Assembly (NCBI RefSeq): GCF_028641065.1
Contig: NC_073400.1
Coordinates: 32,054,001 to 32,118,000 of the forward strand
Origin: Leucoraja erinacea
Taxonomy: Eukaryota
DNA length: 64,000 bases
Direction: 5' to 3'
Shown: one piece after another, positions 1 through 64,000 of the stretch
Position numbering within the stretch: the first letter of the stretch is position 1
Layout of the letters: each line of letters starts with the position of its first letter
The notes under the pieces: generated by a model
What the model was told of the DNA's origin: nothing
Database searches by the model: none
Seen by the model: the letters and a program-made list of their open reading frames with translations, nothing else
Position numbers and translations under genes: made by a program

Positions 1-89
1 GGAAACATAGAAAAATAGAAAATAGGTGCAGGAGGAGGCCATTCAGCCCTTCGAGCCAGCAACGCCATTCATTGTGATCATGGCTGATC

Positions 90-640
90 GTGGGCCATGA
101 TCAGCCATGGAGCTGGAGGCCTTGTTCGGGACTGACATTGAGCCCCACAGCGGCAATGTGGACCTACCATCGGAGTCCATCCCTTGCCTGGGATCGATGC
201 TCCAACCACGGCCTGCGGATGTCACCATCGAGGAGCTCACAGTCTTGGGTAGATACCGAGTCGGGAAGCTCCAAAGTCGCAGAAGGTTCGTCCAACCCCG
301 ACCAGGGGTCGATTGCCCGGCGCCGGGAGCTGATGCAGGAGCTGATCGCCCCAACGCGGAGGCCCGCTGCCGGCTGCGGGAGCCAAGATCGTCCCGTCAA
401 CAGAAGGCTCGAGGCCTTCGACCGCAACCGCAGGAGAACAAAGAAGGGAAGGGATTTAACTTTTTTTCACCTTCCACCACAGTGAGGAATGTGGAGGAGT
501 CACTGTAGTGGATGTTCATGTTAAAATGTTTTTTTTGTGTTTTGTTGGTTTTTCATGGTATGGCAAGTCAAATTCCTCGTATGTTGCAAAATATACTTGA
601 CTAATAAAAGTATGATTATTATGATCATGATTATTATGTT
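90..640 (+). mobile_element. GC-rich retroposon with LINE-like 3' tail inside a CR1 end
   Basis: Interrupts the CR1 3' motif; ends AATAAA plus TATGAT repeats. Confidence 0.5.
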
Positions 641-1110
641 TTGCAAGTTAAACACATACAGATATAGTGCTCACGTTAATGGACAGATATCCTGAGAGCT
701 GGATCAGAGAGTGAGAATTCTACCACAGCATTTCACAAGCTATAGGAGTAGTATTAGGCCATTCAGCCCATCGAGTCTACTCCGCCATTTACCCATGGCT
801 GATCTCAGCCACCTAATCCCATTTACCTGTCTTCTCCCCATAACCCTTGACACATGTTCTAATCAAGAACTTGTTTAGCCCTCTGACTAAAGAAGTTCTT
901 CCTCACCTTTTTTAAAAGAGCGCCATTTAATTCTGTCACCTCTGATCATAGACTCTCCCACCAGTGGAAGCATCCTTTCCACAACCACTCTATCTATGCC
1001 TTTCATTATTCTAACCTGGAATTTGGGGAGCTAAAAGGAATACATTGGAATAAAAACTAATAGTCATAGTTTCATGTAGTCCATTATATCACAATGGTTC
1101 TTGTTCTGAC

Positions 1111-1177
1111 CTGTGATAAAGTATTGCATAGAAAGGCACCTCAGTGCTTTGTCCATTATGTTCTGATGGAGCAGTAT
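1111..1177 (-). CDS. Possible CPSF6/7-like exon 5
   Basis: tttgcctatatcag| acceptor, phase-1 open frame DTAPSEHNGQSTE.., candidate donors after 1140 or 1111; no recognisable homology. Confidence 0.25.
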
Positions 1178-2300
1178 CTGATATAGGCAAACATAGCAAG
1201 CATTCTACAACTATATTCCAAACAAATATTCCAAACTTCTGCAGAAGTTTAGTTTAGTTTAGAGATACAGTGTGGAAATAGGCTTTTTGGCCCACTAGTT
1301 CTATCCTACACACTAGGGACAATATACAGATCCCAATTAACATTACCAAATACACATCTTCGGAATGTGGGAGCAAACTGGAGCACCTGGAGAAAGTTCA
1401 CAGTCACAGGGAGAACTTCTGGTGCTGTAAGGCAGGAACGCTACTGCTGCGCCACTGTGAAGACTAAAGAAGTTTGGTACATCTCAACCGACTCTTATCA
1501 ACTTCTACAATTGCACTGTAGAGAGAATCCTATGAGAATGCATCTTGATTTGGCAACAGCTCTGACCAAGAATGAAATAAATTTCAGAATTGTGGCTGTA
1601 ACCCAGTCCAACACACAAACCAGTCTGCCTCCCCACCTGCACATTACATTGCATTGGAAATGACCATTTACAGCCCAGTCATTTCCACTTCTCATTCTCC
1701 CGTGTGTCAGAAGATACGAAAGCTTGAAAGCACATACCACCAAATTCAGGAAAAGCTTATTCCCCGTTGTTATTAGAGTACAAAAGCATTCTCACATAAA
1801 CCAAGGGTGTAGTGCCGATATTCCAACCTATCTCACGTTGGCCCTAGCATCTTTTAAAAGATCTGTACTTTTGTCGTAGCCCTAACACTATGACGGTGTA
1901 ACATTAAATTCTGAGCTGTGGTATTTTTTGCTTTGTACTACCTGTGTACTTGCGTGGGACTTGGTAGTACTTAATTTTTTTAACTACTCTTGTGCGTCCC
2001 CTCAACCTCTGATGCACTAGAGGAAACATTCAAGTCACCCTACAGCCAACATTCGGTGGTGCAGGCAATATCCTGGCCAACCTCATCCGCAACCACTCCA
2101 AATCCTCCACTTCCCCTCTGCCATGCTATGACCAGAACCTCACACAACACTCCAAGTTTGCTAAGAACGGAGTTCTGTAACCAATAAGACATCCTGGTAA
2201 AGCTGCCTCCCCAGTTAACATAAAAGATCTATAAAATATGGAACGGAATCCTCTTTAATCCAGTCTCCCTCAAACAACCAAAAGTAATTTTTCAACTCAC

Positions 2301-2446
2301 CATTTATGAACTGTGTTTCAAAATACTGCCGGTTTGATATGTTAAGGTACCGGACATCAGGAACCCTCCCGTGAACCTTTTTCTTTGGAAGCATTTCCAA
2401 CAATCTGTTGACATCCCAATCCGAGGTCAAATCCACTCTGGCAAAT
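2301..2446 (-). CDS. CPSF6/7-like exon 4 (RRM C-terminal half)
   Basis: ttctatttag| acceptor, G|gtgagt donor, 146 bp; FARVDL..LLEMLPKKKVHG..YFETQ. Confidence 0.9.
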
Positions 2447-5400
2447 CTAAATAGAAAATGATTACTTTTAATGGAGAAACAAAGAAATGCAGATGCAAGC
2501 TAATACACAAAAGGACACAAAGTGCTGGAGTAACTCAGCAGGTCAGACTTCATCTCTGGAGAACCTGTACAGGTGACGTTTCAGGTCGAGACCCTTCTTA
2601 TTTTTTTTAAATTCCAAAGTGACCCTATTACAAATCTTTTAGATGCAGACCAATGTTTTAATTAATTTGGGTACAAGGTTAATGCTAAGCACTTTTGTAC
2701 AAGTTCTCACTTACCCTTTCGATTGACCACCTTTTGGAACTTCATAAAATCTGATTTTATCAACATTACATATTCCAGCCGAGCGAATGCAGCTTGCCAG
2801 GTCCTCCTCAGTTGTCCACTGTAAGAAATCATCATACAAATTTAACAAGTTTAAGAACAAGGAGTAAGCCATTCAGAACAGACGAAGAGACACTTTTTCT
2901 CACAGAGAGTGGCGAGTCTGTGGAATTCTCTGCCTCAGAGGGCGGTGGAGGCAGGTTCTCTGGATGCTAGATAGGGCTCTTAAAAATAGCAGTCAGGGGA
3001 TATGGGGATAAGGCAGGAACGGGGTAGTGATTGGGGATGAGCAGCACTGCAGAGGGTGGTGAAAATTGCCCAACGCATCACTGGTTCCTCACTCCCCTCC
3101 ATTTAGTATGTCCAAAGCAAGCGTTGTCTGCGAAGGGCGCTCAGCATCGTCAAGGACTGCTCTCACCCCAACCACAGACTGTTTACCCTCCTACCATCCG
3201 GGAGGCGCTACAGGTCTATTCCAAATCTACTACCAAAAAAAAAAATCTAACAAAAATCAAAATAAGCACAAAGAAATGTCAAAACACTCATAATCTGTCA
3301 ATCATCATTATTTCAAGAGAAATGCTGTGTCCTTTGTTTCACATAAGTGTGGCTCACCCCTGACTCAACCGACCATGCTATACAACCCGAGGGTTTCTCC
3401 AAAGATACAAAAAGCTGGAGTAACTCAGTGGGACAGGTAGCATATCTGGAGAGAAGGAATGGGTGACGTTTCAGGTAGAAACATTTTTCTCCATTGTCCA
3501 CAATCTGTACAGAATCCTCAGGCAAAAGGGAAGGTGGCAAGTTTTAATATTTGGTCAATGCTTCGTGGCTCACTGATGTGATAGTCATAGGTAATTCTGC
3601 TTCCCTATACCTTTATACAAAATTTATACAAAACGTTGCCCCTTTTATCCATGTTGCACAACATCCCAAGCCAACGCCAAGGTGGCACTGGACAAATTAT
3701 ACTTGGTTGTCAATTCTCTTAAACAAACCCGATGCCCTGTTCATCATGGTCGTCAACTTCAATCTAGCTAACCTCAGGAAGCCCATTGCTTTTTTCCCCA
3801 GAGATGCTGCCTGTCCGGCCGAGTTACTCCAACATTTTATGTCCAACTTCAGGAAGGTGCTCCCCAGCCACCATCAACGTGTCTCCTGTCCCACACAGGG
3901 TGTTAGCATTCTGAACCACCACCACACCACCAACTACGCCCCTCTCTTCATCCCTGGCCCTCACTTCTGACCATCTGTCGGCTCTGCTCCTACCAACTTA
4001 CAGCAAGAGAATGAAGTGCAAGATGCGAACAAAGAGAGCAATGCATCATTGGTCGAAGAGGATGAATGGTTACTACTAAAACTGCCTCGAGCTGGTGAGC
4101 TGGAACACATTCAAAACCACTTCATCCAGCCTGAATGAGTATTGACACAAAGTGCTAGAGTACCTCCACAGGTCAGGTAGCAATCCCGGAGAACATGGAG
4201 CCCGAGTATGTCTCGATTGTCACCAGTTTCATCAAGAAATGTGCTGGACTGCGTTCAATTCGCAGTTCAACTCCAAATCATGGTGAATTCACACAGATGT
4301 TAGCAGGCTGAAAAATGTGCACAAACCATTACTGAAATATCGCTAAAAATGGTGTCTGCTACAAAACACCTCATTAGCACACTTCCCATGGCATCAAAGA
4401 TAAATTTGGATTTTTTAAAAACAAAATCACTGTTGTAACTGCTGAGCTTTCCATTGACTATCTAGTGAGACGATTATCAGCAAAATGCTTGAAATAGTTT
4501 CTCTGTCTCAACTGGTCCCATCCACAGAATCTGCCTCAAGCATATGCAAGCTTACTCCCACTGAAATGTTGACCATTGAACCATTCCTGGGCAAAGCTAG
4601 CCAGTGCTGCAAATTATTCAGGTGCTGTCATACCACCTAGCACAAATCCCATTGCTATCATTCCTACCCCATCCTACTAAACATATCTTCCCTCTCTCCA
4701 AACCCAAGAAAGAGCCTTAAAAACAATTTAGTCCTTTCAAACAAATATCAAATTGACAACTTTCTTCATAGAGCAGCTTATTTTACTCCCAATTAAAGTG
4801 GCTACTTGTTGTGTAAATCACACATACTCACAGATCTGGTATAACAATATTTATTGGGCAACGCATACAACATGCTACATACTCCTACCATGCAGCATAT
4901 AATAATAAAGCACTACATTCCTCTGCAGTCCACTGTTGCCCCAACTCACCAGAAAAACATTTCTGATTTGCCCGACTTGCTGAGTTACTCCAGCATGTAG
5001 TGACTTTTTTTGGAAACCAGCATCAGCAGTTCTTTGTGAAAATATTAATGAGCCCTGAACGCTTAAGTCTTAACTGTTTAGGTCTCCCAAATGCTGTACT
5101 GGATACGGACCACAACAACAAGGCAGGCACCCATGCTAAAGTTTTCACAGCTATTCTTGAATGTAAATTAAGTTTTCAAAGTAGCTATTTCTTTAGTTTC
5201 CATCTACCCACAGCACTAAGCATCGAGTCAGAATTGTTTCCACTAAGTTTCCTCATGCTAAGCATAGCTGGCCAGGGAGCAAGCAGAAATATACCAATGC
5301 CACACTATCAGTTCACCAAGCAAGTTGCGTTTAATGATACGTCATCATTTTACGTCACCACACAGACATCAATATCGTAGTGAATATGCTCACCCATGTC

Positions 5401-8400
5401 AGATTACCAATGAGCAAAGTCTTCTTCTCAGGAAGTACAACTTTATTCTGGCCTGTACGTTTGGGTGGAGTTGCTTTCCATCGATGAGCAGTAGTTAGAG
5501 TAATATTATTTGATGAGCACTGTGGCCGGAGATTACAAATGTTAGGTTTGATCCCGTTATTTAAAGGTACTCCTATTATATCATTGATTAAATCATCATA
5601 CAAATCCATCTGGCTCTGATTTTCATTTTGTGGCTGTGGAAAAAAAAATACAATGGTGAACACTTCACATTTAATGTCACAAGTTGCAGCAAAGAACTCC
5701 ATAATACATATGCCTGTGATTAGAATGTTCTATCATAAAAGGACCCTGATTGTTTCACTGTCATCTGTTTTTATACAACATTTTGCTCCATTGCACTGCT
5801 TCATATCATCTAATGATGGAACGATGAGGGAAATACCTTTACGGTATGCATTTTGTTTTAGTAGTTCAGTTATGTGGTGAATATTATATAGACCTACATC
5901 AATACACTTAAAAATCACTGTGAGGTGCCCTAGTACATGCCTGAAAAAAAATCTATACCATCTCATAAGTGTCAGTGTAAGGGGTAATGACTTTCTTGTG
6001 CCCCTCGATTAACAATCATCCTGCAATGTTTGCATTTTTTTTAACATTCCAACTCCAAGTGTAGGAAGGAATGGGGAGAAAGCAGCAATGGTGTACTGAT
6101 TTTGTATGATTAGCCAACGTCATATTGAATGGCAGGACTGGCTCGGGGCCGAATGGCCGACTCCTGAACCTATTTTCTATGTTTCTATGTAACTGAAGAT
6201 AGACACAAATCGAAGATAGACACAAAATTCCAGGTGGACAAAAATGCTGGAGAAACTCAGCGGGTGAGGCAGCATCTATGGAGCGAAGGAAATAGGCGAC
6301 GTTTCAGGTCGAGACCCCTCTTCAGACTGATGTGAGGATGGGGGGGGTGTGGCAGGAAGAAGAAAGGAAAAGGCGGAGACAGTGGACTGAGGGAGAGCTG
6401 AAAAGGGGAGGAGAAAGCAGGGACCACCTGAAATTGGAGAAGTCAATGTTCATACAGCTGGGGTGTAAACTGCCCAAGCGAAGTATAGAAACATAGAAAA
6501 TAGGTGCAGTAGTAGGCCATTCGGCCCTTCGAGCCTGCATTCAATATGATCATGGCTGATCATCCAACTTAGTATCCTGTACCTGCCTTCTCTCCATTCC
6601 CCCCGATCCCTTTAGCCACAAGGGCCACATCTAACTCCCTCTTAAATATAGTATGAGAAATATGCTCCTCCAATTTACGGTGGGCCTCACTCTGACCATG
6701 GAGGAGGACCAGGACAGAAAGGTCGAATTCGGAATGGGAGGGGGAGTTGAAGTGCTGAGCCACCAGGAGATCAGATTGGTTATTGCGAACCGAGCGGAGG
6801 TGTTGGGCGAAGTGATCAGTAGGCAATCACAATGAAGAATTCATAAAGCTTGCAAATTGGGGGAGGAGCACTATTTTTAAAACTTGAAGCTTTTACAGAA
6901 TGCCAATTTCAAAGCTGAAACAAACACACAACTGCAGAAAATACAAAGTGCCAGAGTATCTCAGCATGGAGGGATATGGAAAGGCAATATTTTGCATCAG
7001 GACCTTGCTTCAGACTGATTGTAGGAGTGGGGAGAAAGCTGGAAAGATACAGGTGAGGGGGGTTTATTAGCAGATGGGTAGAATAAATAACAACGGCTAG
7101 AGGGTACTTATGATTAAGTTAGCATCCACTTGAAGAAACCCCTTTCTATACGTCCTTCCCACGTATTAAAAAGTCAACTATATTCTGACATATTTAGTTG
7201 TGGACAATGAAGTTGAGACTGTTTGGGTAATAGGACGAGGGTTTTCCAGTAGTAATCACATGCTACTACATTAAAAGCTCACCTACACAATAACCAGCTG
7301 GTGTTTATTTTGATTTTTTAAACGATTGCCTTGAAATAGAGCAGTTCTGAATCATTAACTGTTTTTCATTACACCTGCCCAGTGGAGTGTTTCCAGCATT
7401 TGTTTTAATTTGAGTAGCATAACACTCCAGGGTTCCAATTGATCACATCTCCCCCTTACATTAATTTCTGGATCAGGATGTGATACGATGAAACGCTCTA
7501 CGTAGAGCATCACTCAGCACTATGATGGTTTAATAATTGTAGAATGACTTCCTATTCAGTTATTTAAGAAATAAGTCAGTATAAGCAGTGATAAATATCA
7601 GGAACACTAAGAACAGCATTTAAAGCCCATTAAAAAGTTATCAAGCAAAAGAGAACTGCTGGAGGAACTCAGCAGGTTGAACATACGGGGCAGGGGAAGA
7701 GGGAGACACAATCGACATTGCGAGTCGCGATGCAGGGTCTTGACCTGAAATGTGGAGAGTTATTTTCCCCTCCCACAGATGCTGTTCGACCCACCGGGTT
7801 CCTGCAGTGGGTTGTTTGTTGCTCCAGATTCTAGCACCTTCAGTCTCTTGATCAAAACACAAAGTGATGGAGGAACTCGGAGGGTCAGGCAGCATCTGTG
7901 GAGGGAATAGACAGACTACACTTTGTTTTTTTTATCTTCTAAAATAAAAACATTCTGAAGAAGGGTCCCGACCCAAGACAAGGTCTGCCCGTTCCATCCA
8001 CAAATGCTGCCTGACCCGCTGAGTTCCTCCAACACTTTCTTCTGATCAAGACTCCAGCACCGCATTTTTTTTTTGTATCTTTAAAAGCACCGAATGGTTA
8101 ATTATTTGTTTACAGCCCAACCTTTAGATTGTGCAGGATGTTTGGCCACAGAATGTTATGTGTAAAAAGGGAAATCTCGAGGGGGGGGGGGAGCGGCGGC
8201 AGCTCAGACCAAAGAAACTAGAAAGCCTGTTTTCTAAGATCTTTGGGTCGGACAGCTCCTCACCGAGCGGCTGTGTCCCGGGTTCCCACCCTCGGGCCCA
8301 GCCCAGCCCAGCCCAGCCCGGCCCGGCCCCACAGCAACGGCGCCCCCAGTTACAACCCAGCGCCGGATTTCTCCCCCACGCATCTCAGGCATCTCCCCGG

Positions 8401-8507
8401 GTGGCCCGCCGGCACCGAGGTACCTGCTCAGAGCTGGCGGCCTCCGCGCTCTCCGCATCCAGCAAGTCGCGTAGCGCCTGGCCGGCCATGTTCGTGCGCA
8501 CCGCCAT
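2301..8507 (-). CDS. CPSF6-like: Divergent CPSF6/CPSF7 (CFIm large subunit)-like gene, 5' part with full RRM; 3' end unresolved
   Basis: GT-AG exons 8424-8489 (or ATG 8507), 5394-5633, 2715-2818, 2301-2446 splice in frame: MAGQALRDLLDAESAEAASSEQ|PQNENQSQMDLYDDLI..LLIGNLTW|WTTEEDLASCIRSAGICNVDKIRFYEVPKGGQSKG|FARVDLTSDWDVNRLLEMLPKKKVHG..; matches CPSF6 motifs DLYDD, YIGNLTWWTTDEDL, GQSKGFA, LPKRELHG as recalled. Confidence 0.88.
2715..2818 (-). CDS. CPSF6/7-like exon 3 (RRM)
   Basis: tttcttacag| acceptor, GG|gtaagt donor, 104 bp; WTTEEDL..GQSKG. Absent from the ORF track. Confidence 0.92.
5394..5633 (-). CDS. CPSF6/7-like exon 2 (DLYDD to RNP2 LLIGNLTW)
   Basis: ttttccacag| acceptor, TGG|gtgagc donor, 240 bp open. 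Confidence 0.9.
6236..6820 (-). mobile_element. Penelope-like element fragment with nested CR1 end
   Basis: DHFAQHLRSVRNNQSDLLVAQHFNSPSH GIY-YIG remnant; CR1 tail ~6486-6650. Confidence 0.75.
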
Positions 8508-8630
8508 TTTACCACAGCCCATGGTGCCGCGCGGGCGCCGCGCTCCGCCCCGCCCCCCGCCCCCGGCTGCGCCCTCTGTGGCGCCCAGCGGCACTGCAGC
8601 CGCACAACAGCCCTGCCTCGACAAACTAGT
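8180..8630. promoter_or_regulatory. CpG island at 5' end of CPSF6/7-like gene, YY1-type motif
   Basis: GC/CpG-rich in AT-rich background; CCGCCATTTT 8501-8510; GC boxes ~8545-8565. Confidence 0.75.
8424..8489 (-). CDS. CPSF6/7-like exon 1 (start uncertain: ATG 8489, 8507 or 8522)
   Basis: In CpG island; ends CAG|GTACCT, phase 0, in frame with exon 2. Confidence 0.7.
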
Positions 8631-9395
8631 CTAGTACTAAGCAAAGGATCTTTGGTACTCAAGAAGGAACTGCAGGTGCTGGAAAATCGAGGGTACACAA
8701 GAGTCAAGAGTCAAGAGTCAATTTAATTGTCATTTGGACCCCTGGAGGTCCAAACGAAAAGCCGTTTCACAATGCAGCCACAGTAAACATTCATAACACA
8801 AATAGACCCCGCTGACACCAGTGCCATAATTACAGTGTCCGTAAACCGCAGAGTCACATCAGTGACTGAGTGCATGACTGTTTAAGCAGCCAAAAAAAAG
8901 GAAGCTTTTCAGCCTCTCCACTGCATGCTCGATATCTCCCCCCCCCAAGAGATCCAGTACAAGAAGAAGGAACTCACACAAAAAAATCTGGAGACAAAAA
9001 AGCGGAGTGCGGCAGCAGCATCTATGGAGCGAAGGAAATAGGCAACGTTTCGGGCCGAAACCCTTCTTCAGACTGATTCGGTCTGAACGAAATTATGTTG
9101 CCTGCAGTCATACACAGAATCAATAATAACAAAACATACAATAAACACAAATTAAACATCCACCACAGTGAGTTCACCAAGCACATCCTCACTGTGATGG
9201 AGGCAAAGTCTTAGTCTGAATGTGTTATATTTTTATTGTGGTTGTGTGTTCTTTATTATTGTACCGCTGCTGACAACCCAAAATTCCACCGACCCTGGTT
9301 GTGTGGCAATAAATTCTATCAATCAATCGTGTTGAATGGCGGCGCTGGCTCGAAGGGCCGAATGGTCTCGGAGTTGTTTTTTTTATTACAGCTGT

Positions 9396-9900
9396 CGACC
9401 AGTTGCCGTGTTGCTGTAGACGCCGCCATTTTCCTACCAGCCGCCGCTGCGCATGCGCGGCACAGGGTGTGTGCGCGTCCCGCCGGCTCTGCGCACGCGC
9501 CGCGTTTTGGCGGGAGTAGTGGTTGTCCGCCGGCCGTCGAGGAGCGGGAGGAGGAGGAGGAGAGACACGAGCGGCCGGTGCCCGGTGGCGGTGGGAGGGG
9601 AGGGACAGAGCGGGGTGGGGAGGGAGGGAGGAAGGGGGGGGGGGGGGGGAGGGAGGAAGGGAAAGGGGGGGGGGGAAGGAAAGGGGGGAGGGAGGAAGGA
9701 AAGGGGGGGGAGGAGGAAAGGAAAGGAGGAGGTAGTGAGGAAGAGGAGAGACGAGCGGCCGGTGCCCGCTGGCAGTGGGTGGGTGGGTGGGAGGGAGCGA
9801 GCGGGGTGGGGGAGAGAAGAGACGAGCTGAGGAAACAACGAGGTGGGACATTGTGAGCGAAGGGCGGGCGGGACAAGCGGTGGTTGGGGTCAGACCCACC
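9396..9900. promoter_or_regulatory. Second CpG island with YY1- and NRF1-type motifs and G-rich purine tract
   Basis: CGCCGCCATTTT 9421-9432, TGCGCATGCGCG 9448-9459, G/A tract ~9590-9750. Confidence 0.6.
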
Positions 9901-10619
9901 CGACTGGATGCTGTGAGGCTCCCGGACCAGCTGTGGCCTGGGCTTCACAACCTCACTCCTCAATGTTGAGCGATAAATCAATTTGACAGCCAACTCCCAC
10001 GCCATCCTCAAATCCACCTGGATTTTCTCTGACACCTCTATCCCCTTTGCTGATCTCTGTCCCCAACACTGCAGGTTGACTGTCAACTGACTCCCAGGGG
10101 ACAGATATCAAATGGCATCTCATCTATAAAACCACTGACACCCGCAGTTACCTCAGAGGGACAGGCAGCATCTCTAGAGAGGAATGGGTGACATTTTGGG
10201 TCAACCCAAAAACATCCATTCTCTCCAGAGATGCTGCCTGTCCCTCTGAGACTTGTGTCTATCTTCGGTGCAAACGAGCATCAGCAGTTCCTTCCAACAT
10301 ATCTGTAGTTTCTTCCTACCCACAGTTACTGTTCCCCTTCGCAGGGGACAGACTACTGACTTAACTCCCATTATTTAATCCCTTTTCTCATTTGCAGGGG
10401 GAAGACTACTATATACCCACTGAGGTATATAGTGTACTATATACCCACTGAGGGTCTACTATATACCCACTGACTCCCACAGTTAGCTTGACCACCTCCT
10501 TGCACGCTAAACTCAATTCCACTTAGACCACCTCTTTCTCCTTGAGCGGAGACCCAATCAGTCCCCCTAGCCTAACATTTTCGTCCGCCTGTCAGACCTC
10601 ACCCTCAACATTTCTCTTT

Positions 10620-11270
10620 TGAGGGTGTGAATGTGCTGTTTATCAAGGAATAAAAATACCTTGGTGTTTATCTGGACAGTAAATTAGACTGGTCCAAGAA
10701 CGCTGTGTAAGAAGGGATAGAGCTGTCTGTACGTTCTGAGGAGGCTCCGCTCTTTCTAGGTCTGCAGAAAGATCCTCCAGAAGTTCTATTAATCGGTGGT
10801 GGCCAGTGCCATCTTCACTGCCGTGTGCTGGGGCAGCAGGGCGACGCCAACAGGATTAACAAGCTCACCAGGAAGGCTGGTTCCGTCTTGGGGGTGGAGT
10901 TAGATTCAAGGGAGGTGGTCTTCAAGCGTAGGATACTCCTCAAACTGCAGAGCATCCTGGACAATACAGCTCACCCCGTCCATGACACACTGGTCAACCT
11001 GAGGAGCGCCTTCAGCGACAGACTGGTTCCACCAAGATGCAGCACAGAATGCCACAGGAGATCCTTTTTCCCTGTGGCTATCAAACTGTACAACTCCTCC
11101 TCCTTCTGTCGTGGGGTAGACTGACTTCCCCCTCCTTCCTCCAATCTTTGCACATCCCCAATCCTGGACTTTCCACTCGTCACTTTAATTTCATGTATTT
11201 TGTTGTGATATGACTGTTGGCAGACCAATTTCCCCCATGTGATAAATAAAGTTCTACCATATCATATCCA
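10620..11270 (+). mobile_element. Rex1/Babar-type LINE 3' fragment
   Basis: RINKLTRKAGSVLG..HPVH..RRSFFPVAIKLYN. Confidence 0.75.
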
Positions 11271-12421
11271 ACATATTCTCTTCAATTCTGCTACCTGCAA
11301 CGTGATCCCACCACGTCATATCTTCCCGTCATGACAGGTTTCCGCGGAGACCACTCCCTCTGCAACTCCTTGCTTCACTCATCCTACCCAACCCACCCCT
11401 TCTCTAAGTACTTTCCCCGCAACTGCAGGAGATGTAACACCTGTCCCTATGCACCTCTTCAAATCTCATCTACATGTAGTAGCTTCCTTTATGTCAGCAG
11501 AGACCCAATGACCTTTTAGCCAAATACTTGCATTCTGTCCAACAATGCATGATGAATCTTGCAGTTGCTAACTATTTTAATTCCCCTTCCATTATGTCCT
11601 TGGCCTCCTTCATTGTCAGAGTGAGGCCACCTGAATGTCACCTTACATTTTGTGTGGGGAGTTTACAGCCAAATGGTATGAACATTGTATTCTTCAACTT
11701 CCAAGGCAGGATCCAGGGAAGTGTTGAACAGAAACCTTGGAGTAGTTATGGAGTCATCTACAATGTGGAAACAGGCCCTTCAGCACAACTTGCCCATGCC
11801 GATCACCATGCCTCGTCTACACTAGTCCCACCATTTGGCCCTATCCATGTTCCTGTCTAAATGTTTCTTAAACATTGCGATAGTGGGTGTGTATAATTCT
11901 ATAAGATCATCCCTCATCCTTCTATGCTCCAAGGAATGCACCTACCCTGTTCAACCCCTCCCTATAGCTCAGCCCCTCGAATCCTGGCTACATGGTGGTG
12001 GAGGCAGGTTTGTTTTTATCATTTAAAAATAAATTGGATAGTTATATGGATGGGAAGGGAATGGAGGGTTATGGTCTGAGCGCAGGTATATGGGACTAGG
12101 GGAGATTATGTGTTCGGCACGGACTAGAAGGGTCGAGATGACCTGTTTCCGTGCTGTAATTGTTATATGGTTATGGTTAATGTGTGCGGAGTTTTGAAAT
12201 TCTGCTTTATGCAACTGTTTTAATCTCAGTTTGTAGATTATGAAGCCACTGGAACTAATTAAAACATATTTAAAAATTGTATATAATCTTTTCCTATCAT
12301 GGTGAAACCAGTCATAGGATTATATGGAGTCCCTACAAAAATTCCAGTGACACCACAGTAATCTCAGCTGCAGCAAGGATAATAAAACTGCAAAGGCTCA
12401 CAGCATCAAAACATCGGAACA

Positions 12422-12437
12422 ATGTTTGGACTGTGTG
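12422..12437 (+). CDS. Chitinase unit 1 exon 1 (MFGLC)
   Basis: acaATG with A at -3, G|gtaaga donor, upstream in-frame TAA; conserved in unit 3. Confidence 0.72.
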
Positions 12438-13481
12438 GTAAGAATGTATGAAGAATACATCTGTAAAAACGTTGAACAAAGGACGCATCAATTTAATTTT
12501 TATCGCAGTGTGAACTTTTGTTGGTGTTCTTTGCTCCACCAAACATGTAGTGGCAAAGTAAATAGACTATTGAAGGCAAGAAAATGAGTGTTAGTTTATT
12601 TGTAGAGAAGTGTCTATAACGCGAAACATATTAGCTGCATAGATTAAAACTCCAGTGGTGTGAGAGAAGTGCAACTGGAAGTTTAGTTATCGTTTAGAGA
12701 GTCACCTAGCTAAAGTCGGGTTCAGAGGAGTCAGGTAGTGGATGTATAGTGTCTGTAGTTTTCCAATGTTTATTTCGGAACGTAGATATTATTGGCAATA
12801 GTGATATTTGTTGCCAATTGTGTTTCCCAGAGAAAGTAAGGTCATAGATAGTTTTGGTCAAGATGAAAAGCAACCTGGCAGGTGTCCCTTTCTGGTCAAA
12901 TTTCCTGAATACGGCAAAGGGACTTCAAACGCTTATTACGGAGAGATATGGGTTATGTGCAGGCAGATAAGTGAAGATCTTGACATGTGCTGAACCTGGG
13001 CTTCATTGTATTCATCTGGTAACCCGAACCTCATCCTAGCTCTGTGCCTGCAGGGATAATCTTATTCATTTAATGGACTTTGTGTGTTCTGTTGTGGGCC
13101 GATCGGCCTGTTCCTTATGCTTACTGTTCTTATTTAAAAGAGACAATTAAAACTCCCAGTAGAAAGGAGCATTCCTGGAAGAGAAGTGGCAGTAAATTGC
13201 ATGGAATTCAAAAAAACAACTCCAGAGACTGGAAATTTGAAACACAAACAGGAACAGCTGGAGATGTTCACCGGGTCATGGAACATCTTTGATAAAAGAA
13301 ACATTTAACATTTCAAATCCCTGACCTTCAATTAGAACTCGTCCAGTTTTTCCCAATAACTGCAATAAATTAGATCTTGCTTTGTTTAAAGTGATAGGCT
13401 GTTGATGTAAAATTGCATTCTAGATTGGTAAAATGTACGTAAAATATATTTTCTGTTAATTTTTCTCTTTCACTTTTGTAG

Positions 13482-13511
13482 GACTCATCATTTTATCCCA
13501 ATTACAACTTG
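13482..13511 (+). CDS. Chitinase unit 1 exon 2 (signal peptide [11 protein letters not shown])
   Basis: 30-bp phase1-1 exon resembling CHIA GLVLILNLQLG. Confidence 0.88.
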
Positions 13512-13850
13512 GTGAGTCACAATATTACTGGCAAATGCAAAACTTCCTACTTCAATTGTCCATTTTCTTAGAATGTTGTAAATGGTTAAACGATAAACTC
13601 AGAATCTGCATGTTGGACAGGTATTTAAATATTTTTGGGAACATTTTAAAACTGTACGTAGATATTTTTATTTCTATCATCAAAAAATAAGTGGCTATGT
13701 TGCACAGAAGTAAATTTCAGTAAGATTTTAGATTGTTGTGATAGATAAAACAAGTTAAATAATGGTACCTGTATTGATTTTGCTTTTAACTGCATAAATA
13801 TTATACTGAAAATCTTTGTTCAACATTTATTTTGAAATATTCCATTTTAG

Positions 13851-14055
13851 GCAGTAATATCAAACTTGCCTGTTATTTCACAAACTGGGCACAGTATAGA
13901 ACTGGGATTGGTCGTTACTTGCCTGAGAACATTGATCCTTTTCTGTGCACCCATCTGATATATGCTTTTGCCAAGATGAATGAAAATCACCAAATTATTA
14001 CTGTCGAAGGAAATGATGAAACTCTTTACAAGCAATTTAACGATCTCAAACTGAG
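13851..14055 (+). CDS. Chitinase unit 1 exon 3
   Basis: [20 protein letters not shown]; 205 bp, AG/GT. Confidence 0.95.
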
Positions 14056-14917
14056 GTGCGTAAACATACTTTCCACACTAAAAGTTTAACTCATGGCTTT
14101 TTCCCTATATGGACCCTTCGGTATTTACATTATTCCACCTAAATCCTTTATCGTGTCTTCAAAGTAGACATAAAAGTGCTTTATAATGTGCAACACGGTC
14201 GGTAACAACTTTTCCAACTTTCCAGAATGGATACTGATATTTATGCAAGAATTTAAAGAGTTGCCCAAAAATTATCTTAAACAGTGTCTCTTCACTGTTG
14301 ATATGCAAAAGTACAGATAAAATAATAAGCAGTGTTTTCTTTTGGGATGGTACGTATCATTATGGAGAAACTCAGAACAGCATCTATGGAGAGAAGGAAT
14401 TGGCGACGTTTCGTGTCGAGACCTTTCTTCAGACTGGATTTCTCCAGCATTTTTTGTCTACCTTTGATTTTACCAGCATCTCTAGTTCTTTCATAAAGAA
14501 TGTATCATTATGGTGTACCGTTTCCTCTAAAAGGTTAAATGTAATTTTGATATCCAGCGAAGTCATCTTACATTTATTAAAGGTGGGCACTGGCATCTTT
14601 CTGTCTACAAAATAAGCACTGATAATAATCTTTGGAAAAGTTAGAAGTATGTCAATAAATCTGCTAATGATGTTTTAGTTTACCAACTTTTTAGTAATAT
14701 TATTGCTCATTAGAGAAGGTAGATCTGCATGATACAATTTCAGTTTTATGCAGATTAATCTAGGGGTGAACCTTCAAATTTTGAATTGAAAATAATTCAA
14801 GAGAAACCAACAATGAGTATGAGTTATTCAAAAAGTCTGCAAATATATTGTTTGATTTCAAGTGCTTTTGGGATGAAAGCGGAAGGAGGCAGAGACTTGT
14901 TAATGCTAATTTTGATT

Positions 14918-15185
14918 TATAGATACAGCATGGAAACAGGCCCTTCAGCCCACCAAGTCAACCATGGATCATCCATTCGCACTAGTTCTGTGTTATCCCA
15001 CTCCCTACAAACGGGGCAATTTACAGAGTCCAATTGACCTACAAATTCCCACGTCTTTGGGATGCGGGGGGGGGAATCGGAGCACCCAGAGGAAACCAAC
15101 TTGGATACAGGGAGAACGTGCAAATTCTACACAGATAGCACCCGAGGTCAGGATCCAACCCGGGTCTTTGGCCCTGTGAGACAAC
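14918..15185 (-). mobile_element. HE1/V-type tRNA-derived SINE (paralogous copies ~37870-38135, ~59335-59545)
   Basis: Reverse-strand B-box-like head and CR1-like tail. Confidence 0.65.
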
Positions 15186-16799
15186 ACCGAAGATAGACAC
15201 AAAATGCTGGAGTAACTAACTCAACGGGACAGGCAGCATCTCTGGATAGAAGGAATACGTGATAATTCTCGTCAAGACCCTTCTACAGACTGAAAGTCAG
15301 GGGAAAGGGAGTTACAGAGATAAGGAAGTATAAACTATCAAAAGAGATGCAGATCCAGGAAAATGTAAAATAGACCATTGTTAGCCAGGAGAAGGCGACA
15401 ACAAAGCGAACAGATGCAATGTAATCAATGTAGTCAGACTAGTCAGAAAACTGGGAAGGGGAAGGGATGGAGAGAGAGGGAAAGTAACGGTTGCGAAGTT
15501 AGAGAAGTGAATATCATATTGCTGGGGTGTAAACTGCCCAAACAAAATATGAGGTGCTGTTCCTCCAATTTACTCCAGCATGTTGTGCCTATCTTCGATG
15601 TAAACCTGCATCTGTAGTTCCTTCTTACACTGGGTCAACAGCTCTACCTGCTGTGCCGCTCATTTTCCCCCAACCAAAATGGTGGTTTGTTGATTCGACA
15701 ATGGCCAAGTATATGTAACTTGAAGCACCAATACATTTCTGAACAAAAAATTCCCATCTTCACCACTGGAATAATTGGGATGATGCATTCAATTTCAGCT
15801 TCTCGGGAATGAAATCCAGTTGGGGAATAATGGAAGTAAATGAGGAAGGACTTCTCTCTGGCCCCTTTGCCTTGAAATTCTATAAAATTACACAGCTCAA
15901 AATATATTATCGAAATAATTGGATATAGACTGGAATAAAGTGCCATGATTTCACAAAAGATAATTCATTAAAGATGGAAGATCAGGTTTGAAGAAATATT
16001 CCCAGTTAATCTCCAATCCTAAACAATTGTCACCTTCGCTCCATAGATGCTGCTTCACCCGCTGAGATTCTTCAGCATTTTTGTCTACCTCATGTATAAG
16101 ATGTCGGATATAACGGACGGACCTGTTGTCCCTTTCTTGGCTCGCACCATCTCCAAGGTAGTTTAGAGCCCCATCTTTCACGGTGCACCAGCGAATCCTT
16201 CTTCACACACTGAAAGATCACAAAGTGCTGGAGTAAGTAAACAGTCCGGTTCTATGGAGAACATGGATAGGTAACATTGGGACCCTTTCCTCAGGCCAAT
16301 TCATTCTGCTGTTACTCCAGCACTTTGTGCTGTTTCACTTAAAGCTAGGCATCAATGCTGCTGATCTGCAGCTGCGAGCCCTTCTTCATCAGTTCACAGG
16401 GCTGTTTTTGCGGCTCAAGTTGTCACCCCGGGGCCACCAATGTGCCCCCACCAACTCAATGCACTCGGTCACTGTTGGGCTCTGTCCCCTCTCACCTGCT
16501 GTTGCTTCCACTGTAGAGTATGTTATTGACTCCAAGTGAGGAGGAGGAGGTGGTGCGAGGAGGAGGCACGGGAGGGGTAATATTAACGCGCTAGGGGTGT
16601 ATTGTCGTTTCATTATCACATTACCTCTGTCGGTCCAGAAAATCAGATAATCCAGAAAGGCTCTGGAATCGAGGTTGCCGAAAAATTGTTGTTCAACCTG
16701 TATATAATTTTTTACCGCTGAAAGCAGCCTTCAAAGCTAAAATTATCTGAATCAAGTTAGTTGTTAAAGTTGCACCAAACATTATTTTATTTCTTGAAG

Positions 16800-16856
16800 G
16801 AATACCAAGTTGCAAACACTGCTGGCAATAGGAGGAGCGTCGTTTGGTTCTACACT
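16800..16856 (+). CDS. Chitinase unit 1 exon 4
   Basis: [18 protein letters not shown]; 57 bp, AG/GT. Confidence 0.92.
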
Positions 16857-17710
16857 GTAAGTACACATACATGCATATTAACAAACTATATCAATGTAAC
16901 AATTGTCAAGTAATCACAATATTTTCCTGTAAAAGATGTTAAATGTATAAAACTAGAAAGATTGAAATCACCGAAGTATCTAGCTCGGTCAGAGGGCTAG
17001 AGGTTCCGATAGTTTTAAAAACAGGAGTTCATTAATGTTTGCGGAAGACTAGGCTACTGCTATTTTTTTCTGACTTCATTGTCCAGTGCAAATTAACTTT
17101 TAACTCTTTTCTATCTTCCACCAAACTCTCACCAACTATTGTTCTCAGGGGTCCGAAGCACTTGTGAATGTGAATACTTTGGGTTATTGGGGGGAAGTTA
17201 AAACAAAAACCAATATATGTAACTATAAGCTGCAGCTGGGGCTATTTTATGCGGCTTCATATGATTTATTTAATTCCTTCCGAAATACTGCAGGGGCGGA
17301 TGGATGCAATTAAAATCGAGATTACTGAATCTGGCATTGATTTCTCTTTTCCATGCTTTGTCTGAATGAACCAGGTATCTCAGAACAGATCTTGGGCTAA
17401 TTTTAGAATCTTTTCAATTTATAGTTTTGGTATCATCTCATTTAGTCAACAATTTATTTAGATCTTCGAGTTGAGTACTAGTCAATTTAAAAGTATGTGT
17501 TTCTTATTTAACCAGCATTTATATCTCAAAAGATATGTATTAATCCACAGTCTGAGCTTTTTTTCAGTAAAATATGTAATTTTATTTTAATACTTGTATT
17601 TTCAAGTCAAACATGTCATCAACATAAGTTTGTTTACATTGTTACAATGTTGATGATTTAACTCAACAAATTCTTATTGTTAGCTTCTCCCGCTCTGGTT
17701 TCTCCCTCAG

Positions 17711-17876
17711 CTTTAATAGCATGGTGTCTACTCCGGCAAATAGACAAGGATTCATCAATTCTGTGATTATTTTTCTGAGGAAGCATAGGTTTGATGGGTT
17801 TGAGCTCGATTGGGAGTTTCCAGGTACCACAGGAAATCCACCAGAAAATAAAGAACGTTTTACAGCGTTGGTAACG
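17711..17876 (+). CDS. Chitinase unit 1 exon 5 (catalytic motif DGFELDWE)
   Basis: 166 bp, AG/GT. Confidence 0.95.
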
Positions 17877-18134
17877 GTAAATAAAACAATATTCCAATTA
17901 AATAATTTTAAATGAGCAGTGCTGCTTCACTATTGATTATGAATTGTTACAAGCCTTCTGACAATGAGTGCCATTTTTAATTTAAACTAGACGACCCATG
18001 GATACGTTGGGTCCCCATTGTGACGCCAGTCAAGTAAGAATGAGATCAAAATGGCGATCTGAAAATGGTGCCTGTCTTGGATTTGTTGGTACCAAGTAAT
18101 GTATTTTGAAAAGTCATATTGTAGTAGGACAAAG

Positions 18135-20470
18135 AAGCATAGAAAATAGGTACAGGAGTAGGCCATTCAGCCCTTCGAGCCGGCACCACCATTCAATATG
18201 ATCATGGCTGATCATCCAGAATCAATACCCTGTTCCTGCTTTCTCCCCATATTCCTTGATTCCGTTAGCCCTATCTAACTCTCTCTTGAATACATCCAGT
18301 GAATTTGCATCCACTGCCTTCTGTGGCAGAGAATTCCACAGATTCACAACTGTCTGCGTGAATTTTTTTTCTCATCACAATAGACAATAGGTGCAGGAGA
18401 AGGCCATTCGGCCCTTCAATGATCAGCACCGCCATTCAATGTGATCATGGCTGATCATCCACAATCAGTACCCCGTTCCTGCCTTCTCCCCATATCCCCT
18501 GACTCCACGCTATCTTCTAGAGCCCTATCTAGTTCTCTCTTGAACATATCCAGAGAACCGGCCTCCACCACCCTCTGAGGCACAGACTCACAACTCTCTG
18601 TGTGAAAAAGTGTTTCCCCATCTTCGTTCGAAATGGCTTACCCTTTATTCTTAAACTGTGGCCCCTGGTTCTGGACTCCCCCAACATCGGGAACATGCTT
18701 CCTGCCTCTAGCGTGTCCAAACCCTAAATAATCTTATATGTTTCAATAAGATACCCTCTCATCCTAAATTCCAGAGTATACAAGCTCAGCCGCGCCATTC
18801 TCTCAGCATATGACAGTCTCACCACCCTGGGAATTAACCTTGTGAACCTATGCTTCCCTCCCTCAATAGCAAGAATGTCCTAAATGGCCATCCCCTTATT
18901 CTTAAACTGTGACCACTGGTTCTGGATTTCCCCAACATGGAGAACGCTTTTTCCTGCATCTAGTTGTCCAATCCCGTATGAAATTTTATATGTGTCTATA
19001 AGATCCCGTCTCATCCTTCTAAATTCCAGTGAATATAAGCCTAGTCGATCCATTCTTTCATCATTTGTCAGTCCCAGGAATTAACCTGGTGAACCTACGT
19101 TGCACTCTCTCAATAGCAAGAATGTCCTTCCTCAAATTGGGAGACCAAAACTGCACACAATACTTCAGGTGCGTTCTCACCAGGGCCCTGTACAACTGCA
19201 GTAGGACCTCCCTGCTCCTATATTCAAATCCTCTCGCTGTGAAGGCCAACATGCCATAAGCATTTTTCACTGACTGCTGTACCTGCATGCATACTTTCAG
19301 TGACTGATGTACAAGGACACTTAGGTCTCATTGCACCTCCCCTTTTCCTAATTTAGCACCATTCAGATAATAATCTGCCTTCTTGTTCTTGCCACCAAAG
19401 TTGGTAACCTCACATTTATCCATATTACACTGCATCTACTTTGCATCTGCCCACTCACCCAACCTATCCAAGTTACCCTACATCCTCATAGTATTCTCGC
19501 TGTTCACACTGCCACCTATCTTTGTGCCAATTAATAACTGGGGTCCCAGCACTGAGCCTTGCCGCACCCCACTAGTCATTGCCTGCCATTCTGAAAAGGA
19601 GCCTGTTAATTCCTTCTCTTTGCTTCCTGTCTGCAAACCAGTTGTCTATCCATGTCAATACCCTACCCCCAATACCATGTAGTCTAATTTTGCGCACTAA
19701 TATCTTGTATGGGACCTTATCAACGGTTTTTGAAAGTCCAGATACACCACATCCACTAACTCTCCCTTATCCATTCTACTTGTTACATCCTCAAAAAAGT
19801 CCAGAAGATTAGTCAAGCATGATTTCCCCTTCATAAATCCATGCTGGCTTTGACCGATCCTGTCACTGCTTTCCAAATGCTCTGCTGTTACATCTTTAAT
19901 AATTGACTCGAGCATCTTCCCCACCACCGATGTCAGGCTAACTGATCTATAATTCCCTGTTTTCTCTCTCTCTCTCCTTTCTTAAAAAATGGGTTTACAT
20001 TAGCTACCCTCCAGTCCAGAGGAACTAATCCAGAGTCTATAGAACATTGGAAAATGATCACCAATGCATCCATGATTTATAGGGCCACTTCCTTGATGCA
20101 CTTTGGGATGCAGACAATCAGGTCCTGGGGATTTATCTGCCTTCAGTCGCAACAGTTTACCCAATACCATTTCAAGACCAATGTGAATTTCCTCAGTTCC
20201 TCTGTCACGCTAGATCCTTGGTATCCTAGTATTTCTGGGGGGTTGTGTCTTAGTGAAGACAGAACCAAAGTACTGGTCTGCCATTTCCTTGTTTCCCATT
20301 ATAAATTCACCTGTTTCTAACTTACATTTGTCTTTCACTAACCTTTTCCTCTTCATATATCTAAAGAAGCTTTTACAGTCAATGTTTATATTCTCTGCAA
20401 GCTTTCTTTCATGCTCTATTTACCCCCCTCTTAACCCCTTTGCCCTCCTCTGTTGAATTCTAAATTTCTC
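18135..20470 (-). mobile_element. Nested, decayed CR1/HER1 LINE fragments
   Basis: QHGFMKGKSCLTNLLDFF, LYRALVRTHLKYCVQFWSP, ESRTRGHSLRI. Confidence 0.88.
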
Positions 20471-20709
20471 CCAGTCCTCTGGTATGGTGGGTCAATAGAG
20501 GATGATACAAAGAAAGGTGGAGGGGCACCTAGTGGAGAGGAAGCAGTGAGTCTGCAGAAACTGGGCAAGTTGGAAGAATGGGCAAAGAACTGGCAGGTGG
20601 AATGCAACGTAGCAAGGTGTGTGGTCATGCACGTTAATAATAGGAATAAACGCGTGCACTGTTTTATACATGGGGAGATTCGGAAATCAGAGGTGCAAGG
20701 GACTTGGAT

Positions 20710-21170
20710 GTGATTCGTCCTTGATTATGTTGATGGCCTTGCTAAAGCAGCGTGAAGTGTAGATGGAGTCAATGGAAAGGAGGTTAGTTTGCGTGATGGT
20801 CTGGGCTGCGTCTACACTTCTCTGCGATTCCATACGGTCTTGGATGGAGCTGTTCTCAAACCTTGCTGTGATACATCTTGATAAAATGCATTCTACAACG
20901 CATCTGTTGAAGTTGGTGAGAGTTGTTGGGGACATGCCGAACTTCCTAAGCCTTCTACAGAGGTAGAGGCGTTGGTGTGCTGTCTTGGCCATAGCTTCAA
21001 TTTGGCTAGTCCAGGACAAGGTGATATTTACTCCTCGGAACTTGAAGCTTTCAACTATCTCTACTTTGGTACTGTCAATGTATGTGTACCACTTTGCTTC
21101 CTGAAGTCAATCATAATCTCCTTTGTCTTACTCACATGGAGGGAAAGGAATTATCGTAACACCAGGTTAT
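20710..21170 (-). mobile_element. Rex1-type LINE fragment (paralogous copies ~40340-40930, ~63430-64000)
   Basis: AHQRLYLCRRLRKFGMSPTTLTNF. Confidence 0.75.
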
Positions 21171-21859
21171 GAGGTTAGGCATAACAGTCAGCATTGAAGA
21201 GGTGTCATTTATATTCTGTACAATTCTGTGGTGCAAGGGTGGACACTGGTACGGTTGATGTTATAATGACATTGTTCCATAACATTTATAGAGTTTAATT
21301 ATTATCAAACTAAATTTATGCTGAACAGTTTAAGGAGATTCCAAAATGATAGGTCAAAGATTGAGCAAATCACTGAGCTTTAATGGGGAATCATGGGAGG
21401 AATAGCTTTTGAAACCAGGCATAGTTTATGAAGGCAAAGCTTGGAGTTGGGTCTTCTAAGACATTTCTGGTTTACCTGCTGCGTGTCTGACCAGCTTTCT
21501 AACAATTTAAAGATTGCTGGAGGGTCAATAGAGTTGATGGTTGTCATCATTTTGACCTATCAAAAGCTAAGGATAATTTCCAAAATTTCTTCCTGTGTCC
21601 AATACTTCCCATCAGGCTTTAATTCTGGCCTTTTCAGGACCGATGATATAAGTAGGTTGCAATTTCTAAATGTTAAATGTTCCTTCACTGATTTCAGGAG
21701 ACCTAATTTAAATGCTGTTGTTTTGAAAGTTTGTTTTTGGAAATGGATATGTATTGGATAAAAGTATGGTTATAATCTTGAAGATAGTTATCTCTCCTGT
21801 CATCACAAAAAACGTCTGCTGAGATCATGGACCATAATATTGGTTATCTGTACCCCCAG

Positions 21860-21984
21860 GAAATAAAAGCTGCCTTTGTAAAGGAAGAAGAAACATCAGG
21901 AAAACGTAGATTACTGATTGTGGCAGCCGTGGCTGCTGCTAAAGGCACCATTGATACGAGTTATGAAGTGGCTAAAATTGCTGC
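21860..21984 (+). CDS. Chitinase unit 1 exon 6
   Basis: EIKAAFVKE..RLLIVAAVAAA..YEVAKIA; 125 bp. Confidence 0.93.
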
Positions 21985-22418
21985 GTAAGTACAATTTTTT
22001 AAGTGCAGATATTTTCATGTCGTACAGTTCTTTCTGTAATATTAAGCTAAGACAGAGGAACAAAACTGGGTTTTGTGACCCAGCGTGGGGGGGACAATGG
22101 ACAATGAAGGATCCGGAGTGGGCGGACTGCCATGAAGGAGGGTGGATGGGGAGGGGAGGTGAGAACATTTTAGTTAGTGAATAGTTGATGACTAGGTTCA
22201 TTTCATCTCTTTGCTGATGATCGAGATTAAGTCGAAGTAATAATTAGGTAAATGAGATTGAATTTGTTGAATTTGCACTTTCTCCCTGCAAGCGTGTGGG
22301 TTTCCTCCCACATACCAAAGACACATTGGCTTTGTAGGTTAACTTGTCTCTGTAAAATTGCCCCTAATGTGTAGGGAGTGGGTGAGCAAAGTGGGATAAC
22401 AGAACTTGTGTAAATGGG

Positions 22419-23330
22419 TAGACAAAAATGCTGGAGAAACTCATCGGGTGAGGCAGTATCTATGGAGCGAAGGAAATAGGCGACGTTTCGGGTCGATACC
22501 CTTCTTCACACTAATGTAAGGGTGGGTGAGGGGGACGGGAAGAAGAAAGGAAGAGGCAGAGGAAGTGGACTGAGAGAGCTGGGATGGGGAGGAAAAAGCA
22601 GGGACTATCTGAAATTGAAGAAGTCATTGCTCATATCACTGGGATGTAAACTGCCCAAGCCAAATATGAATTGCTGCTCCTCCAATTTATGGTCTGGCCA
22701 TGGAGGAGGCCCAGGACAGAAAGGTAGGATTCAGAATGGGAGGGGGAGTTAAAGTACTGAGCCACCGGGAGATCAGGTTGGTTATTGCGAACCGAGCGGA
22801 GGTGTTGGGCGAAGCGATCGCCAAGTCTACTCTTGGTCTCACCGATGTAGAGCAGCTGACACCTAGAGCAGCGGATGCAATAGATGAGGTTGGAGTAGGT
22901 GCAGGTGAACCTCTACCGCACCTGGAAAGACTGCTTGGATCCTTAAATGGAGTCAAGGGGGGAGGTAATGAAACAAGTGTAGCATTTCCTGCTGTTGCAA
23001 GGGAAAGAGCCAGGAGAGGGGGTGGTTTGGGTGGGAAAGGATGAATTGACCAGGGAGTTAGAGAGGGAGCGGTCTCTGGAAAGCCGACAGGGGAGGAGAT
23101 GGAAAGATGTGGCCAATGGTGGGATCCCATTCGTAGACAAAAAATCTGGAGAAAATCAGCGGGTGAGGCAGCATCTATGGAGCGAAGGAATAGGCGACGT
23201 TTTGGGTCGAGACCCTTCTTCATACTCATGTCGGGGGGGGGACGGGAAAAAGAAAGGAAGAGGCGGAGACAGTAAGCTATGGGAGAGCTGGGGAAGGAGG
23301 GAAAAAACAAGGACTGCCTGAAATTGGAGG
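22419..23330 (-). mobile_element. Penelope-like element: GIY-YIG fragment between repeated termini
   Basis: Minus-strand LLYIGETKSRLGDRFAQHLRSV; terminal repeat at ~22419-22630 and ~23135-23330. Confidence 0.85.
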
Positions 23331-23394
23331 GGGAGGGACAACGGAGGACCCGACGAGGGGGGACCGCCGGGAAGGGTGGGGGGAGAACATAGGG

Positions 23395-24330
23395 TAGCAA
23401 TGTTACAAAATTTTGACCTTGTTTTTCCTCAACTTTTCAATTTTGGCATTGTAAACTACAAGTTTTTGCTCTTCAAACCACGCATGACATGCCTTTCTGC
23501 GCACTACTTTCCCATTAAGAATGTCCTGTAGATTCCATTTCTTAAGAAAATAATATATTTTTTAAATAGCTTAAGTATCCAAATAACAAACTAATCCCAT
23601 TCACACAAGAATTCACAATATAACATGATTTTTAAATATCACTGTCATGAATTTATATGCCAGATGGAAGGAATTTAATGTTTAATTCCCGTAAATTAAT
23701 CTAGAAACATCCACTCGATATAATACATTTTTTTTTCCACAATATATGGGACTAAAACTGATATTTAGTATAAAAATATTGGCTATGGATAGACAATAAC
23801 ACAAAATATAGACGATTTATATGCTCTTATGACATGATTGTCCTAAAAAGCATTTAAATCATCTTGCGAGTGGTTTTTTCTGGAACGCGATCGATTGGAA
23901 CGTTGGATTTGCGGTGAATTTGAACTTAATATCGGCAGGAAAAACACTGCCGGTTCGTATGGGGCCCAAATAACATTTTCACAACGTAAAATTAGATTAA
24001 AGCCATCCGAAGAAACAAGATTACATATAAAATAAACGACTTACCCTTTGTTTTGTCCCGTTCTTGCGATCTGTCACGTTGTAGGCGTTGAGGGCGTAAG
24101 AAGTCGCTTTTTATTTTAATCAATTTGTCTCGCTATTTGAAAAAAAAAAATCGAGAACGGAAGACAGATCAATTTTTCTTCAGCAGCTAGCAGACCGAGG
24201 AAATCCACCTCTGTCAGGCAGTAGAAAACTGGATTTTAATCCCGCCCCCCCCCTTAAAGGTGCCAAAGCCGCGCACATGGCCAGTAGCAGAACTGCAGCG
24301 CTGCTGAAAGTAACTTTTGTAACATCGCTA
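23395..24330. mobile_element. Non-autonomous TIR DNA transposon
   Basis: TIRs TAGCAATGTTACAAAA / TTTTGTAACATCGCTA; CATAGGG on both flanks. Confidence 0.8.
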
Positions 24331-25175
24331 CATAGGGTGAACTTGCGCGTGGTGGGGGGTGGATTTGTAACTTTGTAAGTGCCCATCATGGGAGGTATGC
24401 AAGGAAAGACCTTTATGGGATTAACTGGATTTGTCTTTGCCTTTGTCAAATTAATTTCCTTGGTGAGTGCTGGGATGTCATTTAAACATTATTCTAACTG
24501 AGTTTTAGTCGCGTGGTTTTCTAGGCCATTTCTTCTTTCTAGGATGGTAGTGAACCAGTTGAATTTTTACAACAAATGGTTGGTCTCATTGATGATAGCT
24601 TTTAAATCCAGATTTAGGTAATTAAATGAATTGAAATTCCATAAGCTTGCATGATTTGAATTTGTGCCATCAGTTCATTAGCCCGGGACTCGTCTAATAT
24701 GGAAATGCATTTATTATGGAATTATTATTGAAAATTGTGTACATTTTGGAATCTAGACTGCTGCCTTGAGCAAATTTCATATTACTTCCTTAAACAGCAA
24801 CTGGGTTTCAACAACAAAGAGAGTTTATTCAAACTGATACATATTCAATTTATGCATTATTCTTTCTAGAGGCATGACTCATCCTACCCCAACTAGAGAG
24901 CAGTCCTGAACTATTATCAACCTCAATGGTGACCCTCGGACTACCTTTGATCTGACTTTAATGGCTTTACCTTGCACTAAACGTTATTCACTTATAACGT
25001 ATCTATACAGTCAATGATTGTAATCATTTATTGCCTTTCCGCTGACTGGATAGCACGCAAAAAAAGCTTTTCACTGCACCTCAGTACACGTGACGATAAA
25101 CTAAACTGAACTGTTTATTTATCAGCTGGGGAAATTGGTGTTACATTTAATAAATATTACATTTTCACTTTTTAG

Positions 25176-25210
25176 ACAACTGGACTTTATGCATGTGATG
25201 TCTTATGATT
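25176..25210 (+). CDS. Chitinase unit 1 exon 7, 5' half
   Basis: tttag|A CAA CTG GAC..TAT GAT = QLDFMHVMSYD, then L2. Confidence 0.9.
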
Positions 25211-27292
25211 CAGCACGACGGGAGTGTCGCAGAGCTGAGCGAAAGTGGAGGAAGGACAGGCTACAGGTTTCACTTCAAATTCTCAGGGACTGTTGGCGTC
25301 ACTACCAAAACAGTGTTAAAAAGGCCAAGAGAGAGTACCTGTCTAAAATTATTGTGTCAAAGTGTAACAACCCTCGTGTGCTATTTGAAATCATTGACTC
25401 TGTTCTAAATGCCCCGCAGCCTGTCTGTCTGGAAGCTTCACCTGAAATGTGTAATGACTTCCTGCACTTTTTTGTTGATAAGGTTGTTTCCTTAAGGGCT
25501 AACATTTCAGCACCTGCCTCTGACCCTTCTGTTTCGGTCCCTTGCCTGGTGGTATTCGACAAGTTTGAGCCTGTGACTATATCGTATTTAAAGGATGTGG
25601 TTTCCCATATTAAGCCATCGGGTTCTCCTTGTGATGCGGTCCCTCCACATCTTTTTAAGGAGGTCTTCCCTAGTGTAGGGCAGTCGGTTCTTACCAGTAG
25701 TAACAGCAGCTTGTGTTCTGGGGTTGTCCACGTGAGTTTTAAGCATGCGGTAGTGCTACCACTGCTTAAGAAACCTGGCCTGGATCAATCTGTGCTGGCC
25801 AATTTTAGACCCATCTCGAAATTGCCTTTTATTTCTAAATTGCTGGAGAGAGTTGTTTATGCTCAGCTAAAACTATTCCTGGAGGAGCATGATATTCGGG
25901 AGATCTTCCAGTCTGGATTTAAAACCATGCACAGCACGGAGTCAGCATTGCTAAGGGTTTTTAACGATATCCTCCTGGCTAATGATTCTGGGGATTGTGT
26001 GGTTCTTGTCCTGCTGGACTTGTCTGCCGCCTTTGATACGGTGGACCATAATATCTTATTATCTCGGCTACAGCAGTTAGTGGGCATCTGCGACAGTGCC
26101 CTGGGATGGTTCAGGTCCTATCTGGCGGGCAGAACCATGTGTGTTAGCCTTGCTGGGTTTGAATCCTCTTCCGCTCCCCTGTCATATGGGGTTCCACAGG
26201 GTTCGATTCTGGGGCCCCTGCTTTTCTCGCTGTACATACTTCCTCTGGGTTCCATCCTTAGAAAGCATGGCATCTCCTTCCACTGTTATGCAGATGATAC
26301 CCAACTAATATATGCCCGCTGAGGGGGGAAGATGCCTTTTCTGTAAAATCGCTTCTGTCTTGTTTTGATGACATTAAGTCCTGGTTGGCCCTAAACTTTC
26401 TTGGATTTAATGAAAAGAAGACAGAGGTGATTTTATTTGATCCCAATGGCTGCCGTGAACCTCCATTTGTTGATTTAGGTCCATTGTCAAGGTACGTGAA
26501 GCCAACAGTTGTGAACCTGGGGTTTAGGATGGACAGTGACTTTAAATTAGATCGCCAAATATGCGCGGTGGTTAAGTCCAGCTTCTTTCACCTAAGGAAG
26601 CTGGCGAAGGTGAAGCCCATTCTCGAGCGGCAGCATTTTGAAACAGTAATCCATGCCTTTATTACATCTAGGCTGGATTACTGTACGCTCTATTTTGGTG
26701 TTGCTCGTTCTTCCCTCGCTCGTCTCCAGTTGTTTCCGAATGCTGCTGCTCGCCTTTTGACAGGGACTCGGAAGCGGGAGCACATATCGCCAATTCTGGC
26801 CTCCCTACACTGGCTCCCGGTGCACTTTCGGGTTCATTTTAAGTTACTGTTATTTGTTTTTAAATCTCTGAATGGGCTCGCCCCGCCTTACCTCTCTGAG
26901 CTGCTCCACCCATACACTCCTGCCCGGTCCCTCAGGTCAGCTGGTCAGCTGCTCCTGGAGGTACCGAGGTCTAGTCGGAGGCTCAGAGGGGATAGAGCCT
27001 TCTCTGTTGCTGCTCCGGCACTCTGGAACACCCTGCCGCTGCACATCAGACAGGCCCCCTCACTGTCCATCTTCAAATCCAGTGTTAAAACGCATTTGTA
27101 CTCCCTGGCTTTTGACCATGCCTGAGGCTTTGCTTCTGTTTGTGGTGTTTTTGATGTTTCTTTATTTTACATGTCTTTTCCTACTATTTCTTTTGATTGT
27201 TATTTTTGGTGTGTATTAACTTTTTTGTCAATGATTAGTGATGTACAGCACTTTGTTGCAGCTATGTTTGTTTTTAAAGTGCATAAATAAAA
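25211..27292 (+). mobile_element. 5'-truncated L2-clade LINE (reverse transcriptase) with 15-bp TSD
   Basis: NFRPISKLPF, LDLSAAFDTVDH, GVPQGSILGP, YADD, LHWLPV, GDRAFS; TSD TGATGTCTTATGATT at 25196-25210 and 27293-27307; frameshift near 26310; AATAAA 27286. Confidence 0.95.
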
Positions 27293-27307
27293 TGATGTCT
27301 TATGATT

Positions 27308-27396
27308 ACACCGGTGGCTGGAACACTTTCACTGGACACCATAGTCCTTTGTTTGTTGGAAGCAAAGATCGTCTTGACTTTCTCTTCTATAATACA
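27308..27396 (+). CDS. Chitinase unit 1 exon 7, 3' half
   Basis: TGGWNTFTGHHSPLF..; halves sum to 124 bp, as in unit 2. Confidence 0.9.
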
Positions 27397-27518
27397 GTAT
27401 GTTTGCAAATTTTCATTGAGCCTATGCATGGCAGTAGCTTTATCACATTCTGTGACTTTTTGACCCACCTTTCCAATAGCTTCAAAATATGCTTAATTTT
27501 TCTTGAACTCATTTGCAG

Positions 27519-27701
27519 AATTATACTGTTCATTATTATCAAAGCAAAGGTGCACCCGGAAATAAGTTGCTAATTGGAATAGCAACTTATGGACGAAGCT
27601 TTAAACTTACTACTAGTGATACAAAGGTTGGTGCTACAGCATCCGGTGCTGGACCGGAAGGCACAATAACGAAAGCAGCAGGTATCCTGGCAAATTATGA
27701 G
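27519..27701 (+). CDS. Chitinase unit 1 exon 8
   Basis: [22 protein letters not shown]; 183 bp. Confidence 0.93.
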
Positions 27702-27775
27702 GTGATTAAACGTGTGCATTAGTAGAACCAGTTTCCATCGAATCAAATCGGTAATAGTAAGTTATTTATTTTAAA

Positions 27776-27950
27776 GATAGACACATAAAGCTGGAGTAAC
27801 TCAGTGAGTCAAACAGCATCTCTGGAGAATAGGAATAGATGACGTTTTTCGGGTCGAGACCCCACTTCAGACCCGAAACGTCACCTATTCATTTTCTCCA
27901 GAGATGCAGTCGGACTCGCTGAGTTACCCCAGCATTTTGTGTCTATCTTC
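27776..27950. repeat. Inverted repeat of Penelope-like termini (similar at ~7850-8040, 10150-10270, 50067-50225, 53655-53790)
   Basis: Two opposed copies of the PLE end. Confidence 0.7.
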
Positions 27951-29514
27951 GGTTGAAACCAGCATCAGCAGTTCCTTCCTGGTTCTGGATGTTGGGGGAG
28001 TCCAGTAACACGGGTCACAATTTAAAAAAAGGGGTAGGCCATTTCGGACTGAGATGAGGAAAAACATTTTCACCCAGTGTTGTGAATCTGTGGAATTCTC
28101 AGCCACAGGAGGCAGTGGAGGCCGATTCACTGCATGTTTTCAAGAAAGTTAGATTTAGCTCTTCGGGAATCAAGGGATTTGGGGAAAATGCAGGAATGGG
28201 GTACTGATTTTGGATGATCAGCCATGACCATATTGAATGGCGGTCGGTGCTGGCTCGAAGGGCCGAATGGCCTACTCCTGCATCTATATTTTCTGTTTAC
28301 TACACGTTATTTATTTTATCTGGGTTTAAGTGCATGGCCAATTTTGTGATGCATGCTACCGTTTCACATTTTTCACTGACTTATGAGTGACCTCAACCCG
28401 AGTGAGACCTTTTGACTAATTTGTTTTACCGAACGCTTCCCCTTCTAAATCGCAAAATCGCTTGTCACGAACTCTCGTCTCCCATCACCATTCAAAATCC
28501 TGTAATCTCTAACTGTGATAGATAATTGTAGCACCCTATAGACCTCATTATTGCCACTGATTCCTGGCAGCCAAACCTCGCACCAAACCCCCACCTCACA
28601 TGCCCAATTCACAATCCTGTTTTCCCAGCTCACTGCCCGTCTGGCATTTCTACCCCTGTTCCCAGGGTCCAGCCATTCAAGACCAGGAATAGCTGTTAGA
28701 TTATGTGCGATCAACATTGGAGGAGTACACAATAGAAAGGATATGGTACACTCCTAAAAAAAACATAAAGTAAATCCACAACCACTGGTCAGCATGGGGC
28801 TGCTGGGCCAAGTTGCCCGTTTCCATGCTGTGTGATTCAAATGAATTTTGATAAACATCTTTGGATCATGCCCAGCCACAGGTGAGGTCCCGGAAGACTA
28901 AAGAGTTGCTGGTGTTGTTCCTTTGTCGAAGAAGGGCAGTGGATATAATCCAGGAAATTATATGCTGGTAAGCCTCATGCCGGGGGCAAGAAGCTGTTGG
29001 GGAGGATTATTTAGGATAGGATTTGCTTGTATTTGGAAGAGAATGGAATTATTAGGGACAGTTGACATTTTATAAACCTCTATAACATCACTTCTCAGCC
29101 TCCTATGCTCCAGGAAAATAGACAGTGTGTCCAGCCTCCCTTTATAACTCAAACCCTCCAGATTTGGTAATACCCTTGTAAGTCTTTTTTAGTAGCTTTT
29201 CCATTTCAGTAACATCCTTCCTATATCAGGGTGACCAATACTGTAATGACCTGAAGTTTAACCAAAGAAACAAGAAAAGCATTAATAAATTTACAGTATA
29301 GGAGAACTGAATTAGGTGAATATGTCCTCCGACAAAAATACCTCTGCAGCCTGGCTGGTCTTCATATTGTTGACTATTTGTGGTCCTCATGTCCCACATG
29401 TAACATTACCAGAAAAATATAATGCCAATCACCTCTTCAATTAATAAAACGGCACATTCCATATTAATGTCTTGACAAAATATGCCAACAATGCATCATT
29501 TTTCTCCTCAACAG

Positions 29515-29631
29515 GTATGCGACTTTTTGAATGGAGCAGAAAAACATTTGATTGCAGATCAGAAGGTTCCGTATGCAGTCAAAGGAGATGTATGGTTGGG
29601 CTATATTGACAAAGACAGTATTATTGCCAAA
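29515..29631 (+). CDS. Chitinase unit 1 exon 9
   Basis: [23 protein letters not shown]; 117 bp. Confidence 0.93.
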
Positions 29632-30340
29632 GTAAATCATTTATTATGAAACTATTTAAATTATATATTTGTATTAATTATAGAAAATATCTTTAATTTG
29701 TTGATGATTCAGGTATTCACTGATTTTGAAAATACTTTGAATACTACTGACAAGATGTTAGTTTCCTGCGTAGGCAAGTGACAAATGCGTTGCCTGGTGT
29801 AGGCAAAGATGATCCAGAGCAGAGAGTCTAAAATTGAATTCCTGTGTGTTGTAACTTCTTGTAAGGCAGCCCTCAGGATCAAGGCCAACCTGCATACTCT
29901 GTCTCTGACTGGTGAGGCCCCTGGGAATCACAGGCTCTTCTTCAGATGGGGCAGTAGGAGCCTGATTGGGTGTGTGGGTACTTTATAGCAACATACAAAC
30001 GGAAACAGGCCCTTTGTCCCAACTCATCCATGTCAACTGAGATGCCCCATCTAATATAGTCCCATTTTCCCACAGTTGGGCCATATTTCTGTAATTATTT
30101 CCTACCAGTCCAATTATCTTTTAAAATTGGTTTAGTACCTGCCTCACTGACCTCTGGCAGCTTGTTCAATATACCTACCAGCCTCTAAGTGAAAAATTTG
30201 CCCCTCTGGTTCCAATTAAAGCGTTCCAAGGAATAAAGTCCCAGCTTGCCCAATCTGGCCTGGTAGCTCAGGCCCTTGAGTCCTGGCAACATCCTCATAA
30301 ATGTTCTCTGCACTGTTTCCAGCTTAGTGATATCCTTAGT

Positions 30341-31674
30341 GAAGAGTAAGGTGACGTGCCTCAATGACTATCGACCATTGGCACTAACGCCGGTGGTGAA
30401 GAAGTGCTTTGAGAGGTTGATCATGGAGCAAATCAACTCCTACCTCGACAAAAACTTGGACCCACTGCAGTTCGCTGACTGCCACAACAGATCAACGGTG
30501 GATGCGATCTCGCTGGCCCTCCACTCGGCTCTGGACCACTTGGACAACAACTCATATGTCAGGCTGTTATTCATCGATTACAGCTCGGCAGAAATGGGTC
30601 TCTGCGCATCCCTCTGCAATTGGATCCTCAACTTCCTCATTCAAAGACCACAGTCTGTTCGTATTGGTGGAAATGTGTCAGCCTCGATAACAATCAGCAC
30701 GAGAGCACCTCAAGGCTGCGTGCTCAACCCCCTGCTGTACTCCCTCTATACTCATGACTGCGTATCCGGTCACAGTGCAAACTCCATCATCAAGTTCGCT
30801 GACGACACCACTGTTGTGGGACGTATCACTGATGGGGACGAGTCATAGTATAGAAGAGAGATCGAGCAACTGTCCATATGGTAACCTGGCCCTCAACACC
30901 AGCAAAACCAAGGAACTGATTGTGGACTTTGGAAGGAGTAGGATGGGGACCCACAGCCCCGTTTATATCAACGGGTCGATGGTTGAAAGGGTCAAGAGCT
31001 TCAAATTCCTGGGCGTGCACATCTCTGAAGATCTTTCCTGGTCCGAGAACACTTAATACAATCATCAAGAAAGCTCATCAGCGCCTCTACTTCCTGAGAA
31101 GATTACGGAGAGTCGGATTGTCAAGGAAGACTCTCTCTAACTTCTACAGGTGCACGGTAGAGAGCATGCTGACCGGTTGCACCATGGCTTGGTACGGCAA
31201 CTTGAGCGCCCTGGAGAGGAAAAGACTACAAAAAGTAGTAAACACTGCCCAGTCCATCATCGGCTCTGACCTTCCTTCCATCGAGGGGATTTATCGCAGT
31301 CGCTGCCTCAAAAAGGCTGGCAATATCATCAAAGACCCACACCATCCTGGCCACACACTCATCTCCCTGCTACCTTCAGGTAGAAGGTACAGGAACCTGA
31401 AGACTGCAACAACCAGGTTGAGGAATTGCTACTTCCCCACAGCCATCAGGCTATTAAACCTGGCTCGGACAAAACTTTGATTATTAATAACCAATTATCT
31501 GTCATTTGCACTTTATCGTTTTATTTATTCATGTGTGTATATATTTATATTATAGTATATGGACACATTGATCTGTTTTGTAGTCAATGCCTACTATGTT
31601 CTGTTGTGCTGAAGCAAAGCAAGAATTTAATTGTCCTATCAGGGACACATGACAATAAACTAACTTGAACTTGA
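30341..31674 (+). mobile_element. Rex1/Babar LINE, decayed RT and 3' end
   Basis: [35 protein letters not shown]; tail AACTTG repeats. Confidence 0.9.
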
Positions 31675-32478
31675 GCTTCCTGTAACTAGGTGAGCAAAAC
31701 TGAGAAAAATACTCCAAATGAGGCCTCATCAATGTCTTGTACAACTTAAATATCCTGCAGTTCACTCACCAAACAAAGATGGGGGTTGAGGACGCCATCA
31801 TCCACCTGCTCCATCGTTCCAATGCTCACCTGGATAAGCCGGGAAGCATTGTGAGAGTCATGTTTTTTTACTTCTCCAGTGATTTTAACACCATCCGGCA
31901 TAGGGAGCCCATAATTAAAGATACAGTTTACAGATACTGCGTGGTAACAAACCCTTCAGCCCACCGAGTACACATCAACCATCAATCACTCGTTCACACT
32001 AGTTCCATGTTATCCCACTTTCGCATCCTACATATTTGGGGGCAATTTACAGAAGCCAATTAACCTACAAACCTGCACAACTTTTTAATGTGGGAGAAAA
32101 CCGGAGAATCCAGAGAAATCCCAAGGGGTCATAGGGAGAATGTACAAACTCCGCAGAGACAGTACTCGAAGTCTGGATAGAACCTGGGTTGCCTCCAGGA
32201 ATGCTTCTCATTGATCTCCTGTTAAATAAATTGTAGTTCTGCACTGTGAGTTCTGCAGACCATGAGGATTTTTATATTTACCAGAACCATGAGATCGAAT
32301 ATTTTCAGAGCCACAGATCTAACTAATTGAATACCAATTACCTCCGTCTTCTCCCGCATCCCTTGTTGTGTTTGGAAGTATCCATTCAAAATATAAACCA
32401 AATTTGGCAACATAATTAAACTTGTTGTGGAGTACCAATCTGGTTCTAAAAAATCTAACACTTAGTTTACTTTTGTAG

Positions 32479-32614
32479 ATTAAATGGTTGAAGGAGAAAA
32501 AGTTTGGAGGAGCTTTTGTGTGGACACTTGATTTTGATGATGCAAATAACCATTGTAAACAAGGAGTACATCCTCTAGTGCAGACGGTGAGAAACGAACT
32601 TGTAGGGGTTTCAG
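32479..32614 (+). CDS. Chitinase unit 1 exon 10
   Basis: IKWLKEKKFGGAFVWTLDFDD..C..HPLV; 136 bp, phase-1 donor. Confidence 0.93.
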
Positions 32615-33214
32615 GTAGGTATATCATTTTTGTACCTGAGCTATTTACAATGATGTACATATGTAGAAAGATAGTCGTTTTTGACTTACTAGACCTGATG
32701 TTCACAACAATATCCAAACTCAATATCTCGTGGCAATATCCAAACATACTCTGGCACCATCTCCCAACTCTTCCTCCACTACATCAATGACCACGTTGGG
32801 ATGCTTCCTGCACCCGTACAGAGCTCTTTGACTTACCACTAACTACCACCCTGCCCTCAAAATCAATTGGACAATCCCTGCCACCTCTTTCTCTTTTCTT
32901 GATCTCACTGTTTCCATCACAGAGGATTCAAGATTCAAGGACTGTTTGCCCTCCTCCCATCAGGGAGGCGGTACAGGAGCCTCAGGTCTCGTACCAGTAG
33001 AATGAGGAACAGCTTCTACAATAATACCATCACATTGCTGAACTCGGAGTCCTGCCGATAGAACTCGGAGTCCTGTCTCTCCGTCCACATTGTTTGATTA
33101 TTCTGTATTTTTATTTCTATATTGCACTATACTACGGTCTGACGCTAAACTGCATTTTGTTGTACCCATACTTGTATTTGTGCAATGACATTAAAGTTGA
33201 ATTGAATTGAATTG

Positions 33215-33785
33215 AAGAGAGTTTATTGTCATGTGTCCCAGATAGGACAATGAAATTCATGCTTTGCTTCAGCACAACAGAATATAGAAGGCATGAATAC
33301 AGAACAGATCAGTGTGTCCATATACCATTGTATAAATGTATACACACATGAATAAATAAAACAGATAAAGTGCAAATAAACAGATAATGGGCTATTAATT
33401 TTCAGAGTTTTGTTTGAGTTGAGTTCAATAGCCTGATGGCTGTGGGGAAGAAGCTGTTTCTGAACCTGGACATTGCAGTTTTCAGGCTCCTGTACCTTCT
33501 ACCTGAAGGTAGCGGGGAGATGAATGTGTATGGCCAGGATTATGTGGGTCCTTGATGATGCTGCCAGCCTTTTTGAGGCAGCGACTGGTAGATCCCCACG
33601 ATGGTAGGGAGGTCAGAGCCGATGGTGGACTGGGCAGTGTTTACTACTTTTTGTAGTCTTTTTCGCTCCTGGGCACTCAAGTTGCTGAACCAAGCCACGA
33701 TGCAACCGGTCAGCATGCTCTCTACTGTGCACCTGTAGAAGTTAGAGAGAGTCCTCCTTGACATACCGACTCTCCGTAATCTTCT
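33215..33785 (-). mobile_element. Rex1-type LINE 3' fragment
   Basis: Reverse copy of the family at 31100-31660. Confidence 0.85.
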
Positions 33786-34532
33786 AGATTAGATAGATTA
33801 TCGACTGATGTTTACTACAAACCTACTGACTGCTACAGTTACACCTCCTCCCACCCTGTCTGATGGAATGATGTTGTCCCCATCTCCCAATTTCGCTGTC
33901 TCCGTCGCATCTAGATGACGAGGGTGGCTGATTCTATCTAAAAAAGGGCTACAGGAAATTCCTGGAAACTTTTGATCAGTGAAGGTAACATCTGTGGTAG
34001 ATAAATTACTGAAGAGGATTCTGATGGATAAGATATATCTGCATGTACATAAACAGACCGATAGTCAGTATGGTATTGTATATGGGAGAACGTGCCTTAT
34101 GAAATTTGAGCTTTTTGAAGAGATAAGCAAAAAGGTTGATGAAGGCATGGCTGTAGCCATTGTCTAGATGGACTTAAGCAAGGCCTCAGATAAGTGCATG
34201 ATGAGGGAATAGCGTTTAGCACAAGGTAAAGCCAGCAAGGTCTGATCAAGGATAGTCCAAGGGTCGCTAATGAGGTAGAATGTTGGAAGAAATCTGAGCA
34301 CCCGGAGAAAACTCGTGCAGTCACAGAGAGACCATGCAAATTCCATACAGACAGCACATAGTCTAACGCGGGTCTCTGGTCTGTAAGGCAGCCATTGTGC
34401 GCCTCTGATTTGCAGTTAGAATAATCAGATTATTTTTTGAAGAAAAATAATGTTTGGAGTAAGAAAACCTGATTTTGCTGAATAAAAATTATTGTTGTTT
34501 GTAGTCAAAATAATCTATTTGTTTGTGCTGAG

Positions 34533-34696
34533 CTGGCAAACAACAAGAGAGGAATCCTACAGCAAATCCTACCATGAATCTTGAGCTGGAAAACATGTCT
34601 GTTGGGGATTTCATTGAAAGTGCATATATTACTCATTGGACTGTTGGCGAACAAAATCTCAAACATAATGCTGTAGAGATAAATCAGAAAAAGTGA
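34533..34696 (+). CDS. Chitinase unit 1 terminal exon (weak GAG acceptor, frameshifted relative to unit 2)
   Basis: Paralogous to 49643-49790; ATTAAA at 34737. Confidence 0.55.
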
Positions 34697-34879
34697 CATA
34701 CCCTAGCTAAAATGTGGTATAAACCATAAAATAACAATTAAAAATACTGAATACTACTTTGTTAGGTGTGGAGGACTGATGAAAATTAGGTGAATGCAAA
34801 ACACGCCCAATATGAATAATTTCACAGCCTTAACCCTGAAAATTAACCTGAGAAATAGAAATCTACAAACCAAACTATT

Positions 34880-35160
34880 TAATCAAACGGTGGTTTGTAT
34901 TGTACTATTGTAATCCAATTGTGCCGCTATTTCATCTTTTATGATTGACTTCAGCATCTTCCCCACTGATGTCAGGCTAACTGGTCTATAATTCCCTGTT
35001 TTCTCTCTCTCGCTTTTCTTAAAAAGTGGGACAACATTAGCTACCCTCCAATCCACAAGAACTAATCCTGAATCTATAGAACATTGAAAAATGATCACCA
35101 ATGCGTCCACGATTTCTAGAGCCACTTCTTTAAGTACCCTGGGATGCCGACCATCAGGTC
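34880..35160 (-). mobile_element. CR1 RT fragment
   Basis: GPDGRHPRVLKEVA..GNYRPVSLTS. Confidence 0.8.
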
Positions 35161-35904
35161 CTCTCTGCTCTCTCCGCACTCGCACTCTGCTCACTCCACT
35201 CTTTCAGCTTTATTCTCCTCGCCGCCAGTGATTGACATCGGGTGCCGGAAGGGGCGGCTTTTACGATTTTTAAATCTTCAGAACTTTTGTAATATTCCAC
35301 CGATCTGAATAAAACTTGGCGCATTTGCAGCACAGGAGAACGGTGAGTAAGGTGGCGAAAAGGCTATTGCGCACCGTTTTTGCACAAATGTAAAGACAAT
35401 GCAAATCGGAAGAGGACAAGATGAGAGTTTTAGTTAAGTATAGATTGATTCAACTTGCAACCTATATCCAGGCTACTGTTTGGGGGCCTGTAGACAAGTC
35501 CCATTAGGGTCCTTTTACTCTTGCAATTGTAGATTAAACATGTAAACAAGATGTTGTACATCTTGGTCTGCATGGGCTTGTTTCCGTGCTGTACGAGTCG
35601 ATTACAAACCAAAGTCAAAGTATGCATTCAAATAAATATCTACAGGGTTTTTCAATTGGTAATTTCAATGTTTTATTACATTTATTGATGCTGCATTTTT
35701 AAAACAAACTTTGGGTAATATTATAGTGTGCCTTTAAGGAAATTTTCTCCGTTTTACTTAACTTGTACTTTATAGTGTAGTATGTTATTTAAAAATATTC
35801 TGTTCAATTACACTATTCAAATCAATTTAATATGATTATCCTTGTTGTACTCACACATTGCTTAATATGTGTGGTAGCAGGTTGGACATAATTGTCGGTT
35901 TCAT

Positions 35905-36699
35905 ATAACCTGGAGCTCAATGCTCTTAAGACAGTGGAATTGACAGTAGACTTTAGGAGAGCTCCCCCTCCCCTCCCCTTCCCCTACTTACCATCAATGA
36001 CACCACAGTCATATCTGTGGAGTCTTAAGTTCAAAAACGCCCAACAGAGGATGTACTTCCTGCGGCAGCTGAGAAAACACTATCTACCACAGGCAATGAT
36101 GGTCCAATTCTATACTGCCATCATAGAGTCTGTCATCACCTTCTCCATCATGGTCTAGTTTGGCTCAGCCACCAAGCACGACACCTGGAGGCTGTAGCGA
36201 ATCGTTCGATCACCTTCCCCCCAATGATGAACTGTGTGCTGCAAGGGCCAGGAAGCGAGTGGGTAAGATCATCTCTGACCCCTCTCACCCTGGCCACAAA
36301 CTCTTTGAAGCAGTTCCCTCTGGAAGGCGAAGTTCCCTCTGGAAGGCGAAGGAAGTTCCCTCCGGACTGTCAAAGCCGCCACAGCCAAACATAAAAACAG
36401 CTTTTTTTCCATGAGTAGTAGCTCTACTCAATCACCCAGTCTGTAGCCTCATTTTGCTGTGGAATTTTATTTCATTCACATGTTTAAACTATAATGTTTA
36501 ATCTTAATGTTTTATTCTTAATTGTTTAAAGTATGTCGTGTTGTTACTTGCGAGCGAAGCACCAAGGCAAATTCCTTGTAGGTGTAAACACTTGGCCAAT
36601 AAACGCATTCATCCATTCATTCATCCATTCATTCATCCATTCATTCATCCATTCATTCATTCATTCAATCATTCATCAATCATTCATTCAATCATTCAT
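35905..36699 (+). mobile_element. Rex1-type LINE fragment with (CATT)n tail
   Basis: AQQRMYFLRQLRK; TTCATATAA at both ends; empty paralogous site ~52855. Confidence 0.8.
36606..36699 (+). repeat. (CATT/CATC)n microsatellite
   Basis: Directly visible. Confidence 0.9.
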
Positions 36700-36965
36700 A
36701 TAAAGAGCAATAGCTTATGAAAAATAGGAATATACAGCACAGACCGCCTCTTGGGCCCAGATCATCTAAATTGTTTTATTTCCATCATAAAACAAATTTA
36801 GTGGCAATGTTGTACAGAAGTTTTAACTTCAGGGAGAGTTTAAATTGTTAATAAATAGAGAACATATACTTGGCTTGAATACTGGTATTGATTTTGCTGT
36901 CAACTGCATAAATATTATACTGAAGAATTTGCTTTAATATTTATTTTGAAATATTTCAATTTCAG

Positions 36966-37170
36966 GCAGTAATTTCAAACTTGGCTGTTATTTTACAAAC
37001 TGGGCACAGTATAGAACTGGGATTGGTCATTACATGCCTGAGAACATTGATCCTTTTCTGTGCACCCATCTGATATATGCTTTTGCCAAAATCGGTACAG
37101 ATCTCAAAATTGCTACTTTCGAATGGAATGATGAAACTCTTTACAAGACATTTAATGATATTAAACTGAG
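36966..37170 (+). CDS. Chitinase unit 2 exon 3
   Basis: [21 protein letters not shown]; 205 bp. Confidence 0.95.
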
Positions 37171-38991
37171 GTGGGTAAACATGCTTTCCACACTAAAAGT
37201 TGAAATTCATGTTTTTTCCCCATATGGACTTTTTCTTCTGTACTGCCATAGTCCCTCTAAAATCCCTAATCGTGTTTTCTAGGTAGGAAGGAAAGTGCTG
37301 TTTAATATAGAACAAGTTATCAACTTTTCTGACATTCCAGTACTCTCATTTATGTAGGAATTTGAAGAGTTGCCCAAAAATGACCTTGAGCAGTATCTCT
37401 CTACTGTTAATTTGCAAAAGTACAGATACAATTAAAAAATATATTTTGGGATGGTATGTGGCATTATGGCTTATTTGCACCTTTAAAAAAGTTAAATGTC
37501 ATTATTTCGATATCCAGGCATGTCACCCTTATATTTAATGGTGTGCACTGGCACCTTTCTGTCTACAAAAATAAGCACTGATAATAATCTTTGGGAAATT
37601 GGAAGTACAGGTACATCAGTAAATCTGCTAATGACTTTTTAAATTAGCTTTTTAGTAATATTTTTGCTAATTGAGTAGATCTGCATGATGCATTTCAGTT
37701 TTTAGTAGATTAATCTAGAGGTGAACTGTCAAACTTGGAATTGAAATTAATTCACGAGAAACTAACAATGGGTTTGAGTTATTCAAAAGGTCTGCAAATA
37801 TATTGTTTGTTTTCATGTGCTGTTGGGATGAAAGAGGAGGGAGGCAGAGACTTGTTGGTGCTCATTTTTATTCGATACAGCATGGAAACTGGCCCTTCGG
37901 CCCACCAAGCCAACCAACGATCACCGATTCGCACTAGTTGTATGTTATCCCTCTGCCTACCAACGAGAGGTAATTTACAGTCCAATTAACTTACAAACAT
38001 CCTCTTCTTTGGGATGTAGGAGGAAACTCACTCGGTCACAGGTAGAATGTGTAAACTCCACACAGTCAGCACCCAAGGTTAAGATCAAACCCGGATTTCT
38101 GGCACTGTGAGTCAGCAGCTCTACCAACTGCACGACCCATTTTCTACATGCCATGTCCACAACCAAAATGGTGGTTGGTTGATTCCACAATGACCAATTA
38201 CATGTCACTTGAGGCACCAATAAATATCTAAACAAACCAGTCCCATCTACACAACCGGATAATTGTGCTGATGCAATCAATTCCAGCTTCTTAGGAATGA
38301 TATCCAGTTGGGAAATAATGGAAGTAAAAGAGCAAGGACAACTCTCTTGCCCCTTGGCTTTGAACTAGTTCCATAAAACTACCCGAAGCTGCTGTTTCAG
38401 ACCTCAAAATATATAATAGAAATAATTGAATATAGATTTGATAGACAACACCACTGTCGTGGGTTGGGCATATCATGAACAATTGTCAATTATATACCAA
38501 AGCTATTGTATCATTTTTAACCATGGAAACCGTCTTTAACGCCAAGTTATCTAAATTTAGTTCTGTTGTTAAAGTGGCACCAAAAATGATTTTATTGCTT
38601 GAAGGAATGCCGAGTTAAAGACACTACTGGCAGTTGGAGCAGCGGCGGTTCCTGGAGCAGTGTAAGTACGCATTCATACATATTAACAAAATGTGTAAAT
38701 GTAACAGATGTCAAGTATTCACAATATTTTCCTGTAAAAGATGTAAGATGTACGTGACTAGAGAGGACAAAATCACTGACGTAGCTAGCTCGATCGGAGG
38801 ACTAGAGGTCCCGATAGCCTTAAAAGCAGGAGTCCATTAATGTTTGCGGAATGGCTAATTCTATTTTTTTTCTGACTTCCTTCTCCAGAGCATGTGCTGC
38901 AAACTAATCTTTTCTCTCTTCCACATAACTCTCCCCAACTATTGTTGAGCTTGGGGTTCTGAAGCACTTGTGAATGTGAATACTTAGCGTT

Positions 38992-39022
<31 letters not shown>

Positions 39023-42000
39023 GCGATAGAAAAACGGTTGAACATAAAGAGCTGAAATCGGAAGCAATTACTTTTTCGATCAATTCCTTCAATCATCCCT
39101 GCCCATGAGCCTTTAGCACCCAAGAATGCAAGCAAAGGATTTTCTTGCCAAATCGTACCACCTCCCTCAGTCCTTTTACTCTTTCAAGATGTTACTTAAC
39201 ATTCTATTGAGGCAAATCTTTTTGATTCAGTTTTGCAAAGTATGATATTAGAGCAGGTTATTATCAAATGAGCAAAAAGTAATAAAAAGTAACTATAAGC
39301 AGCACCTGGAACTATTTTAGGTAGTCTACCTGCTTCATCCATGACATTATTTAATCCCTTCTGAAGTACTGGAGGAGGGATGGATGTAATTAAAGTCGAG
39401 GCCACTGAATCCGTTATTGATTTCCCATATCCATTCTTTGAATAAGCCAGGTATCAGCACAGATCTAGCATTAAATTTAGAATCTTTCCAATTTGTAATT
39501 TTCGCATCATGTTATTTAATAAGCGAGACTGGGAGCTAACTTTACAAGTACGGTTAATATCAATAATTTCTTAAGACCATCCAGTTGAGAACGAGGTAAT
39601 TTAAAGGTAGATGTTGCTTATTTAACCAACATTTATATCTCAAAAGGTTTGTATAAATCCACAATTTGAGGGTTTTTTTACAGAAAATATATAATTTTAT
39701 TTAATGACATGTATTTTTAAATCAAACATGTCACCAACGTAAATTTGTTTACATTGTAAATGTCAATTAAATAACACAACGAATTCTTATAATTTCCTTC
39801 TGCTTTGGGTTCCCCCTCAGCTTCAATAACTTGGTGTCTACTCAGGCAAAAAGACAAATATTCATCAATTCTGCAACTGTTTTTTTGAGGAAGTACGGGT
39901 TTGACGGTCTTGATCTGGATTGGGAGTTTCCAGGTAGAGAAGGAAATCCACCAGAAAATAAACAACTTTTCACAGCCTTGATAACGGTAAATAAAACAGT
40001 ATTCAGATTTAACTATGTTAAATGGGCAGTGGTGCTTGGTAATTGATAGCGAGTGCCATTTTTTATTTTAATTTGAAGGTGATGGCTTTGAGGCCAAGTT
40101 TAAGGATGATACGAAGGGAGGTCGTGGGGAAGCTAGTGTAGAGGAAGCAGGGAGTCTGCAGTAGGTCTTGGACAAATTGATAAGTGGGCAAATAAGTGGT
40201 AGATGGAATACAGAGTAGCAAGATGTCCACTTTGGTAATAAGAATAAAGGCATCGAATATTTTCTAAATGGGGGGAGGGTTCGGAAATCAGAGATGCAAA
40301 GGGACTTGGGATTAAAGATGGTCCGAGGGTCTCCAATGAGATCGACGGTGGGTCAGGATTGCTATCTATTTAGTGATAGGATGGTTCAGCTGCTTGATAA
40401 CAGCTGGGAAGAAACTGACCCTGAATCTAGAGGTATGAGCTTTCGTATTTCTGTACATCTTGCGTGATGGAAGAGGGGAGAAGAGGGAGTGTCCTGGGTA
40501 AGGTTTGTCCTTGATTATGTTGGCGGTCTTGCCGAGGCAGCTGGAGTCAATAGTAGGGAGGTTGATTTTCATGATTTTCTCGGCTGCGTCCAAAATTCTC
40601 TAATTGCTTACGGTCTCAGATGAACCTGTTTGAACCATGTTGTTATGCATCCCGATTAAATGTTTCCTACGACACATCTGTAGAGGTTGGTGGGAGTTTT
40701 TGGTGACATGCCAAGCTTCCTAAACCTTCTAAAGAAGTAGAGGCATTTGTGTGCCTTTTTGATAGCTTCAATATGGCTAGTCCAGGAAACGTTGTTGGTG
40801 ATATTTACTCCTCAGAACTTGACATTTTCAATCATCTGTACTTTGGTGCTGTCAATGTATGAAGTTGATCACAATCTCCTTTGTCTTGCTCACATTGATG
40901 GAAAGGTTGTTGTCTTGACATCGGGTTATGAGGTTAGACGCAACACTCAGCATTGACAAGGTATTCACATGTTTTAGGAGTAGAATTAGGCCATTCAGCC
41001 CATCGAGTCTACTCCATCATTCAATTATGACTGATCTCTGCCTCCTAATCCCCTTTTTCTACCTTTACAACATCTACAACCTCCCCTCTGTCTGTCCTTC
41101 TATTAACTTCCTCAAAGAACTCCAGCAGAGTCGTCAGGCAAGATCTTCCCTTCATAAAACAATTTGTCATTTATGTTCTGCACAATTCTGTGGTGCAAAG
41201 GTGAACGGTTGGTGTTATAATTACATTGTTCCATCAAATTTATAGAGTTTCATTATCAAACTAAATTTCCGCTGAACAGTTTAAGGAGATTCTAGAAAGA
41301 TAGGTCGAAGTTTAAGCAAATCACTGAGCATTAATGGGGAATCATGGGAGGAATTGCTGTTGAAAGCAGGAAGGATTCAGGAAGACAAAACTAGAAGTGG
41401 GTCTTCCTATTGTTTAACAATAAGAAATTTCTGATTTACCTGCTGCCTGTCTGACCGGCATTCTAACAATATAAAGGTGCTGGAGGGTCAATAATGTTGA
41501 TGATGACTGTCATCAACTGATGCTATGATTTCAGATGATGTTTCATGGGGGCAGCGGTGGATGAAATGTAGGACAGAACAAGGTATAGTCTCTGTGGCTA
41601 GTGAGTTTGCAAACCTATATTATTTGTAAGTATAACAAATAATTGTTTTAATAAAATAATTATTTTGGTGGCGTTTAAAACGTCTGACCTTAGCTCCAAA
41701 CTTAACGTGGACTGCATGGTGATACAAGATTAACCCACATAGATTTGATTGAATTGAGATCCATCAAAAGCGTAGGAGAATTTCCAACATTTCCACCTGT
41801 GTCCAATACTTTGCATCAGGTTTTAACTCTGGCTTTCTCAGGACGCGTGATGTAAGAAGATTGTAATTTCTAAACATTAAATGTTCTTCCACTGGTTTCA
41901 GAAGAGCTATGTTAAATGCTGTTGCTTTTTTTTTTGTTTTTTTTTTGTTTTTGGAAATGGGTATGTCTTGGAAAAAGGGATAGTTATAATTTTGCAGTTA

Positions 42001-45000
42001 CAGTTACAGAATTGTAGTTATCTCACCTGTCATCCCGATAAACGTCTGCTCCGATCAAGGATTATAATATCCATTTAGTTATTTGTACCCCCAGGAAATG
42101 AAAGCTGCTTTTGCAAATGAAGCAGGAAGATCAGGGAAACCTAGATTAATGATTACAGTTGCTGTGGCTGCTGCTAGACGGTGGATCGATGCTAGTTATG
42201 AGGTGGATAAAATTTCTGAGTAAGTATAATTTTTAAGTTCAGATATTTTTATGTTGTAAAATTCTTTCTGTAATTTTAAGACAAGACAGTGAAACAAAAC
42301 TGGGTATGTGAGAATAATTAGTTGGTGAATAGTTGATGATTAGGCACCTTTGATCACTTTGCTGATGATCAAGATTAAGTTGAAGTGATAAATGCCTATG
42401 CCTATGTTAATGCCTATTAGGTTCTGTGTGCTGAAGCAAAGCAAAAATTTCATTGTCCTATCAGGGACACATGACAATAAACTTGAACTTGAACTAAGTA
42501 GGAAGATAAGATTTATTCTGTTTTTGGTAGACCACATTTTGGGCACTTTTTGACTGCTGGAACAGCTGCTCTTGTAGCTCGCACTGTTGTTGTAGCTCGC
42601 TGTTCTCAGTGTGACAGGTGGAATCTTGTGAGGACAAGGTCTTTGTTGTATCTAATGAACTCAAACCTTTATTAATGTCATGTAGAATATAAGTAGAATG
42701 GAGGGTGCATCAGAGATTACCACGGTAAGTCATTCTTTTGGCAATTCTGGCATAAACACCAACTATTACATTCTCATGTTGGACTCTTCCATTACTGTTG
42801 AGCAGATTGTGGAGCCATTTTGTTGTTTTGTTTGAGTCGAGTGGTTTTGTAGACCATTTCAGAAGAATCCACTTTACTCAAAGTCATATGTAGGGCACAC
42901 CAGGTCAGTATGGACAGTTTTTTTTCCTTCTCTGGCAGTTGTGAACCATTTGCATGTTTACAATAAATGGTTGGTCTCATGGTTAACATTACTGATGATA
43001 AATTTATAATCCAGATTTAGGTAATTAATTGAATTGAAATTCCATAACCTTGCATGATTTGAATATGTGCCACCAGTTCATGAGCCCGGGACTCGTCTAA
43101 TATGGAACTGAAATTATTATTGATGATTGTATACCTTTTGGAATCTAATTTACTGCCATGAGCAAATGTCATCTTATTTCCTTAAACAGTAACTGGGTTT
43201 CAACAACAAAGATAATTTATTCAAACTGATATGTGTACAAATTACGCATTATTCTATATAGATGAGTGTTTATTTATCGGCTACATAATTCCGTGTTAAT
43301 TATCATTTTTAAAATTTCCACTTCTTTAGACATCTGGACTTTATGAGTGTGATGTGTTATGATTTCGCTGGTGGCTGGAACACTTTCACTGCACACCATA
43401 GCCCGTTGTTTGTTGGAAGCAAAGATCGTTGGGACTTTCTCTACTACAATGCAGTATGTTTGCAAATCACTACTTCGTCTGTAGATGGCAGTAGCTCTCT
43501 CACATTCTAATTTTGTGATTTTTTTTAACCACTTTTACAATAGCTTGAAAATGTGCTTATTTTTTCTTGAACTCACTTGCAGTATGAAACAGTGACCTAC
43601 TATCTAAACAAAGGTGCACCCCGAGATAAGTTGCTAGTTGGAATTGCAACTTATGGACGAAGCTTTAAACTTGCTTCCACAAGTAATAATCAGCTTGGGG
43701 CTGCGACAGCTGGTGGTGCACCGGCAGCCCCAATAACAAAAACAACAGGCTTCATGGCATATTATGAGGTGATTAAACGTGTACATTTTTAGTCAAGCCA
43801 GTTTACATCAAATAAAATTGGTAATTAGACAGAAATTTAACCTGGGTATAAGTGCATGGCCAAACTTGTGATGCATGCTTCCACTTTCACAGTGACCTAT
43901 AAAGTTGGAAGATAATTCATCTACAAATAGGCTTATGAGATGACAATTTCCCTATAATTAAAAAGTGACTATTCTGAACATGGCGGCAGATCTGTCGCAT
44001 TCTAATTATGTGATTTTTGAACTACTTTTATAATAGGTTGAAAATGGGCTTAATTTTCCTTGAACTCATTTGCAGAATGAAACCATTAACTATTATCTAA
44101 ACCCAGGTGCACCCCGAGATAAGCTGCTGGTTGGAATCACAACTTATGGACAAAGCTTTAAATCTTCCTCTGGTAGTATTGCAAACTCAAACCAAGTTGG
44201 ACCCTTTGACTAATTTGTTTAACTGACTGTGTCCCCCTCCAAATCGCATAAAGGCTTGCCACATTCATCGATCTGCTCTGTCTCTTCCTCCAATCACCAT
44301 TGAAGATCCAGTAATCTCCAACTGTGATAGATAATTGTAGGACCCTATAAGCTCCTTATTGCCACTGATTCCTGGTCATCAAACCTCACACCAACCCCTC
44401 ACCACCCCACATGCCTAATCCACAATCCTGTTCTCCCAGCTCACTGCCCTCTGGCCTTTCTTCCCCTCGACCCAGCCATTCAAGACCAGGAATAGCAGTT
44501 AGATTATGTGCGATCAACATTGGAGTACACAATGGAAAGGATATGGTGCACTCCTAAAAAAACATAAAGTAAATCCACAACCACTGGTCAGTATGGGGCT
44601 GCTGGGCCAAATTGTCTGTTTCCATGCTGAATGATTCTAAACAATCTCTAATTTTGAGCTTGTTGAAGATCTTTAGATCATGTATAGCCACAGATGAGGT
44701 CCCAGAAGACTGGAGAGTTGCTTTTGCTGAAGCTGTTGGAGAGGATTCTTTGGGATAGAATCTGCTTGTATTTAGAACGGAGTAAAATTATTAGAGAGAG
44801 TTGGCATTTTATAAACCTTTATAACGTCATTCCTGAATCTCCTAAGCTCAGGTAAAATAGGCAGCGTGTCCTGCCTCTCTTTATAACTCAAACCCTCCAG
44901 ATCTGGTAATACCCTCGTAAGTCTTTTTTCGTACCCTTTAGTGACATCCTTCCTATACCAGGGCGACCAAAACTGTAATGACATGAAGTTTAACCAAGTA

Positions 45001-48000
45001 AACAAGAAAACCATTCTGAAATTTAGGGTATACTAGACCAAGTGCAGACCCGTTGGGTCTGTTCCCCCCAACGTGCGGTTGGGGGGGGGGGGGGGGGCGG
45101 CACGCAGCGCCACACACACTAACTATCCCCCCCCCCCCCGCACTCACGCTAATTACCCCCTTGATATTATATTAATATTATTAATTTGCTCCTTTTACCC
45201 CATAACCACCCTATCTACTGACGCATAGCCCCCAACTTGCAGTCACATCTAGAGAGGGGGGAGGGGCGGGCGGGGGTAGAGAGTGAGGGCAGAGAGAGAC
45301 AGAGACAGAGACACAGAGAGAGGGGCAAGGGGGATAGGGGGTGGAGAGGAGGATAAGAGGGAGGGTGGGTGAGGTGGGGGAGGAGAGAGTGAGGGGGAGA
45401 GAGGGGTGCTGAGAGGGGGGTGAGGTGGGGAGCAGGGAGGGGGGAGGGAAGAGGGTAGGGGGTGTGGAGGGGAGGGGGTTGAGGGTGGGGTGGGGAGAGG
45501 AGAGGGGGGGGAGAGAGGGGGTGTGCTGAGAGGGGAGGGGGAGAGAGGTGGGAAGCAGGGAGGGGGAGGGAGGGTGGAGGGAAGGGGGTAGGGGTGTGCG
45601 GAGGGGAGGAATGGTGGGGGAGGGGATGGAGGGGAGAGGGAGAGGGGTGGGGGGGAGAGGGGTGGGGGAGGAGAGGAGAGAGGGGAGAGAGGAGAGGGGG
45701 TGAGAGGAAAGCGGGGGGGGGGGGGGGGGTTGAAGAGGAAAGGGGGGGAGAATCTAAAAAAGATTTTAGACCCAAAAAAGACACATTCTGCAAGCATTGT
45801 AGAACCAAAAGAGACACATTTTGCAAACATTTTAGAACCAATAAACACTTTTTGCAAACATTTTAGAACCAATAGACACATTCTGCAAGCGTTTTCGAAC
45901 CACTAAGGACACTTACATTTGAGTAGACATGTGTTCAGTGTTATTCACAGCTCAGAGATACGTGACCATCTGCCTTCCTCCAGCTTGCAGACACTGATTG
46001 AGGCACACCACTTCCTGGTTTTATAGTCCCTTCCCCCTGCTGCCAGCAGGGGCAGCAGAGAGAATGGGGAATTTTGTAAAATCATTAATATCTCTGTCAT
46101 TTTTCATCGACGGGATAAATTCTCGGCACACATACGGCGGAGGGGGGCTCTGAGCAAGGTGGCCAAAATGACGGCCGTAGGTGGCGGCGTTCTCTCGGAA
46201 ATCGCAGCACAGATGGCCAAAACCGGTCAAGAACAGACTTTTAGTAATATAGATGAGATTTAAATTGCATGAATGCTTCCTCCTATAGATGTACTCCTCT
46301 GCCTGGCTGGGCTTCATATTGTGACTATTTTTGATCATTACACCCCACATGCAACATTATCAGGAAAATATAATGTCACTCGTCTCTTCAATGAATAAAT
46401 CAGTGGCTCTAACTATACATTCCATATTAATCCATTGACAAAAGTGTAATCTTTAGGACATCTTGAGTAACTTCGGAGGGATCGGCTTGTATCTAACAAT
46501 GCACCATCTTTCTCCTCAACAGATATGTGATCTTTTGGAAGGAGGAGAAAGACGTTGGATTGAAGATCAGAAGGTTCCATATGCAGTCAAGGGAGATGTA
46601 TGGGTGGGCTATGATGACAAGGACAGTGTTATTTCCAAAGTAATTTACTATGAAACTTTTTATATGATATTTGTGTTATTACAAAAAATATTTTTAATTT
46701 ATCAATCATTCAGGTATTCATTACTTTAAAAAATACTCTGAATAGTACTGACAAGATGTTAGTTTCCTTGGTAGGCAAGTGACAATGCGTTGCCTGCTGT
46801 AGGCAAAGATGATCCAGAGCAGAGAGTCTAAAATTGAATTCCTGTATGTTGTAACTTCTTCTAAGGCAGCCCTCAGGATCAAAGCCAATCTGCAACCACT
46901 CTGTCTCTGACTGATGAGGCCCCTGGGAATTGCAGACTCTTCCTCAGATGGGGCAGTAGGAGCCTGATTGGGTGGGTGAATACTTTATAGCAACATATAA
47001 ACGGAAACAGACAATTTGTTCCAACTCATCCAGGCCAACCAAGAAGCCCCATCTAACCTAATTCAATTTTTCCACATTTTCCTATCCACGTAGCTGTCCA
47101 ATTATCTTTAAAACTTTGTTTAAGGACCTGCCTAACCTACCTCTTCTGGCAGCTCGTTCAATATACCCATCACCCACTAAGTGAAAAGGTTGCCACTCAG
47201 GTTCCTATTAAATCCTTCCCCTTTCAGATTAAACCTGTTCTTGATTCTCCTATCCTGGGTAAAAGACTGTTCATTCTATCTATTCCCCTCATGATTATAT
47301 GCAACCCTTAGCCTCAAGTGTTCCAAGGAATAAAGTCCCAGCTTGCCCAATTTCTCCCGAGAGTTCAGGCCCTCTAGTCCTGGCAGCATCTTCATAAATT
47401 TTCTCTGCACTTTCCACTTAATGACATCCTTCCTATAGCAAGGTGAACAAAACTGAACACAATACTCCAAATGCTTCAATGTCCTGTATAACTAAAACAT
47501 ACCTTCCCAACTTCTGTACTTAATACACTGACAGATGAAGGCCAATGTACTCAAAGCTTTCTTAACACACTGTCTACCTGCGATGCCACTTTGAGAGTAC
47601 TACATGCCTGTACTATATCCCTCTGCTTCACAACACTCAGCAGGGCCTTAACATCCAGTGCGATACTGCCCTGATGTGACTTCAACCATTGAAGTCCTGT
47701 AAAGCAGGAGGATTTTGATGTGTATCACAGCCTTTTACACTAGGCTTGTGGGTTGGTCTTTCGTATACTCCCAATGCTTTGACGATATTCTGGTGCTAAC
47801 CCAAATGCTTTGTTGGGATACATTGTGTAAAACTATCAAGAAAGGGTTTCGGCCCAAAACGTTGCCTATTTCCTTCGCTCCATAGATGCTGCCTCACCCG
47901 CTGAGTATTTTTGTCTACCTCAGATAAAGAGATTAACATCTTTGATGCAGGCACTTGCGGACATCACTTTGTAGGTACACCTACAAGTCATTGACTTTTC

Positions 48001-49776
48001 TGACATGGGTGTTTTTGGTTTTAATCCTGAAATTCCATATCTAAAGATACAGGTTAGAGATACTGCGTGATAACCTTTGGCCCACCAAGTACACACCAAC
48101 TAGTACACTAGTTCCATGTTATCCCACTTTTGCATCCTACACACTGGCAATATACAGAAGCTAATTAACCTACAAACCTGCACGTATTGTTAATGTGGGA
48201 GGAAACTGGAGCACCCAGAGAAATCCCATGGGGTCATAGGGAGAATGTACAAACTCCGCAGTGACAGTCCCTGTAGTCAGGATCGAACCTAGGTTGTTCA
48301 TAGGAATGCTTCTGGTGATTTCACGTTAAAGGAACTGGAGTTGTGCAATGAGTCCTGCAATACCAGGGGGACTTTGATTTTTATCATGACCAATAAAAAT
48401 CAAAGTCCCCCTGGTATTGCAGGACTCATTGCACAACTCCAGTATGATTTTTATTAGCGATGAGGTATTTTCAGAGCCACAGATCTCTCGTCTTCTCTCG
48501 CATCTCTCGTTGCGTCTGGAAGGATCCATTCAAAATATTAAGCAAATTTGACCACATGATTAAACTTGTGAACTATCGAACTGGTTCTATAGAATCTAAC
48601 TGTTAAGTTTATCTTTGTAGATTGAGTGGGTGAGGCAGCAAAAGTTTGCAGGAGCTTTCGTGTGGACAATTGATTTTGATGATGTAAAAAACCATTGTAA
48701 ACAAGGTTCACATCCTCTGGTACAAACGATCAGGAGGGAGTTTTTAGGCATTTCAGGTGAGTATATAATTTTAGCATTTGCGCTTTTTTCAATTATGATT
48801 ATAAGAACAAAGACAGAGGTTATTGGACAAATGGGCTGACCAACTGCTTTGTACAACTTTAACATAAAGTCCCAACATCTATACTTAATACACTGACTGA
48901 TTAAGGCCTACGTAGCAAAAGCCTTCTTTACCTCCCTATCTACCTGTGATGCTACTTTCAGGAACTTTGGACCTTGGATTTTTTTGGTTTACAATTGTTG
49001 GCCCGGGCCATACCATTCATTATGAAGGTCCTACCCAGGTTTGACTTCCCAAAATGCAACACCTTGCGCTTATCTGCATTAAACTCCATTATTCATTCCT
49101 CAGACCACTTAACCAGCTGATTAAGAGCCTGCAGTAATTTTTAATTACTATCTACGATACTACCCAGATTAGCAATTTTTTTAATCGTACCTTGACATTC
49201 TCAGGATGTTGCCAGGACTTGAGGGCTAAACTATAGGGAGAGGTTGAACAGGTTAGGACCACGGGAGGATCTTTGGATCACAGGAGGCTGAGGGGTGACC
49301 TTAGTTTAGTTTAGAGATACAGCTTAGGAACAGGCAGTTCTGTCCACCAAGTCCACGCTGACCAGCGATCACCCATACACTAGTTCTATCGTACACATTG
49401 CAGGACTCATTGCACAACTCCAGACGATTTATAGAGGCCAATTAATCTACGAACTTGTGTGACTGGAATGTGGGAAGAAACCGGAGAACTTGCAGAAAAG
49501 CCACGTGGTCAATTGCTCCTAGTTAGCAGTTAGAATAATTTGATTTTTTTAATAATCTGAGTTTGTAGTAAGATAACATTATTTTTTTGATTGTAAAATA
49601 GTGCTATTTGTTGTCAAACTAATCTGATTTTTCTTTGTAAAGCGGACGGCCTACCTGAAGGAAAACTGAATAGTACGAATCTTATGGGCTCTGTGTTGGG
49701 GATTTCATTTAAAGTGCATATATTACTCGTTGGACTGTTGGTGAACAAAATCGCAAACTTAATGCTGCAGAGATAA
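36966..49776 (+). CDS. CHIA-like: GH18 chitinase unit 2: intact exons 3-11, no exon 1/2, hydrophobic C-terminal tail, no CBM14
   Basis: Exons 36966-37170, 38605-38661, 39821-39986, 42095-42219, 43330-43453, 43583-43768, 46523-46639, 48621-48756, 49643-49776; all GT-AG, continuous frame, [12 protein letters not shown]. Confidence 0.92.
38605..38661 (+). CDS. Chitinase unit 2 exon 4
   Basis: [18 protein letters not shown]; 57 bp. Confidence 0.9.
39821..39986 (+). CDS. Chitinase unit 2 exon 5 (DGLDLDWE)
   Basis: 166 bp, AG/GT. Confidence 0.95.
42095..42219 (+). CDS. Chitinase unit 2 exon 6
   Basis: [27 protein letters not shown]; 125 bp. Confidence 0.93.
43330..43453 (+). CDS. Chitinase unit 2 exon 7
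   Basis: [26 protein letters not shown]; 124 bp. Confidence 0.93.
43583..43768 (+). CDS. Chitinase unit 2 exon 8
   Basis: [22 protein letters not shown]; 186 bp. Confidence 0.93.
44076..44213 (+). pseudogene. Truncated duplicate of chitinase exon 8 (pseudo-exon)
   Basis: catttgcag|[32 protein letters not shown]; upstream intron also duplicated from ~43980. Confidence 0.8.
45033..46253 (-). mobile_element. Non-autonomous Helitron
   Basis: Minus strand 5' TC, 3' hairpin CAGACCC-AAC-GGGTCTG then CTAG, between A and T, no TSD; empty site in unit 1 ~29300; internal G-tract and ~31-bp repeats 45760-45915. Confidence 0.85.
46523..46639 (+). CDS. Chitinase unit 2 exon 9
   Basis: [23 protein letters not shown]; 117 bp. 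Confidence 0.94.
48334..48443. repeat. Perfect inverted repeat, 51-bp arms, 8-nt loop
   Basis: 48334-48384 is the reverse complement of 48393-48443. Confidence 0.92.
48621..48756 (+). CDS. Chitinase unit 2 exon 10
   Basis: [21 protein letters not shown]; 136 bp. Confidence 0.94.
49643..49776 (+). CDS. Chitinase unit 2 terminal exon, hydrophobic tail
   Basis: tttttctttgtaaag| phase 1; [44 protein letters not shown]. Confidence 0.7.
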
Positions 49777-52456
49777 ATCAGAAAAAGTGACATGGCCTAG
49801 TTAAAACTTTGGTATAACCTATAAAAAATACTAAATACTACTTTATTAAGTTCTAAGGACTAAAAATTAGGAGAATGCAAAACAAGCCCAATGTGAATAA
49901 TTTAAATTATATTTAAGTTTCAGATTCATCGAGTCAAACAGGATGGAACTCGGCTTTTCGGCCCATCTGCCCATGCGACCTGGATGCCCTATCCAAGGAA
50001 GTACTATTTGTCTGTGCCTCGCCTACATCCATCCAAATCTTTGCTATCCATGTACCTGTCCAATAATAGACACAAAAAGATGGATTAACTCAGCAGGTCA
50101 GACAGCATCTCTGGAGAAAAGGAATAGGTGATGTTTTGGATCTCGCCCCGAAACATCAGCTATTTCTTTTCTCCAGAGATGCTATGTGACCCGCTGAGTT
50201 ACTCCAGCTTTTTGTATCAATCTTCAGTATAAACCAGCATCTGCAGTTCCTTCCTACCTGTCCAATGAGAATTCCATAAACCTACCACCCTTTGTGTGAA
50301 AAATTAGCCCCTCAGGTTCCTATTGAATCGTTCTCTCAAGCCTATGCCCTTTAATTCTTGATTCACCTACTTGGGAAAAAGATTCACCCGATCTAGTCCA
50401 CTCATGATTGTGTACACCTCTATAAGATCACCAACAGTCTTCTGATAACAATCTTCACTGTCTAAGATACCACCTATTTTGATGCCATCTGCAAACTTAG
50501 TAATCATGCCTTGAACATTTCCATCCAAACCTTGAAATATAAAATAAAGACCATATAGAATATGCCTACCGCTCTGCCCTCATCAACCTATGTGATTAAT
50601 TCTTCAAAGATCTCTACTAATTTTGTGAAATATGATCTCCCACACACAAAACTATGCAAACTATCCCAAATCAATCCCTGTTTTTCCAAGTGCATGTATA
50701 TATTAATACTCGGAATCTTCTCCAGTAACTTTGCTACCAGATGATAGGCTAATCAAGGTTTTTCATTGTAGCTTTTTCTAAATAGAGGCACAACATGAGT
50801 CACTCTGCAGTCTTCTGACACCTCACCTACGTCTATGATGATAGATATCTCAGCTTGCACTCTATCTTCCCAGTGCCATTGGATATACCTGATCAGGCCC
50901 AGGAAAATGATCTGCCTTCATACGCCTTTGCTTGTCGTCCACCTCCACACTGTGATATGGACTGATCACAAGACATCCCATTATTTTTCCCAAGTTCTCT
51001 TGTCTTCATGTCTTCCTCTGTGGTTAAAACATACAAGAAATGTTCATTGAGGACATCGCCCATCCCCTGCGGCTCTACACGTAGATGATCACTTTGTTTG
51101 CTGGGAGGCCTTATTCTCACCCTGTCTACCATTTTCCCTTATACTTATGTAATCTATTTCCTTTCTCAATCTTATGTGTCAGAGGTTTTGCATGCCACCT
51201 TTTGCCTTTCTTAAATGTACTCTTCAATTCCCTATGCCTCTTTAAGGATAGACTTGATGCCAGCTGTCTATACCTGAGCTATGCCTCCTTTTTCCTGAAC
51301 AGTTTATCTCGTCATTGAGGCTTTCATACTCTTAACTGCCTTGCGCTTCGAGAGCATGCATACTTAGAACTCTTACTATAACACCTAAAACCATCCCACT
51401 TTTTAAAAGTGCCTTTGCTCACAAGCAACTTATTCCAATTGTCTTTTGCAAGTTCTTGTCCAATATCAACCACATTGGCTTTGCCCCAATTTCGAAGTTC
51501 AGCTTGTGGACTCGCCCTATCCTTCATGAACACAATTGAGGAGAAAGTTTGTTGATTGGCTTTTTCATTAAACTAACCAAAGGGTAATTTGAATAGTATT
51601 ACTGAGAACCACAGTACAAATGTATTTGGAAATTTCCACCTTACTGAACATTATCCTATTTGAAAAATTCTTAAATCAGCTAGCATTTAGAAAATTCATA
51701 TTCTCTGTAACAAATATATTAGATAAATGTGCTCTTAATAACCTCCATTTTCCAATTGACAATTGCTCCTGAAGTCACTTATTCCAAGCTACATCCTTAG
51801 GAATTCTAACCTTGTTCAGCCATGAAGTCCAAACACCGGGGACATAGGTTTAAGGTTAAAGGGGAAAGATTTAATAGCAGTCTAAGGGGCAACTTTTCCC
51901 ACCGACATGGTGGTGCATATATGGAACTAACTGTCAGAGGATATAGATGAGGCAGGGACTTTAAAAACATGTAAAATACATTTGGTCAGGTACATGGAGG
52001 GGAGAGGTTTAGAGGGATAGGGGCCAAACATGGGCAGGTGACAATAAACAATAGGTGCCAGAGTAGGAGATTCGGCCCTTCGAGCCACCACCACCATTCA
52101 CTGTGATCATGGTTGATCATGACTAGTGTGGTTGGTCAGCATGGGCAAATTGGTTCAAAGGGCCCGTTTCCGTGCTGTATGAGCCTTTGACAAACTTAAG
52201 CCAAAATGTACTTTTAAATATATATTGGCAGGATTTTTCATGTAATAACTTCAATGTTTTATTATTCATTGATGCTGTGTTTTTAAAAAACAATTGTGGG
52301 TAATTATATTATACTGCCTTGATAAGGAAATGTTCTCCATTTTACATAACTTATATTTTGTAGTCTGGTACGTTATTTTAAAAAAATATTCTGTTCAAAT
52401 GCATTATATTCCAATCAATTTAATAAACTTATCCTTTTTGTACTCACAGATTGTTT

Positions 52457-52798
52457 TTTTTTGTTGTTTATTTTATTAGAAGTTAATACAGTACAAAACA
52501 GTACAGTGGAACCTAATTTTAGGTGCCAACTATGTCATACCGTAATCCATTCTATGTATAACCTCTAGTTTTATGTTATGAAAAGGAAGTAAGCAAGACA
52601 AGAAAAAGAAAACAATAGAAAGAGGAAAAAGTGGAAAAATAGATGGTAGATAGTAGAAAAACGTGAAGTGTGTATATAAAAAATTAAAAAATAAACAAAA
52701 AGTAGAAATAGAAGAGAAGGCCCCTTAAAAGAGAATTTTTCAAATCTGTATTTGGAGATGTAGATCTATCCACGTCATGAACGGAAATCAGCAATCTT
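52457..52798 (-). mobile_element. 5'-truncated polyA retroelement 3' end (L1/Tx1-like), 16-bp TSD
   Basis: TACTCACAGATTGTTT at 52441-52456 and 52799-52814; A-tail and AATAAA on minus; empty paralogous site ~35850. Confidence 0.8.
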
Positions 52799-55189
52799 TA
52801 CTCACAGATTGTTTAACGAGTGTGGTATCAGGTTGGACATAATTATCGGTTTCATAGAAAGAATAATGCAAAATAAAGCATATAGCACAGAAGAAAGGCC
52901 TCTTTGGCCCAGCTCATCTATCTAACTAAAAAGCATTTCCCCGCATTAAGCCAATAGACAATAGACAATAGGTGCAGGAGTAGGCCATTTGGCCCTTCGA
53001 GCCAGCACCTTCAATGTGATCATGGCTGATCATCCCCAATCAGTATCCCGTTCCTGCCTTCTCCCCATATCCCCTAACTGCCTCCGCCGCCCTCTGAGGC
53101 AGAGAATTCCAGTCTACAATCCCACAATCCTCATTATATCTGTTCCAAATGCTTTTTAAACATTTTAATTATATCTGAACCCATCCAACCCCTGGCAGCT
53201 TTTCACTACCTTCTGGGCAAAAAAAACTGACCTCTCAGTCCTTTAAATTCCTCCTGTAGACGGCCTTACACTGGAGATAAAATTCCAACTACCCCAATGA
53301 TGTCCCTCATCATATAAACCTAAGTGAAGTCACCCCAACCTAAGTGAGGTTCCAGTAAGAATATACACAGCCTTTCTAATCTCTCCTTGTAACTACAGAA
53401 TTATTATTAAGAGTTCTATACAATGAGCACCCACAGTAAGCCTCGTGGGCAGCACAGTAGAGTTGCTGCCTTACAGCGCGTGCAGCTCCAGAGCCCCGGC
53501 TTCGATACCGACTACGGCTGTCTACAGAGTTTGGACGTTCTCCCATGCGTGGGTTTTATCATATACAATTTCCTCCAACACTCCAAAGACATACGGGTTT
53601 ATAGGTTAATTGGCTTGGGCTTCTCCCAGAGCGGGGCCAAGAAAATTGAAGATGGACACAAAATGCAGGTGTAACTCAGCAGGACCGGCAGCATCTCTGG
53701 AGAGAAGCAATGGGTGACATTTCAAGTCAAGACCCTTTTCAGACTGAAGAAGAGTCTCGACACGAAACATCACCCATTGCTTCTCTACATTTTCAAATGA
53801 CGTCACGCGCTCCAGACGGCTGTGCGTATGCATAAATCTCGCGCGACCGTCGCGGCTCAACGAGGCCGCGTAATTTGCGTGCCAAGGACACATAAGTGGG
53901 ACAGGCCCTTTACTTTTCCACATACCACTCGTAAGTCTGGAGATTTGTTTAATGATAACTAGCTTCAGAAGCGTTTTCTTTTTGCATGTAAAAACCCACT
54001 TCAGAACCATAGGCGATTTAAAAAATTTACACTTCTGAGACTTTTTAGATACCAAAGGAATCAAGAAAAAACACAAATAATGCCATACTGTTGATGAAAT
54101 GCAGTGAGCAAACGCGACAATTCCCAATATTTTCAATTTCGATATCTGCACGGCCAATGTTCGCCAAGCTGTTGTTTTCCCTTCAGCTCTCGCTTCTCTT
54201 TACCTTCATTTCGTTTCACCTTTGGAATTCTGAAGTTGGGTACATGTCTCTCACGTTTACCCCGACTTCCACAATTCTTCACAGCGCAAAAAATTCACCA
54301 TTTTGGCGATTTTTAGCAGGTAGGAAAGTACGCGTTTTGTGTGTTAATAACATACCAGAAGCTGCGATGTCCTCCAGATGGATTGAGCGGCTCTGTGCGT
54401 CAAACCCTATGACCCGGTGACCTTACGTGCAACCCCCCTATACTGAAGAAAACTCTAGTTATGATATGGTTGCACCCAAATCTGCTAAAGCTGACTTCTG
54501 ACATGTTTTGGGTAATGTTTGATCAATTGTGATCCAAGGAAGGTGACTGGAGAAGGTACACATCCTTTCCCTACCCTTGAGGGTAGCAGAACGTCTAGTA
54601 TTACTACTACAAACTAAGGACGGGACAGATGAGACCAGGACAAGTCAAATGTGTTACACTGCAACTGAAACGGAACTAATACTTTGCAAAGGAACAATGT
54701 GATGATTTTGGAGAGAGTTTAGAGCAGCTTGGCAGTGTGAGTAAGAATCCGAGAGGAGAATCCGTTGGGATAGACTGGAAACATAGTACGCGAATAATAG
54801 GCAATGGAACCAAAAGCAACCAGGAACTGGGGCAGAGCATGGAACCCCATTAAAATGCTCAATTTAAAGACTGCATATAAATGCTCACTGCATCTGCACC
54901 GTTAGATGGAGACGCAAAGAATTGCAAATGCTGGAATCTCAGCAAAACAAAAAGTGCTGGAGGAACTCAGCGGGTCAGGCAGAATCAGTGGTGGGAATGT
55001 TCAGATGTTTGGGGTTGGGACCAAAGATACTAGAGGAGCTCCTCGAGTATCTTTGGTTGGGACTCTTCTTCAGACTTATTTAATCTGTTTACGTCACTGC
55101 GGTTTTATTATTGGTATATTATAACTGCCGAAGATACAAGTGGGTGGTTTTTTTTTTGAGATAGTGAAAAGATGTTTGTGTAAAAAGGC

Positions 55190-55380
55190 GGTTGTAGACC
55201 AGTTGACGACGACGACGACGACGACGCCGCTTCTTCCCGGCCGCCGCTGCGCATGCGCGGCACAGGGTGTGTGCGCGTCCCGCCGGCTCTGCGCACGCGC
55301 CGGGTTTTGGCGGGAGCGGTGGATGTCCGCCGGCCGTCGAGGAGGAGAGGCGCGAGCGGCCGGTGCCCGCTGAGGAAACA
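55190..55380. promoter_or_regulatory. Duplicated CpG-island fragment (NRF1-type motif) directly upstream of chitinase unit 3
   Basis: Near-identical to 9441-9545 and 9752-9838; TGCGCATGCGCG 55248-55259. Confidence 0.7.
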
Positions 55381-55422
55381 GCGAATATAATAATAATAAC
55401 ACTGCATCAAAACGCTGGAACA

Positions 55423-58400
55423 ATGTTTGGCCTCTTTGGTAAGAATGTTTTTTTGAAAATAACTAAAAGTAAGCGTTGAACAAATGACACATACATTATC
55501 TTCGGTGTAAACCAGCAGCTGCAGTTCCTTCCCTCCCACACATACAATTACATGCTGCTGCAGAGTGTGAACTTTTGGTGGCGTTCTTAGCTCCACCAAA
55601 CGTTCAGTGACAAAGTAAATGGACAAACGAAGGCAACACAACGAATATTTAGTTTATTTGTATAGATAAGACTTTGCCTTCCATCATTCACAGTGAGGAG
55701 GAGATTCACTGTGACTGTGATGGATGTTTGTGTAAATTGTGTTGTGTATTGGTTCTTTTTCTTGTGTGTATGACTGCAGAAACCAAATGACACAAATAAA
55801 TTGCATTGTAGAAGTGTCTATACTGCTATACATATTAGATCCATAGATTAAAGCTCCAGTTTTGTGAGTGAAATGCAACTGGAACCTTAGTTATCCTTCT
55901 GAGAGTCCCCATGGCCACAGTCAGGTTCAGTGGAGACAAGTAGTGGATATGTAATGCCTGTAGTTTTTTAATGTTTAGTTTGGAACGTAGATATTATTAG
56001 CAAGCGTGATATTTGTTGCCCGTTGTGTTACCCTAAGAAGGGAAGGTCATAGATGGTTTTGGTCAAGATGAAAAGCTGTCCCTTTCAGGTCAAATTTCCT
56101 GAATACTGCAAAGAGACTTCAAATGTTTATTATGGAGGGATATGGGTTATGTGCAGGCAAATAAGTGATGGTCTTGGCATCATGTTCGGCAGAGACATTG
56201 AAGGCCGATCAGCCTGTTCATTATGTTTATCTACTGTGCTTATTTAAAAGAGACAATTAAAACTCTCATCAGAGGAGAAGATTTCCCTCATTCCAGCCAT
56301 TCCTGGAAGAGAAGTTGCAGTAAATTACATGGAATTAAAAAATAAACCCCAAAGAACTCCAGAGTGTGGAAATATTAAACAGTAACTGCTGAAGATGCTC
56401 ACCAGGTCATGGAATATCTTTGATAAAAGAAACATTTAACATTTCAGATCCCTGACCTTCACTCAGAACTTGTCCAGTTTTTCCCCATGTGCAAAAAAAA
56501 AATCAAGTCTTGTCTTGTTGAAAGTGATAGGCTGTTGATTACATTGTGGATTGGTAAAATCAACATAACATATTTTCTGCTTATTTTTCTCCTTTGTTCT
56601 TTTAGGACTCGTCATTTTATCTCAATTGCAACTTGGTGAGTCACAATATTGCTCGCAAATGCAAAACAGTGCTTCATACCTCAACGTTCTTTTTTCTTAG
56701 AATGTAAATGGTTAAACAATAAACTCAGAATCTGCATATTGGACAGGTATTTAAATATTTATGGGAACATTTTAAAACAGTACGCATTGTTTAAATAATT
56801 TTAGTAATCGTCAAAAAATAAGTGGTTATGTTGAACAGAAGAGATCTTATGTAAAATTTTAATCGTTGTAGAGAAAACACAGGTTAAATACTGATTGATT
56901 TTGCTGTCAACTGCATAAATATTGTACTACATTTATTTTTTAATATTTCCATTTTAGGCAGTAATTTCAAACTTGTCTGTTATTTCACAAATTGGGCACA
57001 GTATAGAACTGGGATTGGTCGTTACATGCCTGAGGAGATTGACCCTTTTCTGTGCACCCATCTGGTGTATGCTTTTGTCAAAATGGATACAAATCATAAA
57101 GTTATGAAAGTCGAATGGAATGATGAATCGTTGTACAAAATATTTAATGATCTGAAACTGAAGTGAGTAAACATGCATTCCTTATAGTTATTTTCCAAAA
57201 TAAAAGTTGCAACTCGTGTCTTTTTCCCATATCAAACATTATCTTCTGTACTTCTATTGTTCCTCTTAAATTCCTTATGTTTTCAAAGTAGGGGTAAAAG
57301 TGCTGTTTAATATAGAACACGTTTTTAATGTTTCTGACTTTCCTGAATGGGAAGTCATTTATGCAAGAATTTGTAGAGTTACCCAAAAATCATCTTGAGC
57401 AGTATCTCTACGCTGTAATTTGAAAAAGTAGACAATAGGTGCAAGAGTAGGCCATTCGTCCCTTTGAGCCAATACCACCATTCAATGTGATCATGGCTGA
57501 TCATCCCCAATCAGTACCCCGTCCCTGTCTTCTACTTATATCCCCTGACTCTGCTATCTTTAAGAACCCTATCTAGCTCTCTCTTGAATAGAGAGAAAAC
57601 TAGATAGGGCTCTTAAAGATAGCGGAGTCAGGGGATATATCTTGAAAGTATCCAGAGAACTGCCCTCCGAGGCAGAGAATTCCACAGACTCACAACTCTC
57701 TGTGAGAAAAAGTGTTTCCATTTGTGAGAACAAGTAATAATCAGATAAAATAATAATCAGTGCTTTCTTTTGGGATGGTATAAAAACATAGAAAATAGGT
57801 GCAGGAGTAGACCATTCAGCCCTTCATGCCAGCACCGCCGTTCAATATGACGTGTTGGGGAAACGGGTGAGTGGTGGAATATTGCGTTGGACGACCAGGC
57901 ATCTCGTGTGACGGACCGAACAGGTCTAGTCTCTCTCTCGCTGTCTCTGGCTCTCTCGCACTCTCTCTCTCGCTGGCTACATCTGTCTAAGTCTGTCTCT
58001 GTGTCTAAGTCTGTCTCTGTGTCTAAGTCTGTCTCTGTGTCTAAGTCTGTCTCTGTGTCTAAGTCTGTCTCTGTGTCTAAGTCTGTCTCTGTGTCTAAGT
58101 CTGTCTCTGTGTCTAAGTCTGTCTCTGTGTCTAAGTCTGTCTCTGTGTCTAAGTCTGTCTCTGTGTCTAAGTCTGTCTCTGTGTCTAAGTCTGTCTCTGT
58201 GTCTAAGTCTGTCTCTGTGTCTAAGTCTGTCTCTGTCTACGTCTGGCTCTATCTCTCTATCTCTCTCTGGCTTTATGTCTCTGTCTGTCTCAGCGATACA
58301 AGTAAGATTTTAAAACAGCATTTTACTGCTACTCTGGGCCCGTGGGGATGTGGCGCTGGGGCTCGGGTTGGGGCTGCGGGGATGGGAAGAGACCGGTTGG

Positions 58401-60994
58401 GGAGAGGCAGTGCCGATCGGAGGCCTGGGCGCTGAGCCTAGCTCTGAGACCGACGGCGCAGCTGGCTCTGGGCACGCATGGACGGAAAGGAGCGACACCC
58501 TCGAGACCTGTGGAGGTGAGGAGGGAGTGTGTGGAGAGAATTGAGGGAGAGGAGTGGGTAGGGAGGGACAGGGGGGAAAGTAGGGGAGGTGAGGAGGTAG
58601 AGTGGGGGAGGAAGGGGAATAGAAGGAGAGGAGTGAGGGAGTTAGGGAGTGGGAAATACCTGGGGAGGTGACGAGGGAGCGAGCGGGGGGATTGAGGGAG
58701 AGGAGGGGTTAGGGAGGAAGTGAGGGGGGAGGGGGGGAATAGAGGGTGAGGGAATGGAGGGTAGTGAGGAGGGATAGTGGAGGAGGATAGGCGGAGGTGA
58801 GGAGAGGGGGGATAAGGAGTTATGGAGAAAGGGAGAGAGTGACCGAGGGTAGGGGAAAGGAGAGGGAGGGATTGGGGAGGGGAAAGAAGAGGGGGAGGGA
58901 GCGCTGGGGATGAGGGAAAATTAGCTGCGCCTGCGCAGTTGGGGGGGGGGCTATGCGTGAGTGGTGGAATCCGTATGACAGGGACCCAACAGGTCTAACT
59001 TAATCTAGTATTGATTAAAGGTGTGCACTGGTACCTTTCTACCAAATAGGGGCTGGTAATAATTTCTGGGAATGATAGTAAATCTATTAATTACTTTTTA
59101 ATTTATCTACTAATATTGCTAATTAGGGAAGTAGATTTGCATGATACAATTTCAGTTTTGAATTCAGAGGTAAACTTTCAATCTGGGAATTGAAAAGAAT
59201 TCAAGATAAACCAATAATGGGTTTGAGTAATTCTCAAGATCTGCAAAGATACTGGTTGTTTTCATGTGCTGTTGGGATAAAAGAGACTTGAGGCACATTT
59301 TGGGTTGGCAGAGACCTGGGGCTCATTTTGATTATGGGTACAGCATGGAAACAGGCCCTTCAGCCCACTAAGCCAACCATGGATCACCCATTCACACAAG
59401 TTCTATGTTATCCCACTCCCTACTTATTAGGGGCCATTTACAGAGTCCGAATAACCTACAAACTCACATGTCTTTGGGATGTGGGAGGAAACTGGAGTAT
59501 CTGGAGGAAACCCACTCAGGGAGAACATGCAAAACACACACAAACACACTTGAATATAGAATAGAATAGAATAGTTTCTTTATTGTCATTGTAACATGAG
59601 CCATGTACAATAAAATTTAAAAATGTCAGCCAGTCAGTGCACCATTCAAACATTTCTAAAAGCTAACGATACATACAAGGTAAAATATTAAAAGATAAAC
59701 AACTAAATAAATATCACGAAAATAGCACGCATAAACACCCAACCCTATATATTGAAAATTATTTTATTGCTTGAAGGAATACCAAGTTGAAGACACTGCT
59801 GGCAATAGGAGGGGCAACTTTTGGTTCTACACTGTAAGTATGCATTCATGCACATTAACAAACTATATAAATGTAACAGATGTCAAGTATTCATAATATT
59901 TTTCTGTAAAAGATTTTAAATATATACCACTAGAGAGGTCAAAATCATTGAAGTAGCTCGGTCAGAGGACTGGAGGTCCCATTTATGTTTGCGGCAGACT
60001 TTTATTTTTATTATTTTTTTTTTTTACTATTATTTTTTTTCTAACTTTCTATCCCAGTGCATGTGTTGCAAACTAACCGTTTCTCTCTTCTACCCAACTC
60101 TCCCCAACCCAATTACTGTTGAGCTCGGGTTTAAAGCACTTTGAATGTGAATACTTAGGGTTTGGGTGGGGAAGGAAGGGGGAGTCGATGTGAAACGGGT
60201 CGTACATAAAGTTGTGAAATCGGAATCAAATAGGATCCATTTTTTCAATCATCCCTCCCCATGTCTCAGTTTTACAAAGCATTATATGAGAGCAGGTTAT
60301 TATCAAATTATAACAAAGTAATAATAGTAAGCTGCAGCCGGGACTATTTTATCCAGCTTCATCCATGATCTTATTTAATTCCTTCTGAAATACTTGAGGA
60401 GAGGGTGGATGCAATTAAAGTGGTGGCAACTGAATCCATCACTGATCTCCCTTTTTCATACATTGTCTGAATGAAGCAGGTATCTGAACAGATCTAGTGC
60501 TAAATTTAGAATCAAATTTACAGTTTTCGTATAATGCCATTTAATAAGGGAGACCGAGAGCTAACCACAATTATGCTTAATGACAGCTTATAGTATTAAT
60601 CAATTTAAAAGTAGTTGTTTCTTATTTACCTAGCATTTATATTTCAAAAAGTATGTATTAAACCACAGTCTGCATTTTTGTCTGGAAAATATGTAATTTT
60701 ATCTAATTACATGTATTTTTCAATCAAATATGTCACCAACATAAGTTTGTTTACATTCTTACAAATGTCAATTAAATAATTTGACCAATTCTTATTATTT
60801 CCTTCTCCCGCTCTGGGTTCTCCCTCAGCTTTAATAGCATGGTGTCTACTCTGGCAAATAGACAAGGATTTATCAATTCTGTGATTAGTTTTGTGAGGAA
60901 GTACCAGTTTGATGGTTTTGATCTGGATTGGGAATATCCAGGTTCCGCTGGAAATCCAACAGAAAATAAACAGCGTTTCACAGCATTGGTAAAG
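55423..60994 (+). CDS. CHIA-like: GH18 chitinase unit 3, exons 1-5; continues beyond window
   Basis: Exons 55423-55438, 56606-56635, 56958-57162, 59777-59833, 60829-60994; [56 protein letters not shown]. Confidence 0.92.
56606..56635 (+). CDS. Chitinase unit 3 exon 2
   Basis: [11 protein letters not shown]; 30 bp. Confidence 0.88.
56958..57162 (+). CDS. Chitinase unit 3 exon 3
   Basis: [10 protein letters not shown]; 205 bp. Confidence 0.95.
57850..59008 (+). mobile_element. Helitron-like element, 3' part
   Basis: GGGACCCAACAGGTCT hairpin then CTAG|T at 59005-59009; G-rich interior like 45033-46253. Confidence 0.65.
57984..58235 (+). repeat. 18-bp minisatellite, 14 copies (TGTCTAAGTCTGTCTCTG)
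   Basis: Directly visible; source of the SKSVSV ORF. Confidence 0.95.
59777..59833 (+). CDS. Chitinase unit 3 exon 4
   Basis: [18 protein letters not shown]; 57 bp. Confidence 0.92.
60829..60994 (+). CDS. Chitinase unit 3 exon 5 (DGFDLDWE)
   Basis: 166 bp, AG/GT. Confidence 0.95.
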
Positions 60995-61629
60995 GTAAAT
61001 AAATCTATATTCAGATTAAATTATGTTAAATGAGCAGTGCTGCTTGATTATTGATTATGAAGTGTTATTAATCTTATGACAGTGTGTGCCATTTTTAATT
61101 TTAACTTACAGATTAAATTGTTCAAATATAAATTATTATTTTGGTAAATGTCCCAGATTTGTTTGTACCAAGTAATGCACTTTGGGACGTCCAATTGTAG
61201 TAGGACATATAAAGTAAATGGGAAGACCTCAGGAGTGTTGGCAGAGGGATCTTGGGGTAAAAGAACATAGCCTAGAATGTGGTGAAACAGGTGTATAGAT
61301 AGTGAAGAAGACATTTGGTATGGTTGCCTGACGGGAATTGATGGCTTTGTGGCCAAGTTTGAGGATGATGAGAAGGTAGGTGATGGGAGAGGTAGTGTAG
61401 AAAAAGCAACAAGCCTGCGGAAGTACTTGGGCAAGTTGGGAGAGTGGCAAAGAAGTGGCAGGTGTAATACAGCGTAGCAAAGTGTGTAGTCATGCACTTT
61501 AATAACAGGAATAAAGGCATAGGTAATTTTCTAAATGGTTAGTGGATTCGGAAATTGGAGGTGCAAAGGGACTTGGGAGTGGTGGTGCAAGATTCCCAAA
61601 AGATTAATTTTACAGGTGAATTGATAGTA

Positions 61630-62610
61630 ATGAGCCTGTCCCACTTAGGTGATTTTTCAGCGGGCTGCCGGCGACTGGCAAGTCTCGTGCGCACAGACAC
61701 AGAGACACACACCCACACACACATATCTTCCTTCACTAGCCAGTTATGCAGGCGCGGGGCAGGGCAAGCAGGGGCAGCACTGTAAAAAATTGACACGGTA
61801 CAAAGCCAAGGGGATACAGACACACACTGCAATGAACAGGAAGGTTGGCGCAGTAATGAAGACATAGAAACATAGAAAATAGGTGCAGGAGTAGGCCATT
61901 CGGCCCTTCGAAGCCTGCACCGCCATTCAATATGATCATGGCTGATCATCTAACTCGGTATCCTGTACTTGCCCTCTCCATACCCCCTGATCCCTTTAGC
62001 CACAAGGGCCTCATCTAACTCCCTCTTAGATATAGCCAATGAACTGGCCTCAACTACCTTCTGTGGCAGAGAATTTCACAGATTCACCACTCTGTAAAAA
62101 ATGATTTTCTCATACTCCAGGTGTGGTCTCACCAAGACCCTGTACAACTGCAGTAGGACCCCCCTGCTCTTATACGCAAATCCTTTTCCTATGAATGCTA
62201 ACATACCATTCGCTTTCTTCACTGCCTGCTGCACCTGCATGCCTACTTTCAATGACTGGTGTACCATGGCACCCAGGTCTCGTTGCATCTCCCCTTTTCC
62301 TAATCTGCCTAATCAGACGAAATTAAGTCTCTTAAAAGATAGGGGAAGAAGGAGTGGAGATAACTTTCAAGAAGCCAGAGATACACGGGTGTGAAGCTCG
62401 GCGGACATTTCACATTACCGGTCGGTTATCCTTGGTTCTGAAAACTACTGCTTACCTTTTTTTCCCAGTGAGCCAATGAAATTCACCGGTCAGCACCGGC
62501 TACAACCTATGAGAACCTCCAACCTCCTGGCCACCCATTATGACATCTTGGAGACTCGCGTGCGGCATGTGAATTCTCGCGACTCTCCATGGCAACTTCA
62601 TTCTAATCGC
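61630..62610. mobile_element. Harbinger-like non-autonomous fragment with nested CR1
   Basis: GCCTGTCCCACTTA terminus, inverse copy at ~53893-53908; CR1 piece ~61863-62305. Confidence 0.45.
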
Positions 62611-64000
62611 CACTATCTTTTCTAAAGATATGAAGGAATTTCTTTAGTCAGGGGATGGTGAATTTGTAGAATCAATTGCCACAGACGGCTGTGGAGGCTG
62701 TCATTGGGTATTTTTAAAGCTGATATTGACAGTTTCTTGATTAGTGAACGTGTCAAAGTCTAAAGGCAGGAGAATGGAGTTCAATGGGAAAGATAAATCA
62801 GCCAAGATTGAATGGCTGATCTGACTAGATGGGTTGAATTGCCTAATTCTGCCCTATGACTCATGAACCTATTCAGGACATTGAGTATGATAGTTGAGAC
62901 ATTATGTTGCCATGGTACAAAGCATTGGTTTGACAGCAGCTGGAGTATTATGTACAGTTCTCGTCACTACGTTAGGGGAAGGACATGGTAGCAGGTACGG
63001 AGAATGTGCAAAGAGATTCACCAGGATGTTTCCTGGAATGGAGGGCTTTAGTTATCAGCAGAGATTGAATAGGCTGGTTTTATTATCACTGGTGTGCAGG
63101 GAGCTGAGGGTTGACATTCCAGATGTTTATAAAATCATGTGTGGCACAGATAAGCAAGAGATTTTTTCCCAGAGATGGGGAAGATGGTCACTATTTGTAT
63201 CATTGTGACCAACGCAATCATAGGTGATAGAGGCAGATCCATTTATAATTGTAAAAATACATTATGATAGATACTTGTATAAGTAAAACCAAGAGGCATT
63301 TAGGTTTATTGGAGAAAAATGGGATAAATTAGATAGGCGTAACAGTCAGCATTGATGAGTTGACATTTATTTTCTCTACAATTTCTGTGGTAAACACTGC
63401 TATGGTTAGGGTTTTACTGACATCATTCCATCAAATTTAAGCAGTTTAGGTTATTGTCACGTCAGCGGAAAGACTATACATTATTACAATCAAGCTGTCC
63501 ACAGTGTACAGATGACGGATAAAGTGAATAACGTTCATTTCAAGGTAAAATCTGATTAAAGAAATCGGAGCATCTCCAATGAGGTAGATGGTAGGTCAGG
63601 ACTGCTCTTTAGTTGGTGTCAGGATGGCTCAGTCTGATAACAGCTGTGAAGAAACTCTCCCTGAATCTGGAAATATGTGTTTTCACACATATGTACCTCT
63701 TAACTGATGGGAGAGGTGAGGCCGGGGTGCGGTTCATCCTTGATTATGCTGGTGGCCTTGCTGATGCAGTGTGAAATGCAAATGAAGTCAATGAAAGAGA
63801 GTTTGGCTCGCTAGATGGTCTGGGCTGTGTCCACTATTCTCCCCGATTTCTTGTGGTCTTGGATGGAGCTGTTCCAAAATCATGCTGAGATGCATGCTAA
63901 TAAAATGCTTTCTACAGCGCTTCTGTAGAAGTTAGTGAGAGTTGTTGGGGCCATGGCAAACTTCCTAAGCCTTCTAAAGAAGTAGAGGCATTGGTGTGCT

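What the first reader, a model, noticed from the sequence alone, without database searches (positions are those of the whole stretch)
2301..8507. Divergent intron-containing CFIm68/59 (CPSF6/CPSF7)-like paralogue
Seen: four in-frame exons with canonical splice sites and a CpG-island promoter, so neither a retrocopy nor obviously dead. Known: vertebrates have two CFIm large subunits with strongly conserved RRMs that bind CFIm25/NUDT21 and control alternative polyadenylation. Here GNLTWWTT and GQSKGFA are kept, but RNP2 Tyr is Leu, ENRAN is EVPKG and the acidic N-terminus is rewritten. Inference: a third paralogue that could form a variant CFIm complex.
Basis: partly seen in the sequence, partly recalled or inferred. 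Interest (0 to 1): 0.7.

Follow-up and report, generated by a model that had tools for sequence, protein, structure and literature searches.

The report
Third CFIm subunit of cartilaginous fishes
Sharks, rays and chimaeras carry an intact, spliced third copy of the poly(A)-site regulator CPSF6/CPSF7, likely left over from the vertebrate genome doubling, which is predicted to still dock on its partner NUDT21 but has lost most of the activating half and would therefore likely damp rather than drive the choice of distal poly(A) sites.

Summary
Confirmed and extended. The four exons are real (AG/GT, one open frame) and are the first four of nine; exons 5-9 lie just left of the window and give a 539-aa protein identical to the last 539 aa of a RefSeq 'CPSF6-like' model. 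Assembled contigs from four studies join the exons at the predicted borders. Intact CPSF6 (C19) and CPSF7 (C18) lie elsewhere, so this is a third gene. Orthologues occur in 19 named cartilaginous fishes, chimaera included, and in no other named taxon found. It sits near MDM4- and BTG2-like genes, mirroring MDM2-CPSF6 on C19: most likely the 2R ohnologue of CPSF6 (trees cannot exclude CPSF7). The RRM loop GNLTWW is invariant, but N117/N120 of the NUDT21-binding loop (N120 in 245 of 245 other family proteins) are replaced in all 15 rows, and the Pro-rich region, PF25524 helical domain and RE/RD-rich tail have decayed. A model still docks it on NUDT21 (0.82 vs best control 0.00), perhaps from memory of solved complexes. 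Best reading: a weakly or non-activating CFIm subunit competing with CPSF6; function untested. Annotated automatically; no paper describing it found. New variant of a known kind; interest 0.5.

The parts
8001..9000 (.). CpG-island promoter region around exon 1; three in-frame ATGs at 8522, 8507, 8489
   Evidence: GC 0.59/0.52, CpG o/e 0.75/0.69; ATGs read from the sequence; RefSeq model starts at the most upstream one
8424..8522 (-). Exon 1, coding part; divergent N-terminus
   Evidence: GT donor; contig in run X5 joins 8424-8520 to exon 2
5394..5633 (-). Exon 2: conserved QMDLYDDLINDIIGV block, linker, RNP2 (Leu for Tyr) and GNLTW
   Evidence: AG/GT; tiled by contigs in X1, X5, X6, X8
2715..2818 (-). 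Exon 3: RRM, WTT and the beta2/beta3 loop EVPKGGQ (aa 134-140 = CPSF6 116-122)
   Evidence: AG/GT, 104 nt as in CPSF6/7; loop tally
2301..2446 (-). Exon 4: second half of the RRM and C-terminal helix
   Evidence: AG/GT, 146 nt as in CPSF6/7; spliced contigs
1..2300 (-). Start of intron 4, which runs out of the window. Exons 5-9 lie beyond the left end, on G000:C24 minus strand: exon 5 32051854-32051750 (105 nt); exon 6 32050978-32050663 (316 nt, decayed Pro-rich exon); exon 7 32049542-32049448 (95 nt); exon 8 32048804-32048651 (154 nt, one helix kept); exon 9 coding part with stop 32048091-32047716 (RS-like tail), then a 3' UTR running on unspliced for over 1.2 kb
   Evidence: spliced contigs; domain state

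Best explanation
This is an intact, spliced third CPSF6/CPSF7-family gene shared by cartilaginous fishes, most likely the second-round genome-duplication sister of CPSF6, whose protein is predicted to still clamp onto the NUDT21 dimer and would likely act as a weak or non-activating CFIm subunit that competes with CPSF6. Shown: gene structure, splicing, the two canonical genes elsewhere, spread, neighbourhood, domain losses. Inferred, step by step: (1) after duplication the copy changed fast (stem 1.6-2.0 changes per site) and then came under constraint before chimaeras and elasmobranchs split; (2) the RRM docks through the invariant WWT loop and E134/G139/Q140/S141, while the remodelled loop tip (V-x-K-G for N-R-A-N) alters affinity or the RNA path; (3) the RS-bearing tail takes it to the nucleus; (4) lacking the Pro-rich region, the PF25524 helices and most RE/RD repeats it recruits the cleavage machinery poorly, so where expressed it would tie up NUDT21 and shift some transcripts to proximal poly(A) sites. 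Odds: third paralogue 0.97; 2R sister of CPSF6 0.75; binds NUDT21 0.65; acts as damping subunit 0.45.
For: Nine coding exons with CPSF6's phases; genome-spliced protein has 0 differences from the last 539 aa of XP_055510973.1; single contigs tile exons 2-9 in runs X6 and X8, exons 4-9 in X1, exon 1-2 in X5. Only three family loci in G000; CPSF6 and CPSF7 intact. 14 X-type clusters among the best 120 listed of 122 hits, 19 named species, all chondrichthyan; clade support 100/100. The genome's only two MDM2-type exons found lie 135 kb from CPSF6 (C19) and 0.82 Mb from this gene (C24); BTG pair on C19 and 0.29 Mb from this gene; myogenic genes on C19, C18, C24. MDM2/MDM4 are ohnologues and cpsf6-cpm-mdm2 is a conserved block (PMC5033493, passages); the little-skate study lists its chromosome 24 as 2-beta partner of chromosome 19 (PMC10115646 supplement sheet 3) and names genes Cpsf6-1 and Cpsf6-2 on them. 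Profile of exons 5-9 scores skate CPSF6 77 bits, CPSF7 40 bits. Four conserved blocks over the clade, RRM 73% identical skate-chimaera against 32-38% in exons 6-8. Complex model 0.82, best of 3 controls 0.00 (mark reached by 51 of 78 solved complexes and 2 of 108 mismatched pairs); runs agree in at least 95% of contacts, partner pLDDT at least 87; most of the tightest contacts use residues 108-111, 134, 139-141. PF25524 below cut-off in 8 of 8 orthologues, 127 and 148 bits in the 2 controls; tail 13% Arg and net charge 0 against 41-43% and +8 to +12. Human CPSF6 needs its RS-like domain for TNPO3 import and FIP1L1 contact (PMC6511849, passages); CFIm59 and CFIm68 complexes already compete (PMC9458458, passages).
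Against: Deleting residues 116-122 abolishes NUDT21 binding and APA function in human CPSF6 (PMC6511849; 10.1101/177980, passages), and this gene changes 4 of those 7 positions, including N120 (245 of 245 other rows with a loop, 0 of 15 here) and N117 (232 of 245; Val in 15 of 15). The complex pass may come from memory of solved CFIm25/68 and /59 structures; the tool says close cousins pass, the alignments were not used, and the NUDT21 chain was from Heterodontus. Trees disagree on the parent: RRM-centred sets group it with CPSF7 (96/99; 94/100), the longer set with CPSF6 (65/91); neither is rejected (p-AU 0.27 and 0.34). No expression site, no APA data, no dN/dS. The tail still holds 5 RS dipeptides and some sharks keep a net charge of +13 or +14, so activation may not be lost.
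Confidence: 0.45

Rival explanations
1. The protein has left the CFIm complex: the fixed loop and RNP2 changes retooled the RRM for another partner or for RNA, and it works as a stand-alone SR-like splicing or RNA-processing factor.
For: N117 and N120 replaced in all 15 rows, in the loop needed for NUDT21 binding (PMC6511849; 10.1101/177980); RNP2 Tyr replaced (Leu 14, Phe 1 of 15); a very long stem branch; new clade-specific conserved blocks at aa 29-52 and 416-450; no divergent NUDT21 in G000 to co-adapt with.
Against: GNLTWW is invariant in 15 of 15 although it varies in bony-vertebrate CPSF7 rows; E116, G121, Q122 equivalents invariant; the model places these at the NUDT21 interface.
Confidence: 0.25
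2. It is a working, activating CFIm subunit with its own target preference or tissue (a sub-functionalised third partner, like CPSF7 beside CPSF6), possibly germline-biased.
For: RRM fold intact (pLDDT 72-90 over aa 101-190; top Foldseek hits are CFIm68/59 RRMs); docking predicted; RS block aa 416-450 conserved (12 of 35 invariant); CpG-island promoter.
Against: PF25524, 100% identical between skate and chimaera CPSF6 and alignable to molluscs, is lost; RE/RD repeats thinned to a third of the Arg content; no tissue data support the germline idea (recalled analogy to CstF-64tau only).
Confidence: 0.2
3. Origin rival: it is a duplicate of CPSF7, or an early chondrichthyan segmental copy that moved into the chitinase array, not a 2R sister of CPSF6.
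For: RRM-centred trees join it to CPSF7; it sits inside a tandem chitinase array spanning C24:31.83-32.26 Mb; no bony-vertebrate copy found.
Against: It has CPSF6's nine coding exons, where the CPSF7 model has eight; C-terminal profile prefers CPSF6; MDM and BTG pairs link C24 to C19; X+CPSF6 not rejected (p-AU 0.27) and long branches may attract.
Confidence: 0.25
4. It is a slowly decaying, dispensable duplicate with no role left.
For: Only 48% identical between skate and chimaera against 93-100% per region for CPSF6; three domains degenerate.
Against: Open frame in 19 named species across holocephalans, sharks and rays; conservation is blocky, 26 of 100 RRM columns invariant against 1 of 135 in the middle region.
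Confidence: 0.07

Closest known systems
CPSF6 (CFIm68)
   Same: Nine coding exons with the same phases, exons 3, 4 and 8 of equal length; CFIm68-type RRM (45% identity to the C19 copy); GNLTWWTT; QxDLYDD motif; RS-bearing C-terminus; MDM-family neighbour on the paired chromosome.
   Different: 27% identity overall; loop 116-122 is EVPKGGQ; RNP2 Leu; no Pro-rich domain; PF25524 lost; tail twice as long, Tyr/Ser/His-rich, neutral; found only in cartilaginous fishes.
CPSF7 (CFIm59)
   Same: A second-type large subunit thought to compete with CPSF6; RRM 43% identical to the C18 copy; some shared RRM residues pull them together in RRM trees.
   Different: CPSF7 keeps ENRANGQ, the Pro-rich region, PF25524 and the RE/RD tail; its model here has eight coding exons; it is a separate intact gene on C18.
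WGD ohnologues kept in chondrichthyans and lost in bony fishes (19 cases counted in PMC10115646)
   Same: Likely a beta-segment copy with fast evolution, kept in sharks, rays and chimaera.
   Different: Here the copy is of a core 3'-end-processing factor and is heavily remodelled; I could not see the paper's gene list, so it may or may not be among the 19.
Retro-derived variants of 3'-end factors such as CstF-64tau and PAPOLB (recalled, not checked)
   Same: An extra, divergent copy of a polyadenylation factor.
   Different: Those are intronless mammalian retrocopies; this gene keeps all eight introns and predates the chimaera-shark split.

Membership tests
CFIm large subunit (CPSF6/CPSF7) | N-terminal RRM of the CFIm68/59 type with GNLTWWT | tested here: met
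   PDB sequence hits 3q2s E 8e-20, 3n9u E 9e-16; Foldseek ranks 1-12 are CFIm RRMs; GNLTWW in 15 of 15
CFIm large subunit (CPSF6/CPSF7) | Shared intron positions and phases | tested here: met
   phases 0,0,2,1,1,2,1,2 in both this gene and CPSF6
CFIm large subunit (CPSF6/CPSF7) | beta2/beta3 loop E-N-x-x-N-G-Q (116-122) | tested here: not met
   E, G, Q kept; N117 is Val in 15 of 15, N120 never Asn
CFIm large subunit (CPSF6/CPSF7) | Central proline-rich domain | tested here: not met
   11% Pro against 40% and 29%
CFIm large subunit (CPSF6/CPSF7) | PF25524 helical domain before the RS tail | tested here: not met
   0 of 8 orthologues over the cut-off of 27 bits, best 11.7; no hit on C24; one helix remains
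CFIm large subunit (CPSF6/CPSF7) | RS/RE/RD-rich C-terminal domain | tested here: inconclusive
   5 RS dipeptides as in CPSF6/7, but 13% Arg and 2 RE, 1 RD against 41-43% and 6-9 RE, 7-8 RD
CFIm large subunit (CPSF6/CPSF7) | Binds the NUDT21 dimer | tested here: inconclusive
   model score 0.82, best control 0.00, may reflect memory of solved complexes
CFIm large subunit (CPSF6/CPSF7) | Promotes UGUA-dependent distal poly(A) site use | not testable with these tools
   needs cell or in-vitro assays
2R ohnologue of CPSF6 | Lies in the paralogous block, beside ohnologues of CPSF6's neighbours | tested here: met
   MDM pair and BTG pair on C19/C24; PMC5033493; PMC10115646 supplement sheet 3; gene names of neighbours partly recalled from motifs
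2R ohnologue of CPSF6 | Groups with CPSF6 in a gene tree | tested here: inconclusive
   65/91 for X+CPSF6 on 195 columns; 94/100 for X+CPSF7 on 110 columns; neither rejected
2R ohnologue of CPSF6 | Older than the chimaera-elasmobranch split | tested here: met
   Callorhinchus orthologue inside the 100/100 clade
Retrocopy or pseudogene | No introns, or stops/frameshifts and no transcripts | tested here: not met
   eight introns, open frame, spliced contigs

The most novel reading that the evidence does not exclude
Jawed vertebrates once had three CFIm large subunits; cartilaginous fishes turned the third into a built-in antagonist that occupies NUDT21 through a rewired clamp loop and switches 3' UTRs to short forms in a particular tissue or stage, a natural dominant-negative that bony vertebrates lost.
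Probability: 0.3. Interest if true: 0.72.

Novelty: new variant of a known kind. Interest (0 to 1): 0.5.

Why it matters
CFIm is the main switch between long and short 3' UTRs and is described with exactly two large subunits. A third, kept for the whole history of cartilaginous fishes, changes residues that are fixed in nearly all other animal CPSF6/7 proteins seen here. It is a natural separation-of-function variant: it lets one test which loop residues serve NUDT21 binding and which serve RNA handling, and what the highly conserved PF25524 helices do. It also adds a core RNA-processing gene to the duplicates that sharks and rays kept and bony vertebrates appear to have lost. The function is untested, the gene is already in RefSeq under a '-like' name, and retained ohnologues are a known class, which caps the score.

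Tried and rejected
Sole orthologue of CPSF6 or CPSF7: rejected. Truncated four-exon gene: rejected; a first screen for Pro-rich or RS frames missed exons 5-9 because they are so diverged, tblastn with CPSF6 and reading the sequence found them. Retrocopy, pseudogene: rejected. A conserved 3' UTR intron: a GT lies 2 nt after the stop as in CPSF6/7, but contigs run through it unspliced; dropped. A co-evolving divergent NUDT21: not found; two copies 98.6-99.4% alike over the aligned parts. No RNA holder listed on record: the runs are 'RNA?' guesses, and the tissue is unknown; contig depths are no measure of expression and were not used. ESM Atlas search of aa 330-539: best score 0.79, lead only, nothing usable. 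Long-frame listing of flanks was uninformative apart from a YEATS4-like start after CPSF6 (output cut; name recalled). dN/dS not computed: no orthologous coding DNA was available. Li et al. 2011 structure paper not held; no paper with the N117A mutant found, so the role of the loop tip in RNA looping is recalled only. Catshark supplement unreadable. Earlier scan notes: none. Two CPSF7 rows (Lissotriton, Geotrypetes) were left out of the tree because the cutting pattern missed them; searches used 22 chosen rows.
Full report
Observation. The promoter region is a CpG island. The frame matches the CFIm68 RRM at E 8e-20 and the CFIm59 RRM at E 9e-16 in the PDB.

The whole gene. The window is G000:C24:32054001-32118000. 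Five more exons lie 2-6 kb left of the window. Spliced together the nine give 539 aa, with end phases 0,0,2,1,1,2,1,2, the same as CPSF6; exons 3, 4 and 8 have identical lengths. A search with exon 4 alone returned an unnamed 539-aa protein from a 2,863-nt assembled contig. It differs from my prediction at 2 positions; the RefSeq little-skate protein XP_055510973.1 in the same cluster, named 'CPSF6-like', differs at none over its last 539 aa. Laying contigs of four runs from four studies on the locus showed single records tiling exons 2-9 with the introns skipped at the predicted borders (X6, X8), exons 4-9 (X1) and exon 1 to exon 2 (X5). The runs are only guessed to be RNA, but no intronless copy was found in G000, so these are best read as spliced transcripts. 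Tissue is unknown.

A third gene. Searches with exons 3 and 4 each gave 3 loci: this one, C19 and C18; PF25524 hit only C19 and C18 above cut-off. C19 holds an intact nine-exon CPSF6 (555 aa), C18 an intact CPSF7 read as eight coding exons. The new protein is 27% and 26% identical to them, 45% and 43% in the RRM.

Spread. The full protein found 122 relatives, the best 120 listed; the top 14 clusters are this type and all named ones are cartilaginous fishes. With cluster members the count is 19 named species of skates, rays, sharks and the chimaera Callorhinchus, labelled 'CPSF6-like', 'CPSF7-like' or 'uncharacterized'. An unindexed phmmer search of 1.84 billion representatives gave 350 hits, 150 listed; the strongly scoring ones are of this clade, and no other listed protein carries its loop. 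This does not exclude a less diverged copy in a bony vertebrate under a CPSF6 label; their genomes could not be searched.

Origin. The clade has 100/100 support and a stem of 1.6-2.0 changes per site, against mostly under 0.5 for the branches inside it: a burst of change, then constraint. Trees do not settle the parent. RRM-centred sets join it to CPSF7, a 195-column set to CPSF6 (65/91), and neither is rejected (p-AU 0.27, 0.34). Other evidence favours CPSF6. It has CPSF6's exon 5, and a profile of its exons 5-9 scores skate CPSF6 at 77 bits and CPSF7 at 40. The two MDM2-type exons found in the genome lie 135 kb from CPSF6 on C19 and 0.82 Mb from this gene on C24. BTG1/2-type genes lie on C19, on C16 and 0.29 Mb from this gene, and myogenic factors on C19 (two), C18 and C24 (the single gene names are recalled from motifs). 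MDM2 and MDM4 are genome-duplication ohnologues and cpsf6-cpm-mdm2 is a conserved block (PMC5033493, passages). [quoted passage not shown] The gene itself sits inside a chitinase array. I put the 2R-sister-of-CPSF6 reading at 0.75.

What changed. The RRM folds confidently and matches CFIm RRMs best; most of the rest is modelled with low confidence. GNLTWW is invariant in 15 of 15 rows. The loop equal to CPSF6 116-122 is E-V-x-K/R-G/T/S-G-Q in all 15, whereas 245 of 245 other rows with a loop (of 249 examined, isoforms included, so not independent) have Asn at 120 and 232 have Asn at 117. Deleting 116-122 abolishes NUDT21 binding and APA rescue in human cells (PMC6511849 and 10.1101/177980, passages). 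The Pro-rich region is down to 11% Pro; PF25524 is below cut-off in 8 of 8 orthologues scanned though 100% identical between skate and chimaera CPSF6; the tail keeps 5 RS dipeptides but only 13% Arg. Conservation inside the clade is in blocks: aa 29-52, the RRM, aa 364-392 and aa 416-450, which argues for selection; dN/dS was not computed.

Mechanism. A model of the RRM with a shark NUDT21 dimer scored 0.82 against a best control of 0.00 (mark reached by 51 of 78 solved complexes and 2 of 108 mismatched pairs; runs agree in at least 95% of contacts; partner pLDDT at least 87). The interface is aa 107-113, 132 and 134-141; most of the tightest contacts use residues the clade kept, though the replaced position 138 also touches. 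Like complexes are solved, so this shows likeness, not binding. I commit to this: the protein likely still docks on NUDT21, likely reaches the nucleus through its RS tail (human CPSF6 uses that domain for TNPO3 import and FIP1L1 contact, PMC6511849), and, having lost most of the activating half, would compete with CPSF6 and favour proximal sites, as CFIm59 and CFIm68 complexes already compete (PMC9458458, passages). Confidence 0.45. Rivals: it left CFIm and works as a stand-alone SR-like factor (0.25); it is a working third activator with its own targets (0.2); it is decaying (0.07).

Novelty. Searches for CPSF6+CPSF7+paralog+cartilaginous and CFIm68+CFIm59+evolution+whole genome duplication found 0 papers; CPSF6+CPSF7+duplication+vertebrate+phylogen found 5, none on this by title and abstract start; one search listed 15 of 835, of which one holds 'cpsf6' and treats it as a synteny marker. 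The skate paper has no 'cpsf' in its main text and lists Cpsf6-1 and Cpsf6-2 only as chromatin-contact baits in the supplement held; that file was cut, one PDF was unreadable, and the list of retained ohnologues was not seen, so the gene may be named there. The whale-shark supplements gave 0 hits in the 12 of 24 files searched; the catshark supplement could not be read. Subscription journals are mostly not held. PMC8139829 was read in passages only, for background.

Verdict. Real, intact, transcribed, old and conserved third member of a two-member family, strongly remodelled; already annotated automatically, not described in what I could search; function untested. New variant of a known kind, interest 0.5.

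Noticed in passing
window 13800-64000 and G000:C24:31.83-32.26 Mb: A tandem array of family-18 chitinase genes surrounds the gene on both sides (46 exon-level matches, all on C24). The nearest copy, near window 17800, has [10 protein letters not shown], with Glu where its neighbours have Asp in the catalytic motif.
   Followed up: partly
G000:C17:15.90 Mb and 16.02 Mb (L038-L045): NUDT21 is present twice, 123 kb apart, 98.6-99.4% alike including introns: a recent tandem copy or an uncollapsed haplotype.
   Followed up: partly
window 9419-9584 and 55223-55369: A CpG-rich element of about 160 bases occurs twice in the window; the first copy lies 0.9 kb upstream of the gene and ends in the same AAAATGGCGG motif found at the ATG at 8507 (YY1-like, recalled).
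   Followed up: partly
P0025, P0280, P0134, P0135 (Scyliorhinus torazame): This catshark seems to have two copies of the third paralogue with different loops (EVAKGGQ and EVPRTGQ) under adjacent gene numbers, and catsharks and carpet sharks carry tandem repeat expansions in exons 8-9.
   Followed up: no
G000:C18:23565845-23611507: Chondrichthyan CPSF7 keeps GNLTWW and looks much more CPSF6-like than bony-vertebrate CPSF7; several shark CPSF7 proteins are labelled 'CPSF6-like' in databases.
   Followed up: partly
G000:C16:43860221-43860460: A third BTG1/BTG2-type gene besides those on C19 and C24, a possible further retained ohnologue.
   Followed up: no
window 25105-27125 and 30267-31480: Long frames that look like broken LINE reverse-transcriptase copies among the chitinase genes (identification recalled).
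   Followed up: no

Follow-up and report, generated by a model that had tools for sequence, protein, structure and literature searches.

The segment at positions 49643-49776 of the analysed Leucoraja erinacea DNA (the window, i.e. the whole stretch of 64,000 nucleotides) is best read as descending, in a lengthened and degenerating form, from the last exon of an elasmobranch-specific GH18 gene in which a GPI signal has replaced the CBM14 domain. The segment belongs to the second of three gene copies (unit 2), which would be headless, and the third copy (unit 3) would likely be the working one; we assign this reading a probability of about 0.55. The flagged unit 2 copy itself is a poor example of a GPI signal, with no signal-peptide exons, an atypical omega site and a weak acceptor.

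Self-alignment and exon maps place three tandem GH18 genes on the plus strand of the window. Their exons and the neighbouring elements are as follows.

12422-32614, plus strand: unit 1, exons 1-10 (exon 1 12422-12437, exon 2 13482-13511, exon 10 32479-32614), signal peptide present.
25211-27307, plus strand: LINE with a reverse-transcriptase open reading frame in unit 1 exon 7, with a perfect 15-base target-site duplication.
34533-34697, plus strand: unit 1 sequence homologous to the terminal exon of unit 2, in which 16 extra bases lead to a hydrophilic frame.
34533-34619, plus strand: mini-exon of 87 bases in the unit 1 tail, phase 1-1, created by an internal GT at 34620.
35909-36773, no strand: stretch upstream of unit 2 without a signal-peptide exon, holding a repeat-like fragment and a CATT microsatellite; its unit 3 counterpart measures ~3.9 kb and holds a CpG element and exons 1-2.
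36966-46639, plus strand: unit 2, exons 3-9 (36966-37170, 38605-38661, 39821-39986, 42095-42219, 43330-43453, 43583-43768, 46523-46639), GT-AG throughout, frame open.
48621-48756, plus strand: unit 2 exon 10, with a phase-1 donor and the W358 equivalent.
49643-49776, plus strand: unit 2 terminal coding exon, consisting of a 15-residue linker, a GPI-signal-like block and a stop.
55423-60994, plus strand: unit 3, exons 1-5 (55423-55438, 56606-56635, 56958-57162, 59777-59833, 60829-60994), the remainder lying outside the window.

In the Leucoraja erinacea RefSeq set, unit 1 is matched by XP_055511101.1 (200 aa, ending after exon 6), unit 2 by XP_055511102.1 (P0002, 431 aa) and unit 3 by XP_055510982.1 (P0036, 423 aa). 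The GH18 catalytic domain is identified both by Pfam (PF00704, E 1e-89) and by fold matching, and the exon phases of the units equal those of the human CHIA and CHIT1 genes. The DxDxE motif is intact together with Y212/D213 in units 2 and 3 (exon 39821-39986 in unit 2); in unit 1 of this genome the first Asp of the motif is Glu, and W71 and W99 are lost. The W99 position in the GGW loop is Ala in units 1, 2 and 3, the unit 2 site being located in exon 4 (38605-38661). This exon is the most diverged of unit 2 (68% vs unit 1), its GGW loop being fully rewritten while the length of 57 bases is kept. Further features of the window include a partial duplicate of exon 8 in intron 8 of unit 2 (43960-44200), which has an acceptor and terminates in a stop, and a perfect 18-base tandem repeat with 14 copies in intron 3 of unit 3 (57984-58236). 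A CpG-rich element with the palindrome GCGCATGCGC, an NRF1-type motif, is found upstream of units 1 (9419-9587) and 3 (55223-55372), unit 2 being without it. The 9.4-kb copy may serve a minus-strand neighbour as its promoter; on that strand, a GC-rich open reading frame with an initial Met at 8388-8522 possibly represents exon 1 of an adjacent gene, and an atlas look-up for this frame returned no useful match.

The AG at 49641-49642 opens a frame of 44 residues that closes with the stop at 49774-49776 and is in phase with the phase-1 donor at 48756. An earlier note, made from the sequence alone, had described a phase-compatible exon following exon 10 of unit 2, with a linker, an NST sequon, a GS pair and a hydrophobic block. 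All of these elements are present, and the RefSeq model P0002 has exactly the 49643-49776 tail as its C-terminus. The absence of a six-Cys CBM14 exon, likewise reported there, is borne out by a profile of 34 CBM14 domains (from 34 of 37 chosen proteins), which recovered all 3 shark controls that had been held out (E<=9e-18) and gave E 0.53 at best among 3255 six-frame segments of the window. A hidden CBM14 exon in the window is thereby ruled out.

Judged as a GPI signal, the unit 2 tail departs from the usual layout. Its ancestral omega site lies 44 residues and the NST 34 residues from the end, the hydrophobic 12-mer scores 2.3, and a terminal Lys and Arg bring two basic residues into the last 10. 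Under a simple rule that uses general GPI features (a site some 17-31 residues before the C-terminus, followed by small omega+1 and omega+2 residues), only one weak omega site is found. The acceptor of 49643 is weak, scoring 2.2 on a matrix built from 21 real sites, which is below all 21 real acceptors (leave-one-out) and corresponds to rank 26 of 190. With respect to hydrophobicity, 195 open decoy exons of 20-60 codons were drawn from 576 pyrimidine-rich AG sites, and 8 of them match the tail (~4%, the tail itself being counted in the 8); the hydrophobicity alone is a roughly 1-in-25 event. The exon is used by none of five other skate models, and a 35-base tail pattern gave 0 matches in metagenome contigs. 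In a separate stretch, 51299-51364, 21 of 22 residues agree with the hydrophobic last exon of the model for Amblyraja unit 2; this stretch has a poor acceptor and scores low against the shark-tail profile described below.

Unit 1 had been thought to share the phase-compatible hydrophobic exon, which is not the case: owing to the 16 extra bases behind the acceptor at 34533, the phase-1 frame encodes 54 hydrophilic residues. The hydrophobic frame is shut by a TGA just upstream; among 8 AG sites examined, 34621 alone leads into it, giving 18 residues behind a very poor acceptor. Unit 1 is thus ruled out as independent support for the tail frame, since this frame cannot be spliced into. The conservative nature of the differences between the units was correctly described, the hydrophobic frame showing 0 synonymous and 5 nonsynonymous changes, all 5 conservative (p about 0.05); read in the alternative frame, the conserved block shows one stop and two radical changes. 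Over this block 77 of 83 bases (93%) are identical between units 1 and 2, compared to 68-88% in 7 coding exons and 75-83% in 2 intron flanks, and 86-88% identity persists beyond the stop. The five conservative changes speak mildly for the hydrophobic frame but do not prove selection on coding. Exon 7 of unit 1 is interrupted by the LINE, whose reverse transcriptase is recognised by Pfam (E 1e-24); in the Amblyraja orthologue of unit 1 (P0124) this exon is whole and free of the LINE. The insertion is thus recent or polymorphic, and its open reverse-transcriptase frame and perfect duplication look young.

The skate units and the CBM14-less shark and ray proteins form one clade, with support of 96/93 in a careful tree (13 of 26 rows) and 98 SH-aLRT in a quick tree (19 of 66 rows). 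The rows of both trees were hand-chosen with one model per gene, chondrichthyans being favoured, and the roots are midpoint roots only; orthologues were collected by single-exon searches, cluster look-ups and a search of 50% representatives. The skate proteins do not group with tetrapod CHIA or CHIT1 but fall within this separate elasmobranch clade, other shark genes, which have CBM14, grouping with CHIA. A single clade of stingray and skates was neither recovered nor rejected (p-AU 0.21). Among the 16 clade rows scanned with Pfam (out of 19), none has a CBM14 domain.

A homologous tail of 22-24 residues, starting at the exon-10 junction, is found in 8 of 13 non-skate rows, which represent 8 species in 6 genera (two Scyliorhinus, two Chiloscyllium, Heterodontus, Pristiophorus, Heptranchias and the stingray Hemitrygon); the C-terminal end of P0045 is NSGLQLGTSAVKVFPAVVAIIMTT. 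All 7 sharks pass the simple GPI rule: a small triplet lies 23-25 residues before the C-terminus, the hydrophobic 12-mer scores 2.35-2.93 and the last 10 residues are uncharged. The stingray tail resembles the shark tails. Signal peptides, judged by eye, are present in the shark and stingray orthologues. The claim of a CBM14-less chitinase of the GPI type is thus upheld as far as the sequences of these orthologues suggest it, its other footing, the comparison of units 1 and 2, being weak. The remaining 5 of the 13 rows end otherwise; two of them appear to continue into the intron, as some Chiloscyllium isoforms do, and such run-on ends could be secreted forms. Several RefSeq isoforms exist for Chiloscyllium, which suggests transcript support.

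The catalytic motif is kept by the shark and ray proteins of the clade except for the stingray. This protein (P0172, XP_072886961.1, Hemitrygon akajei) combines a signal peptide and a GPI-like tail with E-A-Q in place of D-D-E and is a candidate membrane-anchored chitin lectin. W99 is kept in all 7 tail-bearing shark and stingray models in the alignment and in the second Chiloscyllium model, Ala being confined to the skate rows (4 of 4). Hence, the anchor signal would be ancestral to sharks and rays and the loss of W99 a later skate event independent of the tail, so that the proposed tie between W99 loss and tethering has to be given up. W99 loss is recurrent, being also seen in a zebra finch model, a Pogona model and a Pristiophorus protein with two CBM14 domains (P0361, P0370 and P0081). 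Outside the clade, the GH18 representatives P0169, P0225, P0233, P0277, P0205, P0152 and P0223 have strong GPI-like or transmembrane tails. In the teleost clade, P0337 (XP_053338529.1, Clarias gariepinus) shows a Ser/Thr linker and a GPI-like end instead of CBM14, which is perhaps of independent origin or a model error.

Homology between the skate and the shark tail was assessed in two ways. In the first test, a local alignment with 7 shark tails, the similarity was non-significant (109 of 1000 shuffles), and the tail did not appear among the top 15 HMM matches of 3255 segments. The second test, devised after the first had failed, used the whole-profile score with one tail from each of 6 genera; the unit 2 tail ranked first of 195 decoy exons (18.5 vs 10.7), its score being equalled by 6 of 300 shuffles. 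On the same profile, the closed hydrophobic frame of unit 1 scored 10.8 (7 of 300), its open frame 4.3 (30 of 300) and the unit 3 tail 7.3 (14 of 300), and one of 13 unrelated hydrophobic tails outscored the unit 2 tail (19.8). The match begins 15 residues into the unit 2 terminal exon. This offset suggests that the linker would have been gained with an acceptor further upstream, which would have moved the old omega site to 44 residues from the end. Taken together, the homology of the skate tail with the shark tail is moderately supported at the sequence level.

Unit 2 has lost its beginning. A fuzzy search for exons 1-2, which encode the signal peptide, finds exon 2 in units 1 and 3 only; upstream of unit 2 the sequence is homologous to unit 3 up to 35908 and to unit 1 again from 36774, beyond exon 2. 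Among 10 candidate start exons in phase 1 that precede unit 2, none resembles a signal peptide, and the start of the RefSeq model is acidic and taken from the unit 1 tail exon. Without signal-peptide exons, unit 2 as sequenced should be unable to enter the ER on its own. The eight exons of unit 2 are open, have GT-AG ends and contain no stop or broken splice site, and the predicted fold is an intact GH18 barrel (pLDDT 87.5, rmsd 1.3 Å to CHIT1). Over exons 3-5, the dN/dS of the unit 2 branch is near 1.05 vs 0.37 for unit 1 and 0.32 for unit 3. When neutral decay was simulated at the unit 2 branch length, the frame and splice sites stayed intact in 2 of 3000 runs (647 of 3000 at 2% change), which rules out a long-dead pseudogene and indicates that unit 2 was under selection during most of its history. 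The loss of its first exons would thus be recent, compensated or an assembly error.

Regarding expression, exon 9 and the 5' half of exon 10 of unit 2 have zero depth in 4 of 4 RNA runs (tissue not given; positions 46000-57500), with 4 of the 24 listed runs sampled, 1-25% of each read, and the right tissue possibly absent. Nearly all reads in these runs come from repeats, and the bins of unit 3 exons 2-3 contain traces only (0-0.34). The junction 48756-49643 is absent from the 15 listed of 1020 RNA joints in the four runs (tissue not given). The absent reads are weak evidence against expression of unit 2. Unit 3, whose last exon the earlier note had marked for checking, ends in the RefSeq model P0036, from which alone its last exons were read, in a hydrophobic tail unlike that of unit 2. 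As this model also has a signal peptide and an intact catalytic motif, unit 3 is the best skate candidate and, judged by its sequence, likely the working copy.

Other explanations of the segment have to be weighed against this reading. It could be 3' UTR or unspliced DNA with a chance hydrophobic frame, the skate units ending elsewhere as short secreted CBM14-less proteins like CHI3L1. The block identity above that of the compared coding exons, the lack of synonymous change and the similarity continuing past the stop look like base-level constraint or gene conversion, and the weak acceptor, the decoys of equal hydrophobicity and the different last exon taken by the Amblyraja unit-2 model point in the same direction. 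We nevertheless consider this explanation improbable: the tail ranks first against the shark/ray profile, its position and phase equal those of the shark exon, all five changes are conservative in the hydrophobic frame and not in the other, and RefSeq picked this very exon. It is very improbable that the tail is translated and serves not as a GPI signal but as an uncleaved single membrane anchor or as an ER-retained, degraded end. The missing good omega site at the usual distance, the basic residues following the hydrophobic block and a low-confidence AlphaFold helix at 414-430 of unit 2 would fit such a role; however, the best 19-residue window contains Lys and His and scores +3.2 on a biological hydrophobicity scale, which is unfavourable for a transmembrane helix, and the shark tails have no cytoplasmic segment.

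Units 1 and 2 might also form one read-through gene, in which unit 1 provides the promoter and signal peptide and unit 2 the anchor. The transcript would either encode two catalytic domains (unit 1 exon 10, mini-exon 34533-34619 and unit 2 exon 3) or join unit 1 exon 2 or 6 to the matching unit 2 exon. The losses of the two units are complementary, unit 1 having a leader without a usable anchor and unit 2 an anchor without a leader, and unit 2 is free of stops and broken splice sites despite its long branch. The two-domain path is open and in frame, the junction from 34619 to 36966 is present in P0002, and exon 7 is intact in Amblyraja unit 1. Yet the donor at 34619 is weak (4.7, with 2 of 22 real donors lower, leave-one-out), a phase match has a 1-in-3 chance, the RefSeq junction may stem from an ab initio start-codon search, the RNA mapping spanned 46000-57500 and thus lay outside the junction region, and in the Leucoraja erinacea genome the LINE blocks the two-domain form. 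We therefore regard a read-through gene as unlikely.

The shark protein would enter the ER via its signal peptide and, following the established rules of GPI cleavage and transfer, would be processed at the small-residue triplet that spans the exon 10/11 junction. The catalytic domain would then stand bare on the outer membrane, probably the apical one, and trim chitin in situ, in soluble or gel-like form or as oligomers. Because CBM14 is gone, the expected substrate would be chitin in hydrated form, or oligomers, and not the crystalline chitin of food. In skates, the gene would have been triplicated and W99 lost, with unit 1 broken and unit 2, deprived of its promoter and signal-peptide exons, giving no surface protein by itself. 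Considering the loss of the Trp99 lid, catalysis by the skate copies may be slow, or they may act as binders. Other gut enzymes are GPI-anchored, and a brush-border digestive role would be equally plausible.

Vertebrate CHIA (AMCase) and CHIT1 resemble the skate proteins in the GH18 barrel with its insertion domain (47-50% identity, rmsd 1.3-1.9 Å) and in DxDxE, Y212, D213, W31 and W358, all retained in unit 2. Unlike them, the skate/shark clade has no CBM14, carries a hydrophobic C-terminal signal and stands apart as an elasmobranch clade, and the skates are without the W99 lid. One report describes Trp99 as a lid that closes the active site and shields the reaction (PMC12502790). CHI3L1, CHI3L2 and Ym1 are close fold matches and also GH18 proteins without CBM14, and the E-A-Q of the stingray P0172 would represent a parallel catalytic loss; sharks and skate units 2 and 3, in contrast, keep the catalytic residues. 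The mammalian chitinase-like proteins are secreted and are not known to carry an anchor. Fungal GPI-anchored GH18 chitinases share the combination of GH18 and GPI signal but are of independent origin. These enzymes remodel the fungus's own chitin and have a long Ser/Thr stalk, which is missing in sharks. Insect group III chitinases have two catalytic domains (PDB titles) and would be a model, in outline, for the read-through case only. They are membrane-tethered at the N-terminus and carry a C-terminal CBM14. For salmon, CHIO chitinases have been proposed to remodel endogenous chitin of the gut mucosa; in the available text of that paper, 10 CHIA-annotated proteins have a C-terminal CBM14 and the words 'GPI' and 'shark' are absent (PMC10234404). 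Teleost rows fall outside the elasmobranch clade.

Within the literature searched, most subscription papers and supplements being outside its scope, no GPI-anchored vertebrate or elasmobranch chitinase was found; the term 'GPI-anchored chitinase' appears there in 5 papers, which their titles and the opening lines of their abstracts show to be fungal. Chitin in the ampullary gel and chitin synthase in the canal epithelium of the little skate are described in the accessible part of one study (10.1101/687301), and a blue-shark stomach chitinase is cited in the available text of another (PMC4728518); these papers tie the CBM14-less elasmobranch clade to no tissue. As a tentative and rather doubtful extension, sharks and rays may use a GPI-anchored chitinase on endogenous chitin at the surface of epithelia, for instance those of the electrosensory canals and the gut, with the enzyme retuned by lineage into a catalytically dead lectin in a stingray and a lid-less triplicate in skates. 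Its more specific form, in which read-through splicing joined units 1 and 2 of the skate into one protein with two domains and a single anchor, seems highly unlikely. Vertebrate chitinases are regarded as secreted, from which a surface form across sharks and rays would differ. The interest of the finding rests on the shark/ray clade and less on the flagged skate copy; if true, this clade would offer a candidate for shaping the chitin of the ampullae of Lorenzini.
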